Assembly: GCA_029863385.1 (NCBI GenBank)
Contig: JAOTVU010000001.1
Coordinates: 2,476-66,475 of the forward strand
Direction: 5' to 3'
Length of the DNA: 64,000 nt
Origin: Acidimicrobiia bacterium
GTDB taxonomy: Bacteria; Actinomycetota; Acidimicrobiia; Acidimicrobiales; SZUA-35
Shown here in pieces: positions 1 to 64,000 of the stretch. Both the position numbers and the translations under genes were made by a program. Position 1 is the stretch's first letter, and each line of letters starts with the position of its first letter. The notes beneath the pieces were generated by a model. That model was not told the DNA's origin. It did no database searches and saw nothing but the letters and a program-made list of their open reading frames with translations.

Positions 1-62
1 GGGCCTTTTCACGGGGCGATCGGTACAGATCTTCACGATCGCCGAGGTCAAGGATCTCTAGC

Positions 63-1319
63 GTGGGCGACGGCGACGGCTCCCTTCCCAATCCGCTGCT
101 GGGTGAGTTCTGGATCCGACCGGCGGAGGCCATCAACGCCGACATCGACACGCTGCGGGCGGCCGGCGGCGTCACGTTCCACCCGGAACCCGAGATCCCC
201 GAGGGCTACCTCCTGCCGCAGGGTCCGGGGGCCTGGGCGCTGTCCAACTTCGCCGACATCCTCCACGTGTCGAAGAACCCGAAGATCTTCAGCTCGGCGC
301 GGGGCATCGTGTTGCAGGACCTGCCACCCGAGTTCGTCGAGTTCTTCAACTCGATGATCGGGATGGACGATCCCCGTCACGCCCGGCTCCGGCGCCTGGT
401 GTCACCGGGTTTCACGCCCCGGATGCTGGCCAAGCTCGACGACAGCGTTCAGGAGGTGGCGTCGGCAATCGTCGATCGAATCATCGACGCCGACGAGATC
501 GATTTCGTCACCGAGGTGGCGTCGGCCCTGCCGCTCAAGATCGTGTGCGATCTGATGGGGATCCCGGATTCGAGCTTCGACTTCGTGCTGGAGCAGACCA
601 ACATCATCCTCGGTGCCGGCGACCCCGAGTACGTGGCCGAGACCGACGACATCATCACCTCCATCCTGCTCGCCGGGCAGAACCTGGCCGATCTCATGAA
701 CGAGGTGGCCGACGCCAAGCGGGGCGGGGACGGAACCGATCTGACCAGCGTGCTGTTGAACGCCGAACTCGAGGATGATCAACTGTCACCGGCCGATCTG
801 GCCAGCTTCTTCATCCTGCTCGTCGTGGCCGGCAACGAGACAACCCGCAATGCCATCAGCTGGGCGTTGACGTTCCTCACCGACAATCCCGACCAGCGTC
901 AGCTGTGGCAGAGCGATTTCGAGAATCTGGCTCCACAGGCCGTGGAGGAGATCGTGAGGCTGGCCAGCCCGGTCACCTACATGCGCCGTACCGTCACCCG
1001 TGACACGGTGATCGGTGACACCGAGATCGCCGAGGATCAGAAGGTCGCCATGTTCTATCTCCTCGCCAATCGGGATCCGAACGTGTTCGACAATCCCCAC
1101 GGTTTCGACATCATGCGGGAGCAGAAGCCCCACGTCGGCTTCGGAGGACCCGGCCCCCACTACTGCCTCGGCGCCCACCTGGCTCGACGGGAGATCACCG
1201 TCATGTTCCGGGAGTTGTTCAACCGGGTGCCCGATATCCGGGCCTCGGGACCACCGGATCTTCTCTTCTCGAGCTTCATCCACGGCGTGAAGCACCTGCC
1301 GGCCGCCGTCCACGGCTGA
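63..1319 (+). CDS. cytochrome P450 monooxygenase
   Basis: 418-aa ORF with GTG start. I-helix VVAGNETT and heme-thiolate loop FGGPGPHYCLGAHLARRE (FxxGxHxCxG). Confidence 0.9.
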   Translation: MGDGDGSLPNPLLGEFWIRPAEAINADIDTLRAAGGVTFHPEPEIPEGYLLPQGPGAWALSNFADILHVSKNPKIFSSARGIVLQDLPPEFVEFFNSMIGMDDPRHARLRRLVSPGFTPRMLAKLDDSVQEVASAIVDRIIDADEIDFVTEVASALPLKIVCDLMGIPDSSFDFVLEQTNIILGAGDPEYVAETDDIITSILLAGQNLADLMNEVADAKRGGDGTDLTSVLLNAELEDDQLSPADLASFFILLVVAGNETTRNAISWALTFLTDNPDQRQLWQSDFENLAPQAVEEIVRLASPVTYMRRTVTRDTVIGDTEIAEDQKVAMFYLLANRDPNVFDNPHGFDIMREQKPHVGFGGPGPHYCLGAHLARREITVMFRELFNRVPDIRASGPPDLLFSSFIHGVKHLPAAVHG

Positions 1320-1380
1320 TCGCCGCGACCGCGGCCCCGCACCTCCTCCCACCTCCATCAGAACTTTGGGACTCCCACGT

Positions 1381-1454
1381 CCCCCTCCGCCCGAACTTTG
1401 TGCGCTCAGCGACCCCCTGACGGGTCGCCGACGGCACAAAGTTCGGCGAGGGGG
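1381..1454. terminator. long composite hairpin between convergent P450 and bcp genes (candidate bidirectional terminator)
   Basis: Outer arms CCCCCTCCGCCCGAACTTTGTGC (1381-1403) and GCACAAAGTTCGGCGAGGGGG (1434-1454) are near-perfect reverse complements. Inner hairpin GCGACCC (1410-1416) / GGGTCGC (1422-1428). No U-tract. Confidence 0.4.
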
Positions 1455-1503
1455 TCGGGTGCCGGGTCTCGACTCCGCCGAATTCGTCCCGTTGAACCGC
1501 GCG

Positions 1504-1959
1504 TCAGTTCGAGACGAGCTGCCGAACGGCAGCGAGGGCCTCGTCGGCGTGCTTGTTCATGTTGGCCTCGCTCTTGATGACGGCCTTGACCTTGCAATCG
1601 GTGCCGATCACGAACGTCACCCGTTTGACCGGCAGCGGGCCGAACCGGGCGACGCCGAACTGTTTCGCCACCGTCTTGTCGGTGTCGGCCAACAACGGGA
1701 AACCGAGGTCGTTGGCCTCGTCGAACTGCTTCTGCCGATCGGACCGATCGGGCGACACCCCCACGATGCTGGCACCGAGTTCGGCGAACTCGGCCTGCAG
1801 ATCACGGAAGTGCTTGCTCTCCAGCGTTCAACCCGAGGTCATGGCCTTGATGTAGAAGTACACCACCACCGGTCCGGACTCGACGAGCGAGTCGAAGCTG
1901 ACCGGATCGCCGTGCTGATCATTGAGTGTGAAGCTTTCGACGGTGTCTCCAACGTTCAT
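1504..1959 (-). CDS. bcp: Bcp/PrxQ-type peroxiredoxin with in-frame TGA (1828-1830) at the peroxidatic Cys position; candidate selenoprotein, alternatively a nonsense pseudogene
   Basis: Manual translation from ATG 1959 gives MNVGDTVESFTLNDQHGDPVSFDSLVESGPVVVYFYIKAMTSG-TGA-TLESKHFRDLQAEFAELGASIVGVSPD..., in frame with track ORF 1504..1764. The TGA replaces the C of the T-x-x-C active-site motif. The track shows only the C-terminal 86 aa. Confidence 0.7.
1768..1824 (-). promoter_or_regulatory. candidate SECIS-like stem-loop region downstream of the in-frame UGA
   Basis: Two overlapping imperfect hairpins on the mRNA. One spans +4..+33 after the UGA (apical loop CACUUC). The other spans +30..+60 with a perfect 8-bp core CCGAGUUC/GAACUCGG (1775-1793, loop GCC). 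Neither has the classical fdhF G/U loop or spacing. Confidence 0.25.
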
Positions 1960-2069
1960 GGCGCAAACATAGTCGCTCCGCTTCCCCACACCGGGACTCC
2001 GCCCTTCGACGCCCGGAGCCTCGGCGCCACGCGCTCAAGGTCGGCCAAGCGTAATCCGAAGGCCCATAC

Positions 2070-2558
2070 ATGGGAATTGGAAGAGCAGCAGCCGGAGTCG
2101 TCGCCGGATTGGGTCTGGTCGGTATGGGATATGCCGGAATAGCCGGGCAGGACGACACCACCAGAAGCGAGAGCGGAGCCATCACCGAGGAGGGCGAGCT
2201 GGGAGCGTTCCGCATCCGGCTCGGCGACTGCATCGAGGGCGGCTTCAACGGCGAGGTCGAATCCGTCCAGGGCGTTCCCTGCGAAGGCCCGCACCTGCTC
2301 GAGACCTATCACGCCTTCAACCTGCCCGACGGGCCGTACCCCGGTGACGCCACGGTCAGCGAACTGGCCGACGACGGCTGTTATGCGGCCTTTGAGCCCT
2401 GGGTGGGCCTGTCGTACGAGGAGTCGATCTACGGCATCTCCTCGCTGACCCCGACCGAAGGCAGCTGGAATGCGGTCGATGACCGCGAGGTGCTGTGTCT
2501 CGTCGGGAACTACGACGACACTCCCAAGGTCGGCAGCGCCTACCAGAGTCGCCAGTAG
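2070..2558 (+). CDS. membrane-anchored septum-formation-family (Septum_form-like) protein
   Basis: 162 aa. N-terminal hydrophobic anchor AAGVVAGLGLVGMGYAGIAG, then a Cys-containing pattern GDC...VPCEGPH..E...C...C recalled from the Septum_form domain. Confidence 0.5.
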   Translation: MGIGRAAAGVVAGLGLVGMGYAGIAGQDDTTRSESGAITEEGELGAFRIRLGDCIEGGFNGEVESVQGVPCEGPHLLETYHAFNLPDGPYPGDATVSELADDGCYAAFEPWVGLSYEESIYGISSLTPTEGSWNAVDDREVLCLVGNYDDTPKVGSAYQSRQ

Positions 2559-2571
2559 CAGGCCGGCCGCT

Positions 2572-2591
2572 GGGCGGGGTCGGCACCGCCC
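2572..2591. terminator. short GC hairpin between convergent genes
   Basis: GGGCGG (2572-2577) / CCGCCC (2586-2591), 8-nt loop, located between the stop at 2558 (+) and the valS stop at 2612 (-). No U-tract. Confidence 0.3.
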
Positions 2592-2611
2592 TCCGCAGCC
2601 GTTGCTCGCCC

Positions 2612-5600
2612 TCAGCCGAGTGCGACCATCGCCGCTTCCGCTGCAGCCAGGTCGCTCCGCGCCACCTCCAGCAGCCGGCGGGTTTCGGCCACCAGCTCGG
2701 GCTTGGCGTTGTTGACGTAGCCCGGGTTGGCCAGCCGTTTCTCGAAGCCCGCGATCTGATCGGTCTTGCCGTCGATCACTTTCTGCAGACGGGTGCGCTC
2801 GGCGTCGACGTCGAGCTCGTCGACCAGACCGGAGACCAGAACCTCCGAGCCCTCGAACGCCAGCGGGCTGGCGCCCGGCGGGCGTTCAGTACTCTCCGAG
2901 GCCACCACCTCGCCGACCCCGGCGAGCGTTTCGACCATGCCCTGGCTCTGCTCGATCAACCGGCGAACGGCCTCGGGTGCGTGCAGGATGACCGACTGTT
3001 TTGGCTTGACGCCGCGCGACGACCGGATGGTGCGGATCGCGCCGATCAGCTGATCGGCCCGGTCGAACGTGTCGACGATGGAGAGGTCGACGACGTCCGG
3101 GGCGACCGACGGCCAGGCCGCGGTGGCGCACAGCTCCGACGGCGGCAATGCAATTCCTCGCAGCTCGCCGCCCCGGACCGCGCTGACGTGGGGCCAAAGC
3201 GCTTCGGTGACGAACGGCGAAACGGGATGCAGGAGGCGTAGAACCGAATCGAGCACGGCCCCGAGGATCGCCTGCTGGTTCGGGTTGTCGTCGATCGTCG
3301 GCTTGACCGCCTCGAGATAACGGTCGCAGACGTCACGCCAGATGAAGTCGTAGAGTGTGTCGGCGTAGAGGTTGAACTGGTAGCGGGCGAGGGCGTGATC
3401 GATGACGTCGATCGTCTGGGCCAGGCGGGCCAGGATCCACTGATCGGCGAATGTCGCACCACCGCCGGAGGCGGTACCGTCATCGGCCCCGTCGGCTGTG
3501 ATGTCGATCTCTCCGACATCGCTACCCGGTTGGATCCGCCCGAGCGCGAATCGAGTGGCGTTCCAAACCTTGTTGGCGAAGTTGCGGCCGAGGTCGAACT
3601 TCGATGAGGTGTTGCGGGCCAGGGGCATCTCCGCTGTCGGCTGGACCTCACCGGAGGCCTCTCCGTATCCGGAAACCATCTTCTTCGACGGATCCGATGG
3701 CGTGGACTGGATCGGGGCGGCGACCACGTGCCCGGCCTTGGTGGTGATGAACTCCGGCACGAAGGTCTCACCGGTCTGCGGGCTGACGATCTCGACCGGC
3801 ATGCGCACGTCCTGGGTCTCGGTCGTCATCTGGACGAGCGTGTACCGCAGAGCGTCGGCCCCGTGGCTGTGAATGATATCGCGGGGATCGAGCCCGTTGC
3901 CCAGACTCTTCGACATCTTCTGGCCGTGACCGTCCTGGATCATGGCATGGATGAACACGTCGTGGAACGGCAGCCGCCCGTCGAGGAAGTACCGGTTGAA
4001 CATCGTCATCCGGCTGACCCAGAGCGTGATGATCTCACGGGCGGTCATGAGGACCGAGGTGGGGTTGTAGGATTCGAGCAGGCCGATGGTGTCCGGGTGG
4101 TCCTCGGGGTAGGGCCAGCCCATCGTCGACAGCGGCCAGAGCCCTGATGAGAACCAAGTGTCGAGAACGTCGGGGTCGCGTTCGAAACCGTCCGCCTCCA
4201 GCGCCCCGACGAGCTCGGATTCGGTCAGGGGCTCGGTGACGCCGGCGTCGGCTCCACGGTCGACAAGCCGCCTGAGCGTCGCCTCGGGCGGGACGCAGAC
4301 CGCCTCCTCGACCTCGAACTCGGTGGTCCTGCGGGCGTGGTGAATCGCCCCGGTCCCGGTCCATCGGCTGGTGACGACAACAGGCTCGTCGACCCCGACT
4401 GCGCTGATGGCCGCCGCGGTTTCGGGCGCCAGATCCTCGATCGGGACGGTGCGGAGCCAGACCGGGATCTGATGCCCCCACCACAACTGTCGGGAGATGC
4501 ACCAGTCGCGGATCGTGTCGTGCCAGGCGTGGTAGGTGCGGGCGTACCGCTCGGGGTGGAACGTCATCCCACCGTCGCCCTGCCGGTCGGAGCGGGGTGG
4601 GACGTCGTCGGGCAGCGGCGGGCTCTGCTCGGGGTCGAGCGCCCGCAGCGCGGAGCCGCGCAGTCGATCGTCGGTGACGGCGACGAACCACTGGTCGGAC
4701 AGCCACGGTTCGATCGGGACATGGCTGCGGTAGGAGTGGCCGACGGAATGGTTGTAGGGGCGGACGGCCTCGAGCAGCTCGTTGGCCTCGAACCACTCGA
4801 CAATGGCGGCTCGAGCCTCATCCCGGCTCAAGCCGACCAACGGGCGGGCCTCCTCCGAGATGTCCTCCCAGCCGTGGTCGGCGCTGATCGAGCCGTCGGG
4901 GCCCATGACGTTGATGACCGGGAGATCGTGGCGCTGACCGATGTCCCAGTCGTTGGGATCATGAGCCGGCGTGACCTTGAGAAAACCGCTGGCGTACTGG
5001 GCTTTGGTGTCGCTCGACTCGGGGTCGGCCATGACAACGTAGTCGTCTTCGACGATCGGGATCAGCCGGTCGACGATCGGAAGCCGGATCTGTGCACCGG
5101 CCAGCTCGGCCGCTCGGGGGTCGGTCGGGTTGACGGCGACCGCCGTGTCGCCGAGCATCGTCTCGGGCCGGGTGGTGGCGACGACGACGTGACCGGACCC
5201 GTCGGCCAGCGGATACCGCAGGTACCACATGTGGCCGTCGACGTCCTCCATCTCGACCTCGTCGTCGGACAGGGCGGTTCGGGTCGCCGGATCCCAGTTG
5301 ACCAGACGTTTCCCGCGATAGATGAGCCCGTCGGCGAACAACTGGTAGAAGGCGTGGCGAACGGCGATGGCACACATCTCGTCCATCGTGAACCGGGTCC
5401 GGTCCCAGTCGCACGACGCACCCATCGCCATGAGCTGATCGATGATGACGGCCTCGTATTCGTCCTTCCACTCCTGGGTCTTGGCCACGAACGCCTCCCG
5501 GCCCATCTCCAGGCGCTTGACCCCCTCGGCCAGAAGCCGTTTCTCGACGACGGTCTGGGTGGCGATGCCGGCGTGGTCGGTTCCCGGCATCCACAGCGTG

Positions 5601-5848
5601 GCGTCGCCGCGCATCCGGTGGTAGCGGATGAGGACGTCCTGCAGCGTGTTGTTGAGCGCATGGCCGAGGTGTAGCGGCGCGGTGACGTTGGGCGGCGGGA
5701 TCACGATCGAGTACCGGGGCTCGCCTACGGGCACCGTCGACGGCGCGACCGACATGTCGGCGGTCCGCCACCGCTTCGAGATTTCTTCCTCCACCGAGCC
5801 CGGGTTGTAGGCCTTGGGGAGATCGGCCAACGATTCTGCGTCACTCAT
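2612..5848 (-). CDS. valS: valine--tRNA ligase (long form, 1078 aa)
   Basis: Class I motifs PLHLGHALN (HIGH) and KMSKSLGN (KMSKS). WCISRQLWWGH and DVLDTWFSS blocks. C-terminal coiled coil. Confidence 0.95.
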   Translation of the reverse strand: MSDAESLADLPKAYNPGSVEEEISKRWRTADMSVAPSTVPVGEPRYSIVIPPPNVTAPLHLGHALNNTLQDVLIRYHRMRGDATLWMPGTDHAGIATQTVVEKRLLAEGVKRLEMGREAFVAKTQEWKDEYEAVIIDQLMAMGASCDWDRTRFTMDEMCAIAVRHAFYQLFADGLIYRGKRLVNWDPATRTALSDDEVEMEDVDGHMWYLRYPLADGSGHVVVATTRPETMLGDTAVAVNPTDPRAAELAGAQIRLPIVDRLIPIVEDDYVVMADPESSDTKAQYASGFLKVTPAHDPNDWDIGQRHDLPVINVMGPDGSISADHGWEDISEEARPLVGLSRDEARAAIVEWFEANELLEAVRPYNHSVGHSYRSHVPIEPWLSDQWFVAVTDDRLRGSALRALDPEQSPPLPDDVPPRSDRQGDGGMTFHPERYARTYHAWHDTIRDWCISRQLWWGHQIPVWLRTVPIEDLAPETAAAISAVGVDEPVVVTSRWTGTGAIHHARRTTEFEVEEAVCVPPEATLRRLVDRGADAGVTEPLTESELVGALEADGFERDPDVLDTWFSSGLWPLSTMGWPYPEDHPDTIGLLESYNPTSVLMTAREIITLWVSRMTMFNRYFLDGRLPFHDVFIHAMIQDGHGQKMSKSLGNGLDPRDIIHSHGADALRYTLVQMTTETQDVRMPVEIVSPQTGETFVPEFITTKAGHVVAAPIQSTPSDPSKKMVSGYGEASGEVQPTAEMPLARNTSSKFDLGRNFANKVWNATRFALGRIQPGSDVGEIDITADGADDGTASGGGATFADQWILARLAQTIDVIDHALARYQFNLYADTLYDFIWRDVCDRYLEAVKPTIDDNPNQQAILGAVLDSVLRLLHPVSPFVTEALWPHVSAVRGGELRGIALPPSELCATAAWPSVAPDVVDLSIVDTFDRADQLIGAIRTIRSSRGVKPKQSVILHAPEAVRRLIEQSQGMVETLAGVGEVVASESTERPPGASPLAFEGSEVLVSGLVDELDVDAERTRLQKVIDGKTDQIAGFEKRLANPGYVNNAKPELVAETRRLLEVARSDLAAAEAAMVALG

Positions 5849-6040
5849 TGTGATACGAGGCTAGCGTGCCGCGCTCAGCCTGATTCGAGGATTTCCTGCT
5901 TCCCGAGCGGTTCCCACTAGCGCCGACGGACCAACCCGAATTACTCTGGGGGCAAGCGCAGGCAGCCGAGCGGTCGGACACGCTGGGACGGCCGGGGCAC
6001 CGAGGCCCGGTGACTGTTCGGCCAAGATGTGGGGGCTGAG

Positions 6041-7414
6041 ATGTCGCTTGAAAAGGTAACGGCGGACTTTGTGGGGCCGGATGCTCCTGTTCGCTTCGAG
6101 GACTGGACCGGAAAGACCTGGGGACCGACCGAGGCTCCGGTCGTCGTCAGATTCAACAGCATCGATGCGGTGAAGCACCTGGTGCGCCATCCGGGCGAGC
6201 TGGGCTTCGCCCGGGCCTATGTGTCCGGTGCCATGGACATCGACGGCGACATCTGGGCGCTTCTCGATCTGAAGCGGGATCTGAGCGGGATCAGTCTCAC
6301 CCCGGCCCATGTGCGTGAGTTGGTCAACGTGGTCGGTTTCGACGGCCTGCGTCACGCCCCGCCGGTCCCACCCGAGGAGGTCGTCTTCGGCAGCCGCTTT
6401 CGGGCCCACAGCCGCCGCCGGGACCGCAAGGCGATCTCCCATCACTACGACGTGTCCAACGAGTTCTACCGGATGGTGCTCGGACCGGCTTGGACCTACT
6501 CGTGTGCGGTGTTCGAAAAACCGACCGACACCCTGGAACAGGCGCAGGCCAACAAACACGAACTGATCTGCCGGAAACTCGACCTGCAACCCGGTCAACG
6601 TCTCCTGGATGTCGGGTGCGGGTGGGGTTCGATGGCGCTCCACGCCGCCCGCCACTACGGGGTGCAGGTCGTCGGCATCACGATCTCGGAGAATCAGGCG
6701 TGGCTGGCCCGCGAGCGGGTGGCGGAGGCCGGGTTGAGCAACCGGATCGAGATCCGTCTTCAGGACTACCGCGATCTCAGCGACGGGCCCTACGACGCCA
6801 TCAGCTCGGTCGGCATGTTCGAACACGTCGGGCTGGCCAACCTGAAGCGCTACTTCGTGACGCTTCGGGATCAACTGGCTCCCCAGGGCCGTCTGCTGAA
6901 TCATCAGATCGGTAACAAGCCGTCGGCACCGCGACGGTTCCGCCGCCGTCCCGACACCACACTCGGGCGTAACAGCTTCATCCACCGCTACGTGTTCCCC
7001 GACGGCGAGCTGCACGAGGTGGGCACCGTGATCGCGGCCATGCAGGAGACCGGGTTCGAGGCCCGTCACATGGAGAGCATCCGGGAGCATTACGCGCTGA
7101 CACTGCGGCACTGGGTCACCAACCTCGAGAACAACTGGGACGCGGCGGTGGCCGAGGCCGGGGAGGGCAAGGCCAGGGTGTGGAGGCTCTACATGGCGGC
7201 CACCGCCGTCAACTTCGCCAACGGCCACACCCAGGTTCACCAGATTCTCGGGGTCAAAACCCCGATGCAGGGTCCCGAGTCGGGCCGCAGCGGCATGCCA
7301 TTCCGTTCCCGCTGGGAATACGACCTGACGAAAGCAGGAGCCGGCGACGAATCGGGATCAGAGCCGATCGTGATCGATCTGCGGGACACGTCTCGCCAAA
7401 CCATCGATTCCTGA
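6041..7414 (+). CDS. cfa: cyclopropane-fatty-acyl-phospholipid synthase family SAM-dependent methyltransferase
   Basis: SAM motif I LLDVGCGWGSMALHAA. HYDVSNEFY block typical of CFA/mycolic-acid synthases. ATG 6041 is preceded by GGGGGCTGAG (the track starts at GTG 6029). Confidence 0.85.
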   Translation: MSLEKVTADFVGPDAPVRFEDWTGKTWGPTEAPVVVRFNSIDAVKHLVRHPGELGFARAYVSGAMDIDGDIWALLDLKRDLSGISLTPAHVRELVNVVGFDGLRHAPPVPPEEVVFGSRFRAHSRRRDRKAISHHYDVSNEFYRMVLGPAWTYSCAVFEKPTDTLEQAQANKHELICRKLDLQPGQRLLDVGCGWGSMALHAARHYGVQVVGITISENQAWLARERVAEAGLSNRIEIRLQDYRDLSDGPYDAISSVGMFEHVGLANLKRYFVTLRDQLAPQGRLLNHQIGNKPSAPRRFRRRPDTTLGRNSFIHRYVFPDGELHEVGTVIAAMQETGFEARHMESIREHYALTLRHWVTNLENNWDAAVAEAGEGKARVWRLYMAATAVNFANGHTQVHQILGVKTPMQGPESGRSGMPFRSRWEYDLTKAGAGDESGSEPIVIDLRDTSRQTIDS

Positions 7415-7521
7415 CCCAGCCCACCCTGGGCGGGGTGATGCTCCCCGCATTCTTGTTGCGCCCAACCGTGTGGTAAAACGGTCGTCGAACCACCGGGGAC
7501 AGCGTCCACAAGGGGGAATCC

Positions 7522-9330
7522 GTGTCCACTCCGACCGAAACCGTTACCGATTGGCTGGCTCAGTTCGACGCCGCCGTCTCAGCCGCCAACTATCCGGACG
7601 CCGCCGAACTCTTCGCCGACGACTGTTACTGGCGCGATCTCGTCACCTTCACCTGGAACATCAAGACGATGGAGGGCCGGGACGAGATCCGGGCCATGCT
7701 CGAGGCCCGGGCTGACGACACGGCCGCCAGCAACTGGCAGGTCCGCGGCGAAGCGACCGAGGCCGATGGCGTCACCGAGGCGTGGATCACGTTCGAGACC
7801 GCCGTGGCCCGCGGCGAGGGACAGATCCGCCTTCAGGGCGACAAGTGCTGGACGCTGTTGACGGCCATGACCGAACTGAAGGGATACGAGGAACCGCGGG
7901 GCCTAAACCGTCCCATGGGTGTTCAGCACGGCGCCGACCCCGATCGTCTGACCTGGCTGGAGCAGCGTCAGAAGGAGGCTGCCGAACTCGGCTACGAGAC
8001 CCAGCCCTATACCTTGATCATCGGCGGTGGCCAGGGCGGCATCGCCCTCGGTGCCCGACTTCGTCAACTCGGTGTGCCCACCATCATCATCGAGAAGAAT
8101 CAGCGTCCGGGCGACTCGTGGCGCAAGCGCTACAAGTCGCTGTGCCTCCACGATCCGGTTTGGTACGACCACCTCCCCTACATCAAGTTCCCCGAGAACT
8201 GGCCCGTGTTCGCCCCCAAGGACAAGATCGGCGACTGGCTCGAGTACTACACGAAGGTGATGGAACTCAACTACTGGGGTTCCACCGAGGCGCTGAACGC
8301 CTCCTACGACGAGGACGCCGGGGAATGGACGGTCAACGTTCGCCGCCGCCGCGACGACGGCTCGACCGAGGAAGTCACCCTCAAACCCAAACAGCTGGTG
8401 CTGGCCACCGGCATGTCGGGCAAACCCAACATCCCCGAGATCCCCGGCGCAGAGACGTTCCGAGGCGACATCCACCACTCCTCGGCCCACCGGGCCAGCG
8501 ACGAATACAAGTACAAGAACTGCGTCGTGTTGGGATCCAACAACTCGGCTCACGACATCTGCGCCGCGCTGTGGGAATCCGGCGCGGCGTCGGTCACGAT
8601 GATCCAGCGGTCGTCGACCCACATCGCCCGGTCGGAACCGCTGATGCGCCTCGCCCTCGGCGACCTCTACTCAGAGCAGGCGGTGGCCAACGGCATCGAC
8701 ACCCACACCGCCGACATGATCTTCGCCTCCATCCCCTACCGCATCATGCACACCTTCCAGATCCCGATCTACGAGAAGATGGCCGAGGAGGACGCCAAGT
8801 TCTACAAGGCGCTCGAGAAGGCCGGATTCATGCTCGACTTCGGTGACGACGGCTCCGGGCTGTTCATGAAGTACCTGCGCCGGGGCTCCGGCTACTACAT
8901 CGACGTCGGCGCTTCGCAGCTCATCATCGACGGCAAGATCAACCTGAGGTCCGGGGTCAGCATCGCCGAGATCAAGCCCGACAGCGTGGTCCTGACCGAC
9001 GGGGAGGAGCTGCCGGCCGACCTGATCGTGCTGGCCACCGGGTTCGGCTCGATGAACGGTTGGGCCGCCGATCTGATCTCCCAGGAGGTGGCCGACAAGG
9101 TGGGCAAGGTGTGGGGCCTCGGCTCCGACACCACGAAGGACCCGGGCCCGTGGGAGGGCGAGCAGCGCAACATGTGGAAGCCGACCCAGCAGGAGGCGCT
9201 GTGGTTCCACGGCGGCAATCTGCATCAGTCGCGCCACTACTCGCTGTACCTGGCGCTCCAGCTCAAGGCCCGCCAGGTCGGCCTCGACACCCCCGTCTAC
9301 GGCCTCCAGGAGGTTCACCACACGAGTTAG
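7522..9330 (+). CDS. class B flavin-containing monooxygenase with N-terminal NTF2/SnoaL-like domain
   Basis: FAD motif IIGGGQGGIALG and second dinucleotide motif VVLGSNNSAHDI. About 150-aa N-terminal extension. GTG start after AAGGGGG. Confidence 0.85.
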   Translation: MSTPTETVTDWLAQFDAAVSAANYPDAAELFADDCYWRDLVTFTWNIKTMEGRDEIRAMLEARADDTAASNWQVRGEATEADGVTEAWITFETAVARGEGQIRLQGDKCWTLLTAMTELKGYEEPRGLNRPMGVQHGADPDRLTWLEQRQKEAAELGYETQPYTLIIGGGQGGIALGARLRQLGVPTIIIEKNQRPGDSWRKRYKSLCLHDPVWYDHLPYIKFPENWPVFAPKDKIGDWLEYYTKVMELNYWGSTEALNASYDEDAGEWTVNVRRRRDDGSTEEVTLKPKQLVLATGMSGKPNIPEIPGAETFRGDIHHSSAHRASDEYKYKNCVVLGSNNSAHDICAALWESGAASVTMIQRSSTHIARSEPLMRLALGDLYSEQAVANGIDTHTADMIFASIPYRIMHTFQIPIYEKMAEEDAKFYKALEKAGFMLDFGDDGSGLFMKYLRRGSGYYIDVGASQLIIDGKINLRSGVSIAEIKPDSVVLTDGEELPADLIVLATGFGSMNGWAADLISQEVADKVGKVWGLGSDTTKDPGPWEGEQRNMWKPTQQEALWFHGGNLHQSRHYSLYLALQLKARQVGLDTPVYGLQEVHHTS

Positions 9331-9575
9331 GCTCGTCGAAGCCGCCGCGCCATCACGATCCCGGCAACAGGCCCGGCAACGACGACCGCCACGACGACCG
9401 CGCCCAGCAGCCTGCTGTGGTCGAAAACCTCGCCGATGCTGCTCTCGTAGCCTTGATCCGGCCCCAGGTAGATGACCAGGTTCACCGCCACGATGAGCCC
9501 GACGACACCGCCGACGACGGCGCCAAGGAGGGCCACGGCAAGGCGTAAGCTGACACGATCGGTCGGTCGCTCCAT
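9327..9575 (-). CDS. small two-TM membrane protein (hypothetical)
   Basis: 82 aa with two hydrophobic helices and strongly G/C-ending third codon positions. Lies directly downstream of the ABC exporter pair on the same strand. Confidence 0.45.
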   Translation of the reverse strand: MERPTDRVSLRLAVALLGAVVGGVVGLIVAVNLVIYLGPDQGYESSIGEVFDHSRLLGAVVVAVVVAGPVAGIVMARRLRRA

Positions 9576-9659
9576 ACGATCAGTGTCCCCCGGCTCGATC
9601 TGTGCAGCCAGAGCCGAAGGTCCGTGGCACCTGGTCGTGTGGGGGTGGGCGGCCCGCCG

Positions 9660-11471
9660 CTACCCGAGGTCGATCAGGAGATCGGCCTGTTCCAAGACCC
9701 GGGGCCGGTGGGAGACGGCGAGCACGGCGATCCCGGCGTCGGCGACGTTCTCCCAGAGCTCGAACTCGGTGGCCACGTCCAGGGCCGACGACAGGTCATC
9801 GACGATCAGGAGTTCCGGACGCTGCACCAGCGCCCTCGCCGCTGCCACCCGTTGCCGCTGCCCGCCCGACAATCGCAGACCTCTCGGCCCGATGACCGTC
9901 GCCAGACCGGCCGGCATCATCGCCACGTCATCGGTCAGGGCCGCCACCCGTACCGTCTCTGGGAGGTGATGGGGTACGTGCCCCGGACTGGCCGATGCCC
10001 GAGCCGGATGGACCCAGGAGCCGGGATTGGGAACCACGTGGGAGCCGAGCAGGATATTGTCGGCCAGCGAATCGGACAGCAGCTGAGGGATCTGGGACAC
10101 GAAGGCGCATTGGGGTGGAACCAGGAAGGAGCCACGATCGACGATCTCGGAACCGTTCCAGCGGACCGAACCGGTGACGGTGGCCTCGGTGGCCAGGCCG
10201 AGGAGCACCCGAAGCAGCGTCGACTTGCCGCTGCCGATCCGACCGGTGACCACGACGAACGACCCGGCCTCGACGGTGAACGACAGGTCGGCGAAGACCT
10301 CACGGTCTCCGTAGCGGACCGTGAGGTTCTCCACCTCGAATCCTTCCAACGGCACCCGGGGACGGATCTGTCGGACGAGCAGATCGTGGTTCTCGGGCTG
10401 ATGCTCGGAGCGGACACCCCGACCGTGGCCGACCTCGAATGGCACGGGCCGCTCCGGATCCCGCTGCACCGGCAGGTTGTTGTGGCGCACGATCCGCCCG
10501 CGGTCGCCCTCGGCCACCAGCTCCTCCATGCCCTCGAAGGCCACCAAAGCCTGGCGATGACGGGTGATGAAGCGGGCGATCTGACGGGGAAAGTTGGCGA
10601 GCCAGGGCAGGTACGCCAGGAACAGCACGATCTCGGCCAGCTCGAACTCCCCGGAGGCGATGGCACCGGCCGTCACCACCAGGACCAGCGCCACCGCGAC
10701 ATCACTGGCCCCGAAGGCGAACTGAAACACCGCCTCACTCAACGTCCGGTCCCGGACCGCCGTTCGCCGGCGGGTGTCGACCAGGTGCTGGAAGTGAGCC
10801 ATCACCGGCCGGGCGGCGTCATTGACCTTGACCGTTGTCGCCCCGGCCATCAGGTCGCCCAGCATGCCGCCGACGGCCCGGGTGGCGGCCCGGTCCTCGC
10901 GGCGGAACTGTTTGATCCTCGAGTCGAGGAGGAGCACGACCACGGCCCCGGCCACCATCGGCACCGCGGCCAGCACCGTCGCCCTCAGGTTGACCTGGGC
11001 GAGGATGACCAGTCCGATGATGGTGAAGATCAGGCTCCCGGTGACGTCGAGCCACAGGTCGACGAACGACACGACATCACTCGTGTCGTCGCGGAATCGC
11101 GATACGGCGTCACCGGCCGAGCGGACCGGCGGTCCGGCGTCGCGGCCTCCGCTGACCATCTGGGCGTGCAGCATGTTTCCCTGCATCAGCGAACGCATGA
11201 ACGTCCAGCTCTTGGTGAACGACACCGCTCCGATCGAGAACACCGACAACCGGACCAGCTCGGCCACCAGAAGCATTCCAGCGATGACGTAGAGCCGCCG
11301 GATGTCGGAGTCGGTGAGGGCGGCGAAGGCCTCGGCGGTCAGCCAACCGGTCAGTGCCGGCAGCACGAGGAAGGTCACAAACGCAGCGAACCCGACCCAG
11401 AATTCGAACGGACGCTCCTGGCTCACCCGCCACCCCAGTCGTAGCACCGAGCGCTCGGTGGGGCTGATCAT
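9660..11471 (-). CDS. ABC exporter, fused permease/ATP-binding subunit
   Basis: N-terminal 6-TM region. Walker A GRIGSGKST, signature LSGGQRQRV, Walker B LLIVDD. Confidence 0.9.
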   Translation of the reverse strand: MISPTERSVLRLGWRVSQERPFEFWVGFAAFVTFLVLPALTGWLTAEAFAALTDSDIRRLYVIAGMLLVAELVRLSVFSIGAVSFTKSWTFMRSLMQGNMLHAQMVSGGRDAGPPVRSAGDAVSRFRDDTSDVVSFVDLWLDVTGSLIFTIIGLVILAQVNLRATVLAAVPMVAGAVVVLLLDSRIKQFRREDRAATRAVGGMLGDLMAGATTVKVNDAARPVMAHFQHLVDTRRRTAVRDRTLSEAVFQFAFGASDVAVALVLVVTAGAIASGEFELAEIVLFLAYLPWLANFPRQIARFITRHRQALVAFEGMEELVAEGDRGRIVRHNNLPVQRDPERPVPFEVGHGRGVRSEHQPENHDLLVRQIRPRVPLEGFEVENLTVRYGDREVFADLSFTVEAGSFVVVTGRIGSGKSTLLRVLLGLATEATVTGSVRWNGSEIVDRGSFLVPPQCAFVSQIPQLLSDSLADNILLGSHVVPNPGSWVHPARASASPGHVPHHLPETVRVAALTDDVAMMPAGLATVIGPRGLRLSGGQRQRVAAARALVQRPELLIVDDLSSALDVATEFELWENVADAGIAVLAVSHRPRVLEQADLLIDLG

Positions 11472-13342
11472 CGGGGGTCCCCGCTGGTGGCATCGGCACC
11501 CTCCGTCAGGTCGGCGGCGGCGAAGTCGAGCAGGCGGCGGTAGTAGCCTCCGTCCCGCTTCGCCAGATCGACACGCGGTCCGAACTCGATCAGTTGTCCG
11601 TTGTCGAACACAGCGATGTCGTCGACCTGCTGCAGGGTGGAGAGACGGTGGGCGATGACGATGGAGGTCCGGCCGGCGAGGAGTTCACGTATCGCCTTTC
11701 CGACGATGCGTTCGGTGCGGGGGTCGATGCGGGCGGTGGCCTCATCGAGCACGACCAGATCGGGCCGGCGGAGCCACACCCGGGCCAGAGCCAGCAACTG
11801 CGATTCACCGGCGGAGAGCCCGACGTCGGCGTCGAACACCGAGCGGTCCAGCCGCCGGGCCCCATCGCCGGGACCGAGGCCAACGCCGTCGAGCAGATGT
11901 CCGAGACCGACATCACGCAAGGTCCGTTCAACGGCTTCATCGCTGTAGTGCTCCTCGTCGGCGTCGTGGAACAGGGCGACGTTGTCACGCAGTGACCCCT
12001 GGTAGAGCTGCACCTCCTGGGGAACGACGGCGACGCGCCGGCGCAGCTCGGCCAGTGGAATGTCGGCGATCGGCACACCCCCGAGGCGCACGGTCCCGGA
12101 TGTGGTCTCCAGGAGCCGGGCCACGATTCGAGACATGGTGGTCTTGCCGCTGCCGCTGCGGCCGACGACCCCGAGCGAGCGCCCCGGCGCCAGCTCGAAG
12201 CTCACCCCCCGGAGCACCGGCTCGTTCTCGAAGTAGTGGAACTCGACGTCGTCGAACTCCACCGACAGCGGGCCCGGCGGAGGGCTGGTCGTGCCGAGGT
12301 CGAGGATGGTGGGCCGTTCGGCCCGAAGCTTGGCCACCCGGTTGAGTGCGCTCACCGCTTTCTGGGCGACCTCGAATCGCTCCACGATGCTGTCGAGCGG
12401 TCGGCGGATCTGCTGGGTGTACTGGAACAGCACGAAGGCGGTGCCGATGGTGATGGCCCCGGCCGACACCATGGTGGCACCCAGGATCAGGGAGGCGACG
12501 GTGCAGATGACAATGGCCAGGTTCAAACCCCACCAGAGGCGGACGAAGGCGCCCTCCTCCCGCATCCGGGTGTCGAGGAAGAACGAGGCGTCGTCGACGA
12601 ACCGGCCCATGACGTGCGGACCGGCTCCGTTGGAGCGGATGTCCTCGGCGGCGTTGAGGCGCTCCTCGATACCGCCGTAGAGCCGGGCCCGGGCGCTGAG
12701 CACACCCTCACTCTCGTTGACCAGGCGACCCCGATAGCGGAAGGCGACGGTGCCGGCCACGCCGATGTAGGCGCCCATGGCCAGCGCCAGCCGCCAGTCG
12801 AGGATGGCGAGGATGGTGACGGTTCCGAGCAGGATCAAGATCGCCGAGCCGACGGCGGTGACCACCTGGCTCAGGAAGTCCGACACCGACGTGATGTCAC
12901 CGTCGATGCGTTGGATGAGCGCGCCCGGCGGGTTGTGCTGATGAAACTCCTGGTCGAGGCCGAAGACGTGCTCCACCATCTGCATGCGGAGGTCGTTGGC
13001 GGTTCGCCAGGCCAGGCTGGTCGAGGCCCACGCCACACCGGCGGCCGTGATCTGACCGGCCAGCGCCAGGGCCAGATACAGCAGACCGAGCCGAACCAGC
13101 TCCGACCCGTCCGCTCCGGCGATGGCCTGGTCGACGGCGCGGCCGACCAGCAGCGGCCCGAACAACGGCAACAGGGCGAGCACGGTGAGCGCCAGCGTCA
13201 ACCCGCCGTAGGCGAACTTCTGAGGCCGGACCAGCGCCATCAACGTCGACCACTGGGCCTGCAATGCACGAACCTTCGGCGTGACGCCCGTATCCGCGGC
13301 GACCGGCGCCGCCGATTCCGTTCCCTCCATGGATTCCAGCAT
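11468..13342 (-). CDS. ABC exporter, fused permease/ATP-binding subunit (partner of 9660..11471)
   Basis: Walker A GRSGSGKTT, signature LSAGESQLL, Walker B LVVLDEAT. 4-bp overlap with the downstream partner suggests a heterodimer. Confidence 0.9.
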   Translation of the reverse strand: MLESMEGTESAAPVAADTGVTPKVRALQAQWSTLMALVRPQKFAYGGLTLALTVLALLPLFGPLLVGRAVDQAIAGADGSELVRLGLLYLALALAGQITAAGVAWASTSLAWRTANDLRMQMVEHVFGLDQEFHQHNPPGALIQRIDGDITSVSDFLSQVVTAVGSAILILLGTVTILAILDWRLALAMGAYIGVAGTVAFRYRGRLVNESEGVLSARARLYGGIEERLNAAEDIRSNGAGPHVMGRFVDDASFFLDTRMREEGAFVRLWWGLNLAIVICTVASLILGATMVSAGAITIGTAFVLFQYTQQIRRPLDSIVERFEVAQKAVSALNRVAKLRAERPTILDLGTTSPPPGPLSVEFDDVEFHYFENEPVLRGVSFELAPGRSLGVVGRSGSGKTTMSRIVARLLETTSGTVRLGGVPIADIPLAELRRRVAVVPQEVQLYQGSLRDNVALFHDADEEHYSDEAVERTLRDVGLGHLLDGVGLGPGDGARRLDRSVFDADVGLSAGESQLLALARVWLRRPDLVVLDEATARIDPRTERIVGKAIRELLAGRTSIVIAHRLSTLQQVDDIAVFDNGQLIEFGPRVDLAKRDGGYYRRLLDFAAADLTEGADATSGDPR

Positions 13343-13390
13343 GACCGAAACGGCGGTGCGGCACCCAATAATTTCGATGGGCCGAAGCGG

Positions 13391-14869
13391 CTACTTGGTC
13401 AGCTCCGTCAGATGATCCTGGTAACGGCCACCGCCGCCGTTGAGGAGGTCCTCGGTGGCCGGCACCGAATAGACCACGACCCGATCGTCGAGCAGGTCGC
13501 TGAAGGCCAGCAGGGTGCCGTCGTCGGACACCTCCAACCCGGTGGTCTGGTTGCCACCGATGATGGCATCGAGCATGTCGCCGGTCTCGGTGTCGATCAG
13601 GAGGACCGTGCCCCACTCCGGACCGGGAAGGTAGTACGACTCGGGATTGTTGCGACCGCGGTTGGAGACGAACAGCACCCGTCCGTCGGGGCTGAGATCG
13701 ATGGTGTTGGGTTTCTTGTCGGTCGTGGCCAGCACCGTGACCTCATCGGTTTCGGTGTCGACGGCGAAGATCGTGTCTTTGGTCATGTCGGAGGCGTATA
13801 CCACCGATCCGTCGGCGGGGCCGACCAGGTGGCGCATCGAGCCGCCGGTCCGGTGCAGCACCTGACTGTCGCCGGAGGCAAGATCGATGACCTCCAACTC
13901 GCCGGAGTCGAACCCGGTCACGTAGAGCCGTTCGCCGTCCGGCGTCGGATACAGGCCCCTGGGTGTGCGCACCGTCGAGAACAGACGGGTGACCTCGCCG
14001 GTGGCCAGGTCGATCTCCGAGACGTTGTCGTCAATCCAATTCGACGCGTACAGCGTGGTTTCGTCGAAGGAAAGGGCAATGACCTTCGTCCACGCCCCCT
14101 TGGTGTCGAACTGCCGCTTGACCGTCCGGCTGGCGACATCGATTTCGAACACGGAGTTCGTCTGCATCTGGCTGACGTAGGCGGTGTCGCCGGAGCGGTT
14201 GAAGATCACCTCGACCGCGCCCTGGTCGAGGTCGATGGTGGCCGTGACCTGCCCCGAGGCCACGTCGATCACGTCGACCCCGCTGCCGTTCAGGATTGTG
14301 GCCCAGACCTCGGTCCCGTCCGGGGTGAAGGCCACACCCTTCGGTGCGCCACCCACCTCCACCTCGAACAGCTTGTGCACCAGCTGGCCGGGCCGGTCGA
14401 GCCAGATGACGGCCTCGGTGGTGGCTCCGGGCGCGCCGTCGAGAACGATCTCGCCGTGATAGTCCTGGTAGCCGTCGGCCGAGACGGTGACCTCCACGAC
14501 CTCGGCCGGGATCTCCGCCGTGATCGGGTCGGGGCCTTGACCCTGGGCTGAGAATCCGTCGGCGGTGTTCAGGCTGACGCTCGCCTCCGGAGGATGCACC
14601 TCGATGGTCAGGGAGCGGGGTTCCGGCGGCCGGGTGGTCGTCGTTGACGGCTCGGTCGTTGCGGGCGCGGAGGTTTCGGTCGCCGATTGGTCGGCCACCG
14701 ACTCCGATTGAACCGAACCAACGGTCGACGCGGCGGCGGCCGATCCGCTCTGCTCGTCGGCTTCAACCGTCAGGCCTGCACAACCGACCAGCACCGCCAG
14801 GGCGGTCACGGTCCCGAACATCGCGGTGGCGGCTGCTGCGGGCCTTGGCCAAGCAGGGTGACGGATCAT
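13391..14869 (-). CDS. secreted lipoprotein with YVTN/YncE-type beta-propeller repeats
   Basis: Lipobox LVGCAG, T/S/P-rich linker, then repeated ~40-aa units (..P.G.a.tPDG..vyv.n..s..v.viD..). Confidence 0.75.
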   Translation of the reverse strand: MIRHPAWPRPAAAATAMFGTVTALAVLVGCAGLTVEADEQSGSAAAASTVGSVQSESVADQSATETSAPATTEPSTTTTRPPEPRSLTIEVHPPEASVSLNTADGFSAQGQGPDPITAEIPAEVVEVTVSADGYQDYHGEIVLDGAPGATTEAVIWLDRPGQLVHKLFEVEVGGAPKGVAFTPDGTEVWATILNGSGVDVIDVASGQVTATIDLDQGAVEVIFNRSGDTAYVSQMQTNSVFEIDVASRTVKRQFDTKGAWTKVIALSFDETTLYASNWIDDNVSEIDLATGEVTRLFSTVRTPRGLYPTPDGERLYVTGFDSGELEVIDLASGDSQVLHRTGGSMRHLVGPADGSVVYASDMTKDTIFAVDTETDEVTVLATTDKKPNTIDLSPDGRVLFVSNRGRNNPESYYLPGPEWGTVLLIDTETGDMLDAIIGGNQTTGLEVSDDGTLLAFSDLLDDRVVVYSVPATEDLLNGGGGRYQDHLTELTK

Positions 14870-14951
14870 GTTGCAAATCTAGCCCGCTGTGGCCCGGCGC
14901 CACCCGCGCCCGCGCGCGTCAGCGGGAAACGCAACGATCCGCCGACGGTGG

Positions 14952-16178
14952 CTACGATTCGCCGTCGAGATGTCGACAGAGTTCGCTCAGGAAGTATTCG
15001 CAGTCCGTGACGATGCCGGTGGCCTGGTGCGTGCCGCGATCGGTGAGCTTGATGACGGTGTCGGCGTCGGTGTCGACGCAGAACGTCGTGACCGAGGCCG
15101 GGAGAATGTTGCCGACCGCAACGGAGTGGAGCATCGTCGCCACCATCAGGCAAACGGCGGCGTTCCCGACCTGGGCCCGCATGGCGTCGGTGGCATCGAG
15201 CACGTTCGGGATCACGTCGGGCAACGGGCCATCGTCGCGGATCGATCCGCACAACACGAACGGCGTATCCGTCGTGACGCAGGTGTACATGACGCCGCCG
15301 GTGATGTCACCGGCCGAAACGGCCGCTGCGATCGAACCGGCCCGCCGGACACGATTGATGGCCCGTAGGTGGTGCGTGTGGCCGTGCGGGCCGGATCGCC
15401 CCGTGTCGAGGTCGACGCCGAGCGACGTGCCGAGCATGTTCGCCTCGATGTCGTGGGCGGCAAGTGCATTGCCGGCGAGCAGAACCGTCACCCAGCCGTT
15501 CTCGATCAGTTGGGCCAGGAGGTGTGCGCTGCCCGAGTGAACGATGGCCGGCCCGCCGACGAACACGACATCAAGGTCAGCGGCGCGTGCCGCTCGGATT
15601 GCGTCTGCGGCGTCGGCGATCATCCGTCGCTTTGGTCGCTCGGTCGACACGTCGCTGCTCATGAACTCGAAGTCGAGCCTGTGGTCGGCCGCATCCTCGC
15701 CGACGTCGACCCGGACACCGGTGCTGCCGACGACAAAGGTGTCCCCCACTTGTGCCTTGTGCATGGGACAGGTTTCAGCCCGCCACCTGTCGGTGTCCCA
15801 CCGGAGTCGGATACCGCAGTCCATCTCGATCCCCTCGACAGGAATCGCCTCCCCGCCGTGGAGGACGTAGGTCGGGAAGTTCGTGGTCGAGTGGAATCCT
15901 TCGGGAAGGACGCCGTCGACGTCGGTTGTGGCCAGTTCGACTTCGGCGTCGTCGTAGGTGGCGCCGAGCTCACCGGCCCGTCGGCAAGCGCTCACCAGCA
16001 GGCCGTGGTCGTGGGCCTGGATGGTCAGTTCGGCCAGCGACGGGTCGGTGGAGTTCTCGCCGACCCGGAATCGCCGAAGGCGGGTCGTGACGCCGAGAGC
16101 GTCGAGTTCGTCGAGGACCTGGGCCAGTCGATGCTGATCGAGCAGGTCGCCGTGCAGCGTGAGCCGCTCGCTCATCAT
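14952..16178 (-). CDS. LOR/SDH-domain, TIGR00300-like protein (ornithine cyclodeaminase-like)
   Basis: N-terminus LTLHGDLLDQHRLAQVLDELDALG..FRVGENSTDPSLAELTIQA and C-terminal block VFVGGPAIVHSGSAHLLAQLIENGWVTVLLAGNALAAHDIE, recalled from the family. Start trimmed to ATG 16178, preceded by GGAGGA. Confidence 0.65.
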   Translation of the reverse strand: MMSERLTLHGDLLDQHRLAQVLDELDALGVTTRLRRFRVGENSTDPSLAELTIQAHDHGLLVSACRRAGELGATYDDAEVELATTDVDGVLPEGFHSTTNFPTYVLHGGEAIPVEGIEMDCGIRLRWDTDRWRAETCPMHKAQVGDTFVVGSTGVRVDVGEDAADHRLDFEFMSSDVSTERPKRRMIADAADAIRAARAADLDVVFVGGPAIVHSGSAHLLAQLIENGWVTVLLAGNALAAHDIEANMLGTSLGVDLDTGRSGPHGHTHHLRAINRVRRAGSIAAAVSAGDITGGVMYTCVTTDTPFVLCGSIRDDGPLPDVIPNVLDATDAMRAQVGNAAVCLMVATMLHSVAVGNILPASVTTFCVDTDADTVIKLTDRGTHQATGIVTDCEYFLSELCRHLDGES

Positions 16179-16352
16179 CGGGCCGGATCCTCCAGTGCGT
16201 GGTCGCTCGCCATCGACTTGATCATTGCTCCCGCCTCCAACGGCAGATCCTCCCGATTGCGCCACGACTCACCATTCCCGGATTCGTCCGCGTCGACCAT
16301 TGCCGCATCGTAGAGCACACGGCCGACCCAGCACCACCGGCCTGTTCAGACG

Positions 16353-16429
16353 TGGTGGGCCCGGCGGGACTTGAACCCGCGACCGAGCGATTATGAGTCG
16401 CTTGCTCTGACCAACTGAGCTACAGGCCC
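16353..16429 (-). tRNA. tRNA with CAU anticodon (elongator Met, or Ile2 if lysidinylated), CCA encoded
   Basis: Cloverleaf folded by hand: GGGCCTG acceptor, GCTC/GAGC D stem, AGCGA-CTCATAA-TCGCT anticodon arm, GCGGG-TTCAAGT-CCCGC T arm, 3' ACCA. No C1:A72 initiator feature. Confidence 0.9.
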
Positions 16430-16617
16430 CGATCTCTTGCGCCGGTTCTCGCCCATGAGACTCCCCGGCAACTACTTGTCTGTCAAGATTCTAGGGCAGC
16501 AATCGACCCGGTGACAGACACTTCGATCACCCGGGCGAACCGACCGGTCCTGCACGACCCGCTTCGGGTCGATCTCCTGTCGATTTGTGTCGGGCACTAG
16601 AATCGCGGGTCGTGGCG

Positions 16618-17199
16618 ATGCTACCCAGCCAATCGTTCGCCGTGGCCGCCGTCGGGTTCATCCAACAGGATCTGGAGTCGCTGACAGCGGAGCTGGACGG
16701 CCGCGGCGTGAGTCTGGCCACGGGCCCTCCGCCCTGCGGCCCCTACGTGACCTACGTGAATGCCGACGAGCCGGAATTCAAGTGGACTCCCGGAAACGCC
16801 GAGTCCGTTCCTCGACGCATCGGCATGATCGTCTCGTCGAGCCTCTACTCGATGTCGTTCATCCGCCTCGCGCTCGAGCACGGGGCGAGTGTCGTCCACA
16901 CGTCGATGCGGTCCGCGGCCGTGGCCGACGTCATCGTGGCCCGGTCCAATGGCGAACTGCTGATCCCGATCGGTGTGGCCTCAGCCTTGGCGAACGGGAT
17001 TGGCCCGACACGGCTCCTGCCCGGCGAAGTGGTGGTGCTGCGTCTGCTAGCGGAACACAGGACGGTCGCCGCGGTGGCTTCGGCCGCCCACTACAGCGAG
17101 CGGCACGTCCGCAGAATCCTCCAGTCACTCCACCTCAAGGCCGGAACCTCCGACCGGGAGGAGATGATGCGTCTACTCAACGCAGCGATCGGCCACTAG
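16618..17199 (+). CDS. LuxR-family HTH transcriptional regulator (no canonical receiver domain seen)
   Basis: C-terminal LuxR-type HTH LLPGEVVVLRLLAEHRTVAAVASAAHYSERHVRRILQSLHLKAG. Start uncertain (TTG 16585 or ATG 16618). Confidence 0.6.
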   Translation: MLPSQSFAVAAVGFIQQDLESLTAELDGRGVSLATGPPPCGPYVTYVNADEPEFKWTPGNAESVPRRIGMIVSSSLYSMSFIRLALEHGASVVHTSMRSAAVADVIVARSNGELLIPIGVASALANGIGPTRLLPGEVVVLRLLAEHRTVAAVASAAHYSERHVRRILQSLHLKAGTSDREEMMRLLNAAIGH

Positions 17200-17250
17200 G
17201 GCGGATCGCACCGAGCACCCGGCTCGAGCTCAATCCGGAATCGTCCCCGG

Positions 17251-18777
17251 TCACCCACCCGTCGTGCGGAGTTCCACGCAACGATCGACGACCTGGCCTG
17301 CGTCCAGGCTGCCGTCGAGGAACCCGCCCATCAGTGACCGGAGATCGGGATCGGAGTAGGCGGTGTGTCCGACGACTGCCGTCTCGCAGAGCGGCACCTG
17401 ACGCCACAAACCGGAGTTGCGGGCAAGTTCGATCGGGGCGAACGGATCGGTTGCCGACCCGAAAACCACGGCGTCGATCTCCTCGCCGTCCACTGCGAGC
17501 CAGGCCGGCGGAGCCGTGCCGGCTGCCGTGGCCGACGGCTCTTGGCCGGTGATCATCTCGAGCAACGGAGGGTGCACGGTGATGGAGCAAATCGAGTAGT
17601 CGGCCAGCCATGAGTCGAAGGGGTTGGAACCACTGGGTGTGTAGGTCTCCATACGTGCCGGCGGCGTGATGGAGCTGCACAACGACACGAAATGGACCTT
17701 TCGATCAACGCCGATGCCCTCCCGCTCGCCGAGGGTGAACAGAACGGCTGCATCCCGTCGCTCGACCATGTCGGCGATTCCCTGGTAGAACGCCGACCAG
17801 TACTCCCGCCCGCGTAGAGCTGCCATGGTTGCGTGATCGACCATGACCGGCGTGAGCGGCTCCTCACCGACGCCGATGCCGGCACCGATGTCGAGCAGCG
17901 CCTCCCTCACCGCATCGTAGGACGTGTGGTCTTCGAGAAACGTCCGTGTGGAGTCGGGGCATTCGGGTTCGTCGGGACAGCCGGCCAGCAGGAGTGGGAC
18001 CGTAGCATTGACCGAATCCCGTACCGCCGCAACCCTGATGGCGGCGTCGACGTCGCTGGCCAGCACGGCGTCGGCCACCACCCGCTCCACCCGATTGGGA
18101 TGGCGGCGAACGAACGCTTCGGCCACCAGGGTGCCGTAGGAATGGGAGAGCACATCGGCTCTGTCGATGTCCAGTGCATCGAGCACTCGTACCCAGTCGT
18201 CGGCATCCTGAATCGACGACCCGCCCTGGGCGTCGAGGTGACCGGTGCACTCCTGACGGACGGCGGCCATCGTATCGGCCCCCTGATCGCTCAGGCCCGT
18301 GAAGTACTCTCGATCGGCCTCTCCGCAGAATCCACGGTTGATGGCCGACGACGCTCCGTCAACGGCGATGAACGCCGCACTGCTCGAGTTGAGCGGCAGC
18401 CCGCCGGCCAGAAGATGATCACGCGGCGATCCGCCCGGTCCACCGGGGTGATACAGGACGACGTTGTCCACGTCCAGCGGGTCGACCTCATTGGTCGAAA
18501 CCACCGCTACCTCGAGATCCCGTATCGGCCCCGGATTGTCGAGAACGAGGCAGAACGCCCGGCCGTCTCCGGTGTCGTCCGGCCCATCCTCGACCCCTAC
18601 TTCATCATCCTCGTCGCCCACGGCCTCGGGGCCGGCATCGGCATCGACCGGCCCGGCTGCTTCGCAATCACCGAGACTGGGCCCACGGGAGCGACCTCCT
18701 GCAACGGCTGCGGCCGCGCCGAGCAGGACGACAACCGTCATGGCGGCTACCAGAAGCAACGATGAGCGCAAGCGCAT
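17251..18777 (-). CDS. secreted alpha/beta hydrolase (tripeptidyl-aminopeptidase-like)
   Basis: Signal peptide MRLRSSLLLVAAMTVVVLLGAAAAVAGG. HPGGPGGS oxyanion region and nucleophile elbow SHSYGT. The track's N-terminal 65 aa were trimmed. Confidence 0.8.
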   Translation of the reverse strand: MRLRSSLLLVAAMTVVVLLGAAAAVAGGRSRGPSLGDCEAAGPVDADAGPEAVGDEDDEVGVEDGPDDTGDGRAFCLVLDNPGPIRDLEVAVVSTNEVDPLDVDNVVLYHPGGPGGSPRDHLLAGGLPLNSSSAAFIAVDGASSAINRGFCGEADREYFTGLSDQGADTMAAVRQECTGHLDAQGGSSIQDADDWVRVLDALDIDRADVLSHSYGTLVAEAFVRRHPNRVERVVADAVLASDVDAAIRVAAVRDSVNATVPLLLAGCPDEPECPDSTRTFLEDHTSYDAVREALLDIGAGIGVGEEPLTPVMVDHATMAALRGREYWSAFYQGIADMVERRDAAVLFTLGEREGIGVDRKVHFVSLCSSITPPARMETYTPSGSNPFDSWLADYSICSITVHPPLLEMITGQEPSATAAGTAPPAWLAVDGEEIDAVVFGSATDPFAPIELARNSGLWRQVPLCETAVVGHTAYSDPDLRSLMGGFLDGSLDAGQVVDRCVELRTTGG

Positions 18778-18928
18778 GTGGTTGGTGACTCCAGTCCGGG
18801 TCGTGGTGTTGGCGGTCGGACCTCCGGCCCGGTACGCGGAAGTCCTTGGCTTCAGGTCGGCTCTTCGAGGCAAACCATGACACCGCGGAGATCCGAAACG
18901 GGGCGTTGCCGAGAACGTACCAGGGATG

Positions 18929-19942
18929 TCAGATCTGGGTGGGGCAGGAGCTGTAGTTCTCCCGCTGCCCACGGAGGATGGACTGGCCGGGGAAGGAAGC
19001 CGTGGATCCGATGCGAGTCGACACTCGAGCCGTCAGATACTTGGTGCCGGTGAATTCGGCCGCCTCGTATCGGCACCACATCACACCGCCGGAACCCTTC
19101 TCGCTGCGGATGATCGGATGCCAGTTCTCCGTCGACCTTGTCATCGAACCCTGCCAGTCGGTTTCCGCACCCAAGGTGCCCTCGACCGGAGGGGCACCGA
19201 GCTTGATGGATGCGCTCGTCGAGAATCCGATCGTCGTCGTCTGATTCGGCACGCCGGCGTAGCTCTCCTTGGGCATGCCCACCTCCTGGAGAGCCGGGAT
19301 CAGGGTGCTCGACTTCCAGTCGAGTTCAATCCACAGCTGCCGGTAGCCCTCGTTCGCGGACGATCCGGTCAGGGCCGCCCCTTGGATCTGCACATACGTG
19401 CGATAGTAATCGTGCTTAGTGGTGCTGGAGGTGGCAAAGTCGTTGGCCTTGTTGAGCGTCCACCACCACTTGCGATTCCACGTCCCGACGGTCTCGGTGC
19501 CAGACCCCTCGTTGTTGTACTTGTAGTAGCCGTCGGTGGGGGTCACATAGCCGGTCTCCTGGGGAACACCGGCTGCGAACGTCGAAGGGACGGCCTCGTA
19601 CACGGTCGAACCGTCTGCCGCCTGACCAACGAACACCTCGAGCGGAGACCCTGCGGACACCGAAATCTCGTAGTCACCGAAGCGGAATGTCTGCATCGAG
19701 CGTCCCATCTCGTTGCTCGCCGCCCGGCTGTCGACCGCGGCCGCTCTCACCTCGGCGACCGCCAGTTGGCGTCGGCCCGTGACGATTTCCCGATCCGGAC
19801 CAGCGGGGCTTCCTGCCTGGTCCGCTGCTTGATCGGCCGCCTGTGCGGCCGCGGCCTGCGCAAGTCCGACGCAGCTCATCAAGGTGAGGAGTGTCAGACT
19901 CAGCAACGTCCGGCTGACGACGGTTTTGGACGAACGTGGCAT
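18929..19942 (-). CDS. secreted hypothetical protein with amphipathic S/T-rich beta-hairpin (possible beta-pore-forming-toxin-like fold)
   Basis: Signal peptide MPRSSKTVVSRTLLSLTLLTLMSCVGLAQA after GGGAG. Mature part is beta-rich. Strictly alternating segment TTTIGFSTSASIKLGAPPVEGTLGAETDWQGSMT. Visibly lower GC than neighbouring genes. Confidence 0.7.
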   Translation of the reverse strand: MPRSSKTVVSRTLLSLTLLTLMSCVGLAQAAAAQAADQAADQAGSPAGPDREIVTGRRQLAVAEVRAAAVDSRAASNEMGRSMQTFRFGDYEISVSAGSPLEVFVGQAADGSTVYEAVPSTFAAGVPQETGYVTPTDGYYKYNNEGSGTETVGTWNRKWWWTLNKANDFATSSTTKHDYYRTYVQIQGAALTGSSANEGYRQLWIELDWKSSTLIPALQEVGMPKESYAGVPNQTTTIGFSTSASIKLGAPPVEGTLGAETDWQGSMTRSTENWHPIIRSEKGSGGVMWCRYEAAEFTGTKYLTARVSTRIGSTASFPGQSILRGQRENYSSCPTQI

Positions 19943-20169
19943 GATGGTGCTCCCTCGTGGTTGATGCGGCTGACTGCCGATGCAGGGAACGCTAGAACGC
20001 CGTGGTAGGGCCACGATAGGACATGGATGGACGCACCCCATGTCCGTCCGGCGACCCCGGACACGGAGAACCGTTTCCTGTCGTGCGGCTCCGTCGGGGC
20101 GGAGAATCGGGGGCGGGGCCGGCGGCGCGATCTTGTGTCGATCGGTGAGCTGGGTAACCATGACGGGCT

Positions 20170-21363
20170 ATGGATGAGACACCAGACGGGCCTCTCACGG
20201 GGGTACGGATAATCGATCTGACCACGGTGGTCATGGGGCCGTTCGCCACCCAGATTCTGGCCGACCTCGGAGCCGACGTCATCCGGGTCGAGGCGCCGGG
20301 CGGCGACTTCATGCGGGACTTCGATCCCAAGAAGTCACCGAAGATGGGGGCGTTCTCGATCAACGTCAACCGCAACAAACGGTCGGTGGTGCTCGATCTC
20401 AAGACCGACGTCGGCCGCAACGCCCTCCTGGATCTGGTGGAGACGGCCGACGTCTTCGTCACCAACATGCGACCCAAGGCGCTGGCCAAGCTGGCGTTGA
20501 CCGACGACGACCTGCGAACCCGCCGAGGAGACCTGGTCTACTGCTCGGCCACCGGTTTCGGCAGCGATGGACCCTACGCCCACAAGGCGGCCTACGACGA
20601 CGTCATCCAGGCCGCGTCCGGGTTCGCCTCGATGTTCGCCTGGCTCGGCCCCGAGCCGGCCTATGTGCCCAGCATCATCGCCGACAAGGTCACCTCGCTG
20701 CACGTCGTCTACGCCGTGCTGGCCGCCCTGTTCCGCCGGGCAACCACCGGCGAGGGCGACTTCGTCGAGGTGCCGATGGCCGAGTCGATGGCGGCGTTCA
20801 ACCTCGTCGAGCACCTGAGCGGACACACCTTCGAGCCTCACGTCGGTGCGTTCAGCTACCTGCGGATGCGGACCGTGCACCGGCGCCCCCGACGATCGGC
20901 CGACGGCTGGGTCTGCATCCTCCCCTACACGGACCGCAACTGGGCCGACTTCTTCACGTTGGCCGGAGCGCCGGAGGCGGCAGCTGATCCCCGTTTCGCC
21001 ACCATCAACGACCGCGTCGCCAACGTCGACGCGCTCTACGGGCTGCTCGACGACCTGGTGGCCACCCGGACGACCGGTGAGTGGATGGAGCTGTGCGACG
21101 AGTACTCGATCCCGGCCGTCCCCGTCGTCGACCTGGAGCACCTCGGCGACGACCCGCACTTCTCGGCGGTCGGGATGCTGCGTTCCGACGTCCACCCCAC
21201 CGAAGGTCCGTACCGGATCGTGCGGGAACCGGTCAGGTTTCGGGCCGGCACACCGGGACTTCGCCACCACGCCCCCAACCTCGGTGAGAACACGGCCGAG
21301 CTGCTGACCGAGCTGGGCTACGACACCGAACGGATCGAGGAGATCCTCCAACAGAATCGGTAG
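20170..21363 (+). CDS. family III CoA-transferase (CaiB/BaiF-like)
   Basis: N-terminal GVRIIDLTTVVMGPFATQILADLGADVIRVE block typical of the family. 397 aa. Confidence 0.9.
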   Translation: MDETPDGPLTGVRIIDLTTVVMGPFATQILADLGADVIRVEAPGGDFMRDFDPKKSPKMGAFSINVNRNKRSVVLDLKTDVGRNALLDLVETADVFVTNMRPKALAKLALTDDDLRTRRGDLVYCSATGFGSDGPYAHKAAYDDVIQAASGFASMFAWLGPEPAYVPSIIADKVTSLHVVYAVLAALFRRATTGEGDFVEVPMAESMAAFNLVEHLSGHTFEPHVGAFSYLRMRTVHRRPRRSADGWVCILPYTDRNWADFFTLAGAPEAAADPRFATINDRVANVDALYGLLDDLVATRTTGEWMELCDEYSIPAVPVVDLEHLGDDPHFSAVGMLRSDVHPTEGPYRIVREPVRFRAGTPGLRHHAPNLGENTAELLTELGYDTERIEEILQQNR

Positions 21364-21415
21364 GGGCGGCCGAACGACTCGGGCCGCGCGAGCCCACCGA
21401 ACTAGGGTTGCGGGT

Positions 21416-21844
21416 GTGTTCGACGCCCTCCGCACCCCCGCCCGCTGGTTGCTCGGCGTCGCCCTCATGGCCGCCGGTGTCGCCCATCTGAGCGTTCAGC
21501 GGGGGGAGTTCCAGGCCCAGGTGCCCGGTTGGTTCCCGGTCGACGCCGACCTTGTCGTCGTCGTCTCCGGGATCGTGGAGATCGCTCTCGGTCTCGCCCT
21601 GGTGTTGTCGGGTCGCCACAGGATCCTGGTCGGCTGGGTGGTGGCCGCCTTCTTCGTCGTCATCTTCCCCGGCAACATCGCCCAGTTCATCGAAGGCAAC
21701 GATGCCTTCGGGCTCGACACCGACCTCGAACGGTTTCTCCGTCTGTTCTTCCAGCCGGTGCTGATCGCCTGGGCCCTGTGGTCGACCGATGCCTGGTCCC
21801 CGGGCATGGCCTGGATGCGGCGCCGCCGCGGCGGGAATGACTGA
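21416..21844 (+). CDS. integral membrane protein (hypothetical, 4 TM)
   Basis: 142 aa with four hydrophobic segments. Overlaps the downstream methyltransferase start by 8 nt. Confidence 0.55.
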   Translation: MFDALRTPARWLLGVALMAAGVAHLSVQRGEFQAQVPGWFPVDADLVVVVSGIVEIALGLALVLSGRHRILVGWVVAAFFVVIFPGNIAQFIEGNDAFGLDTDLERFLRLFFQPVLIAWALWSTDAWSPGMAWMRRRRGGND

Positions 21845-22397
21845 CGACGACCGCGACCGCTGGAACGAGCGGTACCGAAACGCCGCCGACCCGGATGGAC
21901 ATCCGATCACTCCAGCGGTACCGCAGCACTTCGCCGACCATGTCGACCGAATGCCCACCTCGGGAACAGCGCTCGAGGTGGCCTGTGGAACCGGGGCCGG
22001 ATGCCTCTGGCTGGCGCAGCGGGGCCTCGACGTCGTCGGCGTGGACGTGTCGTCCGTGGCCATCAACGCCGCCACCGACGCCGCGCGCCATCTCAACCTC
22101 TCCGACCACTGTCACTTCGTCGTCGCCGACCTCGATGACGGCCTTCCCGACACGCCGCTGGTCGAACTCATCGTTTGTCACCGGTTCCGAAGCCCGGACC
22201 TCTACGAGGCAATGCTCGACCGGCTCGCCGCCGGCGGCGTGCTGGCGATTGCGGTGCTGAGCGAGGTCGGCACGGCCCCCGGTCGGTTCCGGGCCGAGCC
22301 GGGCGAACTCCGGCGGGCGTTCGGCGACAAACTTGATGTTCTCGTCGACAGCGAGGGATCCGGCACCGCCGTGCTGATCGGGATCAAGCCCGGATGA
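21837..22397 (+). CDS. class I SAM-dependent methyltransferase
   Basis: Motif I LEVACGTGAGCLWLAQRG followed by VVGVDVS. Start taken at ATG 21837 (MTDDDRDRW). Confidence 0.8.
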   Translation: MTDDDRDRWNERYRNAADPDGHPITPAVPQHFADHVDRMPTSGTALEVACGTGAGCLWLAQRGLDVVGVDVSSVAINAATDAARHLNLSDHCHFVVADLDDGLPDTPLVELIVCHRFRSPDLYEAMLDRLAAGGVLAIAVLSEVGTAPGRFRAEPGELRRAFGDKLDVLVDSEGSGTAVLIGIKPG

Positions 22398-22545
22398 TCG
22401 GTCCCAACCCGATGGCCGGCGCCTTGTCCGCCGTGATTGCCGGTTGGGCTCGATGGGCCGTAGGGTTGAAACCGACGCCAACCGGATACGACAACCGCAA
22501 TGGCGCTTGTTTCCGAGGCGCTGGAAAGGACGAGTTCCTGTGAGG

Positions 22546-22914
22546 ATGATCGGCAAGATCGCCCAGACGGCTGCCGCCGTGTGGATTTTCAATGTCTGGT
22601 TCAACCGGTTCAACAAGGACACCGGCTACCGAGGCCGCGACGCCAAGAACATGAAGGAGGAATTCGAGGTCTACGGCATGTCCGAGAAGACCATGTACGC
22701 CGTCGGGGCGACGAAGGTGAGTCTCGCCAGCCTGATGCTGGTCGGCCATTGGGTGCCCAAGCTCGTGCGCCCTGCGTCGAGCGGCCTGGCGGCCCTCATG
22801 CTCGGAGCCATCGCCATGCATGTCAAGGTGAAGGATCCGATCAAGCGGGCCCTACCGGCGATCTCCGTGTTCTCGCTTTCGTTGATCTCCGCTCTTCTCA
22901 ACAGCGACGACTGA
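22546..22914 (+). CDS. DoxX-like small membrane protein
   Basis: 122 aa with 3-4 TM segments. ATG 22546 follows GAAAGGA. The upstream part of the track ORF is R-rich and non-protein-like. Confidence 0.5.
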   Translation: MIGKIAQTAAAVWIFNVWFNRFNKDTGYRGRDAKNMKEEFEVYGMSEKTMYAVGATKVSLASLMLVGHWVPKLVRPASSGLAALMLGAIAMHVKVKDPIKRALPAISVFSLSLISALLNSDD

Positions 22915-22946
22915 GTCGCCGCCGGTCAGGCCGGCTCCTCTCGATA

Positions 22947-23882
22947 TCACGCGATTTGCCAGGTGATGCCGAGTAGATCTTCGCTGAGTGTCCACAGCCG
23001 AGCAGCGGCTGCCGGGTTTCGGGCAGCATCCGAAATGTGCGCCTCACCCACCGGTCCACGGCTCTCACCGAACCTCGTCGGTCCGTAGTATGCGCCGTTC
23101 CGGGCTTCGTCGCCGGCGACGGCCAGAACCTCCGGCAGGGCGCCCAGGGCGGGGTCTTGAGCCATCAACCTGTTGGTCACCTTGTAGATGATCCGGAAGA
23201 GTCCCGTGGGCCCGGTGCTCTGCAGGTTCGTCGCCGAATAGCCGGGATGGGCACTGGCGCAGATCACGGCGGAGCCGGCGGCGTCGAGCCGACGGGCCAG
23301 TTCGACACCGTACATCAGGTTGGCCAGCTTGCTCTGGGAGTAGGTCTTCGACGGGGAGTAGTCGTCGGTGAACATGGGGTCGTCGAAGTTGATGCCGGGA
23401 GCCGACCGGTGGGCGATCGAGCTGACCGGGACGATCCGGCCCGATCGTGCGGTGACGAGATCGAAGGTGAGGTGGTTGAGCAGGAAATGACCGAGATGGT
23501 TGGTGCCGAACTGCAGCTCGAATCCTTCGGCCGTTTTCTGCTGGGGGGTCTGCATGATCCCGGCGTTGTTGACAACACCGTCGAGGCCGTCGGTGAGGGT
23601 ACGGATGGCGTCGTTGGCCCCGTGGATCGACTCCACACTGGCCAGGTCGAGTTCGATCATTTCCACGCCTCCGACGCTCGGGATCCGGCCCAGCGTGGCC
23701 GCAGCGGCAGCGCCCTTGGTCGTCGAGCGACAGCCGAGGAACACGTCTGCGTTGGCCCGGCGGAGATGGGCCGCCACCTCGTAGCCGACTCCGGAGTTGC
23801 CGCCGGTGATCAGATACCGTTTGCCGGTCAGATCGCCGAGGCGATCGATTGTCCAGTCGGTGATCGGCTGGGTGGTCGACAT
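22947..23882 (-). CDS. short-chain dehydrogenase/reductase (SDR)
   Basis: ITGGNSGVGYE (TGxxxGxG), NNAG, and catalytic YSQSK (YxxxK). Start ATG 23882 follows AGGAG. The 123-aa track extension was rejected. Confidence 0.9.
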   Translation of the reverse strand: MSTTQPITDWTIDRLGDLTGKRYLITGGNSGVGYEVAAHLRRANADVFLGCRSTTKGAAAAATLGRIPSVGGVEMIELDLASVESIHGANDAIRTLTDGLDGVVNNAGIMQTPQQKTAEGFELQFGTNHLGHFLLNHLTFDLVTARSGRIVPVSSIAHRSAPGINFDDPMFTDDYSPSKTYSQSKLANLMYGVELARRLDAAGSAVICASAHPGYSATNLQSTGPTGLFRIIYKVTNRLMAQDPALGALPEVLAVAGDEARNGAYYGPTRFGESRGPVGEAHISDAARNPAAAARLWTLSEDLLGITWQIA

Positions 23883-23976
23883 GGTGAGGCGCTCCTGCAT
23901 GGGTTGTCGGTTAGCGTCGTTCAGTCTGCCCACAGCGCAGGCGAGATCGGTCGCGATCGAATGTGGAGTACGCCGA

Positions 23977-24972
23977 TCAGGGACTGTTCGGCCGCCCGAT
24001 CTCCTCGGCAATTCGGGTTGTGTACCGGCAGAAGAACTCGTCGCCGAACAGGGCGACATGGACGAGCGCCGTGTGGAGCCAGTAGAAGAGACGACGGCGC
24101 TCGTAGCCGGGACGCAACGGGTGATGGGTGGTGTAGGCGGCGAAGAACGCCTCACGGTCGTTGTCGAACACCTCGAGATAGGCCAGCTCGAGCTCGGCGT
24201 CGGCGAACTGGAGGTCGGGATCCAGCAGGCCTGTGATCTGCCACCGTCCATGCTCCCGAACCGCGATCATGTTGCCGTCCCACACATCACCGTGAACCAG
24301 CGTCGGTCGACCACAGTCGACGAGGGCCGGTCGGCAACGGCCGATTGCCTCGTCCACCTGGGCCAGCACATCGGAGCCCAACCGCTCCACCAGTGCCGGA
24401 TGGGCTCGAACCTCGGCGAGCCTTGCGGCGAAGAGGTCGGCCCACGTCTCGGAGGTGCCGCCGGTCTCGACGTCACCCCAGCTCCCTCCTTTGTGGCGGT
24501 GCAGGCGACCCAGGATGTCCGCGAGCTGGACGTCGAGTTCGATGTGATCGCCCGGCTCGAGATCGAGGCTGTGAACACAGTCCCCCCGAACATCTTCGAG
24601 AAGCAGGAACGCATGGGGGATCAGACGAGCGGAACTGTCGTGGAGGTAGACGGTGGGAACCGGGCAAGCCGTCTCGGTTCGAAGGTAGTGGAGAGCACGG
24701 GCTTCGGAGTCGAAGGTGTCGGATTCGTTTCCGTGGATCTTCACAACCGCCCGGTTGGGCGGTCGGTCGAACCCCAACCGGAACACCGAGTTCACCAGCC
24801 CACCTTGGAGTGGCACGATCTCCTCGCACGCCACCGGGGTGCTCAACCAGGCTCCCAGAAGACGCTCGGCCTGAGCGGTCGTAAGATCCAGATCCGGCTC
24901 CAGCTCGATCACCGGCTTACTCGACGCCCTCGTTGCATGGTGCCACGGAGTAGACGTTGGCACGGTCGGCAC
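23977..24972 (-). CDS. aminoglycoside/fructosamine-kinase-family phosphotransferase
   Basis: Kinase-like catalytic loop LVHGDVWDGNM (HGDxxxxN) and downstream DPD motif. The exact start (GTG 24972) is uncertain. Confidence 0.8.
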   Translation of the reverse strand: MPTVPTSTPWHHATRASSKPVIELEPDLDLTTAQAERLLGAWLSTPVACEEIVPLQGGLVNSVFRLGFDRPPNRAVVKIHGNESDTFDSEARALHYLRTETACPVPTVYLHDSSARLIPHAFLLLEDVRGDCVHSLDLEPGDHIELDVQLADILGRLHRHKGGSWGDVETGGTSETWADLFAARLAEVRAHPALVERLGSDVLAQVDEAIGRCRPALVDCGRPTLVHGDVWDGNMIAVREHGRWQITGLLDPDLQFADAELELAYLEVFDNDREAFFAAYTTHHPLRPGYERRRLFYWLHTALVHVALFGDEFFCRYTTRIAEEIGRPNSP

Positions 24973-25111
24973 ATGTTCGACAAGTCCGGCGTGCGGGCTC
25001 GCGCCCGAAACGATGGGCCGTCTTCGGCAACAAATGCCCGGCCCGGTAGGGTGTCAGCTGAGCTGAGCTTGGCGGTCGCGCTCGGGCCTCGTTCAACGAA
25101 AGGTCCACATC

Positions 25112-25699
25112 ATGACCGAGACCCTGTCGTATCGGGTGATCGACAGCAGCGACTCGATCGAGCTTCGGGAGTACGCGCCCCACATCGTGGCCGAGCTCAG
25201 CGTCGAAGCAGCCGGTGTTCGACAAGCAGCGGAAAAGGGTTTCAGGCCCTTGGCCAACTACATCTTCGGGAACAATCTGCCTCGGGAGAAGATCGCAATG
25301 ACCACCCCGGTCACGGCCTCGGCCGAGGGCGAGGGCGAGAGAATTGCGATGACAGCACCGGTCACCTCGACCGGCGTCGCCGACGGTCGCTATCGTGTCC
25401 GGTTCTCCATGCCAGCGGAATACACGATGCAGACGCTCCCGAAACCGGCCAACCCCGATGTTCACCTCGTGGAGGTCGAAGCCCAACTCGTGCTGGCCGC
25501 CACCTTCCGGGGTCGCGACGATCATAAACGGGTTGCTGCCGGCGCCCAGCGACTCCTGGACCGCGCAACCGAGTTGGACATGAAAATCGTCGGGCAGCCG
25601 ACCTGGGCCGGATACAGCGCGCCCTATGTGCCGGTCCCGCTCCGCAAATGGGAGATGCTGGTGACGGTTTCCCCGGATGACATCCCGACGACCGGTTAG
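25112..25699 (+). CDS. SOUL/HBP heme-binding-family protein
   Basis: 195 aa. The YRVIDSSDSIELREY N-terminus and the duplicated IAMTTPV / IAMTAPV pattern are typical of SOUL proteins. Confidence 0.75.
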   Translation: MTETLSYRVIDSSDSIELREYAPHIVAELSVEAAGVRQAAEKGFRPLANYIFGNNLPREKIAMTTPVTASAEGEGERIAMTAPVTSTGVADGRYRVRFSMPAEYTMQTLPKPANPDVHLVEVEAQLVLAATFRGRDDHKRVAAGAQRLLDRATELDMKIVGQPTWAGYSAPYVPVPLRKWEMLVTVSPDDIPTTG

Positions 25700-25706
25700 G
25701 CCGGTG

Positions 25707-26867
25707 TCATCGCTCGGTACCGTCTGACGGGCTGATGACCACCTTCATGGCGTCGTCGGCCCCCAGTGCGGTCCGAATTGCGATCTCGGCCTCGTCAACC
25801 GTGAATCGATGGGTAACCGCCCGTTCGAACGGCACCTCGCCGTGGTGGCGGGCCAGCATGGCCAGGGTGCGGTCGTAGGCTCGTGCATCCTCACCGGCCA
25901 CCCCCACGATCGTGAGATTGCGGCCGAGAATCGCCGCCGGGTTGACCGGTACCGGCCCGAGGTCCACGAAGGCCCCGACCTCGATCAGTGTTCCACCATC
26001 GCGCAGGAGATCGAGCGACGGGCCGAAACTGGACGGATGACCGGTGGCGTCGACGACCACGTCCGCGCCCCTCCCATCGGTGAGTTCCCGCACCTGGTCG
26101 ACCAGCGTCGGATCCTGAGCCGTGGCGGCGATCGCATCGGTGGCCCCGAGTTCGCCGGTCAGCTCGACCCGCCGGCGATAGGGGTCGATGGCGATGACCC
26201 GCCCGGCGTCCATCAACGCCGCCTTGGCCGCGTGGACCAGACCCACCGGCCCTGCGCCCATGATCACCACGGAGTCACCCGGAGCGAAGCCTCCGGGACG
26301 GGGGGCGGCCCGGACCAGATCGAGGCTGTGGGTCACGGCAAACAACTCGGTCAGAACCGCAACCTCGGTCGGCAGCCCCTCCGGCACCTTGAACACCGGC
26401 GTCCCCGGGAGGAGGTACAGGTACTCGGCCCAGCCGCCGAACAGATGCGGTGGGTCGGCCGACGACAGCGAGTTGCCGTAGTTCTCCAGGTGCCGGCAGA
26501 AGTAGTAGGGGAAGTCGTGACGGCAGAAATGGCAGTGCCCGCAGGCCCGGTTGGGCGCCGGAACAACCCGGTCACCGGGTTCGAGGTTCGTTCCGTCGAA
26601 CGCCGTGGCGCCGCCGTCTCCGATGGCCACCACCCGACCGACGTTCTCGTGGCCCTGAATGATCGGAAACGGGGTCGAGGAGGCATGGTCGGTGCCCGCA
26701 TACTGCTCGGTCTCGCCCCGGAACGTGTGCTTGTCGGTTCCGCAGATCCCCGACGCCAGCATTCTCAACAGCACCGCACCCGGTTCGAGCTGCTCGGGAT
26801 ACGGGTACCGCCTCAGTTCAAGCCGCCCCGGGGCGACGAGGGTGGCGGCCAGCACATCGTTCGTCAT
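25707..26867 (-). CDS. zinc-dependent medium-chain alcohol dehydrogenase
   Basis: GICGTDKH, GHENVG, structural-zinc cluster CGHCHFC..C, Rossmann VIMGAGPVGL. Start trimmed to ATG 26867 (MTNDVLAATLV). Confidence 0.9.
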   Translation of the reverse strand: MTNDVLAATLVAPGRLELRRYPYPEQLEPGAVLLRMLASGICGTDKHTFRGETEQYAGTDHASSTPFPIIQGHENVGRVVAIGDGGATAFDGTNLEPGDRVVPAPNRACGHCHFCRHDFPYYFCRHLENYGNSLSSADPPHLFGGWAEYLYLLPGTPVFKVPEGLPTEVAVLTELFAVTHSLDLVRAAPRPGGFAPGDSVVIMGAGPVGLVHAAKAALMDAGRVIAIDPYRRRVELTGELGATDAIAATAQDPTLVDQVRELTDGRGADVVVDATGHPSSFGPSLDLLRDGGTLIEVGAFVDLGPVPVNPAAILGRNLTIVGVAGEDARAYDRTLAMLARHHGEVPFERAVTHRFTVDEAEIAIRTALGADDAMKVVISPSDGTER

Positions 26868-27100
26868 GAACCGAGAATAACCCTGGGCCCACGGTGCCCT
26901 CCATTCCTCGTCCTCCCGGAGGGCGTCCCCTGCCGCGTCGCGCTCGACCCGGTCAGCCCACCGGATGATCCATGTGACGTTGGCGGGGCCAGGGGCCGGC
27001 CTCTGCGGCCCACGCCCGGTAGGCGACCATAGGGTCGGGATCGTCGTGATAGTCACGAACCTCGATCAGTGCCATGACGCCATGGTCGGTAGTGGACGCG

Positions 27101-27135
27101 CCGCAGCGCCCGTCTGGTCATCGCGGGCGCTGCGG
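27101..27135 (-). terminator. GC-rich hairpin downstream of the S8 protease gene
   Basis: Perfect 12-bp stem CCGCAGCGCCCG / CGGGCGCTGCGG with an 11-nt loop, about 95 nt after the stop at 27230. No U-tract (I-shaped type). Confidence 0.4.
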
Positions 27136-27229
27136 GATTGGTTGTGCTGGGGTCTGGGCTACTACCAGGTGACCCCGTCGAACGTGATGCGTTGTGTTGT
27201 TGACTTCATGGTTGGGACAAGTCTCATGG

Positions 27230-28732
27230 TCAGCCCGCCTCGTAGAGGGTAGCGGCGAGGTCAGAGCCGATGCTGACAGCGTCGAGGCCAGACCACGAGA
27301 CTCCCGACCAGGTCGCTCCCGACCACGTTCCGCCTGACCAGGTTGCGCCCGACCAGGTCGCCCCCGACCAGGTCGCTCCCGACCACGTTCCGCCTGACCA
27401 GGTTGCGCCTGACCACGTCGCCCCCGACCAGGTGGCCCCCGACCACGTTGCCCCGGACCAGGTCCCACCGGACCAGGTGCCTCCGGACCACGTGCCGCCG
27501 GCCCAGCTGTCGATTCCGGCCCACGAGGTGATCCCCAGTGCCGGTAGATGGACCTGGGTCGGGGCATTGACCGCCGCCGCAGCGTTCTCGGCTGCGGTGT
27601 CGGGGCGGACTTTGCCGGCTCCGTCGAGGAGGATGTTGTTCCGCTGGACGTCGTTGGCGTTCTGGACGAGCAGGTACTTGACCTGATCCGGAGAGAGCGT
27701 TGGCTCGGCCGACAGTAGCAGCGCCACCGAGCCTGACATGACGGCCGCAGCCTGTGACGTGCCGCTGCCCTTCATGAACCGCTCACCGACGGCGGCCTGC
27801 GGATACTCGCGGTCCAGGGTCGATCCTGGAACTCGGAGACTGACGATCGACTTGCCCGGGGCGACCAGGTCCGGGCTGCGCCCGGCGTTCCCGCCACTGG
27901 ACCAGGTTGCCACTCCGTCACGAACAGCCCGACCGTTCAATCCGCCGGTGGCGATCACGTAGGGGGACACCGCCGGGCTGTCGAGCCCGTTGCTCGAGTT
28001 CGTGCGATTGCCGGCGGCGACGACGACAACGATTCCGGCGTCCCACGCCCGCTCGACGGCGGCTGACAGGGGATCATTGAGATTCGACGGGATCCCCTCT
28101 CGGCCCAGCGAGAGGTTGAGGACCCGGATATTGAGCCCATCGGTGTTGCGGTGCTCGACGACCCAGTCGATGGCGGCGACGACCTGGGCGATGTGGGTCT
28201 CACCGGTGGCGCCGGCAACCTTCACCGAGACGATCCTGGAATCGGGGGCCATGCCCTTGAAACCACCCTCGACTCCGTCGTTGCCGGCGATGATGCCGGC
28301 CAGGTGGGTGCCGTGACCGTAGGTGTCGAGCGTGGCCAGATTCTGCAGCTCGCCCTCGTTCGACAGGTCAGGGCCAAACAGCACCTTGCCGGGCGCGTCC
28401 AGTCCCGGAACCGGGGCGACGCCGGTGTCGATCAATGCCACATCGATCCCCTGGCCGGTGTGGCCGAGCGCGGCCATCGGCTCGGCCTCGAACTGGCGGA
28501 CGAGGTCCATGGTGAGACCCTCCGAAGCAGCGCCATCACTTCCATTGTCCGGCTTGCCCAGGAAGGAGACCGAACCGGCCTCCTCGGCCGAAACGTAGGT
28601 CATCGTGGGAACAGCAAGCGTGGCCGCAACGATCAGCATCGTTGCCGTTGCGCCGGCGACACGACTCCATGCCCCTCGTCTGGAACGCCACATTCTGTGG
28701 CGGGCGGTACTGCTCGAAGGCTGATCGATCAT
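27230..28732 (-). CDS. secreted subtilisin-family (S8) serine protease with C-terminal [AG]TWSG pentapeptide-repeat tail
   Basis: Catalytic triad blocks VALIDTGV (D), HGTHLAGIIAG (H), GTSQAAAVMSG (S). N-terminal RR-containing signal plus TM. 14 tandem TWSG-type units at the C-terminus. Confidence 0.9.
   Translation of the reverse strand: MIDQPSSSTARHRMWRSRRGAWSRVAGATATMLIVAATLAVPTMTYVSAEEAGSVSFLGKPDNGSDGAASEGLTMDLVRQFEAEPMAALGHTGQGIDVALIDTGVAPVPGLDAPGKVLFGPDLSNEGELQNLATLDTYGHGTHLAGIIAGNDGVEGGFKGMAPDSRIVSVKVAGATGETHIAQVVAAIDWVVEHRNTDGLNIRVLNLSLGREGIPSNLNDPLSAAVERAWDAGIVVVVAAGNRTNSSNGLDSPAVSPYVIATGGLNGRAVRDGVATWSSGGNAGRSPDLVAPGKSIVSLRVPGSTLDREYPQAAVGERFMKGSGTSQAAAVMSGSVALLLSAEPTLSPDQVKYLLVQNANDVQRNNILLDGAGKVRPDTAAENAAAAVNAPTQVHLPALGITSWAGIDSWAGGTWSGGTWSGGTWSGATWSGATWSGATWSGATWSGGTWSGATWSGATWSGATWSGGTWSGATWSGVSWSGLDAVSIGSDLAATLYEAG
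27287..27529. repeat. 15-bp coding tandem repeat (about 14 regular plus 2 degenerate units)
   Basis: Plus-strand units such as GACCAGGTCGCTCCC / GACCACGTTCCGCCT / GACCAGGTTGCGCCC repeat head-to-tail. They are in frame within the S8 protease and encode [AG]TWSG. Confidence 0.85.
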
Positions 28733-28952
28733 GTCGGCTCCTGGATCTCGGCTGTTGATCCGGATGCCGGTTTCGCCACTCGCTCCCCGAACCGTCAGGC
28801 GACCATGTACGACGATTCGGATCAGTGCTTCATCCGCTTGCCCAATGACATCGGCCAACAAGCACCCGGAACTTGAGCGTTTGAGCGAAAAATCTTCGAC
28901 CGGCATCGTTGAATCCCGGGCAAGAACCGAGTGGCCGCGCGATCCTGGTGGT

Positions 28953-30296
28953 ATGGCTCCTGCACCTCCCCGACCGCCGATCCACAGGCAGGCGCCGCTG
29001 TTGGTGAAGATGTTCTCGGACCCCCAGCCTGTTCTCGATCAGTTGCGGGCCGAGTACGGGCCGGTGGTCGGCCTGGGATTCGGCCCGGCCAAGATGGCCA
29101 TTGTCGGTGGGCCCCAGGAGGTGCGGAGCCTCTTCACCCGCCCGGTCGAGGACTTCCGGTGGAATCACAAGTTCAATGCGCTGGCCGTCGTCGTCGGCCA
29201 GAAATCGATGATCACCTCCGACGGCGACGACTGGGCCCGACGCCGGGCGTCGGTGCAGTCCGCCTTCAGCCGGCGACGTCTGAACGGCTGGATCCCCATG
29301 ATCCTCGAACAAGCCGACGCCGCCATCGACGCCCTGCCAGCTGAAGGCACCCACGAAATCGACCTGTACCAGGTGGGACGAGCGGCAATCCTCGAGATCG
29401 TGGTTCGAGCCTTCTTCGGCGAGTCGATGGCCGACAGGGCCGCCCGATTCGGGGAACTGATGCAGGGCCCCCAGGACTACCTGGAGCTGCCGGCGTGGAG
29501 GCAGCTCCCACATCCGTTCCCGATCGGCAAACGTGGTCGGGTCAAGGCCGACCGTCGTGCGTTCGACGACCTCGTCCGGCAGGCCATGGCCTCGATCCGT
29601 GCGAATCCGTCGGGTGATCCCAATGACGTGTTGGAGGTGTTGGTCCACGACGACTCGGTGTGCGAGGAGGAGATCCTCGACCAGGCCAACACCCTGGTGG
29701 GCGCCGGGTTCGACACCACCGCCGCGTCGCTGGCGTGGATGCTGTGGTGCTGCGGCCTGGCCCCCGACATCTGGGCCGCACTACGGGTCGAAGCCGACGA
29801 GGTCCTCGCCCCGCCCGGGCACGACCACGACGCCGCCGACCACACAACCCTCAACCGGCTCGAAATCGCGGACCGCGTCATGCGTGAAACGCTGCGCCTC
29901 CACCCCGCCGGCGTGATCAGCCCCCGGGAAGCAGCCCGCGACATCGAGGTGGGCGGGTACACGATCACCGAGGGCACCCTCGTCCTGTGGTCGGCCCACC
30001 TGTGCGGCCGCGACCCGGACGTGTGGAACGACCCGCTCGACTTCGACCCCGATCGCTTCGACGACATGACCGAGGATCAGCGGGCGGCCGCCGACGCGGC
30101 GTGGGTTCCCTTCGGTGGCGGCCGACGCAACTGCATCGGTTTCGCGCTCGCCCAGATGGAACTCACCCTGCTGATCGCCAGGTTCGCCCAACGACTCGAC
30201 GTGACGCCACCGGCCACAGGCAAGCCCGGGCCGGTCGGCATGGTCGTCAACCGCCCACGAGGCGGCGTCCCCTTCCACGTCACCCGCCGCTCCTAG
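28953..30296 (+). CDS. cytochrome P450 monooxygenase
   Basis: I-helix VGAGFDTTA, ExxR (ETLR), heme loop FGGGRRNCIGFALAQME. Start taken at ATG 28953. Confidence 0.9.
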   Translation: MAPAPPRPPIHRQAPLLVKMFSDPQPVLDQLRAEYGPVVGLGFGPAKMAIVGGPQEVRSLFTRPVEDFRWNHKFNALAVVVGQKSMITSDGDDWARRRASVQSAFSRRRLNGWIPMILEQADAAIDALPAEGTHEIDLYQVGRAAILEIVVRAFFGESMADRAARFGELMQGPQDYLELPAWRQLPHPFPIGKRGRVKADRRAFDDLVRQAMASIRANPSGDPNDVLEVLVHDDSVCEEEILDQANTLVGAGFDTTAASLAWMLWCCGLAPDIWAALRVEADEVLAPPGHDHDAADHTTLNRLEIADRVMRETLRLHPAGVISPREAARDIEVGGYTITEGTLVLWSAHLCGRDPDVWNDPLDFDPDRFDDMTEDQRAAADAAWVPFGGGRRNCIGFALAQMELTLLIARFAQRLDVTPPATGKPGPVGMVVNRPRGGVPFHVTRRS

Positions 30297-31576
30297 CAGG
30301 GTGCTGGAATTCGGTTCTGGTGCTCGCGTTGTGGGCGGGGATCGAAAATACTGGTGGGATGCGAGGCAAACCGGATCCCCAGTCGGCAATGTTGACCACG
30401 GTGAGCACCGAGGAGTTGATCCCGGCTGATCACCCGATCCGGCGGATCCGTGTCGTTGTTGACGCCGTGCTCGCCGAGCTGGACCCGGTCTTCAACGAAA
30501 TGTACGCGTCGCGTGGTCGCCGGTCGGTGCCACCGGAGACGTTGTTGAAGGCCACGGTGTTGATGGCGATGTACTCGATCCGTTCCGAGCAGGCCTTCTG
30601 CGAACGGCTCAACTACGACTTGTTGTTCAAATGGTTCTTGGACATGCGGATCGACCAGCCGGCGTTCGACGCGACCACGTTCACCAAGAACCGCAAGCGT
30701 CTCTTGGACCACGATGTAGCGGATGAGTTCTTCGCCGCGGTGGTCCGCCAAGCCAAGCTGCGCCGCTATGTGTCATCGGATCACTTCTCGGTTGACGGGA
30801 CCCTGTTGAACGCGTGGGCGTCACACAAGTCGTTCAAACCCAAAGACGAGCCACCGTCGGACCCGCCGGCCGGCCGCAACAGTGAGGTCGGCTGGCGGGG
30901 CCAGAAACGGTCGAACGACACGCACGCCTCGACCACTGATCCCGAGGCCCGCTTGTATCGCAAATCCAGCAACACCCCAGCCCAGCTGTGTTATGCCGGG
31001 CATCTGTTGATCGAGCACCGCTCGGCGTTGATCATGGAGGCCGAGCTCACCACCGCGGACGGCTACGCCGAACGGGCAACCGCGCTCGAGATGCTGGATC
31101 GGCTTCCCGCCTCGAAGCGGCGGCGGACGGTTGCTGGTGACAAGAACTACGACACCAAAGGTTTCGTGGCCGATGTCCGAGCACGCGGGTTCACCCCTCA
31201 TGTCGCCCAGAACGTCAGCGGGAACCGGAACTCAGCCATCGATGGCCGCACAACCCGACATCGTGGACACGCGGTGTCCCAGCGGATCCGCCAACGAGTC
31301 GAAGAACCCTTCGGCTGGATCAAAACCATCGGCGGCGGACACAAGCTGCGTTACATCGGCCGGCAACGCAACCGGGCCTGGTTCAAAATGAACGCTGCGG
31401 TCTACAACCTGATCCGAATCACCGCCCTCGACGCTCAACCAGCCTGACCAGACCCGCCGCCGGCACCAGCATCGGCCCGGCTCCGCAACCAACACAAACG
31501 GCCAGACAACAACACACACATCTCTGGAAGATCGACGGCGACCAACGCCGCCAACCTTCCAAAGTTCAGCACCCTG
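30297..31576 (+). mobile_element. IS5/IS1182-family insertion sequence (about 1.28 kb) flanked by CTAG
   Basis: Terminal inverted repeats CAGGGTGCTGGAATTCGG (left) and CAGGGTGCTGAACTTTGG (reverse complement of right end). CTAG at 30293-30296 and 31577-31580. A single transposase ORF lies inside. Confidence 0.85.
30359..31447 (+). CDS. IS5/IS1182-family DDE transposase
   Basis: 362 aa. InsH-type N-terminal domain (HPIRRIR..LLKATVLMAMYSIRSEQAFCERLNYDLLFKWFL) and DDE region (VAGDKNYD). The track ORF's 5' extension overlaps the P450 and was trimmed. Confidence 0.9.
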   Translation: MRGKPDPQSAMLTTVSTEELIPADHPIRRIRVVVDAVLAELDPVFNEMYASRGRRSVPPETLLKATVLMAMYSIRSEQAFCERLNYDLLFKWFLDMRIDQPAFDATTFTKNRKRLLDHDVADEFFAAVVRQAKLRRYVSSDHFSVDGTLLNAWASHKSFKPKDEPPSDPPAGRNSEVGWRGQKRSNDTHASTTDPEARLYRKSSNTPAQLCYAGHLLIEHRSALIMEAELTTADGYAERATALEMLDRLPASKRRRTVAGDKNYDTKGFVADVRARGFTPHVAQNVSGNRNSAIDGRTTRHRGHAVSQRIRQRVEEPFGWIKTIGGGHKLRYIGRQRNRAWFKMNAAVYNLIRITALDAQPA

Positions 31577-31684
31577 CTAGACGCCGATCCGGAGGTATCG
31601 ACGGCGGCAAGCCGCTACGAGTTTGCGTTTCGCAAACTCTCTGGCTGTCCCGGCGTGCCCTGGAGATCGATTTTTCCGCCGCTC

Positions 31685-33025
31685 CTAGGGGCAGAGTTCG
31701 CCCTGCCCACCACCGCGGGCGCAGATGAACGTCACTTCGACCGATTTCAGGGTCATGGGCCCATCAGCGACCTCGGGAGGCGTGATGAACAGGTGCAGCC
31801 GTTCACCCATTACCGAGTCGTCGTAGAAGCCGATCACGTCATAGGTGATCTCGTTGAGGTCGCCCCTGCGGGGCCCGTCGACAAGGACGACGCTCAGATC
31901 GCCGTCGACGAAGCGGGTCCGGGCCTCGACCACGATGTCACCGATCTGGGTGCCCGTTTCAGCGGTCGGGATCTTGCCAACCGCAGCCACCACCTCACTG
32001 GTCACATCGACGGTGCCGGCCAGCGGGGCGACATAGCCGGAATGGACCCAGCCGATCGTGTCGCCGGTGTTGATCTCGTACCACACCGAAGGCGGCGTCC
32101 CGACCAGCCGCTCCCGGCCGCTGAAGCGGAGCCCCATCGCCAACGGCTCGAGCGTATCGACGATGGTCTGGCGAGCACCGGGCAGAGCCCGCACGTTCAG
32201 AACATCGTCGGCCTCGACACCGACCACTCCCAGCACGGCCCCGGGGGGCAGAATGCCATCGAATGGTTCGCCCGGCAGTTGGGCGGCCACCGCGGCCTTC
32301 CAATCAGCCCGCTCGACTTCGATGCAGTCGGCCTGCAGAAAGGCCCCGAACTCCTGGCAGCTGCCTTCGAGTTCGTAGCGAACCAGGTCGATGCCGGCGA
32401 ACTGGAACGCCGTGGCGTCAAGCTGACCGAGCAGAGAGCCGCTGCCACAGCTGGACCCGGCATTCGACATCCCGGGCACGGCCCGGAAGTCGTCGAAGTC
32501 GACAACCAGAACGTCACCGTCGGTGGTCGTCGAACGCACCATTCCCGCCGTACTCCGGGAGAAGAACGAAAATGCTCCGGCCGAGACCTCGGAACTCGTA
32601 GGGCCTTTGACCAGTTCGTCAAAGGCGTAGCGTACCGGATCGGCACCGGCCGGCACCGAGCGGGTCCAGCCCTCGACCGAGGCGCATTCGTCGGGATCGC
32701 CGTCACTGAAGAACACCTTGACCTTGGTCACCTGGGGCCTGGTTACCGGACGCGCGGACGTCGTGGTGGTCGTCGAGCCGGTGGTCGTCGAGCCGGTGGT
32801 CGTCGAGCCCGCGATCGTCGAACCCGTGGTCGTCGAGTCCGATGTGGAGGTCGATTCGCTGATCGACGTGTTGTCGGCGGTATCAGTGGTCGTCGCGGCT
32901 TGATCTGCCTCATCGGATGTTCCACAAGCACCGACGAGAAGCACCAGAACCATCAGGGGGATCAAGGAGGGGTTGAACAGGCTGCCAATCGGCCGAGATC
33001 CAATCGGCCGGAATAGAGTACTCAT
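31685..33025 (-). CDS. lipoprotein with GerMN-like and bacterial SH3 domains
   Basis: Lipobox LLVGACG, T/S-rich linker (TTGSTTTGSTTTG), VKVFFSDG..ELVKGPTS (GerMN-like), and VNVRALPG...WYEINTGDTIGWVHSGYV (SH3b-like). Confidence 0.7.
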   Translation of the reverse strand: MSTLFRPIGSRPIGSLFNPSLIPLMVLVLLVGACGTSDEADQAATTTDTADNTSISESTSTSDSTTTGSTIAGSTTTGSTTTGSTTTTTSARPVTRPQVTKVKVFFSDGDPDECASVEGWTRSVPAGADPVRYAFDELVKGPTSSEVSAGAFSFFSRSTAGMVRSTTTDGDVLVVDFDDFRAVPGMSNAGSSCGSGSLLGQLDATAFQFAGIDLVRYELEGSCQEFGAFLQADCIEVERADWKAAVAAQLPGEPFDGILPPGAVLGVVGVEADDVLNVRALPGARQTIVDTLEPLAMGLRFSGRERLVGTPPSVWYEINTGDTIGWVHSGYVAPLAGTVDVTSEVVAAVGKIPTAETGTQIGDIVVEARTRFVDGDLSVVLVDGPRRGDLNEITYDVIGFYDDSVMGERLHLFITPPEVADGPMTLKSVEVTFICARGGGQGELCP

Positions 33026-33339
33026 TGCGATCACACTCCAAACCAAGCCCACCGGACGCTTCACTCTGAACCGCCGGATGCTTTCCTGTTTTGACGGTAC
33101 GACTGCGCTGAAATGCCGACCAGAGGCGAAGGTCAACACTGTGTTTCGAACGCCCCGTCAAGCCCCGATCGAAGGTGGCGCCCGAGGAGCCGACCGTTTC
33201 GATTCGCAGTGCGCCACAAGACGATCCTGCTTACCCCCCCGGCGCGAAAAACGGGGCCGGCCATATGACCGACCCCGCTTTCACGAACCTGTTGGTCTCG
33301 ACCCTACTGATCGGGCAGACTGTGGCCGGCGGCGTCGAT

Positions 33340-34350
33340 TCAGGGGTCGACGTCGAGGTCTCGGGGACCAACGAGGCTGTGTAGCTCGCAGCTTCCCTCC
33401 GCCAGATCCTTCCAGGAGTGACCCTGGTTGACGAGGATGGCAAGCGCTCCCGTGGGGAGATTGTCCGAAAGGCGATGCAGGTCCTCCTCGGCACCGCTGC
33501 CGATGAGGTGTTGGGCCAGTATCTGCAGTCCCGGGTTGTGGGCGATCAGCATGACTTTCCGCACGTCGTCGGGGGTACGGCGCAGCCGGCTCAGCATCGT
33601 CTGCGGACCGGCGTGGTACAGGCCATGATCGTACCTGACCTCCAGGTCCTCTCCGAGGCCGGGCCGAACTCCTTCCAGCGTCTGGCGGGTCCGCAACGCC
33701 GGCGAACAGTACACCAGGCCCGGATGGATATCGGCCCGCCGGAAGTACCTGGCCATCGTCTGGCAGGCCCGCTCGCCCCGCGGAGCCAGAGGCCGATCGA
33801 AATCGGCGAGGTCGGGATCCGACCAGCTCGACTTGGCGTGGCGGAACAGGTAGACAAGGCGAGGCGCCTCGGTGGCCTCGGTGGCCATGGTGGCCTGACG
33901 ATGGGCAACCCGCTGCGGTGGCGGATCGACAAGCTGTGGCAGGCCGGCAATGAGTTGGCCAAGCTCCTTGTGACCGGCTTCGTTGGCGGCCTCGTCCACC
34001 GGGAGCCAGCGTCGGCGGCGAAAGCTCGACTCCGGCCACTCCGGCAGCTCGTGGTGAACCAACATCGGGTACACCTCCACCTCACATGTCCCTCCCCATT
34101 TTCGATAGCGATACCGGCCGAGAGGTGTGACTCCGACGTCGCCCTCGACCCCGGCCTCCTCTGCCGCTTCGGCGGCCGCCGATGCGGCGGGGCTCAGGCC
34201 CGGCTCGACGATTCCCTTCGGCACCACCCAGCGTTTGCCCCCTGACGACGAGATGATCAGCACGTCGAGCTTCCCGTCCTTCCAGCGGTAGGGAACGACC
34301 GCTGATTGGCGGTAGATCCATGCCGGATAGGGCGTCGTGGACATGGTCAT
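33340..34350 (-). CDS. bifunctional Nudix hydrolase / histidine-phosphatase (MutT1-like architecture)
   Basis: Nudix box PKGIVEPGLSPAASAAAEAAEEAGVEG. C-terminal RHAKS..RPLAPRGE histidine-phosphatase (SixA/PGM-type) motif. ATG 34350 follows GAAGGGGG. Confidence 0.85.
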   Translation of the reverse strand: MTMSTTPYPAWIYRQSAVVPYRWKDGKLDVLIISSSGGKRWVVPKGIVEPGLSPAASAAAEAAEEAGVEGDVGVTPLGRYRYRKWGGTCEVEVYPMLVHHELPEWPESSFRRRRWLPVDEAANEAGHKELGQLIAGLPQLVDPPPQRVAHRQATMATEATEAPRLVYLFRHAKSSWSDPDLADFDRPLAPRGERACQTMARYFRRADIHPGLVYCSPALRTRQTLEGVRPGLGEDLEVRYDHGLYHAGPQTMLSRLRRTPDDVRKVMLIAHNPGLQILAQHLIGSGAEEDLHRLSDNLPTGALAILVNQGHSWKDLAEGSCELHSLVGPRDLDVDP

Positions 34351-34746
34351 CTCAGGACCCCCTTCGATCCCTGGTGGAGCCGTTGTCGATGATCGTAGAG
34401 GTCGAATCGGCCGGACGTCACGTCCTTGGACCACGGCGGTTCGGCGCCATCATCTCCATTCCGTCGCCGGCCTCTGGGCGCCGTCGGAGCCGGTCTCCGT
34501 CATCCACGCCGGGTTCACGAAACGGGGCTGGTGGGGTACGATCCCATTACCGGCGCTCCGGATGACTCGGGGCCCTTCAAGGTAAGCAACGGCATCCAAT
34601 CCGACCTCGGCGAAGAAGCGGAGGTGAACTGATGTTGCCCAGCGCCCAGGAGATACGTTTTCGCCTCGTCCAAGGAGCCCACCATCGCCTCTTCGGGTGA
34701 GCACTCAACGCCAGGACAGCCACCGCGGCCCGTTGCCGGGGAGACC

Positions 34747-35385
34747 GTGCACGTCACACCGACGTCGCCTGACGGTTTCGCAACCGGGAGCCTCCGATCG
34801 AGAGTCGCCGTTGCCGGCTTCGCCTTCATCGCCGCCACCGTCTCAGCCGTGAGGGCGGTTCGTACCGGACTCGACGGCGGCTCGACCGGCGTTGTCCTCG
34901 CCGCCGTGGCGTCTCTGCTTGCCCTACTCGGTGCAGCGGCCGCCTTTCGGTCGCTGCGGTTGGCCGCCCTGCTGCTCGCGGGCCCACTCCTGTTGGAGCT
35001 GCTCGTCCTCGACAGGTACGGCAACGTCGCTCCCCCACGACTGATCAACGCGATACCCCTGATGTTTGCGCTCGCACTGGCTCTCGTCTTCGGTCGATCG
35101 AGTACCGGGCGATCACCGGCACGGGGATCACATCTGCAGAAGATAGTGACAATCGTCGCACTGGCACTCATGGCGCCCATTGGTTTCGCCTACCTCGTCA
35201 CCGGCCTGATTGCGCCGGTGCCGGACGTCTACGGCGCCTACGCCATCTTCGCCTTGCTGCTGGGTGGCGCCGTTTGGCTGGCCCGCCGGCGCAGTTGGTG
35301 GGTGGTGGCCGTGCCCATCGTGTCCGCCGGCATCTGGCAACTCATGATCTGGGCCGGCGAGACCTACCTCGACTGGTCAGCCTGA
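34747..35385 (+). CDS. polytopic membrane protein (hypothetical)
   Basis: 212 aa with 5-6 hydrophobic helices and G/C-biased third codon positions. GTG start uncertain. Confidence 0.55.
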   Translation: MHVTPTSPDGFATGSLRSRVAVAGFAFIAATVSAVRAVRTGLDGGSTGVVLAAVASLLALLGAAAAFRSLRLAALLLAGPLLLELLVLDRYGNVAPPRLINAIPLMFALALALVFGRSSTGRSPARGSHLQKIVTIVALALMAPIGFAYLVTGLIAPVPDVYGAYAIFALLLGGAVWLARRRSWWVVAVPIVSAGIWQLMIWAGETYLDWSA

Positions 35386-35433
35386 CACGCCAGTGACATC
35401 AAACCCCGTGACCGCCACGGCCAACCCGTTCCG

Positions 35434-36930
35434 CTATTTCGGTTTGCCACCGCCTTTGCCCTTGCCCCCGCCACCAGTTCCGCCCGAAGTGATATCGATG
35501 GCGTAGAGAGAGGTATGCGGATCCGTCCGATCTGCGCTCAGCGTTATCGTGCTGACATAGGCCGTGGTGCTGTCGGGTGTGATTCGTGGGTGATGGACCC
35601 CAATGGTGCTCGGTCCTGGATAGGGCGCCCAATTCAGCTCCACGGTCCAAAGAACTTTGCCATTCTTGGGGTTGTAGCCCTTCACGAACGCCGGCTCGAA
35701 ACCGTTGACCGAACCGTGAGCGACCAGTGTCGCACCATCGGGGCTGATGGTGGGGCGCCCCACCCAGTGGTTCGGAGAGATCTGCCAGATCCGCGACTGT
35801 CGTTCCGTGTCAAAGGCTTCCAGGGAACCGGCTCCCCCGACGAAGTAGAGACGATCTCCCGGGCCGATTTCGAGACTGGTCGTCCCTGATGCCCAGCTGG
35901 GATAGTACTCCCAGAGGGTGCTGCCATCGCTCGGATCAGCGGCCGCAATCACGAATCCGAGTGCCCGGGGACCATAGATCGTGCCGTCGGATCCGATGGC
36001 AGGCTCAACGGCAGCCCGTCCCACTCCGTTGAAATTGGCGTTGAAGAGCTGCTCGCCTGCCAGAGAGAAAGCGTAGAAGCTGGCACCGCCGTCTATGTCG
36101 AAGTAGAGCTGGTCGACGGGTTGTCCGGGTCCGGCCGGGCCGAACCTCATCTCCGTGCCACCTCCGGACTTGTCGGAGATGATGGGATCGGCAACGTTCG
36201 ACCAAACGATCTCGCCGGTCAGGGGGTTCATGGCAAAGACGCCGATGCCTATTTCGAAGACCCCGTAGAGCAGGCCATCAGGACCGATCGTCGGCGCTAC
36301 TTTGACGGCCGGTGAACCGAAATCTGTGAACTCCCAATCGATGTTGCCCTGTGGTGAGATGCGATAGATGGTCCTGATACTGCCCACGTAGACCGCGCCA
36401 TCTGGACCGGCCGAGGGCGGCACGTAAGGCCACGAATTGACCCGCTGCGTCCACAGCAGACCTCCGTCCGGAGAAAGGGCGTAAACCAGACCACCCGAGG
36501 AGTTGTTGGTGTGAACGTAGATCGTGCCATCGGGCGCCAGGGCAGGCCGCCACCACAAATTGTCACCGTCGGCTTCAAATGTCCACTTCACACGGCCGTC
36601 GGTTTGTCGCTCGATCACCGTCAGGGGTACGGAGTTGCTCTGTTCGCCCTGAGCGATCATGGACAATGCTGTGGCGCCGGTAGCTGCGGCCTCGGGAACG
36701 TAGGCCACAACCCGGGTATCGGTCCAGGTCGTTGTCCAGGCGCTGAGTCCACCTACGGTGACTTCTCCGCCAGTCCCGAAACCCGTTCCCTCGATCACAA
36801 TCCGGCCGCTGCGAGGAAACGCGTCACCGTTGATGCTGGTGATGTTCGGCTGGACAGCGGCATCAACCGCGGACACCCCAACCAGCAGTAGAAGGGTAGC
36901 GAACACAATGATGAGGCTTTTTCGACCCAT
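35434..36930 (-). CDS. secreted IPT/TIG-domain plus PQQ-like (BamB-type) beta-propeller protein
   Basis: Signal peptide, IPT-like ITSINGDAFPRSGRIVIEGTGFG, repeated ..DG.i.W.f.. propeller blades, Gly/Lys-rich tail GGTGGGGKGKGGGKPK. Lower GC than its surroundings. Confidence 0.8.
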   Translation of the reverse strand: MGRKSLIIVFATLLLLVGVSAVDAAVQPNITSINGDAFPRSGRIVIEGTGFGTGGEVTVGGLSAWTTTWTDTRVVAYVPEAAATGATALSMIAQGEQSNSVPLTVIERQTDGRVKWTFEADGDNLWWRPALAPDGTIYVHTNNSSGGLVYALSPDGGLLWTQRVNSWPYVPPSAGPDGAVYVGSIRTIYRISPQGNIDWEFTDFGSPAVKVAPTIGPDGLLYGVFEIGIGVFAMNPLTGEIVWSNVADPIISDKSGGGTEMRFGPAGPGQPVDQLYFDIDGGASFYAFSLAGEQLFNANFNGVGRAAVEPAIGSDGTIYGPRALGFVIAAADPSDGSTLWEYYPSWASGTTSLEIGPGDRLYFVGGAGSLEAFDTERQSRIWQISPNHWVGRPTISPDGATLVAHGSVNGFEPAFVKGYNPKNGKVLWTVELNWAPYPGPSTIGVHHPRITPDSTTAYVSTITLSADRTDPHTSLYAIDITSGGTGGGGKGKGGGKPK

Positions 36931-37271
36931 GGAAAGACCCCCTTCATAGTCGGATCGTCGTCAGATAGGAATCCCCAACAAACAGGTAGCGAGATCGTGG
37001 TACACCAATCGCAATCAGTGATGGCATCAACGTACGAAGCCGGGCACCCACGGTTCGAATCGACCGTAGACATAGCAACGGGCGAGATGGTAGGGGCGAA
37101 AGTCACACATCTCCAGGTCTTGCGATCTGCGAGAGCGGCGACGGCTTCGACACGATCCTCGTGCACCAGAGGCCACCGCACGATTCATGATCGTTGACGA
37201 CGAGCGTGGGTGCGGTGGCGCTTGTCGTCAGTTTCCTCTGGGCTTGCCTTGTCGGTGTGCTTGCGATCGAC

Positions 37272-37970
37272 TCATTCGGTCCGGGGGTCCTCCCCATGAC
37301 GGGCGACATATCCCGAGGCGATGCTCTTTTCCGTGCGGGTCAGGTGCTGGAGCCAGGCATCGATCAATGCGTCGATGTCGCCGCCGGCGGCTGTCGTGAG
37401 AATCAGGTTGTGTTCGACGTTGGCCGTATCGGCGGAGGCGAACACGAGCACGTACAGACGCTGATATCGCTCAGCGGTCTGCCACAGAAGTTGCAGCAAC
37501 CGGGTCGACCAAGGCGTGAGACCAGGTTCGAGAAAGCACCAGTGATAGCTTCGGTGAGCACCCCACCACCCGCTGTCCGGTGGACCGGGTGTGAGGCTCA
37601 AGAGCTCGTCGTACAGCGAACGAGCGCGAGCGAGGAACGCCTCGTCGTAGGCCTCGAACGCCCGTCGGAGAACATCTGCTTCGAGCACCTGTCGCTGCCG
37701 GTACAGGTCATGCAACTCATCAAGATCGACCTCGGAGGCGATGACGCTCTGACCGGGCCGGGAAATCACGAGCGATTCCGCCTCAAGGGCTCGGAGCGCC
37801 TCTCGAATCGGGATGTGACTGACGCCGAGGCGTTCGACGAGATCGCGCACCACTATCTGCGCCCCCGGTGCAATCGCCCCGGTGAGGATGTCGTTTCGGA
37901 GCCGGACGGCAACCTGCTCCGAGAGGGTCACGGCCTCTATTCGCTCGTCACCCAACGCAGAGTTCCTCAT
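37272..37970 (-). CDS. GntR-family (FadR/FCD-type) transcriptional regulator
   Basis: N-terminal wHTH VRDLVERLGVSHIPIREALRALEAESLV and a helical C-terminal FCD-like domain. Confidence 0.9.
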   Translation of the reverse strand: MRNSALGDERIEAVTLSEQVAVRLRNDILTGAIAPGAQIVVRDLVERLGVSHIPIREALRALEAESLVISRPGQSVIASEVDLDELHDLYRQRQVLEADVLRRAFEAYDEAFLARARSLYDELLSLTPGPPDSGWWGAHRSYHWCFLEPGLTPWSTRLLQLLWQTAERYQRLYVLVFASADTANVEHNLILTTAAGGDIDALIDAWLQHLTRTEKSIASGYVARHGEDPRTE

Positions 37971-38055
37971 GAACCCGTTCTACCGGCCCCTCGCAGAACT
38001 CACGAGCCACTTGGCACCCTCCCGTCGGAGATTCCGAACAGAACAGCCTTGCCGA

Positions 38056-38973
38056 TCATTCGGAGTCGGGTGCCTTCCATGCCTGGAATCGACGCTCGAG
38101 TACCCCGAGTGAACCGATGATCACCGTGCCGAGCGCCGCAACGACGATCACGGCAGCGAGCATGTTGGCGGTCCGGAAGTATTGCGATTCGGTCTGGATG
38201 ATCCCACCCAGGCCGGTGAGATCGAGGAAGATCTCGGCGACGATGACCCCGACGAGCGCACGCCCCGCAGCGATCCGAAGCCCTGCAACGATGTACGGCA
38301 CCGAGGCGGGCATGATCACGTGCCGAATCAGATGCCGCTCGGAGGCGCCCATCGACCGAGCCACCTCCACCAGGTCGGGACGGGCGTTTCGCACGCCGAT
38401 CGCTGTGTTGAGGATGATCGGGATCACCGTACCGAGCCAGATGAGAAAGACCCGGCCCCCGTAGCCCACTCCGAACCAGATGATGACGAGTGGGACGATG
38501 ACCACCCGGGGGGTGGCATAGACGGCGTCGATGTACGGCTCGACGATCTTGGACAGCCAGTTCCGACGGCCCAGCAACACCCCGACGGCCAGGCCCACCA
38601 CCACCGAGAGGGCGTACCCGACGATCAAAGCGTTCATGGTCGTCAGAAACGCCCGCGGGAGTCGCCCGTCGGCCACGAGGTCGACGAACGCGGCGGCTAC
38701 CCGAGAGGGTGGCGAGAACAGGATCGGGTCGACACTCCGACCGAACAGTTCCCAAGAGGTCAGGAACACCACGGCGGCAACGGCGGGCATGAACCACACC
38801 TGGCCGACCAGGCGCCGTGGGAACGGCAGTCGCTGCGACGGCTCCAAGGTGCGCTCGTTCGACGTGCGCTCGGTATCGGTGTCGACGCCGGTGGCGGTTC
38901 GATTCACGTGCTGGTCCTCCTCTGACGGATCACCTCGTGCCCGGCGTGCCGGGCACGAGGTGGTGATCGCCAT
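38056..38973 (-). CDS. ABC transporter permease (NitT/TauT family)
   Basis: 6-TM BPD-type permease. EAA-like loop ARSMGASERHLIRHVIMPASVPYIV. Confidence 0.9.
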   Translation of the reverse strand: MAITTSCPARRARGDPSEEDQHVNRTATGVDTDTERTSNERTLEPSQRLPFPRRLVGQVWFMPAVAAVVFLTSWELFGRSVDPILFSPPSRVAAAFVDLVADGRLPRAFLTTMNALIVGYALSVVVGLAVGVLLGRRNWLSKIVEPYIDAVYATPRVVIVPLVIIWFGVGYGGRVFLIWLGTVIPIILNTAIGVRNARPDLVEVARSMGASERHLIRHVIMPASVPYIVAGLRIAAGRALVGVIVAEIFLDLTGLGGIIQTESQYFRTANMLAAVIVVAALGTVIIGSLGVLERRFQAWKAPDSE

Positions 38974-38976
38974 GTC

Positions 38977-40050
38977 CTACTGGCCGCAGCCCATTCCGGC
39001 CGCCTCTTCGAGGTAGCTGGTGTCGACCACCGTCTCGACGTCGATCGGGGACGAGATGTCGCCCGTCTCGACCATCGCCTCCATCAATCCCTGCATCCCG
39101 CGGGTCGAAAGCACCTCGTCGGGGCTGGTCGGGAACATGCCGACCTCGATGGCGAAGTCGTAGAGCTCGCCGATCGCATCGGCGTCGGCGCCATCGATGA
39201 GATCGAGCCCGTAGTCGATGAACCGTTGCCGGTCTTCTTGAGCCCACTTGTTGGCTTCGAGGTTTGCGCAGGCCACGCCGAGCGCCGCGTTGGGGTTCTC
39301 ATCCCAGAATTCGGACAGACCGAAGTAGACCGATGACGGATAGTCGGGCACCGTCTCGGCCAGACGCACGACGATCTGGGCTGCATCGGTTTGGGATGCG
39401 AGCTGGAACCAGTCGTCGACGCCGATCGTTGCGACGTCGATGCTTTCGGCCAGCAGTGCAGCGGCCCGGTCAGGGCTGCCCCCGACCTGGACGAAGTTCA
39501 CGTCACCGTCGGGGTCGATACCCGCATCCTCCAGCACGAAGCGGGTCAGCAGCGCGTCGAAGCCTGCAGGCCCCGACATGCCGATCGTGGTGCCCGCCAG
39601 GTCCTCGACCGAGGTGATGTCACCACGCGCCACAAGCACGTACTCCTGCTTCGCCACCAGGCTGCCCACTGCCACCGGGGTCGCTCCTTCGGCTGCGCCG
39701 ATGATCAGCTCGTCGGCCCCGTGTGGGGCCAGATTGGTCTGCCCGGCGACGAGCGCCTGTACCCCGGGGATGTTGGTGAGCGTGACCGGTTCGATCGTTG
39801 CTCCCCACTCCTCGAGCAGGTCGAAGGCGTAGAACTGCGGGATGAGTAATGCGGACGCCTGCGATGTGCTTGGGGTGTAGGTGATCCCCGACAGGTCGAC
39901 CATCGGGCCGTCACTGCTCGCTTCGCTGTCGGCGGCATCGGCCTCGGTGTCGTCGTCGGAGTCCCCGCAGGCCGACACCACCATCGCCATCGCGGCGAAC
40001 AGGATCAGCAAACGACGCAGGATTCCCCTGTGTCCTTCTCGTTCCATCAT
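38977..40050 (-). CDS. ABC transporter substrate-binding lipoprotein (NMT1/THI5/SsuA-like)
   Basis: Lipobox VVSACGD, acidic linker, then periplasmic-binding-fold sequence. Lies between two NitT/TauT permease genes. Confidence 0.8.
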   Translation of the reverse strand: MMEREGHRGILRRLLILFAAMAMVVSACGDSDDDTEADAADSEASSDGPMVDLSGITYTPSTSQASALLIPQFYAFDLLEEWGATIEPVTLTNIPGVQALVAGQTNLAPHGADELIIGAAEGATPVAVGSLVAKQEYVLVARGDITSVEDLAGTTIGMSGPAGFDALLTRFVLEDAGIDPDGDVNFVQVGGSPDRAAALLAESIDVATIGVDDWFQLASQTDAAQIVVRLAETVPDYPSSVYFGLSEFWDENPNAALGVACANLEANKWAQEDRQRFIDYGLDLIDGADADAIGELYDFAIEVGMFPTSPDEVLSTRGMQGLMEAMVETGDISSPIDVETVVDTSYLEEAAGMGCGQ

Positions 40051-40123
40051 GGTATTCCTCCCTTTGGCCCGGGTCGTGTGTGGTCCGCCGACTCGATTCT
40101 TCGGTCCCCGACACCGGGCGGTC

Positions 40124-40897
40124 TTATGTCGTCGTCGAGACCTTCCAGTACCGAACCCGGTTCTCGAGGTACCCGAACAGCTTGGTGAGTCCGATGCCGA
40201 GCAGCGGCAGCGGCAGGATTGCTGCGAGCAGGAAGTCGGTGCGGAACACCGACCCGTACGACGAGATCAGCGCGCCGATCCCGCTCAGGCGGAGGTAGAC
40301 CTCCGCGATCGCCATACCGACCACGCCCCGCCCGATGCCAAGACGTACGCCGGCCATGATGAAGGGAATCGCGGCGGGAACCACGACACGCCGCAGCAGC
40401 CCGAATTCGGTCGACACCCCGAACGCCGTGGCCACCTCGATCAGATCCCGCGGCGCATCTCTCACCCCGGTGTAGGTGTTGATCAGAATCGGGAAGAACG
40501 CGGACAGGAACACGACGATGACCCGACCGGTGAGTCCGAAGCCGAACCAGACGAGAACGAGGGGAACCAGGGCGACGACCGGCAGCGCGTAGAGGGCGTT
40601 GAAGTAGGGGCTGAAGGTTCGGTCCATCAGCGGGTAACGTCCCACGGTCACGCCGATTCCGACGCCGAGCAGCACGGCAGCCGTGAAGCCGAGCGCCAGC
40701 AGGCGGAGGCTCTCGAACAGCGCCGGCAGCAACGAGCCGTCGAAGATGATCGTGAGCAGTGCCGATCCCACCGCCAGCGGCCCCGGGAGCAGCACCGGCT
40801 CGTCGAGGACTCGTGCGTAGATCTCCCAGGTGCCCAGGAAGACCACGGCGAACGCCATGTGCCCGATCCAGAGGCGATCTTTGAGAAACGCTTGCAT
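40124..40897 (-). CDS. ABC transporter permease (NitT/TauT family)
   Basis: EAA-like loop ATAFGVSTEFGLLRRVVVPAAIPFIM. ATG 40897 lies 5 nt after the ATPase stop. The track extension was trimmed. Confidence 0.9.
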   Translation of the reverse strand: MQAFLKDRLWIGHMAFAVVFLGTWEIYARVLDEPVLLPGPLAVGSALLTIIFDGSLLPALFESLRLLALGFTAAVLLGVGIGVTVGRYPLMDRTFSPYFNALYALPVVALVPLVLVWFGFGLTGRVIVVFLSAFFPILINTYTGVRDAPRDLIEVATAFGVSTEFGLLRRVVVPAAIPFIMAGVRLGIGRGVVGMAIAEVYLRLSGIGALISSYGSVFRTDFLLAAILPLPLLGIGLTKLFGYLENRVRYWKVSTTT

Positions 40898-40902
40898 TCC
40901 CG

Positions 40903-41751
40903 TCACCCCACCGCGAGTTGACTGCGTTGGTACTCCAGGTCCTCCCGGAGCATCTGCCAGATCTCCTGGCGGGCTTCGATGAAGCCTTTCTCCGCCCTGA
41001 GGTCGTAGTCCCATCGAGGGCGGGGCAGGTCCACGTCGATGGAGGCTCTGATTCGCCCGGGCCCGCGCGTGAGCACCACCACCCGATCGGCGAGCGCGAC
41101 GGCTTCATCGAGGTCGTGGGTCACGAACATGACGGTCTTGCCCGAGTTCGACCACAGCTTCATCAGTTCTTCCTGCATGAGCTCCCGGGTCTGGGCGTCG
41201 ATCGCGCCGAACGGCTCGTCCATCAGCAGGATCTCGGGGTCGGTGACGAGAGCCCGGGCCAGACCGACGCGTTGCTGCATGCCGCCGGACAACTGGTGCG
41301 GCATCGCGTCTTCGAATCCGGCCAGGCCGACTTTGGTGATGAACTCGCGAGACAGTTGATCGGCGACTCTGGGGTCGGCCTTCCGGATGACGAGCGGCAT
41401 CTTGACGTTGTCGAGAACGGTCTTCCAGGGGAACAGCCCGAAGCTCTGGAACACCATCGCCCGTTCCCGGCCCGGTCCGGTGACCGGGGTTCCGTCGATC
41501 CGGACCTCGCCACCATCGAAGGGTAGAAGACCGGCGACGATCCTCAGAAGGGTGGTCTTTCCACACCCACTCGGACCGATCACCGAGACGAACTCGCCTT
41601 CTTTCAGGTCGAGATCGACTCCGTCGAGTGCCAGGAGCTCCTGGCGCACACCCTTCTTCTCCCAACGGAAATACTTCTGGACACCGGAGATCTGGACTTT
41701 GGCAGGACGCCCACTGCTCGTCTCTGGGCTGGTGTTCACCGTGTTTGGCAT
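40903..41751 (-). CDS. ABC transporter ATP-binding protein (NitT/TauT family)
   Basis: Walker A GPSGCGKTT, signature LSGGMQQRV, Walker B LLMDEPF, H-loop VTHD. Confidence 0.95.
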   Translation of the reverse strand: MPNTVNTSPETSSGRPAKVQISGVQKYFRWEKKGVRQELLALDGVDLDLKEGEFVSVIGPSGCGKTTLLRIVAGLLPFDGGEVRIDGTPVTGPGRERAMVFQSFGLFPWKTVLDNVKMPLVIRKADPRVADQLSREFITKVGLAGFEDAMPHQLSGGMQQRVGLARALVTDPEILLMDEPFGAIDAQTRELMQEELMKLWSNSGKTVMFVTHDLDEAVALADRVVVLTRGPGRIRASIDVDLPRPRWDYDLRAEKGFIEARQEIWQMLREDLEYQRSQLAVG

Positions 41752-41804
41752 CTCGCTCGTCTGTCCCCCCTGGACTCGGATGGCTAGGGCTAGCCTCGCC
41801 GTGA

Positions 41805-41824
41805 GATATGTTATAACTTATATC
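41805..41824. promoter_or_regulatory. AT-rich palindromic candidate GntR operator in divergent promoter region
   Basis: GATATGTTATAACTTATATC with perfect palindromic core GTTATAAC (41810-41817), fitting the GT-Nx-AC GntR/FadR operator rule. It is the only AT-rich patch between the divergent ABC operon and the FAH gene. Confidence 0.35.
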
Positions 41825-41917
41825 ATCCCGCTGCGTCGACCGGCAACACCACCGGGCAGCTGAGCACAGTCAAGTTGAAGAAAACAAGTGGAGAGATGGG
41901 GAAGGAAGGGGACAGCG

Positions 41918-42796
41918 GTGAAGTTGGTCACATTCGAAAATGGTTCGTCGGCTCGGGTTGGCGTGCTCGATGGAGATCTCGTACGCGACGTAACCGCCGT
42001 CGATGACAGTCTCCCCACCAGCCTGTTGGGTGTCGTCACTGCTGCTGACGGCGTGTTGGATCGAATTCGACAGGCGACGAGCGCCGCCCCCGCCGTGGCG
42101 CTCGGCGACGTGACCGTACATGCTCCGCTCCCGACGCCAACCGGTGACGTGATCGCGGTCGGCAAGAACTACCCCGACCATGCGAAGGAATTCGCCGACT
42201 CGGGGTTCGACGCAACCGAGAAGGAGGTGCTGCCCTCGCATCCCATCATCTTCGGGAAGTCCGGGTCGTCCATCATCGGCACCGCGGCTCCGATCGTCAG
42301 CGGCAACGACCCGACGGGGACGACGGACTACGAGGGCGAACTCGGTGTCGTCATCGGACGAGAGGCCCGATCCGTCGATCCGGCCAACGCTCTCGACCAC
42401 GTGTTCGGATTCACGATCATCAACGACGTAACCGCCAGGGAGCTGCAGTCGATGCATGCCCAATGGTTCGTCGGGAAGAGTCCCGACACCTTCTGTCCTA
42501 TGGGTCCGTGCATCGTGACCGCCGATGAGTTCGGCGATGTCGGCTCGGCGTCGCTCCGGACGGTCGTGAACGGCGAGGTCCGCCAGTCGTACGCCCTGGC
42601 CGACATGATCTTCGACATCCCCACCGTCATCGCCACGCTCTCCGCGGTCATGACACTGCGTCCCGGCGTCGTCATCGCCACGGGAACCGGACCGGGTGTC
42701 GGCATCGGCTTCGACCCTCCTCGCTTCCTCCGTCCCGGCGACGTCGTCGACGTGACGGTCGACGGCATCGGCACGCTCTCGAACCCGGTGGTATAG
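41918..42796 (+). CDS. fumarylacetoacetate hydrolase (FAH) family protein
   Basis: GKNYPDHAKE and DYEGELGVVIG metal-binding blocks. GTG 41918 (VKLVTFENG) follows GGAAGGGGA. Confidence 0.9.
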   Translation: MKLVTFENGSSARVGVLDGDLVRDVTAVDDSLPTSLLGVVTAADGVLDRIRQATSAAPAVALGDVTVHAPLPTPTGDVIAVGKNYPDHAKEFADSGFDATEKEVLPSHPIIFGKSGSSIIGTAAPIVSGNDPTGTTDYEGELGVVIGREARSVDPANALDHVFGFTIINDVTARELQSMHAQWFVGKSPDTFCPMGPCIVTADEFGDVGSASLRTVVNGEVRQSYALADMIFDIPTVIATLSAVMTLRPGVVIATGTGPGVGIGFDPPRFLRPGDVVDVTVDGIGTLSNPVV

Positions 42797-42803
42797 GCCC
42801 ATC

Positions 42804-43874
42804 ATGACCGTGACCGGATGGGAAGGCTGGGCGGACCGGTGGTCGGAGTCCCCGACCACCGCCGTGACCGGCCCGGTGATCGACGTGCACTCACACCTGA
42901 AGGTGCCCGGGGCGGCGGCGTTGGCGATGGAGCACTTCTCTCCGGAGCTGGATCCCCGCTCGCTCTATTCGACCGACCAGACGAACGCCCTCAATCGTGC
43001 ATACCACGAGTGTGTCCACGATCGTTTCACGGAACCGGCGACGCGGATCGAGGACATGGAGATCATGGGTGTCGATGTTCAGGCGATCGCGCTCGCCCCG
43101 CCCCACTACTTCTACTGGCTCGACCGGGCGACAGCCACACAGATCACGTCAATGCAAAACGATGCCATCGCAGAGATCGTCGCCTCGCATCCGCAACGGT
43201 TCTGGGGCGTGGGAACCCTCCCGATGGCGCATCCGGCCGACGCGGTGAAGGAAGCCGAGCGGCTCCGAAACGAACTCGACATACGGGCCATCGAAATCGG
43301 CACCGACGTGGTCGGGGTCGACCTCGACGACCCGAAGTTCGATCCGGTCTGGGAAGTCCTCGCCGAGCTGCGAATCGTCGTCATCCTGCACCCCGCCGGT
43401 TTCACCGAAGGTCGCCGGCTGTCGGACTACTACCTGGTGAACGTGATCGGTCTGCCACTGTCCTCAACGCTTGCCGTTACCCGACTCATCCTCGGCGGAG
43501 TGTTCGAGCGGCACCCGGGGTTGCGCATGCTCGTCGTGCACGGAGGCGGCTATCTCCCGTTCTATTCGGCACGAACCGATCACGCCTTTCGACATCGACC
43601 GGAGATGCGACAGCACATCGATCGACTCCCGTCGGAGTATCTGTCGAACCTGTGGTTCGACTCCACCGTGTTCTCGCCGGCGCTCCTCGGACTGCTCGTC
43701 GAGCAGTACGGGGCTGATCGGGTGCTCCTCGGGACCGACTACCCCTTCGACATGGGGCAGGGCAATCCCATCGATTTCATCGCGGCAGCCGGTCTGACCG
43801 ACGACCAGCGGGCGCAAGTCCTTGGCCGGAATGCAGAGGAGCTGTTCGGCCTGACGGCGATCCGTCCAGGCTGA
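42804..43874 (+). CDS. amidohydrolase-2 (ACMSD/LigW/LigI-like) family metal-dependent hydrolase or decarboxylase
   Basis: IDVHSHL (HxH) near the N-terminus, VILHPAG, VVHGGG, and C-terminal GTDYPFD. TIM-barrel amidohydrolase pattern. Confidence 0.85.
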   Translation: MTVTGWEGWADRWSESPTTAVTGPVIDVHSHLKVPGAAALAMEHFSPELDPRSLYSTDQTNALNRAYHECVHDRFTEPATRIEDMEIMGVDVQAIALAPPHYFYWLDRATATQITSMQNDAIAEIVASHPQRFWGVGTLPMAHPADAVKEAERLRNELDIRAIEIGTDVVGVDLDDPKFDPVWEVLAELRIVVILHPAGFTEGRRLSDYYLVNVIGLPLSSTLAVTRLILGGVFERHPGLRMLVVHGGGYLPFYSARTDHAFRHRPEMRQHIDRLPSEYLSNLWFDSTVFSPALLGLLVEQYGADRVLLGTDYPFDMGQGNPIDFIAAAGLTDDQRAQVLGRNAEELFGLTAIRPG

Positions 43875-44072
43875 AGAACGAGGAAGGCGACGAGCTGGCC
43901 TCCTGGGCGACTCCTCGATCTCAGGCAAAGATGTCGCGGCGACGATGACGCCCTCGTCACCGTTGCTACGGACCCATGGTTCGGATTCCCGTTGCCGTCC
44001 CGGTTGCTGTCCTGTGCCACGTCTGGTGGTGGCTTCCTTCGGCAAGATGTGCTCTGGCCTGGGGAAACGTTG

Positions 44073-44145
44073 CTCCGGGGGTGAGGCTCGAACTCACGAC
44101 CCACTGATTAACAGTCAGTTGCTCTGCCAACTGAGCTACCCCGGA
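44073..44145 (-). tRNA. tRNA-Asn (GUU), CCA not encoded
   Basis: Hand fold: TCCGGGG acceptor, GCTC/GAGC D stem, ACTGA-CTGTTAA-TCAGT anticodon arm, GTGAG-TTCGAGC-CTCAC T arm, CCCCGGA-G 3' end. Confidence 0.9.
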
Positions 44146-44323
44146 TTGGCGAATCGCCATGATACCAAGTTCCTTCGGCTCCCCGATCACCTTTTTTGAA
44201 CGGCGAGCGAATCCCCCTGCGCCCAGAATTCGAGCATTTGTTCTCGACTGCTGGAGTGCGGGGCGCCAACCTGATCGTCAGCGGATTCGGGGCCGCAACA
44301 TTTCACCTTCGGGTAACTCGACC

Positions 44324-45709
44324 TTACCGGGGGCGATGGCGCTCGATCACCTCCGGCGAGATCCGCTTCAGCTCGCCGTCCGAGAACGGTGCCAGCACAT
44401 CCCACGCCACATCAAGGGTCTCCTCGATCGAGCGCTCGTGCTCCTGGTGGAGGAACCGACGCTCGAACGCCTCGGCGAAACGCAGGTAGCGGCGGTCGTC
44501 GTCGGACAGGCTGGCCTCGCCGATGATGGCCACCAGCCGGCGCAGGTCACGACCCTGGGAGTAGAAGGCGTAGAGCTGGTCGGAGAGCTGACGGTGGTCG
44601 CCGCGGGTCTTGCCGTCGCCGATCCCGGCGTTCATCAGGCGGCTGAGGCTGGGCAGGACGTCGATCGGGGGATCGACGCCCACTCGGTGGAGTTCCCGGG
44701 ACATCACGATCTGGCCCTCGGTGATGTAGCCGACGAGATCCGGGATGGGGTGGGTGATGTCGTCGTCGGGCATGGCCAGCACGATCAGCTGCGTCACCGA
44801 ACCCGGCCTGTCCCGGATCCGGCCGGCCCGCTCGAAGAGACCGGCGAGGTCGGTGTACATGTAGCCCGGGTAGCCCCGTCGACCCGGAATCTCCTCCCGG
44901 GCCGTCGACACCTCACGCAGCACCTCGCAGTAGTTGGTGATGTCGGTGAGGATCACCAGCACATGCAACCCGTGGACGAAGGCCAGGTACTCGGCCACCG
45001 TGAGCCCAAGCCGAGGCGTGAGGAGGCGCTCGATGGGCGGATCGTCGGCCCGATTGACGAAGAGCACGGTACGGTCGAGCCGTCCACTGTTCTCGAAATG
45101 CCGGCGGAAGAAGCTGGCTTCCCGTTGGGTGATCCCCATGGCGGCGAAGACGACGACGAAGTCCTCGCCGGTCCCGACCACTCGGGCCTGGGTGGCGATC
45201 CGAGCGGCCAGCTCGCCGGCTGGCAGGCCGAAGCCGGAGAAGATCGGAAGCTTCTGACCCCGGACCAGGGTGTTCAGACCGTCGATGGCCGAGATCCCGG
45301 TTTCGACATATTCCGACGGGTAGCTCCGCATGGCCGGGTTGATGGGCAGGCCGTTGACATCGCGGAACTCTTCCGGCATGGGGGGTGGTCCGCCGTCGAT
45401 CGGCCGACCGGAACCGTCGAGGATGCGGCCAAGTAGACCGCGGCCGACACCGAGCCGGGCAACATCCTGGCCCAGGCGAACCGTTGTGGTGGCCAGCCCG
45501 AGCCCCCGGGTTCCCTCGAATACCTCGATCACGGCCCGGTGGTCGTCGACCTCGAGAACCTGACCGGCCCGCACCCCGCCGTCGGCCGCCAGGACCTCCA
45601 CCACCTCACCGAGATGGGCGACGGCCGCCCGCTCGACGACGATGAGGGGGCCGGCGATGTGGGTCACGGTACTGAGCTCGTAGGTGAACAGCCCACCGGC
45701 GTGTCTCAT
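44324..45709 (-). CDS. atpB: A/V-type ATPase subunit B
   Basis: 461 aa. Blocks [22 protein letters not shown] and ITEGQIV. ATGA overlap with atpA. The 140-aa R/G-rich track extension was rejected. Confidence 0.95.
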
Positions 45710-47451
45710 CGACCCTGTACCTCCCCTTCGATTCTCTCGATCAGCTCGGTCGCCAATCGGCCGGCCTGGTCGGGTGGCCAGCTCCGCATACGGGCCACCG
45801 CTTCGACGGTGCCGGCCGGAAGGGGGCGCCCCCGGTCGGCATCGGCTTCGGCGGCCTCGACCAATTCCTCGTGCAGATGGCGGATGACCCGGAGCATCCA
45901 GTACTGCTTGGTGAGTGGGCAGAAGGCATCGACCTCGTCGAACGCCGATTGTTGCAGGAAGTCCTCCCGCAGGGTCTGACCGGTCTGGAAGGTGACGAGC
46001 TCGGCCGGGGCGAGAGCCTCGACGCCGAGCAGTTGGACGATATTCTGCAGCTCCTCCTCCTGGGCCAGCAGGCCCAGCGCCCACTGCCGCTGGTCCTCCC
46101 AGTCGGCTGCGACGTGCTCGTCGAACCACGGGCCCAGCCGATACAGGGTATAGCTGCGGTTCCAGTTGATGGCCGGGAAGTGGCGACGGCGGGCCAGATC
46201 GCTGTCGAGCGACCAGAACGTACCGGCCAGACGGAGGCTGTACTGGGTGACGGGCTCGGAAAGGTCACCACCCGGTGGCGACACGGCGGCAACGATCGTG
46301 ATCGACCCGTCCCGGGGGCGGCCACCGAGGGAGGTTGTGGCCCCGGCCCGCTCGTAGAACTCGGCCAGGCGGGACGGGAGATAGGCCGGGTAGCCCTCCT
46401 CACCCGGCATCTCCTCCAGCCGGCTCGACACCTCCCGAAGTGCCTCGCCCCAGCGGCTGGTGGAATCGGCCAACAGGGCCACGTCGTAGCCCTGATCACG
46501 GTGATACTCGGCGATGGTCATGGCGGTGTAGATCGAGGCCTCCCGGGCCGCCACCGGCATGTTCGAGGTGTTGGCGATGAGGATGGTTCGCTCCATCAGG
46601 GACGCACCGGTCCGCGGATCCCGCAGACGGGGGAAATCCTCGAGCACGTCGGCCAGCTCGTTGCCTCGCTCGCCGCACCCGACATACACAATGACATCGG
46701 CGTCGCTCCATTTGGCCAGGGTCTGTTCGTGAACGGTCTTGCCCGTCCCGAATCCGCCCGGGATGGTGGCGCTGCCGCCTCGGGCCACGGGAAACAGGGT
46801 GTCGACCACACGCTGACCGGTGGTGAGGGGCACCGTGGGGTCGAGCCGGCGGGCCACCGGCCGGCTCTGGCGCACCGGCCACCGGGACAGCATGGCGATC
46901 GGCTGGTCGTCGACCCAGACCACCGGATCGACAACCGTTGCTCTGGCCGACCCGATCGCAGTGACCGTTCCGGCCAGCGGCGAGACGACCCGATGCTCGA
47001 TGGCGGCGGTCTCGGGAGTGGTGGCCACCACGTCGCCGACGTCGACCCGGTCGCCGACCGAGACCTGCGGGGTCACCTCCCAGACCCGATCCCGGTCCAG
47101 AGCGGGAGCCTCGACGCCCCGGGCGATGAAGGGTCCACCCGACCGCTCGCCGTCACCGGCCGAGAGCGTGGTGAGAGGCCGCTGCACACCGTCGAACACC
47201 TTGCCCATCAGGCCCGGTCCAAGCTCGACGGTGAGCGGCCCGCCGGTGTGGTGGACGGGAGAGCCGACGTTCAGCCCGCTCGTCTCCTCGTAGACCTGGA
47301 TCACCGCCCGGTTGTCGCTCAACCTGATCACCTCGCCGATCAGGTTCTGCTCACCGACCCGAACCACGTCGTAGAGCTGAGCCCGATCGAGACCGGTGGC
47401 CTCCACAACCGGGCCGGCGGCCCGAACGACGCGCCCGGGGGTGGCCGTCAT
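45706..47451 (-). CDS. atpA: A/V-type ATPase catalytic subunit A
   Basis: 581 aa. Walker [42 protein letters not shown] overlaps at both ends. Confidence 0.95.
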
Positions 47452-47804
47452 GTCCCGGCCTCTTGGGGGAAGGAGATGTGGTAGCCGATGGCCCGCTCCA
47501 GCATTGCTGCGATTCGGGCCCGGTGGGTCCCGGCGTCGGCTCGCTCGAGACCTGCCGGGAGCGGCATCACGATCGGTTCGGTCGAGCGCTCGTAACGCTC
47601 CTGTGTTGCGGCTTCGAGCTCGGCGTGGAAGGGGGCGTAGACCCCGGCAATGCCCCGCTCCCCGCCACCGATCAGGGCGTCCACGATCGCCTCCGCCGCC
47701 GCGGCATCGGCCGCCTCCTGGACGACAACCCCGGCCAGGCGGAAACCGCCGGCCAGCTCCGGCGGCACCACCACCGTCAACAGTCCCGTCGGCGCCGTCA
47801 CCAT
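47448..47804 (-). CDS. atpF: A/V-type ATPase subunit F
   Basis: 118 aa. GFRLAG motif and the operon position immediately upstream of A. Confidence 0.8.
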   Translation of the reverse strand: MVTAPTGLLTVVVPPELAGGFRLAGVVVQEAADAAAAEAIVDALIGGGERGIAGVYAPFHAELEAATQERYERSTEPIVMPLPAGLERADAGTHRARIAAMLERAIGYHISFPQEAGT

Positions 47805-48901
47805 GGGAAGAGATCCTCCTCGACCTCGTTGAGCGGCAGCCGGTGGACCAGCGCCCGTCCGACGAGGCGGATGTTACGGGCTTCGCACTCCTTGGCCGAG
47901 GCGTAGGCGATGGGGATGGAGATCCCCAACGGATCGCCCCGGCCGAACAACCCGATGGCTCGACCGGCCAGTGCCCGTTCGAGCCTTCCGGCCAGACCGG
48001 CGAGATCGTCATCGCTGCTCCATTGCTCGAAGGCCCCCGACCAGCCCTCCGGAAGCCGGTGACCGGCCAGAGCGGCAACCAACTGCGCCCTGTCGGACGC
48101 CCGATGGACCTCATCCAGAACCCGGGGACGGAGCGTACCCCCCACTAGGAGGGTGTCCTCGGGGTCGGTCGGGGCCGGTCCCTCGTCGTCGCGCCGGCGC
48201 AGGGTCGAGAGCAGGTTGAGCAGGTCGATCTCGCTCCTGAGGATCTCCTCCAGGTCGCTTCCTTCCCAGTCGCCGAGGGCGTCGTCGACCGACTCGGCCC
48301 AGGCTCGCTGGAGCACCTCCTCCAGCACCATTGGATCGTTGCTGGCCGCGTAGCGCGGCCACTCGGCCAGCAGCCGTCGCGAGGTGCGGCGCGACGGGAG
48401 ATCCCAGGCCACCATCAACTCGATGGCCGATCTCAGCGACGGCTGGGAGGCCAGCTCGGCCAACGGGCCGGCACCGACTGTTCCGGCCGGAACAACCAGC
48501 GAGTCGAGTTCCCGATAGACGGTCGGGCGGGCCGTGGTGCGAACGATCGTCACCAGGTTGTGGCGGTCCCAGCGGCCGAGCAGCAACTCGATCCCGGCCG
48601 CCGCCCGCCCCTCGTAGAACCGGCGTAGGTCGCCCAGCGAACGCACGAGGTGATGCCGCACCGTCTCGTCGATCCGCCGCAAGGGGCCTCGGTGGACCAG
48701 GGCCCGCTCGAGATCCCGCTCATAGGCGGTGGAGCGCAGCGCCCCCAGCATGCGGTCGGCGCTTCCGGCGGCGTACAGCTCCCTGAAGTCCTTGCCGTCG
48801 AGCAGCTGGGCCCGCCGGGCTCGCAGGCGGGCATTGCCGTAGTCGAACCCGGATCCGGGCACGGCCCCACGCAAGGCGATCGGCCTCGAATTGTTCGTCA
48901 C
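47798..48901 (-). CDS. atpC: A/V-type ATPase subunit C (eukaryotic d-like)
   Basis: About 367 aa, all-helical. DYGNARLRARRAQLL N-terminus typical of subunit C. GTG 48901 overlaps the E stop (GTGA). The rest of the 719-aa track ORF was rejected. Confidence 0.75.
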   Translation of the reverse strand: MTNNSRPIALRGAVPGSGFDYGNARLRARRAQLLDGKDFRELYAAGSADRMLGALRSTAYERDLERALVHRGPLRRIDETVRHHLVRSLGDLRRFYEGRAAAGIELLLGRWDRHNLVTIVRTTARPTVYRELDSLVVPAGTVGAGPLAELASQPSLRSAIELMVAWDLPSRRTSRRLLAEWPRYAASNDPMVLEEVLQRAWAESVDDALGDWEGSDLEEILRSEIDLLNLLSTLRRRDDEGPAPTDPEDTLLVGGTLRPRVLDEVHRASDRAQLVAALAGHRLPEGWSGAFEQWSSDDDLAGLAGRLERALAGRAIGLFGRGDPLGISIPIAYASAKECEARNIRLVGRALVHRLPLNEVEEDLFPW

Positions 48902-49488
48902 GTCGCCCCCTCGTCCGAGAGTTGACCGGCGACCAGCTGTCGGAGCAACCGGTCGGCCCTCTCCAGGCGAGACTCGAAGGTGTTGTGCAGCACGCGGCCG
49001 TCGGCGGTTCTGAGCTCGAGCCCACCCCAACGGGGTGAACTCGCCGTCACCTCGACCCCGGCCCGGTCGCGCTCGGCCAGCAGTGATTCCACCAGTTCGA
49101 CGTCGGCCGGATCGACGTCGACCCGGGTGGCGTCGGGGAGCAGGGACAGCGCCTCGTCGAGCAGGCGAGCCAGGATCGTCGGGTACGATCCTGTTCCTCG
49201 AAGTGAGGACAGCCGGGTCCGCAGATCGACCAGGGCCTCCTGGTAGGCGGTTTCGACCGCCTCGAGTGAGGCCCGCCGGGCCTCCAGCCGTGCTCGATCG
49301 ACAAGCCGAGCCGCCTCCTGCTCGGCCACCCGGGACCGACCTGCGGCCGCGTCCTGTTCGACCCGGGTCGCCTCGGCCCGTGCTTTGTCCTCGAGCGCGG
49401 CCACCCGCCGGGCGGCCGTGTCCTCCAACTCGCCGATGACGTTCTCGCCGTCGGATTCGATGCTGGCCAGGATGGCGTCGAGTGCCAC
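48898..49488 (-). CDS. atpE: A/V-type ATPase subunit E (peripheral stalk)
   Basis: 196 aa. Long N-terminal charged coiled coil plus a globular C-terminal domain. GTG start abuts the K stop. Confidence 0.8.
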   Translation of the reverse strand: MALDAILASIESDGENVIGELEDTAARRVAALEDKARAEATRVEQDAAAGRSRVAEQEAARLVDRARLEARRASLEAVETAYQEALVDLRTRLSSLRGTGSYPTILARLLDEALSLLPDATRVDVDPADVELVESLLAERDRAGVEVTASSPRWGGLELRTADGRVLHNTFESRLERADRLLRQLVAGQLSDEGAT

Positions 49489-49710
49489 TCAGCCTCCAAG
49501 AAGCACGATGATCATGGCCGCCACTGCGAACCCGAGGATGACCAGGGTCTCGGGAATGGCGACCAGCAGGATGATGCGGCCGGTCAGTTCGGGATTCTCG
49601 GCGATGGCGCCGATCCCGGACGAGCCGATCCTGCCCTGTGCGTAGCCTGTGGCCAGGGCGGCCAGGCCAACTGCAATGCCGGCTCCGATAGCCAATAGTC
49701 CGGCTTCCAT
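49489..49710 (-). CDS. atpK: A/V-type ATPase proteolipid subunit K (c), single hairpin
   Basis: 73 aa. Two TM helices joined by the ENPE loop, carboxylate in IPETLVILGF. Strong SD AAGGAGGA. Confidence 0.9.
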   Translation of the reverse strand: MEAGLLAIGAGIAVGLAALATGYAQGRIGSSGIGAIAENPELTGRIILLVAIPETLVILGFAVAAMIIVLLGG

Positions 49711-49808
49711 GGGATCCTCCTTTGTCGGTTTGGTCTTCTGAAGTGACCGGTCGATGTGACTGGTCGTTGTACTTGGTCGGTTCGACTGTTGGTGTGGGTC
49801 GGTGGATG

Positions 49809-51722
49809 TCAGGAGTCGGGGTTGAGCTGCTCGACCGGTGGGTCGGCGTTGTTGTCGCCGCCGAACGCGCTGAACTCCTCACCCCCTTCTTCATAGAACT
49901 TGCTGAAGAACTCGACGTAGTGGAGCCGCAACGCCTGGATGGTTGGGCTGAAGACACCGAGGGCGAGATTGAGGGTGTGGAACAGGGTGCCGATCAGTAT
50001 CCCCACCAACAACGGGGCGGTGGCTCCGAGGTCGTTGGCCACCCTGGCCAGGAACACCGAGGCCAGCCCGATGGCCGCGATCCGCAGATACGAGAGCACA
50101 TTGCCCAATGCCCCGATGAGTTCGAGCGGGCCCATGACCAGACCCATCGCTCCCCCGCTGGCCATCATCACCACCAGCCCGATGACAACGGCCACCATAC
50201 CGGGGGTGACAAAACCGGCCGGCAGTTGCTCGGCCACCGCCAGCACGATCAGGAACGAGCCGGACAGGGCAACCAGCAGGGCGATGCGCTCGACGAGCTT
50301 GCTGGACTGCGCAGTAACCGCCGCCCTCCAGATCCCGAGTAGCACCCCGAGCACGACATGGACGGCCCCGATACCGAGGGACAGTACGAGCAATGGCTCG
50401 AGGGCCTCCTCCCGGTTGACCCAGATCGGCTCGAGGTCGAACAGGCGGTGGCCGAGATCGCCCAGGAACTCGCCGTAGATCACGCCCCAGACCATCGACC
50501 ACACGGCGGCCAGGACCAGGATGCGGCTCACGTCTCGCACCGCCCCCGGTCGGTTGCCGAAGCGGCGCCCGACCACCAGTGCGATCACCAGCAGGGCCGC
50601 GCCGTAGGCGATGTCGCCGAGCATGATGCCGATGAAGAGCGGCATGAAGGCCAGCATCAGCAGTGTCGGGTCGAACCCGCCGTAGACGGGGATCGCCAAC
50701 AACCGGAGGAAGAGCTCGAACGGCCGGGCCACAGCGGGGTTGTCGAGCAGTACCGGCGGGCTGTCCGACTGGCCGGGCGGGCTGTCGAGCAGCACCGTCG
50801 AGCCTCCCGCCGTTTCGGCCAGCGCCGCCCTCACCTCCGCCAGCCGTGGGGTTGGCACCCAGCCGCAGACGACGAAGGTGTGGGAGGTGGCCCCCATCAG
50901 CCGAACCGCGGCCAGCTGGTCCATGCGGGCCGCCAGCTGGCCGCTGGCCACCACCCAGCTGCCGTGGGGGGCAACCAGCCGCTGTATCCTGTCCCGCCGG
51001 TCCTCGAGCTCGGCCGGCAGCTCGTCCAGCCGGCGCTGCATCGCGGCCAGAGCCCGGCGGAAGGGGAGCCCGCTGAAGCGTTGCGGCAGACGGACCCGGC
51101 TCAGCTGCTCCCGGCCCAGCAGCGAGGCCACGTCCTGGGACCGGCGCTGGGGGAACACGATGAGGGCGCCGATGGTGTCGGCGTCAACCCGATCGGAGAT
51201 GATCTCGAAGTTCCCGTCCAGCAATTCACCCAGCTCGACGTCGAGCGCGGCCAACACGTCGGGAAAGTGGCTGTCGATCAAGACCGCAGAAGTCTCGTAT
51301 CCCTCGGTGATGGTCGCCTCCGGGAGCAGGGGGAGCAGCCGTCCAAGGGCGGCGATGTGTCGAGGCAGGTTGTCCTGCTCGGCCGTCAGTTCCTCCATCT
51401 CGATCACCAACCGCTCGATTTCCGGACCGACCGCATCGAGTTCTCGTCTGATCTCGTCGAGATCGATCGTGGGAGCGGGCGACGGCACCGGCGGTGGTTC
51501 GGGCAGCAGGGCAAGCAGCGAGTCGATGCGGGCCCGGAGCAGGCGGGCCTCATGGAGTTCGGCCAGCTGCTCGTCGTCGACCCCGAGCGGCGGGAGGTGA
51601 ACCTCGTGATCGGCGGTGACATCGATGAGATGGACGACGTGGAGGGCGTGCAGCCGTGCCACCACCTCATCGAGGTGGCGACGGTGGCCGATCACGTGGA
51701 CCTTCGTCATGTCGACGAGCAT
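49809..51722 (-). CDS. atpI: A/V-type ATPase subunit I (a)
   Basis: 637 aa. Soluble coiled-coil N-terminal half and a polytopic C-terminal half with conserved Arg in LSYLRIAAIGLAS. Confidence 0.9.
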   Translation of the reverse strand: MLVDMTKVHVIGHRRHLDEVVARLHALHVVHLIDVTADHEVHLPPLGVDDEQLAELHEARLLRARIDSLLALLPEPPPVPSPAPTIDLDEIRRELDAVGPEIERLVIEMEELTAEQDNLPRHIAALGRLLPLLPEATITEGYETSAVLIDSHFPDVLAALDVELGELLDGNFEIISDRVDADTIGALIVFPQRRSQDVASLLGREQLSRVRLPQRFSGLPFRRALAAMQRRLDELPAELEDRRDRIQRLVAPHGSWVVASGQLAARMDQLAAVRLMGATSHTFVVCGWVPTPRLAEVRAALAETAGGSTVLLDSPPGQSDSPPVLLDNPAVARPFELFLRLLAIPVYGGFDPTLLMLAFMPLFIGIMLGDIAYGAALLVIALVVGRRFGNRPGAVRDVSRILVLAAVWSMVWGVIYGEFLGDLGHRLFDLEPIWVNREEALEPLLVLSLGIGAVHVVLGVLLGIWRAAVTAQSSKLVERIALLVALSGSFLIVLAVAEQLPAGFVTPGMVAVVIGLVVMMASGGAMGLVMGPLELIGALGNVLSYLRIAAIGLASVFLARVANDLGATAPLLVGILIGTLFHTLNLALGVFSPTIQALRLHYVEFFSKFYEEGGEEFSAFGGDNNADPPVEQLNPDS

Positions 51723-52105
51723 CGGCCCTCCTCCGTCGGGATCTGCACCACGAGAGCCACCATGTCATCAAGCCGCTCGGTCAGGCGGGGCCGCAGGGTC
51801 TCCAGCAGGCGGTCGGCCTCGTGCCGACCCTCTCGCCGGATCCGGTCGGCCTCCTCGCCGACGGTGGCAAGCCGCTCACGGTGGTGGGCCTCGGCCTGCT
51901 CGACTCCCCGTTTGCGAGCCTCGACGACAGCGGCGTCGGCTGCGGCCTGGGCCTCGGTCACACGGGCTTCGGCCGCCGCCTTGGCCTCCTCGATCCGGCG
52001 GACCATCTCCCGCTCCGCCTCGCGTATCGTGGCCAGCATTGTCGCCACCCGAGGCTGCTCGACAGCGCCGGGCAGACCGTCGTTGCGCCGGGTCGCGTCG
52101 TTCAT
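51707..52105 (-). CDS. A/V-type ATPase peripheral-stalk protein (G/H-like coiled coil)
   Basis: 132 aa, Ala/Glu/Arg-rich heptad-like sequence (IREAEREMVRRIEEAKAAAEARVTEAQ..). ATGA overlap with the D stop. Embedded in a 369-aa track ORF whose upstream part is rejected. Confidence 0.55.
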   Translation of the reverse strand: MNDATRRNDGLPGAVEQPRVATMLATIREAEREMVRRIEEAKAAAEARVTEAQAAADAAVVEARKRGVEQAEAHHRERLATVGEEADRIRREGRHEADRLLETLRPRLTERLDDMVALVVQIPTEEGRCSST

Positions 52106-52749
52106 CGTCGGGCCCCCTGGGCGAGGCGAGCCGCCCGCTTTCGGGCCGATCGCTTGAGCCGGAACCGGTCCTGGCGCTCGCGTTCGTCGAGCACGGATCT
52201 GATCCAGGCACAGTCGCTCCGGAGTCCTGGGATCACCATCGTTTCGAGGGCGTTGACTCGCCGGGTTGTGGTGCGAACCTCGTCCACGAGTCGCCGCAGC
52301 CGTAGCTCGTACCGGGCGTATTCGAGGAATCGGTCGATGGCCACCTCGAAGCCTTTGGCGGCCTCGTCGATGCGAGGGCTGCTGCCGGCCATCGAGTAGC
52401 CGCGGCCGGTGCGGGGCCGGCCGGCCGGTTCGGCCAGGATCTGCACGATACGCACACCCATGACCGTCGACGTCCGGGTCGTGGTCAGCAGCTGACGCCC
52501 ACCGGCACCGGCCGCCGATCCCACCTGCTCGGGACCGTCGAGGGCCTCGGCCAGAGCGAGGGCCCTCCTCCCGTTGGCAAGCGCCGCGTCGAGGGCCTCG
52601 CTGCTGGTGAGGATGTCGTCCCCGGTCTCCCGCAGCTCCTTCATCAGCTGCTCTCGTTTCTCGCGAAGAACATCGCGGCCGCGAACCGCCATGGCGATCT
52701 GCGCGTTGCGGGCCAGCAGCTCCGATCGGGTTGCGGTGACTCGCTCCAT
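52102..52749 (-). CDS. atpD: A/V-type ATPase central-stalk subunit D
   Basis: 215 aa. N-terminus RVTATRSELLARNAQIAMAVRGRDVLREKREQL and C-terminal RERQDRFRLKR are typical of subunit D. Confidence 0.9.
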   Translation of the reverse strand: MERVTATRSELLARNAQIAMAVRGRDVLREKREQLMKELRETGDDILTSSEALDAALANGRRALALAEALDGPEQVGSAAGAGGRQLLTTTRTSTVMGVRIVQILAEPAGRPRTGRGYSMAGSSPRIDEAAKGFEVAIDRFLEYARYELRLRRLVDEVRTTTRRVNALETMVIPGLRSDCAWIRSVLDERERQDRFRLKRSARKRAARLAQGARR

Positions 52750-52751
52750 CG

Positions 52752-52892
52752 TCAGTCCATCCCCACGCAGCCGACCGCGGCGTCGATGGGGCCGTTGTCG
52801 TCAAAGCCAGCGGCACCGGGCGCCCATACTGCAGCGCCGGTCACGATCGTGTCGAGGATCGCCATACCCCGTCTGGAGATGAGGTTCTTCAT
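52752..52892 (-). CDS. small ORF (46 aa) ending 2 nt upstream of atpD; hypothetical
   Basis: MKNLISRRGMAILDTIVTGAAVWAPGAAGFDDNGPIDAAVGCVGMD. G/C-biased third codon positions, GAGGTG about 10 nt upstream of the ATG, no recognisable family. May instead be untranslated leader. Confidence 0.25.
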   Translation of the reverse strand: MKNLISRRGMAILDTIVTGAAVWAPGAAGFDDNGPIDAAVGCVGMD

Positions 52893-53107
52893 GAGTCTCA
52901 GCACCTCGACCAACGTCGTCCTACCAGGCACCATCCAGTCCAAGGACAGATATGACGGAACCCGCCTCCTTGTCTCATCCAAGCAAGCTGGGCGAAGACC
53001 CCCAAGAGGCTTAGGTCCTGATCCGTCCGCCTGATCGTTGTGGGGCTCGCACGTGTCGAAACCACGGCGGCTCGACCCACTCCCCCGACGGGCGCCCGGC
53101 CGGCTCG

Positions 53108-54331
53108 TTAGTCGAGGTAGTCGCGGAGACGGTCGCTACGAAGCGGGTGGCGAAGTTTGGCCAGCGTCTTCGACTCGATCTGACGGATCCGCTCCCGGGT
53201 CACGCCGAACTCCTTGCCGACCTCCTCCAGGGTACGGGGCCGGCCGTCGTCCAAGCCGAATCTCAGGCGAACGACCTCGGCCTCCCTTTCCGACAAATCG
53301 TCGAGTACGTCCTTGACCGCCTGCTCCAAGAGTTTTCGGGCCGCCACGTCGAGCGGTGCGGCGCCCTGGTCGGCGATGAAGTCGGCCATCGACGTGTCGT
53401 CCTCGTCGCCGACCGGGCTGTCGAGCGACAGCGGATCCTGGGAGGCGATGCGCAGGATCTCCTCCACCTTCTCCGGCGGAAGATCAACTTCCTTGGCCAG
53501 CTCGGGCACGGTGGGGTCACGCTCCAGGCGGGACCCGAGCATGCGTTGTGCCCGCAGCACCTTGTTGATCGACTCGACCATGTGCACCGGCACGCGAATG
53601 GTGCGGGACTGATCGGCGATCGCCCGCGTGATGGCCTGCCGGATCCACCAGGTGGCGTAGGTCGAGAACTTGAAGCCCTTCGTGTAGTCGAACTTCTGCA
53701 CCGCCCGCATGAGCCCCAGGTTTCCCTCCTGGATCAGGTCGAGAATCTGTACGCCCCTGCCAACATGACGCTTGGCGATCGACACCACAAGCCGCAGATT
53801 GGCCGCGGTCAGATCCTGGGCCGCAGCCTCGCCGTCGGCTACCGCCTGCCGGTGGCGGCGCTGCTGGTCGGTCGACATGGTCTGCCACTCGCCGCTTTCG
53901 ATCAGCTCGGTCATCCGGTCGGCCGCCGCCGAGCCGGACTCGATCCTCTTGGCCAGCGACACCTCTTCAGCTGCGCTGAGCAGCGGAACCTTGCCGATCT
54001 CCTTGAGGTACATGCGAACCGGGTCCGACGAACCGCTGGCCCGGGCCATGGCGGCCGCTGCGGCCTGAGCGGGATCGACGGTACGACGTCGGCGGCGGAC
54101 CCGGTAGCCGTCGAGTTCGCTGACGTCCACCGGCTCCTCGTCGAACGGGATCGAGTTGGCGGCCATGAAATCACGGAGCTCTTCCAATACACCAGGGCTC
54201 AATTCGACCCGGGGCATAACGGCAACCACGTCCTCCATGTTGAGGGGACGGCCGGCTTTGGCCCGCAGCAACAACCGAGGCGCGTACTCCTCGATCGTCG
54301 ACCACGTCGATTGCGCCGGCTTCTCGGTCAA
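53108..54331 (-). CDS. rpoD: primary RNA polymerase sigma-70 factor
   Basis: Regions 2-4 are intact ([56 protein letters not shown]; [23 protein letters not shown]). TTG start overlaps the dnaG stop (TTGA). Confidence 0.95.
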
Positions 54332-56124
54332 CTCTGCTCCTCGCCTTCCGGGGCCTCAATCCAACCTAGCAAGTCTGCTATGGCCCGTGCCTGTCGGGAT
54401 GGGTCGCGGACCTCCTCCAGCTTGAGCCGCAGCCAGGTGTGTTCGCGGAAGATGTCGGCCTGCTCGGACGTCGGGGCACCGGCCAGCGCCGCCTTCCAGT
54501 CCGACATGAGACGTTCGAGGTACGGTTCCCACAATCGGGCTGCCACTTCGATCGGCGTGGCCATAGTCTCCTCCACCGACAGCCGCTGCACCAACTCCCC
54601 CACTTCGGGCCCACCGGCGTCGATCACCTCGTGCAGCTTCTCGTGACGGCCCAGGAGATCGAACACGGTGGCGGCCAACTCGTCGGTGAACAACTCCGGC
54701 ACGACGAGATCCGCCAGCGATGAGCTGTCCTGAGCGGCGAGCTTCAATGCTTCGAGCTCCGGGCCCTCCCGCAGGATCGGCCGTGCGATCGACCCTGACG
54801 ACGGCCCGGGCCCTGTCGACGCGAACGACGCCGGCTGCCGGGCCGACGCCGAGCGATTCCCGAGCTGGGTCCGGACGAGATCGACGTCGATCCGACAGCG
54901 GGTGGCGACATCCATCACATATTGATCGCGGACCAGCGGGTCAGGGTGCTCGGCAATCATCCCCAGCGCCATGTCGGCGGCCCGGGCCCGACCCTCGGCC
55001 GATCCCAGGTCGGCGGCCTCGAAAACCCGCTCCACCCTGAATTCGAGGAACGGACGAGCCCCCGAAACCGCCTTGCGCAGCCGCTCCGGGTCCTGCTGGC
55101 CGAGTTCGCCGGGGTCGACGCCGGGGGGCAGATCAGCCACCGCCACGTCGAGATCATGAGCCCGCTCCCACTCGTAGAATCGAGCGGCGGCGTTCTGGCC
55201 GGCGGCGTCGGCGTCGAACGCCAGCACCACCCGGCGCGCGAATCGACGCAGGAGCTTGACATGGTCGTCGGTCAAGGCGGTTCCGCAGGTGGCAACGGCC
55301 CGGGCCATGCCGGCGTTGAAGAAGGCGATCACGTCGGTGTACCCCTCGCAGACCACGACCTCGTCGGCCTCCACGACCTGGGTCTTGGCCCAGTTCAGAC
55401 CGTAGAGGAGGCGGCTCTTGGCGTAGACGGTCGACTCGGATGAGTTCTTGTATTTCGGCCCTTCCGCTCCCGGCATGTTACGACCCCCAAAGCCGACAGC
55501 GTTGTCCTGGGCGTCGAATACGGGGAACATGATGCGGCTCCGGAACGCGTCCTGTTGACGCCCACGCCGGTTGACGAACCCGAGACCCGAGTCGATGAGG
55601 TCCTTGTCCGACAGGTTCAATGAACGGGCCAGGAGATCCCAATCGTCACCGGCCCACCCGATCTTGAACCGTCGCACGGTCTCGCCGTCGTAGCCCCGCT
55701 GGCGCAGATAACTGCGGGCGGCTCCGGCGTCGGACGCCGACAGGAGTCGGTCGTGATAGAAGTCGACCGCCTGAGCCACCGCATCCTGGAGACGGGACTT
55801 GCGTCGACGGTTTTCGCCCTCGTTCGAGTCGGTGTAGCGCAGGGAGATGTTGAACTTGTGGGCCAACCACTCGACAGCGCCCACGAAGTCGAGCTGCTCC
55901 TTCTCCCGGACAAAGGTGATGACGTCGCCACCCACTCCACAGCCGAAGCAGTAGTAGACCCCCTCCTCGTGGTTGACGGAGAACGACGGGGTCTTCTCGG
56001 CGTGGAATGGGCACAGCCCGGAAAAGCGGCGTCCGACCCGGCGAAGCTGCGTGTACTGGGTGACTACCGCGACGATGTCGCTGTCATCTCGAACCCGGGC
56101 CACATCCTCGTCGACAATCCCCAC
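54328..56124 (-). CDS. dnaG: DNA primase
   Basis: Zinc ribbon [35 protein letters not shown] and [11 protein letters not shown]. Confidence 0.95.
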
Positions 56125-56271
56125 AGAGCACCAAAGCTACACCGTGGGACCGACGGTCACCCACCTGCCGGGGCGCGTTACGGACGGCGTGCAGCCGGCA
56201 ACGGGCGGGACGACCGGGGTCAGAGAACGGCCCGCAGGACCTTGTAGGCCTCAGTGTGCTCGACGCCGATC

Positions 56272-57588
56272 TCAGGACAGGTGATCCTGCAGCCATCCGA
56301 CGACGTCGGTGATGGGCAGGCGAACCTGCTCCATACTGTCGCGTTCGCGGATGGTGACCGCCTTGTCGTCGAGGGAGTCGAAGTCGAACGTGATGCAGTA
56401 TGGGGTGCCGATCTCGTCCTGACGGCGATAGCGCTTACCGATCGCCTGGGTCTCATCGTAGTCGACCATCCAGTGCGGCTGGAGCGAGGCCAGCAACTCA
56501 CGGGCCGGTTCGGTGAGTTCCGGCTTCTTGGACAGGGGCAGGACGGCCACCTTGTAGGGTGCGATCCGATGATGAAGCCGCAACACCGTGCGGGTCTCGT
56601 CGTTGACGATCTCCTCATCGTAGGCGGCCATCAGAAACGCCATCATTGCCCGGGTCGCCCCGGCCGCCGGTTCGACGACGTGGGGAACGTACCGTCGGTT
56701 CTCGGCCTGATCGAAGTACTCGAGCTTCTGACCGGAGTGTTCGGCGTGCTGGTCGAGGTCGTAGGAGCCCCGGTTGGCGATTCCTTCCAGCTCGTCCCAT
56801 CCCCAGGGGAACAGGAACTCGACGTCGCTCGTGCCCGAGGAGTAGTGACTGAGCTCGTCGGCGTCGTGTGGCCGCAGGCGCACCTTCTCGGCCGGGATGC
56901 CGTGATCGATGTACCACTGCATCCGTTCGGCGCACCAGTATTCGTACCACTGGTCGGACTCCTCCGGTGGCACGAAGAACTCCATCTCCATCTGTTCGAA
57001 TTCCCGGGTCCGGAACACGAAGTTGCCGGGGGTGATCTCGTTGCGGAAACTCTTGCCTATCTGGGCGATACCGAACGGCGGCCGCTTGCGTGATGTGTTC
57101 AAGACGTTGGCGAAGTTGATGAACATGCCCTGGGCCGTCTCGGGCCGCAGGTAGGTGACCGCGCCCTCGTTCTCGACCGGCCCGGAGTGGGTCTTGAACA
57201 TGAGGTTGAAGTGACGGGGCTCGGTCAGCCGGCCCGACTCGCCACAGGTGGGGCAGGTGTTCGGGTCCTCCATCTTGTCCTGGCGGTGACGGGCCCCGCA
57301 GTTGCGACAGTCGACGAGCGGATCGGTGAAGTTGGCCAGATGTCCGGAAGCCTCCCAGACCGCAGGCGGTGACAGGATCGACGCGTCGATTCCGACGACA
57401 TCGACTCGGAGCTGCACCATCGATCGCCACCACGCGTCCTTCACATTCCGCAGCATCAGGACGCCGACAGGACCATAATCATACGTTGACCGGAAGCCGC
57501 CGTAGATCTCGACCGAAGGGAAGACGACACCCCGCCGTTTGCAGAGGTTGACAATCTTGTCGAACAGGTCCGGATCGGGAGTTTCCAT
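56272..57588 (-). CDS. glyQS: glycine--tRNA ligase (homodimeric class II)
   Basis: 438 aa. Motif 2 FRNEITPGNFVFRTREFEQMEMEFF and an anticodon-binding C-terminal domain. Confidence 0.95.
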   Translation of the reverse strand: METPDPDLFDKIVNLCKRRGVVFPSVEIYGGFRSTYDYGPVGVLMLRNVKDAWWRSMVQLRVDVVGIDASILSPPAVWEASGHLANFTDPLVDCRNCGARHRQDKMEDPNTCPTCGESGRLTEPRHFNLMFKTHSGPVENEGAVTYLRPETAQGMFINFANVLNTSRKRPPFGIAQIGKSFRNEITPGNFVFRTREFEQMEMEFFVPPEESDQWYEYWCAERMQWYIDHGIPAEKVRLRPHDADELSHYSSGTSDVEFLFPWGWDELEGIANRGSYDLDQHAEHSGQKLEYFDQAENRRYVPHVVEPAAGATRAMMAFLMAAYDEEIVNDETRTVLRLHHRIAPYKVAVLPLSKKPELTEPARELLASLQPHWMVDYDETQAIGKRYRRQDEIGTPYCITFDFDSLDDKAVTIRERDSMEQVRLPITDVVGWLQDHLS

Positions 57589-57666
57589 ACCAGCAGCGTA
57601 ACGTTTTCATCGTCCTGTCGATTCCAAATTCCTTGCGGCGGCCAAAATCCTGCCGACAGGTCCACA

Positions 57667-59226
57667 GTGGATGACCACACGACTTCGGGAGCCCCGACTC
57701 CCGACCGCTTGCCGCCGCTGCCGCGTCGCGTCGCCGCCGGTCTCGTCGATCTCGCGGTCGTGTCGTTGGCGACCGCGGTGGCCGCCGTTGCCACGGCGAC
57801 CAGGGTTGCCGCGTTACGACAGCCGGACGGCTCGGTCACCTTCGCCGACGCCGATCGACAGGTGATCGACGGCTTGACCGGACCGCTCAGCCGGGGTCAC
57901 CTGATCGGCGACACGCTTTGGGCCTACTCCACCGACGATGTCATCACGATCATCGCTGCTGCAGCCGCTGCCTGCATCGTCGTCGGCGCCCTCATGCCCC
58001 GGCTCCTCGACGGCCGCTCCCCGGGCAAGTTCCTGTTCCGGATGAGCGTCGCCAAGGTCGACGGCGAGCCGGCCGGCATCGTCAGGCACGTTCTTCGGAC
58101 GCTCTTCTCGCTCGTCGACCTGATGCCCCTGGTCGTACCCGGTTTGACCGGCTTCGCCTTCGCCGCCTCCAATCCGGAGCGCCGGCGCGTTGCCGACCGT
58201 CTGGCCGGCACCATGGTGGTCAACCGACGTTCGGCAGACGACATGGTCTCGGCTGCGGACGCACTCGCACCCCGGGCCCGAACCGTCGAGACGGAGCCGA
58301 CGAGAACAAAGCCGACGAAAACAAAGTCGACGAAAACAAAGCCGACGAGAACAAAGCCGGAGCGTACGAGGCCGGAGCGGACGAGGTTCGTACCGACGAT
58401 CAGGTCGGCCACGCTCGTCGACCACGCATCGACCCGAACCGACACATCTCTAAATACACGACCCAAACCGCCCGATCTAGATGGTGACAAAGCCCCGAGG
58501 CCACTTCGAGCCCATGTTCGAGCCGGCACGACTCCAGCCGGCCGCAACCAGGGTGTTCCGGAGCCGCAACCCCATGGAGACCCGGTTGACATGAATGAGA
58601 GACACAGCTCCTCCGAGAAGCCGCCCCCGGAGTCGACGGCCACGCCGGTCCCCGTCGAGGAACGGTCGAACAATCCGTATCCGAAGCCTGTTCGCCGATC
58701 CCGCCACGTGACCGAGGACTCGACACTCCCCAACTTCGATTCGCTGACACTCCCCGAATCGTCGCTGTCGGACATGCCGTTGACCAACAACGCCCTGTTC
58801 GAGGCACTCGGCCTGACGCCACCCGGCGCAGCACAGCCTGACCCGCAGGCCGATTCGAAGGCCGACGAGGTTTCCGCCCACGAGGCCCCCCGGGACGCCG
58901 ACGACCTTCGTGCCGACCCGCCGGTCATCGAGGAACGGCCACGAGGTGCTGCGCTGGCCCGAAGGACGAGGCGGTCCACCATCGGCGAGGCTCCCGGTGA
59001 GCTCACCGAGAAGGTTGTCGGCCCCGCAACCGCTCGCCAGGCAACCACGCGCCCAACGACCGCACCCGCTGTGACCGCCCGGCTGGGCTCGAGCCCTGCG
59101 CCCGACAAAAGGGCGCCGATCTGGAGCGAGGACTGGGATTCCTGGATCTACTGGGATACCACACTGAAGAACTGGTTCCGCCACGACATGCAACGCGGTA
59201 CCTGGGTGCCGATGGAGGACACCTGA
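57667..59226 (+). CDS. RDD-family membrane protein with long disordered, repeat-containing C-terminal tail
   Basis: N-terminal RDD-like region (RRVAAGLVDLAVV.., GRSPGKFLFRMSV) with 3 TM segments. About 330 aa of P/T/K/R/E-rich low complexity, including six P-[TE]-[RK]-T-[KR] units. Confidence 0.75.
   Translation: MDDHTTSGAPTPDRLPPLPRRVAAGLVDLAVVSLATAVAAVATATRVAALRQPDGSVTFADADRQVIDGLTGPLSRGHLIGDTLWAYSTDDVITIIAAAAAACIVVGALMPRLLDGRSPGKFLFRMSVAKVDGEPAGIVRHVLRTLFSLVDLMPLVVPGLTGFAFAASNPERRRVADRLAGTMVVNRRSADDMVSAADALAPRARTVETEPTRTKPTKTKSTKTKPTRTKPERTRPERTRFVPTIRSATLVDHASTRTDTSLNTRPKPPDLDGDKAPRPLRAHVRAGTTPAGRNQGVPEPQPHGDPVDMNERHSSSEKPPPESTATPVPVEERSNNPYPKPVRRSRHVTEDSTLPNFDSLTLPESSLSDMPLTNNALFEALGLTPPGAAQPDPQADSKADEVSAHEAPRDADDLRADPPVIEERPRGAALARRTRRSTIGEAPGELTEKVVGPATARQATTRPTTAPAVTARLGSSPAPDKRAPIWSEDWDSWIYWDTTLKNWFRHDMQRGTWVPMEDT
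58296..58385. repeat. 15-bp coding tandem repeat, six units
   Basis: GCCGACGAGAACAAA / GCCGACGAAAACAAA / GTCGACGAAAACAAA / GCCGACGAGAACAAA / GCCGGAGCGTACGAG / GCCGGAGCGGACGAG. In frame, encoding PTRTK PTKTK STKTK PTRTK PERTR PERTR. Confidence 0.85.
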
Positions 59227-59270
59227 CCGACGTCGTCAGCACAACACACGGCCCGGCCATGCCGATCCGA

Positions 59271-59999
59271 TCAGTTGTGCATCTGCTGGTACAGCACGGC
59301 CGAACTCTTGAGCCGGCGTTCGATGTGCTGTTCGATCAGACGCGACACCAGCGTCTCGAGTTCCAGGGCCACCTCCGGTGAGGTTGCGTCGAGGACGTGG
59401 CGCACCTGTCCGTCGAGGACCAGTGCGAACGCCCTCCGCACGTCGGCCGACAAGGGCTCCCCGGTCGGCGGACAACGCACGCACACCGCGCCGCCCTCGC
59501 CCAGTTGGATGCCCTCGAGCTGGTCGCCCGCACCGCAGCGAACACAAGCGTCGAGGCGGGGTTGGACCCCCTCGAGGGCCAGGAACTTGGCGGCGAACGC
59601 GGCGACGACCAACGGGTTTCCGCTCCGCTCCAACTCGTTGAGCGCACCGGCCAGCAACTTGTAGAGCGCAGGATCCGCCTCCGCTTCGACAACGGTTGCA
59701 TCGACCATCTCCAGGACCACCGACGTTCGGCCGTAGAGTTCGAGATCGGATCGCAGCCTCGTGAACGCGACGACCCGCTCGGCCTGGGTGATGATGTCGA
59801 GATTACGGCCCTCGTAGAGCTGAAGTTGCACGATCGTTCCCGGTTCGAGACGCGACCCGAACTTGCTCTTTGTGCGTCGAACCCCCTTGGCCACCGCCCG
59901 TATCTTGCCCCGACCACGGGTGAACAGCACCACGATTCGATCGGCCTCACCCAGCTTGTAGGTGCGGAGCACGACCCCCTCGTCGCGATACAGGGCCAC
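59271..59999 (-). CDS. recO: DNA repair protein RecO
   Basis: 242 aa. OB-fold N-terminus LYRDEGVVLRTYKLGEADRIV and C4 zinc motif CVRCG...CVRCP. Confidence 0.9.
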   Translation of the reverse strand: MALYRDEGVVLRTYKLGEADRIVVLFTRGRGKIRAVAKGVRRTKSKFGSRLEPGTIVQLQLYEGRNLDIITQAERVVAFTRLRSDLELYGRTSVVLEMVDATVVEAEADPALYKLLAGALNELERSGNPLVVAAFAAKFLALEGVQPRLDACVRCGAGDQLEGIQLGEGGAVCVRCPPTGEPLSADVRRAFALVLDGQVRHVLDATSPEVALELETLVSRLIEQHIERRLKSSAVLYQQMHN

Positions 60000-60005
60000 G
60001 GATCG

Positions 60006-60728
60006 CTAACCCGTTCCGAGCCCGCCGAAACGCCGATCGCGCCGTTGATACTCCGCCACGGCATCGGCAAGATGTCGCCGCCGGAAGTCGGGCCACAGGG
60101 TTTCGGTGAACACAAGCTCGGCATAGACCGACTGCCAAACCAGGAAATTGGAGGTGCGGAACTCGCCGGAGGTCCGGATCCAGAGATCGACATCGGGCAT
60201 CTCGGGATCGTAGAGATGTTTGTCGAGCGTCGACTCGTCGATCGAGTCGGCCGTGACACCGGAGGTGATCATCGCCTTGATCCCGTCGATGATCTCGGCC
60301 CGGCCGCCGTAGTTGAAGGCGATCGTGAGGGTGAGACGCCGATTCTCGGCGGTCAGCGCCACCGATTCGTCCATACGGCGGATCAGCCGTTTGGGAACCT
60401 TCCAGTCGCGTCGACCAATGAACCGGATGCGCACGCCCTTCTCGTTGAGTTCGTCGCGTCGTCGCACCAGCAGGTTCTCGTTGAACCGCATCAGGAAACG
60501 AACCTCGTCGGCCGGGCGACGCCAATTCTCGGTTGAGAACGCGTAGACGGTCAACCACTCGATTCCGAGTTCGAGGGCGCCCTCCACGGCGTCGAGCAAT
60601 GCTTCCTCGCCGGCGCTGTGCCCATCGGTTCTCCGCAGGCCTCGACGTTGAGCCCAGCGACCGTTTCCGTCCATGACGCAGGCCACGTGCCGGGGGATCC
60701 GGGCGGGATCGATGCCCTCATTGCTCAT
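60006..60728 (-). CDS. uppS: isoprenyl transferase (undecaprenyl/decaprenyl diphosphate synthase family)
   Basis: HVACVMDGNGRWA, YAFSTENW, RTSGEFRTSNFLVWQSVYAELVF. Confidence 0.95.
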   Translation of the reverse strand: MSNEGIDPARIPRHVACVMDGNGRWAQRRGLRRTDGHSAGEEALLDAVEGALELGIEWLTVYAFSTENWRRPADEVRFLMRFNENLLVRRRDELNEKGVRIRFIGRRDWKVPKRLIRRMDESVALTAENRRLTLTIAFNYGGRAEIIDGIKAMITSGVTADSIDESTLDKHLYDPEMPDVDLWIRTSGEFRTSNFLVWQSVYAELVFTETLWPDFRRRHLADAVAEYQRRDRRFGGLGTG

Positions 60729-60820
60729 CGTTTGAACCGTATCCGCTTTCTCGAGTCAAGGCTCCGACCGAAGCTCGACGGTCGTCGCTCCGGAGAATGA
60801 GGCGTTCCGCTGGCGGCCCG

Positions 60821-62128
60821 CTACGGGCCTCCGGTCGTGCTGCTGCTGCCGCTCGCCGTGGTCGTGGTCGTGTCGCCTTCGGTGGTGGTGGTGGTGCTTG
60901 GAGCCGTGGTGACGGAGGTCGTGACCGTGGTGGTCGTGCTCGTCGTCGAGCTGCTCGACCCGGTGGTCGATGACGACGTGGCCGTGGTGGCGGTGCTCGA
61001 CGAGGAGACCGTGGTGGTTGTCGACGAGGACGCCGGTGCGGAGGTGGGTACCGCCGTCGTGGATCGAACAGTCGGTCGAGCGGTGGTGATGACACGACGG
61101 GCGGACGTGGTTGCCGTCGACGACGTGGTGGATTCGGACGATGTGGTCGAATCGGCGGGCTGCAGCCCGCCCGATCCCGCACCGGTGGATGAGGAGGTGT
61201 CGGCTTCCGACGTTTCGGTGGCTCCACCAACGGCCGGAGCGGCCGGGACACGATCATCGGCCACGACGTCGGTGCGATCGGTGACCAGTGGATTCGGAAC
61301 AAAATCTCCGACGGCCAGCAAGGCGAGGACGACCAAGCCGAGGACGCTGGCGACTGAAGCCCAGAACCACCGCCGCTCGGTGATCTCGATCAGCGCCGTG
61401 GGCACCGTCCCTCGTCGCCGTTGTTGGCCGGGCACGCGAACACTCCGGCTCGGGGAGACGGGAGCCGGCACGGCGTGGGGAACCAACGCCGCCGGATACG
61501 GCCGAGCGGGCCCGCTCGGCGACCAACCGCCGACCGAAGACTGCCCGGCCTCGGTACTGAACCGGAGGTTCCCACCGACTTCGAAGGACCGGAACGGGTC
61601 GGCGTCGACGTCGGAGTCGCGACGAACGGGCGCGGGCCCCTTTGGTCGGCGATGAGCGGGTCGACGTTCGGTCGACCGGGGTCGAACCCCTCCGGGGTCG
61701 GCCGGGTGAGATCGATCAGGACGGTCAGGTCGCGGTCCGAATGGACGTTGTTCGACCACGCCGGCGGCCCAACTCGAGATCGTGGTCGGTGGCAATGGAT
61801 CGGCGGGAGCGTCACCGAGCGGCAACTCGGCCGTGGTGACGTAGAGATCCTCGAGCCCGCCGACATCGGCGATACCGGGCAGGTCACCGTCGGCGCCGGG
61901 ACGGCCGATCCCGCTCCCCCCACCGGCGGCGCTCCCCCGGTCGCCCTCCGGATCGTCGAGCCTCGGCTCCTCACCCGTCGTTTTGTCCGATTGCCGGGCC
62001 AGGTCAGAAACCGGTGACATCGACAGCAGATGAGCCAATGGACCGTCCGGGTCCGAGGACGGGCCGGACGCGTCTAAGGTGAAGAGTTCGTTGACGTCCC
62101 TTTTCGGAGGGGGTTGTTCGTCAGCCAT
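60821..62128 (-). CDS. single-pass membrane protein with disordered N-terminus and extracellular S/T-rich tail (hypothetical)
   Basis: ATG 62128 follows GAGGAA. One TM (WFWASVASVLGLVVLALLAVG). C-terminal ~130 aa is almost pure T/S/A (TTSSSTATTSARR..STTTTTE..). Confidence 0.65.
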   Translation of the reverse strand: MADEQPPPKRDVNELFTLDASGPSSDPDGPLAHLLSMSPVSDLARQSDKTTGEEPRLDDPEGDRGSAAGGGSGIGRPGADGDLPGIADVGGLEDLYVTTAELPLGDAPADPLPPTTISSWAAGVVEQRPFGPRPDRPDRSHPADPGGVRPRSTERRPAHRRPKGPAPVRRDSDVDADPFRSFEVGGNLRFSTEAGQSSVGGWSPSGPARPYPAALVPHAVPAPVSPSRSVRVPGQQRRRGTVPTALIEITERRWFWASVASVLGLVVLALLAVGDFVPNPLVTDRTDVVADDRVPAAPAVGGATETSEADTSSSTGAGSGGLQPADSTTSSESTTSSTATTSARRVITTARPTVRSTTAVPTSAPASSSTTTTVSSSSTATTATSSSTTGSSSSTTSTTTTVTTSVTTAPSTTTTTEGDTTTTTASGSSSTTGGP

Positions 62129-62223
62129 TGTGTTCCTCGCCACACTGGAACCCGGCCTTTGGCGGTTCCGGCTCGACTCCAACCACTCATTCTACTTGAA
62201 AGGTCCTGTTTCAGGGTTCGCGT

Positions 62224-64000
62224 ATGAGCAGGATGAAGCAACTGCTGGCGGAGGTGACCCGAGCGCTGCCCGGCGGCGGCGAAGAACGGCCCGGCCAGGT
62301 TGAGATGGCCGAGGCCATCCATGCAGCCATCGAGGGGACCGGACCAACCACATCACCGGAAGACGACGGCGGCAACCAGGGCGACGCCGACGATGACGGC
62401 GCCGGCCGTATCGTGATCGTCGAGGCCGGCACCGGGACGGGCAAGTCTCTCGCCTATCTCACTCCGATCGTGGAAAGCGGACAGCGCGCCGTCATCGCCA
62501 CCGCCACCATCGCACTGCAGGGCCAGTTGGTCGACAAGGACATTCCCGCCGTCGCCGAGGGGCTCGATCGACCGGTGACCGCGGCCGTTCTCAAGGGCCG
62601 GGGTAACTATCTGTGCGTGCAACAGCTCAAGGATCTTCAGGAGGCCGACCGCACCCAACAGCTCGAGCTTCTTGGCGGGCGGGATCCGGATCACCGCCTC
62701 ACCAGACTGCTCGAGTGGGCGGCGACCACCGAGACCGGTGATCGGGAGGAGCTCGACGATGCCCCTCCCTACGACGTCTGGCGAGCGGTCAGCGTGACCG
62801 GCGACGAATGCCCGGGCGCCGGCCGCTGCCCGTCAGGCGACATGTGCTACTCCGAGGCGGCCCGTCAGCAGGCGTTCGCCGCCGACATCATCGTCACCAA
62901 CCAGCACTACTACGGCCTCAACCTGTCGAGCGGCGGTGCGCTGCTCGGCGACCACGAGATCGTCGTGTTCGATGAAGCCCACCAGTTCCCCGACATCCTC
63001 GGCGCCACCTGCGGCACCGAACTCAGCGGCGGGCGGCTCCGAGGCATGGCCCGCAGGGTGCGGTCGATACTCACCGACGAGGCCCTGGCCGACGGGCTCA
63101 ATCGATCGGCCGACGAGTACGACAGTGCCCTCACACCGATGCTCGGCCGCTCCGTCGAGATCGATCTCGACCTCACGAGCATCATCGTGCTGGCCCGCGA
63201 CCGAACCGAACGAGTCTTGGCCGAACTTCGCAAACTCGACGCCACCGAGGGCAGCAACGTGGCGGCTCGAATCGAGCGGATCACGCTCGTCGCGACCCGT
63301 CTCGTCAACGACATCGACTTCGTGCTCGAGTCGGGTCCCTCCGACGTCGTGTGGGTCGACGGAACCGTCAACAATCCGGTGTTGCGCCTCACGCCGCTCG
63401 ACCTCGGTCCGCTCCTCGAGGATCATCTGTGGCCCGATCGCACCGTGGTGATGACCAGCGCCACGCTGTCCGACGGTTTCGGGACCCGTCTGGGGCTCAC
63501 ATCCGATCACGAGGTTCGTCGGGTCGGCTCGCCCTTCGACTATCCGGAACTCGGGCTCCTGTACTGTCCCACCGACCTGCCACCGCCGAAACGGCCCGAA
63601 TTCCGATCCGCCGTTCAGGACGAGCTGATCGGGCTCATCAAGGCGGCCGGCGGCCGGGCTCTGGCCCTCTTCACGAGCTATTCGGCCATGACCGAGGCCG
63701 CCGAACGCCTTCGGGACGAACTCGACGTGCCGGTGCTGGTTCAGGGGGAGGGCTCCAAGTCGGCCCTGATCCAGCGCTTCCAGGACGACCCGAGCGCAGT
63801 GCTGGCGGCCACGATGTCGTTCTGGCAGGGTGTCGACCTCCCAGGATCGACGCTCACCCTGGTCGCCATCGATCGGATCCCGTTTCCCCGACCCGACGAC
63901 CCGGTGCTCGAAGCACAGCGAAGCCGTGTCGGCGCTCGGGCGTTCCGGGAGGTCGATCTACCCCGGGCCCAGATCCTCCTCGCTCAGGCCGCAGGGCGGC
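62224..64000 (+). CDS. dinG: DinG/Rad3-family ATP-dependent DNA helicase (3' end beyond window)
   Basis: Not on the track because the frame stays open to the window edge. Manual translation: MSRMKQLLAEV..., Walker A EAGTGTGKSLAYL, four Fe-S Cys (NYLC, DECPGAGRCPSGDMC), DEAH box VVFDEAHQF, C-terminal ATMSFWQGVDLPG..IDRIPFPRPDDP. Confidence 0.85.
   Translation, partial: MSRMKQLLAEVTRALPGGGEERPGQVEMAEAIHAAIEGTGPTTSPEDDGGNQGDADDDGAGRIVIVEAGTGTGKSLAYLTPIVESGQRAVIATATIALQGQLVDKDIPAVAEGLDRPVTAAVLKGRGNYLCVQQLKDLQEADRTQQLELLGGRDPDHRLTRLLEWAATTETGDREELDDAPPYDVWRAVSVTGDECPGAGRCPSGDMCYSEAARQQAFAADIIVTNQHYYGLNLSSGGALLGDHEIVVFDEAHQFPDILGATCGTELSGGRLRGMARRVRSILTDEALADGLNRSADEYDSALTPMLGRSVEIDLDLTSIIVLARDRTERVLAELRKLDATEGSNVAARIERITLVATRLVNDIDFVLESGPSDVVWVDGTVNNPVLRLTPLDLGPLLEDHLWPDRTVVMTSATLSDGFGTRLGLTSDHEVRRVGSPFDYPELGLLYCPTDLPPPKRPEFRSAVQDELIGLIKAAGGRALALFTSYSAMTEAAERLRDELDVPVLVQGEGSKSALIQRFQDDPSAVLAATMSFWQGVDLPGSTLTLVAIDRIPFPRPDDPVLEAQRSRVGARAFREVDLPRAQILLAQAAGR

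Follow-up and report, generated by a model that had tools for sequence, protein, structure and literature searches.

A gene for a PrxQ/BCP-type peroxiredoxin lies on the minus strand of the window (the whole 64,000-nucleotide stretch of DNA analysed here), with an in-frame TGA in its first half. From ATG 1959 the frame reads MNVGDTVESFTLNDQHGDPVSFDSLVESGPVVVYFYIKAMTSG-[TGA 1830..1828]-TLESKHFRDL...VSN to its stop codon TGA 1506..1504; frame translation gives 151 codons, free of frameshifts, with TGA 1830..1828 as the single internal stop. The ORF list of the window holds only the two halves of the gene, the frame running on into an ORF of 86 aa at 1504..1764. The neighbouring genes are ordinary (P450, septum-formation protein, ValRS). 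The features of the gene itself are these.

1504..1959, minus strand: full PrxQ/BCP-type peroxiredoxin gene, 151 codons including the putative Sec44; its start position is common to the orthologues
1828..1830, minus strand: in-frame UGA occupying the peroxidatic place of T-S-G-U (TxxU), putative selenocysteine (Sec) codon
1504..1764, minus strand: C-terminal fragment of 86 aa, which is the annotated ORF (in the ORF list, and as P0010 in the public protein collection: 86 aa, 100% identical, JGI)

Profile and structure searches agree on what the gene encodes. With Cys put at the internal stop, the translation matches Pfam AhpC-TSA (PF00578) at 1.2e-30, residues 3-126 lying on model positions 1-123 of 124. 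The best NCBIfam match is the thioredoxin-dependent thiol peroxidase (Bcp) at 2.4e-29, with a score of 102 bits that lies under the equivalog cut-off of 140 bits. BCP/PrxQ structures head the PDB search, the closest being 5EPF (E 7e-40, collinear across 148 residues), which we take to be PrxQ B / BcpB of Mycobacterium tuberculosis. In the 5EPF alignment, position 44, the TGA, falls on the first Cys of AAMTPGCTKEACHFRDL (PGCTKEAC). An earlier interpretation made from this DNA without database searches (the sequence-only reading) had followed one frame from ATG 1959 through TGA 1830..1828 into the 86-aa ORF and had taken both halves for one Bcp/PrxQ protein; the translation bears out the frame and the Pfam and 5EPF matches bear out the identity. 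The string that it gave for BcpB, with Cys where the TGA sits, is the very string found in 5EPF.

In the public protein collection the window gene is present only as the 86-aa P0010, and the best full-length matches are Cys forms of at most 69% identity. Since full-length close orthologues are missing from the collection and Cys forms of that identity are the best that it offers, gene callers split the gene throughout the clade described below; the truncation that the sequence-only reading had foreseen for this one gene is thus real.

The UGA codon among relatives and in the active site

A genome scan with one genome per species returned 28 loci. Sixteen carry TGA at the same codon with the frame intact to its normal end (61-93% protein identity), all of them in Acidimicrobiales/Acidimicrobiia/Actinomycetota MAGs; a 17th, L025, has the TGA too but also a 1-nt deletion, a frameshift, further downstream. 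A metagenome scan yielded at least 14 further TGA forms plus many Cys forms. The set of Sec forms used hereafter (n = 31) consists of the window, the 16 intact genome loci and 14 metagenome loci among the matches listed. Codon 44 is TGA in 31 of 31 clade members, a recurrence that chance could not produce, whereas it is TGC or TGT in 70 more distant relatives (again among the matches listed), and close orthologues were found, among those matches, only in Acidimicrobiales-type MAGs. The source samples of the clade's MAGs are sand, soil and water. In a simple neighbour-joining tree, built without support values, the TGA forms make up one near-monophyletic clade of 31 leaves with just two Cys forms inside it (L017 and L032).

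Divergence among the TGA forms reaches dS ~1, with a median dN/dS (pairwise Nei-Gojobori) of 0.274 before the TGA and 0.272 after it. Between the window and L001, dN is 0.052 and dS 0.398 in the upstream part, and dN is 0.042 and dS 0.396 in the downstream part. As judged from these codon comparisons, the UGA and the reading frame on either side of it are shown to be kept by purifying selection across the whole Acidimicrobiales clade. The sequence-only reading had named the codon in orthologues and the selection acting after the TGA among the points on which its proposal would turn, and both came out in its favour: TGA is kept in orthologues with TGC or TGT in distant relatives, and selection is about as strong after the TGA as before it. 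Reassignment of TGA (genetic codes 4 or 25) was also considered and was rejected, since TGA ends 27 of the 45 genes in the window and the code is therefore standard, with no genome-wide reassignment.

The other possibility raised at the outset was a recent nonsense mutation or a base-call error, to which an assembly error in a Cys-PrxQ gene can be added. The splitting of the gene by gene callers (P0010) and the downstream frameshift in the orthologue L025 would fit a damaged gene of this kind, but the same TGA stands in 31 independent assemblies that have diverged to dS ~1 at a dN/dS of ~0.27 on both sides of it, and it is accompanied by an RNA structure found specifically in the TGA forms (see below). 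The 31 assemblies by themselves exclude this explanation, to which we give practically no credence, and a pseudogene in decay is excluded likewise.

The residues around codon 44 are those of a peroxiredoxin active site with two departures. The PxxxTxxC motif appears as T41-S-G-U44, and its Thr and its C/U column are invariant across 101 sequences. The motif Pro is Ile in the window (YFYIKAMTSGU); Ile is found in 59% of Sec forms and Pro in 97% of Cys forms. At the resolving-Cys position, +5, the window has Lys (U-T-L-E-S-K), and Cys is present there in 14 of 29 Sec forms and in 99% of Cys forms. The CxxxxC resolving Cys defines a subtype rather than the whole peroxiredoxin family. The only other Cys of the window protein, C121, is Arg in close relatives. 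R113, within VKRVTFVI, is invariant in a 16-sequence alignment and aligns with PVKRTTFVI of 5EPF; we presume it to be the conserved catalytic Arg. The window protein and 5EPF share the active-site segment MT-x-G-[C/U]-T-x-E-x-x-HFRDL and the arginine segment KR-x-TFVI. They part at the peroxidatic and +5 positions, both Cys in 5EPF but putative Sec and Lys in the window, and at the Pro of FFYPAAMT in 5EPF, which is Ile in the window. From the replacement of the +5 Cys by Lys and of the motif Pro by Ile we infer a 1-Sec peroxidase cycle in the window's subclade, in which the selenenic acid would be reduced directly by an external thiol partner.

UGA-bearing genes carry two adjacent hairpins

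Downstream of the UGA, and within the reading frame, the Sec forms are predicted to fold into a short unpaired spacer, a long hairpin that we call H1 and, abutting it, a small hairpin that we call P3. This conserved structure of two adjacent hairpins is shown in the UGA-bearing genes alone. Its parts in the window are the following.

1818..1827, minus strand: spacer of 10 nt, predicted unstructured (no mean pair probability above 0.35 at positions 0-16 in the 31 Sec forms; constrained folds)
~1752..1817, minus strand: hairpin H1; in its main stem, 1813..1755, the HFRD codons pair with the IVGV codons, with two outer G-C pairs in addition
1774..1794, minus strand: tip of H1 (P2), CCGAGUUC-GCC-GAACUCGG, which is the second stem-loop of the sequence-only reading
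1735..1751, minus strand: hairpin P3, CCGAUCG-GUC-CGAUCGG, with a 7-bp stem and a G(U/G)N triloop at 1744..1742; candidate core of a bacterial SECIS

P3 was first noticed in the genome set and afterwards checked in the independent metagenome Sec forms. When 17 genome sequences are aligned from the TGA, the stretch CCGAUCGGUCCGAUCGG at +80..+96, window positions 1751..1735, stands out as conserved. The hairpin is present in all 14 independent metagenome Sec forms listed, in which the sequences of the loop and closing pair differ (CGGUG, AGGUU, AGGUG, GGGUC and, once, CGUGG). Across the 31-sequence alignment 99.5% of the cells for its six core pairs are paired, with compensatory changes in L015 (UCGAUC/GAUCGA) and L016 (CUGACC/GGUCGG). 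RNAalifold adds a seventh, closing pair (GC 14 / CG 7 / AU 5) that leaves a triloop of GUC or GGU; the 12 double changes at this pair amount to covariation. Scanning single columns for covariation gave a signal too noisy to be of use. P3 is fully paired in 26 of 31 Sec forms versus 1 of 70 Cys forms (L032), and its energy is -7.5 kcal/mol or lower in most Sec sequences.

The conservation of P3 lies in the RNA and not in the protein: the amino acids encoded there vary (R-S, P-V, Q-V, R-V) and the hairpin is retained. In Sec forms the Asp residues at P3 are encoded by GAT in 28/29 and 28/28 cases and Arg by CGG, despite a genome of 66% G+C; Cys forms have GAC in 57 of 70. Synonymous diversity over codons +26..+31, which encode P3, is 0.13 against a background of 0.46-0.49, and the MFE z-score of P3 relative to synonymous recoding is -2.7 in Sec forms and -0.05 in Cys forms. 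A search of the window for further P3-like motifs gave no convincing second copy.

H1 was identified from base-pair probabilities averaged over the 31 Sec forms, in which the HFRD codons (positions 17-30) are paired to the (I/R)VG(V/I) codons (62-75) around the palindrome encoding EFxEL (36-44/48-56). Mean probabilities for these pairs lie at 0.5-0.86 in Sec forms; in the 70 Cys forms every pair stays at 0.35 or lower. In single-sequence folds H1 starts at position 13-17 and ends at 75-78, where it abuts P3. In the more divergent Sec subgroup H1 is extended by AGCUG/CAGC(U), built from different codons. Of the H1 cells 83-85% are paired, and the pair 21:73 covaries (CG 17 / UA 8). In 30 of 31 Sec forms the H1 spacer exceeds its synonymous recodings in stability (mean MFE z = -2.75; -0.5 in Cys forms), and for the 100 nt of the window itself the folding energy is -45 kcal/mol (z = -2.2 versus dinucleotide shuffles).

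Support for H1 is nevertheless clearly weaker than that for P3. RNAalifold run on the 31 Sec forms did not recover H1, one of these forms (L062) folds differently from the others, and synonymous diversity along H1 is only mildly reduced, at 0.32-0.40. The core of H1, P1, is paired at 70% even in Cys forms, and H1 pairing is in part a consequence of conserved amino acids. The tip has a synonymous diversity of 0.32 and a variable loop triplet (GCC, ACC, UCC, CAG, AGU and others).

Two stem-loops had been put forward by the sequence-only reading as possible SECIS elements, and the outcome for them was mixed. The second, at +30..+60, exists, with its 8-bp core at 1775-1793; we rejected it as a recognition element, as it is the tip of H1 with a variable loop. 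The first, at +4..+33, was rejected as unconserved, its 3' half pairing instead with +63..+74 in H1. Neither is the conserved SelB-type hairpin.

A putative SECIS at an unusual distance

SECIS function in E. coli depends strongly on spacing from the UGA. The bacterial SECIS model of bSECISearch, the field's chief prediction tool, specifies a loop of 3-9 nt with G in its first two positions, a stem of 4-16 bp and the pattern N1-G-[G/U]-N-N2, with the loop 16-37 nt after the UGA (PMC13188914); a stem of 6-8 bp and a conserved loop G have been described (PMC4605307), and modelling of SelB places the conserved G ~20 nt downstream of the UGA (PMC13188914, PMC4605307). P3, with its G(U/G)N triloop and 7-bp stem, agrees with the loop and stem limits of the model, but its loop begins ~83 nt after the UGA, 26-31 codons downstream and inside the ORF, rather than at 16-37 nt. 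Using a simple contiguous-stem implementation of the model constraints, we found a qualifying hairpin at the canonical 16-37 nt spacing in 0 of 31 sequences; by the same implementation P3 qualifies as a triloop in 25 of 31. Rfam gave no match to any family at E<=10 over window positions 1650-1900, nor any SECIS at the gathering threshold in the window. Compared with the bacterial consensus (E. coli fdhF type), then, P3 has the small loop with G followed by G/U, the N1:N2 pairing and a stem of 7-8 bp, and it differs in lying at 83 nt instead of 16-37 nt, with a 65-nt hairpin intercalated and no Rfam match. Recent papers and reviews concede that in a minority of selenoprotein genes the SECIS is atypical and unexplained; in the deep-Sep benchmark bSECISearch missed 40 or more known genes (13%). 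On its loop, stem and pattern of constraint, P3 is probably the SelB site.

A different assignment would make H1 itself the working SECIS of a selenoprotein gene, P3 being accessory or serving mRNA stability or regulation. H1 begins 10 nt after the UGA, approximately where the E. coli minimal SECIS starts; it is the most stable local structure, and the first base of its loop is G in 22 of 31 sequences. Yet the apical loop lies 42 nt after the UGA, outside 16-37 nt, and is unconserved, with a synonymous diversity of 0.58 at codon +15; 9 of the 31 sequences lack a G in the first two loop positions. It is in P3 that the loop G is invariant, the closing pair covaries and synonymous constraint is strongest, and we regard H1 as an unlikely SECIS for these reasons.

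If P3 is the SelB site, H1 may account for its distance. When the first 11 nt are constrained to stay unpaired, every one of the 31 Sec forms folds into a single hairpin and then P3, with an exterior-loop path of 18-29 steps (median 19) between the UGA and the P3 loop. Synonymously recoded spacers served as a control: P3 survives in 64% of recodings as against 31/31 natural sequences, the median spacing is 24 recoded versus 19 natural, and among the recodings that keep P3, 99% have a path no longer than 37. With recoded spacers nearly as good, the effective-spacing statistic discriminates weakly and we place no weight on it. We give even odds to the model in which H1 closes the distance.

The competing view is that P3 binds SelB at its true linear distance, through a divergent SelB that reaches further or is pre-loaded, and that H1 is incidental. 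The description of Actinomarina selB as divergent speaks for it, as does the near-equivalence of recoded spacers just noted, and it has to contend with an H1 that in 30 of the 31 Sec forms, though not in the Cys forms, is significantly more stable than when its codons are recoded synonymously, and with the observation that H1 keeps P3 free of competing pairings in 31/31 compared with 64% of recodings. We consider an incidental H1 improbable, though a little less so than H1 as the SECIS.

With H1 as a distance-closing device, the mechanism would run as follows. With the UGA in the A site, the 10-nt spacer would sit inside the ribosome, and H1, since it starts 10 nt past the UGA, would stay folded. 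The folded hairpin would loop out ~65 nt of the intervening coding sequence; this would remove the same ~65 nt from the path and thereby bring P3 up to the mRNA entrance, ~20 nt from the A site and so about as far off as a canonical SECIS; there, as SECIS core, it would bind SelB. The reason for such a displaced layout may lie in the protein. Just past the active site, the residues T-x-E-S-x-H-F-R-D-L vary little or not at all; we conjecture that this segment (TxESxHFRDL) lacks the freedom to encode a G(U/G)N hairpin as well, so that the hairpin was built in the tolerant SxDxxDRQ loop downstream. Constraint after the active site would be a plausible, if conjectural, explanation.

The decoding machinery of the carrier genome is assumed here rather than seen in the window. 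Neither the 64-kb window nor the fetched flanks contain selA, selB, selD or tRNA-Sec: Pfam scans of ~50 window ORFs gave no SelA, SelB or SelD; the only tRNAs of the 64-kb window are tRNA-Met and tRNA-Asn; no tRNA-Sec was found in the flanks of orthologous loci; and tblastn with E. coli SelA, SelB and SelD as approximate queries gave no match in the window or in 108 loci. A search of the window and the Sec-form flanks for a second selenoprotein gene, defined by an in-frame TGA with coding signal on both sides, returned this gene alone, plus adjacent genes lying in the same frame. Within the same class, selA, selC and selD are reported from all 84 complete genomes of Actinomarina, the selB of which is divergent and scores under the profile threshold (preprint 10.64898/2026.04.03.716425).

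An assumed machinery leaves room for read-through of the UGA without Sec, for example by a near-cognate tRNA that inserts Cys, Trp or a similar residue, with H1 as a generic stimulator. H1 is placed like stimulators of read-through and frameshifting, and the spacing to P3 is not the canonical SECIS spacing. The UGA stands, however, at the catalytic Cys of all relatives, so that activity would require Sec or Cys there; the G(U/G)N loop of P3, which is strictly conserved, fits the SelB consensus and would have no purpose in a generic model; and Sec machinery is reported in the same class. We therefore think read-through without Sec very unlikely. The gene is, on the comparative evidence, very probably decoded as Sec at UGA 1830..1828 and is a predicted selenoprotein; the proposal of the sequence-only reading that a Sec codon occupies the peroxidatic position of a Bcp/PrxQ protein gains support from the TGA/Cys comparison of orthologues and from dN/dS. 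The explanation as a whole, a PrxQ/BCP-type thiol peroxidase with Sec as its peroxidatic residue and the P3/H1 structure as its recoding signal, we put at about 80%.

Relation to known selenoproteins and SECIS elements

Selenocysteine-containing peroxiredoxins are an established selenoprotein family with a TxxU motif (PMC13188914). In 2006 the Prx selenoprotein family with TxxU had 12 members and five Cys-to-Sec events (PMC1794560), and by 2016 there were 91 Prx selenoproteins in 78 organisms (PMC5029168). The window protein is like these in belonging to the same family (PF00578, TxxU; PrxU of Eubacterium acidaminophilum has been experimentally shown), in having the putative Sec in place of the peroxidatic Cys, and in its Cys ancestor. 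It differs in forming a PrxQ/BCP clade of Acidimicrobiales with a SECIS-type hairpin ~83 nt off, a distinction drawn from descriptions of the family rather than from its sequences, and, in the window's subclade, in having Ile for the motif Pro and Lys for the resolving Cys. Given that Sec-containing peroxiredoxins are already known, the protein adds a lineage and not a principle.

The layout of the signal, by contrast, looks new in its spacing, departing as it does from the distance rule that defines bacterial SECIS elements. A signal that is not immediately adjacent to the UGA is also a feature of archaeal and eukaryotic SECIS elements. Those, however, lie in untranslated regions, carry GAA_A or kink-turn AUGA motifs and use other factors (PMC13188914), unlike P3, which lies within the ORF and has a loop of the bacterial type. 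A limited literature search found no description of a looped-out SECIS spacer. We tentatively propose an undescribed class of bacterial SECIS, in which the SelB hairpin lies ~80 nt after the UGA and a conserved 65-nt hairpin brings it to the ribosome entrance; we would put the chances of this somewhat below even.

If the spacer is indeed looped out, the bacterial SECIS rule would concern through-space rather than linear distance, and selenoprotein finders that require 16-37 nt would systematically miss such genes. The clade offers 31 aligned natural variants of one atypical SECIS, with a delimited hairpin and a testable structural explanation. As full-length close orthologues are absent from the public protein collection, inventories of peroxide defence in these organisms are likely to be incomplete. 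By losing both the motif Pro and the resolving Cys, the Sec subclade provides a natural experiment on the latitude that selenium gives to a peroxiredoxin active site.

Active-site residues of the Sec forms

In the window subclade, two active-site positions of the PrxQ/BCP-type peroxiredoxin are substituted in addition to the replacement of the catalytic Cys by Sec. At codon -7, counted from the Sec codon, 97% of Cys forms carry the near-universal Pro of the PxxxTxxC motif of peroxiredoxins; the subclade has Ile there (YFYIKAMTSGU; window 1831-1854, minus strand), as do most Sec forms (59%). The resolving Cys is replaced by Lys at codon +5 (window 1813-1815, minus strand).

Other features of the window

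The window also contains the following features:

16353-16429, minus strand: tRNA-Met
~27233-28750, minus strand: subtilase (Peptidase_S8) gene, directly downstream of the aptamer
28756-28841, minus strand: c-di-GMP-II-GAG riboswitch aptamer (Rfam, full length, 59.4 bits versus a gathering score of 40)
29987-31447, plus strand: transposase ORF (DUF772 + DDE_Tnp_1), with the P450 gene on one side and a Germane-domain gene on the other
44072-44145, minus strand: tRNA-Asn
44324-52800, minus strand: V/A-type ATPase operon (subunits A, B, E, I, D)

The two tRNA genes lie 28 kb apart in the window whereas in the orthologous locus L015 they are adjacent (L015 1449-1601) and 1.4 kb upstream of the Sec-PrxQ gene; synteny around this gene is therefore not conserved clade-wide. 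The riboswitch aptamer and a cytochrome P450 gene are divergently oriented, and the transposase ORF is the sole obvious mobile element in the 64 kb. The V/A-type ATPase operon, found here in an actinobacterium, includes a c-subunit-like ORF that ends at 49491. The in-frame TGA that separates two of its ORFs was rejected as a selenoprotein candidate, since the two are simply neighbouring genes that share a frame.

Cys forms and a frameshift within the Sec clade

Two Cys forms fall inside the Sec clade. One, L032 (RCMY010000023.1, locus 1630; TGC), looks like a recent Sec-to-Cys reversion; it retains the stem of P3, the proposed SelB-binding SECIS core at +80..+96 from the UGA, with the loop CCGUG, and H1, the long hairpin between the UGA and P3, is not stabilised relative to synonymous recodings (z = +0.4). 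The other, L017, has no hairpin at the P3 position. The Sec-form orthologue L025 (CAVRSZ010000007.1) carries a 1-nt deletion (CAGAAGG to CAAAGG) directly past the P3 hairpin that shifts the frame, which could be an assembly indel or mark a true pseudogene.

A predicted competing fold near the UGA

In L002-L004 and L011, where Sec is followed by Thr-Ile (ACG AUC G), three copies of the palindrome CGAUCG are present, at +4..+9, +80..+85 and +89..+94 from the UGA; the window reads ACGCUG at +4..+9. Unconstrained folds of these loci pair the UGA-proximal copy with the 5' arm of P3, a predicted competition that would be resolved only once the ribosome covers the UGA region.

Follow-up and report, generated by a model that had tools for sequence, protein, structure and literature searches.

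Archaeal A1Ao operons of the Methanosarcina mazei type (ahaH-I-K-E-C-F-A-B-D; L035-L098, Methanomicrobiales/Methanosarcinales) hold the same nine subunits as the operon presented here, with a single-hairpin K and the internal order H-I-K-E-C-F-A-B. The A subunit encoded in the window (the whole 64,000-nucleotide stretch of Acidimicrobiia DNA that was analysed) shares 56-59% identity with its Methanomicrobiales counterparts. The archaeal operon has D last, whereas D is first here and the host is a bacterium with an F1Fo enzyme; moreover, helix 1 of K carries Gln here and Glu in the Archaeoglobi and Methanolobus examples. The V/A-ATPase of Thermus thermophilus (atpG-I-L-E-C-F-A-B-D; 3a5c, 5y5x, 6qum) is likewise a bacterial enzyme; it synthesises ATP, has a c-ring of single hairpins and matches the window's A (E = 3e-190) and I (5y5x_N, E = 6e-37) at full length. 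Thermus has no ATP synthase other than this A-type enzyme and keeps D at the end of the operon, whereas here it is a third rotary ATPase with D first. The Na+-V-ATPase of Enterococcus hirae (ntpFIKECGABD; 3vr2, 8wci) is a bacterial enzyme as well, occurs beside F1Fo and matches subunit A with E = 3e-186, and Na+-ligand-like K residues are present here too. Its NtpK is a duplicated four-helix proteolipid with one site and its D is last, in contrast to the 73-aa hairpin and the leading D of our locus.

The nearest kin outside Acidimicrobiia are A-type operons of Chloroflexota (L032, a Chloroflexota MAG; L034, Caldilineaceae; L049, Chloroflexia), which join the Acidimicrobiia-associated clade in the B tree (support 100) and in a quick A tree (88-98). 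They share the same nine genes and the TxxxQ/PET pattern of K, with identities to the window of 68-77% for K, 61-68% for B and 46-51% for D. They differ in having the canonical D-last order, and the more careful A tree does not resolve them as the sister group. Bacteria commonly combine an A-type ATPase with F- and N-types: according to the ProAD catalogue, F- and A-type enzymes occur together in 890 genera and F-, A- and N-type enzymes in 42; the latter combination, which is also the one found here, typically comes with differing ion specificities, and neither the D-first order nor the present Acidimicrobiia clade is described in the sections of that paper cited here (PMC11738941). It is very probable, in our assessment, that the present operon was gained as an Acidimicrobiia cassette at the rpoD/tRNA-Asn site, that its D-first order was inherited with it and that the enzyme works beside F1Fo and an N-ATPase.

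Gene content and predicted complex

Nine intact ORFs, without frameshifts or internal stops, occupy positions 44324-52749 of the minus strand in the order D-H/G-I-K-E-C-F-A-B (Table 1). All nine exceeded the gathering score of their own A/V-ATPase family in a Pfam search, H/G and F by the narrowest margins, and the NCBIfam V-type subfamily models concurred for A and B. The H/G ORF stays under the cut-off of the AhaH model TIGR02926 (24 bits), and its slot is filled at the same position in all D-first relatives.

Table 1. Features of the operon and its surroundings (positions in the window)
Feature	Position	Strand	Details
tRNA-Asn(GTT), conserved flank	44072..44145	-	ARAGORN; Rfam 68.6 bits
Segment absent from congeners, ~8.9 kb	44204..53095	.	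nucleotide homology break points
Subunit B (non-catalytic)	44324..45709	-	461 aa; NF003235 695 bits; ATP-synt_ab + ATP-synt_VA_C
Subunit A (catalytic)	45706..47451	-	581 aa; NF003220 776 bits; ATP-synt_ab_N, ATP-synt_ab_Xtn, ATP-synt_ab, ATP-synt_VA_C
Subunit F	47448..47804	-	118 aa; PF01990 ATP-synt_F 24.2 bits, cut-off 23.5
Subunit C (d/AC39 rotor socket)	47798..48901	-	367 aa; PF01992 vATP-synt_AC39 144 bits
Subunit E (peripheral stalk)	48898..49488	-	196 aa; PF01991 vATP-synt_E 47.5 bits
Subunit K (c-ring proteolipid, single hairpin)	49489..49710	-	73 aa; PF00137 ATP-synt_C 68.9 bits
Subunit I (stator a-subunit)	49809..51722	-	637 aa; PF01496 V_ATPase_I; NF004430 300 bits, full length
Subunit H/G (peripheral stalk, coiled coil)	51707..52105	-	132 aa; PF16999 V-ATPase_G_2 30.1 bits, cut-off 28
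Subunit D (atpD/ntpD, central stalk; first gene)	52102..52749	-	215 aa; PF01813 ATP-synt_D 150 bits; TIGR00309 132 bits, cut-off 72
Operon leader, 270 nt, presumed promoter or 5' UTR	52750..53019	-	inside 88% nucleotide identity block with L118
rpoD (principal sigma factor), conserved flank	53108..54331	-	Sigma70 r1.2, r2, r3, r4
dnaG	54328-56124		
Class II aminoacyl-tRNA synthetase (glyQS in the preliminary description)	56272-57588		

Subunit A harbors the P-loop GGFGTGKT at residue 232, GERGNE at 260 and DSTSRW at 329, together with the A-specific 'non-homologous' insert (PF16886 ATP-synt_ab_Xtn, 61 bits). The identical P-loop is found in 118 of the clade's 120 members as well as in 26 other loci, and the best solved relatives of subunit A are the A subunits of Pyrococcus horikoshii (1vdz), Thermus (3a5c) and E. 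hirae (3vr2). In subunit B, no GxxxxGK[ST] P-loop was found in residues 141-175, the stretch where the nucleotide-binding domain starts. Subunit I contains the SYLR motif, Arg547 being the membrane stator Arg, and an alternative ATG start at 51710 would give a 633-aa protein with an ATGA overlap, as in the relative L120. Concerning the junctions, ATGA overlaps join D/H, F/A and A/B, a GTGA overlap joins E/C, the TGA stop of K is followed at once by the GTG start of E, and C/F and H/I overlap by 7 and 16 nt; the sole real gap is the 98 nt from I to K. The complete nine-gene set and the translationally coupled junctions of the preliminary description are therefore confirmed, the ORFs and the overlaps lying exactly where it had placed them and each family being verified. 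Together these features predict an apparently functional, complete A-type (A1Ao, 'V/A') rotary ATPase/ATP synthase encoded in one translationally coupled operon. The complex would comprise an A3B3 head, a D-F shaft, a C socket, E-H/G peripheral stalks, a stator formed by I and a ring built from single-hairpin K.

The D-first order and its clade

A leading D truly departs from the canonical arrangement. In a set of 80 species-representative A/V loci, A-B-D are adjacent in 64, D lies further downstream in two and D comes first in a single one, an Acidimicrobiia MAG, the remaining 13 being unreadable. The arrangement D-H-I-K-E-C-F-A-B can be derived from the canonical H-I-K-E-C-F-A-B-D by cyclic permutation, and it is shared by all 12 readable operons of an Acidimicrobiia-associated clade that was sampled through seven of 400 class genomes and at least 120 metagenomic clusters. 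Phylogenies of both large subunits support this clade strongly (99/100 with a stem of 0.56 in the A tree, 100 in the B tree). Since D-first is common to the whole Acidimicrobiia operon lineage, the order did not arise in this genome. The proposal of a rearranged operon thus stands in so far as the order is real and departs from the canonical one, but the rearrangement is not peculiar to this genome. Most simply put, D-first would have arisen once, at the base of the Acidimicrobiia-associated A-type clade, and would have come along with the cassette. The order is conserved among the readable operons of the clade; the location differs between carriers.

Probable insertion between rpoD and tRNA-Asn

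The operon sits 5' of tRNA-Asn, and the dnaG-rpoD-tRNA-Asn arrangement is kept in the congeners examined (77-98% amino-acid identity for rpoD, 90-96% nucleotide identity for tRNA-Asn). Compared with congeners such as G019, G002 and G003, homology at the nucleotide level breaks off near the tRNA, around 44196-44203, and is regained around 53096-53112, where rpoD stops. An intact empty site, with a rpoD-tRNA-Asn spacer of only 36-92 bp, was found in G009, G016 and G002. In G019 the gap reaches about 1.6 kb and carries a 453-aa HNH-like ORF; the gaps of G007 and G003 are equally large and are likewise occupied by a gene that does not belong to the operon. A subunits of the window's type occur in none of 60 relatives (24 of the same genus, a further 12 from the family and a further 24 from the order), four of which bear a different, distant V-type enzyme (45-49% identical by genome search and tblastn) that is placed as outgroup in the trees. 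In the class sample, the type turned up in seven of 400 genomes (68-72% identity), each from another order, and in no sampled genome of the window's own order. The closest copy, L118, presents 94% identity for A and 97% for B, and its 88% nucleotide identity to the window covers exactly 44317-53019 and ends there. The flanks of L118 are of unrelated content, nothing in G000 matches them at the nucleotide level, and every operon among L120-L123 and L126-L131 has different neighbours.

Judged from these comparisons of distribution and genomic context, the operon was acquired horizontally, as the preliminary description had suspected: it is missing from relatives in which the site is conserved and has its homologues in other orders and contexts. 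The operon and its 270-nt leader would have arrived as a self-contained 8.7-8.9 kb cassette in the rpoD/tRNA-Asn spacer, probably after the species split from its sampled congeners. The timing within the genus is loosely bounded, because the closest congeners by DnaG identity, G004 (94%; 73% complete) and G012 (93%; 81% complete), are incomplete at the locus, where their contigs end. These same unreadable loci, the codon usage and GC that match the host and the fact that the nearest homologues are all Acidimicrobiia would also suit vertical inheritance, with the operon ancestral at this locus in the genus or order, repeatedly lost and retained here. We regard this as very improbable, since the type was found in none of the 24 congeners nor in the 36 other family and order genomes searched, the class sample has no same-order carrier, the congener spacers are clean and free of any operon remnant, and the closest copy lies in an unrelated context.

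For the horizontal gain, composition neither supports nor dates the transfer, as GC (0.689 vs 0.673 for the genome, sd 0.019), GC3 (75th percentile) and codon usage (codon score z = +0.31) are those of the genome; the GC and codon comparison suggested in the preliminary description gave no foreign signal. Such a lack of foreign composition is consistent with a donor inside Acidimicrobiia, and the immediate donor was most probably another member of that class rather than an archaeon. A/V-type enzymes are reported to have moved often into Bacteria (PMC10656485), and the acquisition of such an operon is an ordinary kind of event. The ORFs tested, which lie at 27-44 kb and next to the operon, include no integrase, transposase or other mobility gene, and there was no convincing target-site duplication, the sole candidate being the 9-bp sequence CCTGATCGT, which is repeated in direct orientation at 44270 and 53030 with a chance expectation of about 1 in 10. 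An integrase-mediated, tRNA-linked island was considered and does not fit, as the insert lies 5' and not 3' of tRNA-Asn, no integrase occurs among these tested ORFs and nothing beyond a chance-level repeat was found. The leader matched no Rfam family and revealed no sigma-70 consensus, and a 46-aa ORF within it is without conservation.

The genome is a MAG of 293 contigs (91.9% complete, 5.6% contamination), figures that raise the question of whether the operon of another organism was misassembled or misbinned into contig C49. Such an artefact is extremely unlikely: both flanks are found on the same 78.8-kb contig and are syntenic with the congeners, so that a chimera would need two precise joins within a spacer of less than 100 bp, and the codon usage fits the genome.

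Companion ATPases and ion coupling

The preliminary description had considered the enzyme either auxiliary to F1Fo or its replacement. A canonical F1Fo was found elsewhere in the genome, on contig C231 (beta 746 bits, gamma, alpha and a, with no internal stops), and an N-ATPase whose c subunit has the full ESTxxY Na+ motif on contig C187, both contigs having been assigned to the organism by binning. Because these two enzymes are present, the auxiliary side of the proposal is favored, and the A-type enzyme would act beside the F1Fo synthase and the N-ATPase. A c-ring of single hairpins with one carboxylate each implies a high ion-to-ATP ratio, so that the auxiliary enzyme would be able to run as a synthase. 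A takeover of ATP synthesis from F1Fo could draw on the single-hairpin K as well, since by the established c-ring stoichiometry arguments it makes ATP synthesis feasible. Given the uninterrupted F1Fo alpha, gamma, beta and a, an F-type beta in all 60 relatives examined and its retention in five of five other D-first operon carriers tested, we give a replacement almost no credence.

Helix 1 of K (T21-x-x-x-Q25) and helix 2 (P53-E54-T55) are conserved throughout the clade, and E54 of the PET motif is present in 18 of 18 aligned sequences. The motif quoted for Na+-coupled c-rings combines Q/E in helix one with E/D and S/T in helix two (PMC4715464), which corresponds to Q25, E54 and T55 here, with T21 in addition; set against the complete ligand set of Mulkidjanian et al. 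2008, as applied in ProAD, K has no Tyr at E+5, where the sequence reads ETLVIL. With a Gln in helix 1 and Glu-Thr in helix 2, this Q...ET pattern is compatible with Na+ binding and makes a putative Na+ or promiscuous Na+/H+ coupling plausible. If so, the organism would possess a second ATP synthase or ion pump whose coupling differs from that of the first, which could be of use in saline sediment. Taking the auxiliary cassette further, one may speculate on an undescribed Acidimicrobiia-specific D-first lineage: a promoter-carrying 8.7-kb cassette with no linked mobility gene that moves between orders, its permuted order being a trace left by an intermediate that was circular or duplicated in tandem, this genome representing a recent hit on an insertion hotspot at rpoD/tRNA-Asn and the enzyme serving Na+-coupled synthesis in a saline-sediment niche. 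As a whole this scenario is doubtful.

Alternatively, the enzyme may never make ATP and be a dedicated ATP-driven ion pump, e.g., one that extrudes Na+ to keep salt or pH in balance. An F1Fo synthase already present in the genome, a K pattern that agrees with the Na+ motif (as given in PMC4715464) and the Na+-pumping enzyme of E. hirae make this a possible role. We still consider it rather unlikely, as pumps of the E. hirae type have a duplicated four-helix K and not single hairpins, the N-ATPase with its full ESTxxY motif is already at hand and the ProAD account presumes N-ATPases to work as ion pumps (PMC11738941), and even the E. hirae enzyme is described as also able to synthesise ATP (PMC12018189). 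The pump reading differs from an auxiliary enzyme gained as a cassette solely in physiological direction.

Gene content of the A-type operon

The operon comprises nine successive ORFs without internal stop or frameshift. All nine have a Pfam match above gathering score, and NCBIfam-type models were also used for I, A and B. The frameshifts or missing subunits that the preliminary description had named as fatal to its reading were thus not found, and its account of the junctions matches our re-reading exactly. Specifically, ATGA overlaps join D/H, F/A and A/B, a GTGA overlap joins E/C, the GTG start of E immediately follows the TGA stop of K, and longer overlaps occur at C/F (7 nt) and H/I (16 nt). 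The H/I junction would be a further ATGA overlap if I begins at the ATG at 51710, which is the start in the relative L120. The sole intergenic gap within the operon is 98 nt, ahead of K.

Features of the window, with the family models on which gene assignments rest
Feature	Coordinates	Strand	Match or remark
Region on the 3' side of tRNA-Asn	27076-44069
ORF with atypical codon usage	35434-36930		z = -2.3
tRNA-Asn(GTT)	44072-44145	-	same strand as operon; only Rfam match
Direct repeat, 9 bp	44270-44278, 53030-53038		CCTGATCGT
Segment shared with L118	44317-53019		nine genes and 270 nt upstream of D
Nine-gene operon	44324-52749	-	D-H-I-K-E-C-F-A-B
D		-	PF01813, 150 bits
H/G-like coiled-coil protein, 132 aa		-	PF16999 (V-ATPase_G_2), 30.1 bits (cut-off 28); AhaH matches weaker
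I		-	PF01496; NF004430, 300 bits
K		-	PF00137
E		-	PF01991
C		-	PF01992
F		-	PF01990, 24.2 bits (cut-off 23.5)
A		-	NF003220, 776 bits; A-specific insert PF16886 present
B		-	NF003235, 695 bits
ORF upstream of D, 46 aa	52752-52892	-	MKNLISRRG...; start ATG 52892; stops 2 nt ahead of the ATG of D
Leader motif upstream of D	~52985-53015	-	AAGCCTCTTGGGGG(N)CTTCGCCC in the window and L118; AAGGGTCTTTCG(A/G)CCC in L120 and L121

The A subunit bears the P-loop and DSTSRW, the I subunit the SYLR arginine and the K subunit the helix-2 carboxylate. A and I each give a full-length alignment with solved subunits from Pyrococcus, Thermus and Enterococcus. All the sequence-level criteria tested place the enzyme in the A-type ATPase family. 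The P-loop variant GGFGTGKT was considered as a hallmark of the D-first clade and rejected, being frequent outside it too.

Upstream of the operon lie rpoD, dnaG and a class II aminoacyl-tRNA synthetase gene. Rfam detected no leader RNA, and a scan for the sigma-70 consensus gave no promoter. The five terminator-like sites are all inside coding sequence, none in either intergenic flank of the operon. The small ORF ahead of D was rejected as a conserved tenth gene. L118, the copy closest to the window operon, keeps only its MKNL start and then diverges with indels, and L120-L123 lack it; it is probably not a conserved gene. The shared leader motif may form a small hairpin or serve as a regulatory site.

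Insertion between rpoD and tRNA-Asn

Sixty relatives were screened (24 of the same genus, 12 of the same family and 24 of the same order), and none carries a window-type A subunit. Protein search and tblastn revealed a true A subunit in four of them, but it is just 45-49% identical to that of the window, is encoded in a compact C-I-K-F-E-A-B-D operon with a short I, and falls as a far outgroup in the trees. A compact V-type operon of this gene order, very distant from the window enzyme, was seen in the congener loci L124 (G001:C8) and L125 (G033:C5) and also in G012 and G022; its I has only 425-484 aa, its P-loop reads GGFGEGKT and a universal-stress-like gene follows it.

The orthologous locus was located through DnaG and read in seven congeners. 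All seven keep dnaG-rpoD, and tRNA-Asn follows rpoD in the six that are readable; the nearest congeners, G004 and G012 with 93-94% DnaG identity, are incomplete here, the contig of the seventh (G004) ending inside rpoD. By nucleotide alignment, the rpoD and tRNA blocks are separated by only 36 bp in G009, 68 bp in G016 and 92 bp in G002. Homology between the window and the congeners ends at ~44196-44203, immediately upstream of the conserved promoter region of the tRNA, and restarts at ~53096-53112, at the rpoD stop, which leaves ~8.9 kb extra in G000, the MAG that holds the window; the spacer behaves like an insertion hotspot. G019, G007 and G003 hold ~1.6 kb in the same spacer, which in G019 (L111 13115-14476) includes a 453-aa ORF with an HNH-like C-terminus (HHLHEW...CGQHHHAVHEGGW). 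Since other congeners are also occupied at this position, the spacer is a recurrent insertion site. The insert occupies the 5' rather than the 3' side of tRNA-Asn. Neither the ORFs tested at 27-44 kb nor those beside the operon yielded an integrase or transposase. The 9-bp direct repeat, the sole flanking repeat, stands just beyond both ends of the transferred segment. As ~0.1 such matches are expected by chance, we do not regard it as an att site; it may be a coincidence, or microhomology used at insertion.

When one genome of each prokaryotic species was scanned, the best match was the Acidimicrobiia MAG locus L031 (A 67%, B 73%, K 88%), followed by Chloroflexota and Methanomicrobiales at 54-59%. 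A large protein collection added at least 120 clusters at 66% identity or more to A, the few named ones being Acidimicrobiia, and its top matches were 94%, 93% and 78% identical. The first of these, L118, has 88% nucleotide identity to the window over exactly the shared segment, beyond which similarity is absent; its surroundings, a ferredoxin/NrfD/cytochrome c cluster, match nothing in G000 at the nucleotide level. The further copies (L120-L123, L126-L131) each sit in a different neighbourhood. Of 400 genomes sampled evenly across the class, seven carry the window type, at 68-72% identity and all in other orders.

The horizontal acquisition proposed in the preliminary description is upheld by the 36-92 bp spacer of three congeners, the absence of the operon type from all 60 relatives and the unrelated context of L118; comparison of neighbourhoods agrees, with the rpoD/tRNA-Asn site of congeners lacking the operon and other copies placed elsewhere. 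The compositional check that it had proposed gave no foreign signal. The operon has a GC of 0.689 against 0.673 for the genome (sd 0.019), a GC3 at the 75th percentile and a synonymous-codon score of z = +0.31, and we discarded composition as evidence on transfer either way. Such unremarkable values fit a donor of similar composition, i.e., another Acidimicrobiia, and cannot date the event. Horizontal transfer of whole operons is already seen as frequent among A-type/V-type enzymes (PMC10656485), and the window operon is a textbook case of it. The locus represents a clean, well-bounded instance of a whole nine-subunit bioenergetic machine moved between bacterial genomes as one cassette, with the empty site kept in sister species, and is useful for studying how rotary ATPases spread and why some bacteria hold three.

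Two of the 12 readable D-first loci abut a tRNA, which may be chance: that of the window and L127 (G350:C90), where a tRNA-Val (3221-3294) follows B by ~120 nt on the same strand. On the 3' side of tRNA-Asn, ~17 kb of the window has no counterpart in the 2.6 kb between the same landmarks in G019. This region encodes a subtilase, a P450, a NUDIX/phosphatase protein, a PQQ-repeat protein, a GntR regulator, an ABC uptake system, a FAH hydrolase and an amidohydrolase, and GC is lower (0.61) at 35-38 kb, where the codon-atypical ORF lies.

The D-first gene order

Among 80 species-representative A/V loci, A-B-D are adjacent in 64, D lies further downstream in two (haloarchaea) and 13 are unreadable; the only D-first locus is that of the Acidimicrobiia MAG. 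Within the clade of the window, all 12 readable operons (the window, L031, L118, L120-L123, L126, L127 and L129-L131) read D-H-I-K-E-C-F-A-B, and two further, truncated contigs are consistent with this order. The rearrangement noted in the preliminary description is therefore real and non-canonical, but it is not peculiar to this genome. A clade-wide order at a conserved location, with A and B trees congruent with the species tree, had been named there as the mark of ordinary vertical descent; the order is indeed clade-wide, but the location is not conserved, the copies lying in all-different neighbourhoods.

The A- and B-subunit phylogenies that had been suggested were built, and the D-first clade is monophyletic and strongly supported in both (99/100 in the careful A tree, where its stem is long at 0.56, and 100 in the B tree). 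Together with the clade-wide order, this places a single rearrangement at the base of the lineage. D-last Chloroflexota operons group with the clade in the B tree (100) and in a quick A tree, but the careful A tree leaves the sister ambiguous among Chloroflexota, Coriobacteriia, a Methanoregulaceae paralogue and Chlamydiota; we claim neither a donor phylum nor an archaeal origin. The D-first order is an exact cyclic permutation of H-I-K-E-C-F-A-B-D and might have arisen by tandem duplication and subsequent trimming, or through a circular intermediate re-opened between B and D. It is a handy synapomorphy for spotting the Acidimicrobiia lineage of A-type enzymes, and the clade shows that the complex is maintained without D being translated after A and B.

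In the literature searched, no paper on a V-type ATPase in Acidimicrobiia and nothing relevant on gene order was found. The permutation as a lineage marker and the precise, integrase-free insertion site were absent from it and are modest additions; current understanding is unaltered, since A-type ATPases in Bacteria, the horizontal transfer of these enzymes and the F+A+N combination are all on record.

Four Methanomicrobiales loci (L035, L041, L045 and L052) hold two adjacent A-type operons, one of the subfamily of the Chloroflexota and Acidimicrobiia enzymes, consistent with the several A-ATPases that ProAD reports in Methanomicrobiales (PMC11738941).

Predicted ion coupling and the other rotary ATPases

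By homology, the window enzyme is a standard A1Ao rotary enzyme. Its K subunit (73 aa) is a single hairpin with one carboxylate (E54), which by the usual stoichiometry argument would give a high ion-to-ATP ratio and allow ATP synthesis, as it likewise does for the Thermus and archaeal enzymes with single-hairpin K. The residues T21-x-x-x-Q25 and E54-T55 match the minimal Na+ motif quoted in PMC4715464 (Q/E in helix one, E/D and S/T in helix two), and this pattern is kept throughout the D-first clade, in the Chloroflexota relatives and in related Methanoregulaceae copies. There is no Tyr at E+5, which leaves Na+ coupling plausible, short of established. Our best guess is that the enzyme serves as an auxiliary synthase or pump and that its coupling is to Na+ or mixed, the chances for its direction of operation and coupling ion being about evenly balanced.

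G000 (5.04 Mb, 293 contigs, 91.9% completeness, 5.6% contamination; the window is on C49) has only one V_ATPase_I gene. Its contig C231 encodes a canonical F1Fo (beta 746 bits, gamma 316 bits, plus alpha and the a subunit), and contig C187 holds at ~381-7293 a complete second F-like operon, beta-epsilon-AtpQ-AtpR-a-c-b-alpha-gamma. The best models of the latter are the 'alternate F1F0' TIGR03305 and TIGR03323, together with TIGR03165 and TIGR02230, and it classes as an N-ATPase; its c subunit has the full Na+ pattern, with E in helix 1 and ESTxxY in helix 2. Given correct binning, three rotary ATPases are present in the genome. Of the two roles first proposed for the A-type enzyme, auxiliary to F1Fo or replacing it, the former is thus retained, as a third enzyme, and the latter is dropped. 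F1Fo is also kept in all five other D-first carriers tested. According to ProAD (PMC11738941), F+A occurs in 890 genera and F+A+N in 42, and where a single genome has several rotary ATPases, their predicted ion specificities usually differ. Finally, at ~2730-2930 of C187, the N-ATPase b gene with its 3' end and the alpha ORF with its 5' end overlap a short tandem repeat. One reading frame of the repeat gives HRDPDEHRDTGE repeats and the other gives VTLTSTVTRVSTVT repeats, so the true alpha start is probably downstream of it.
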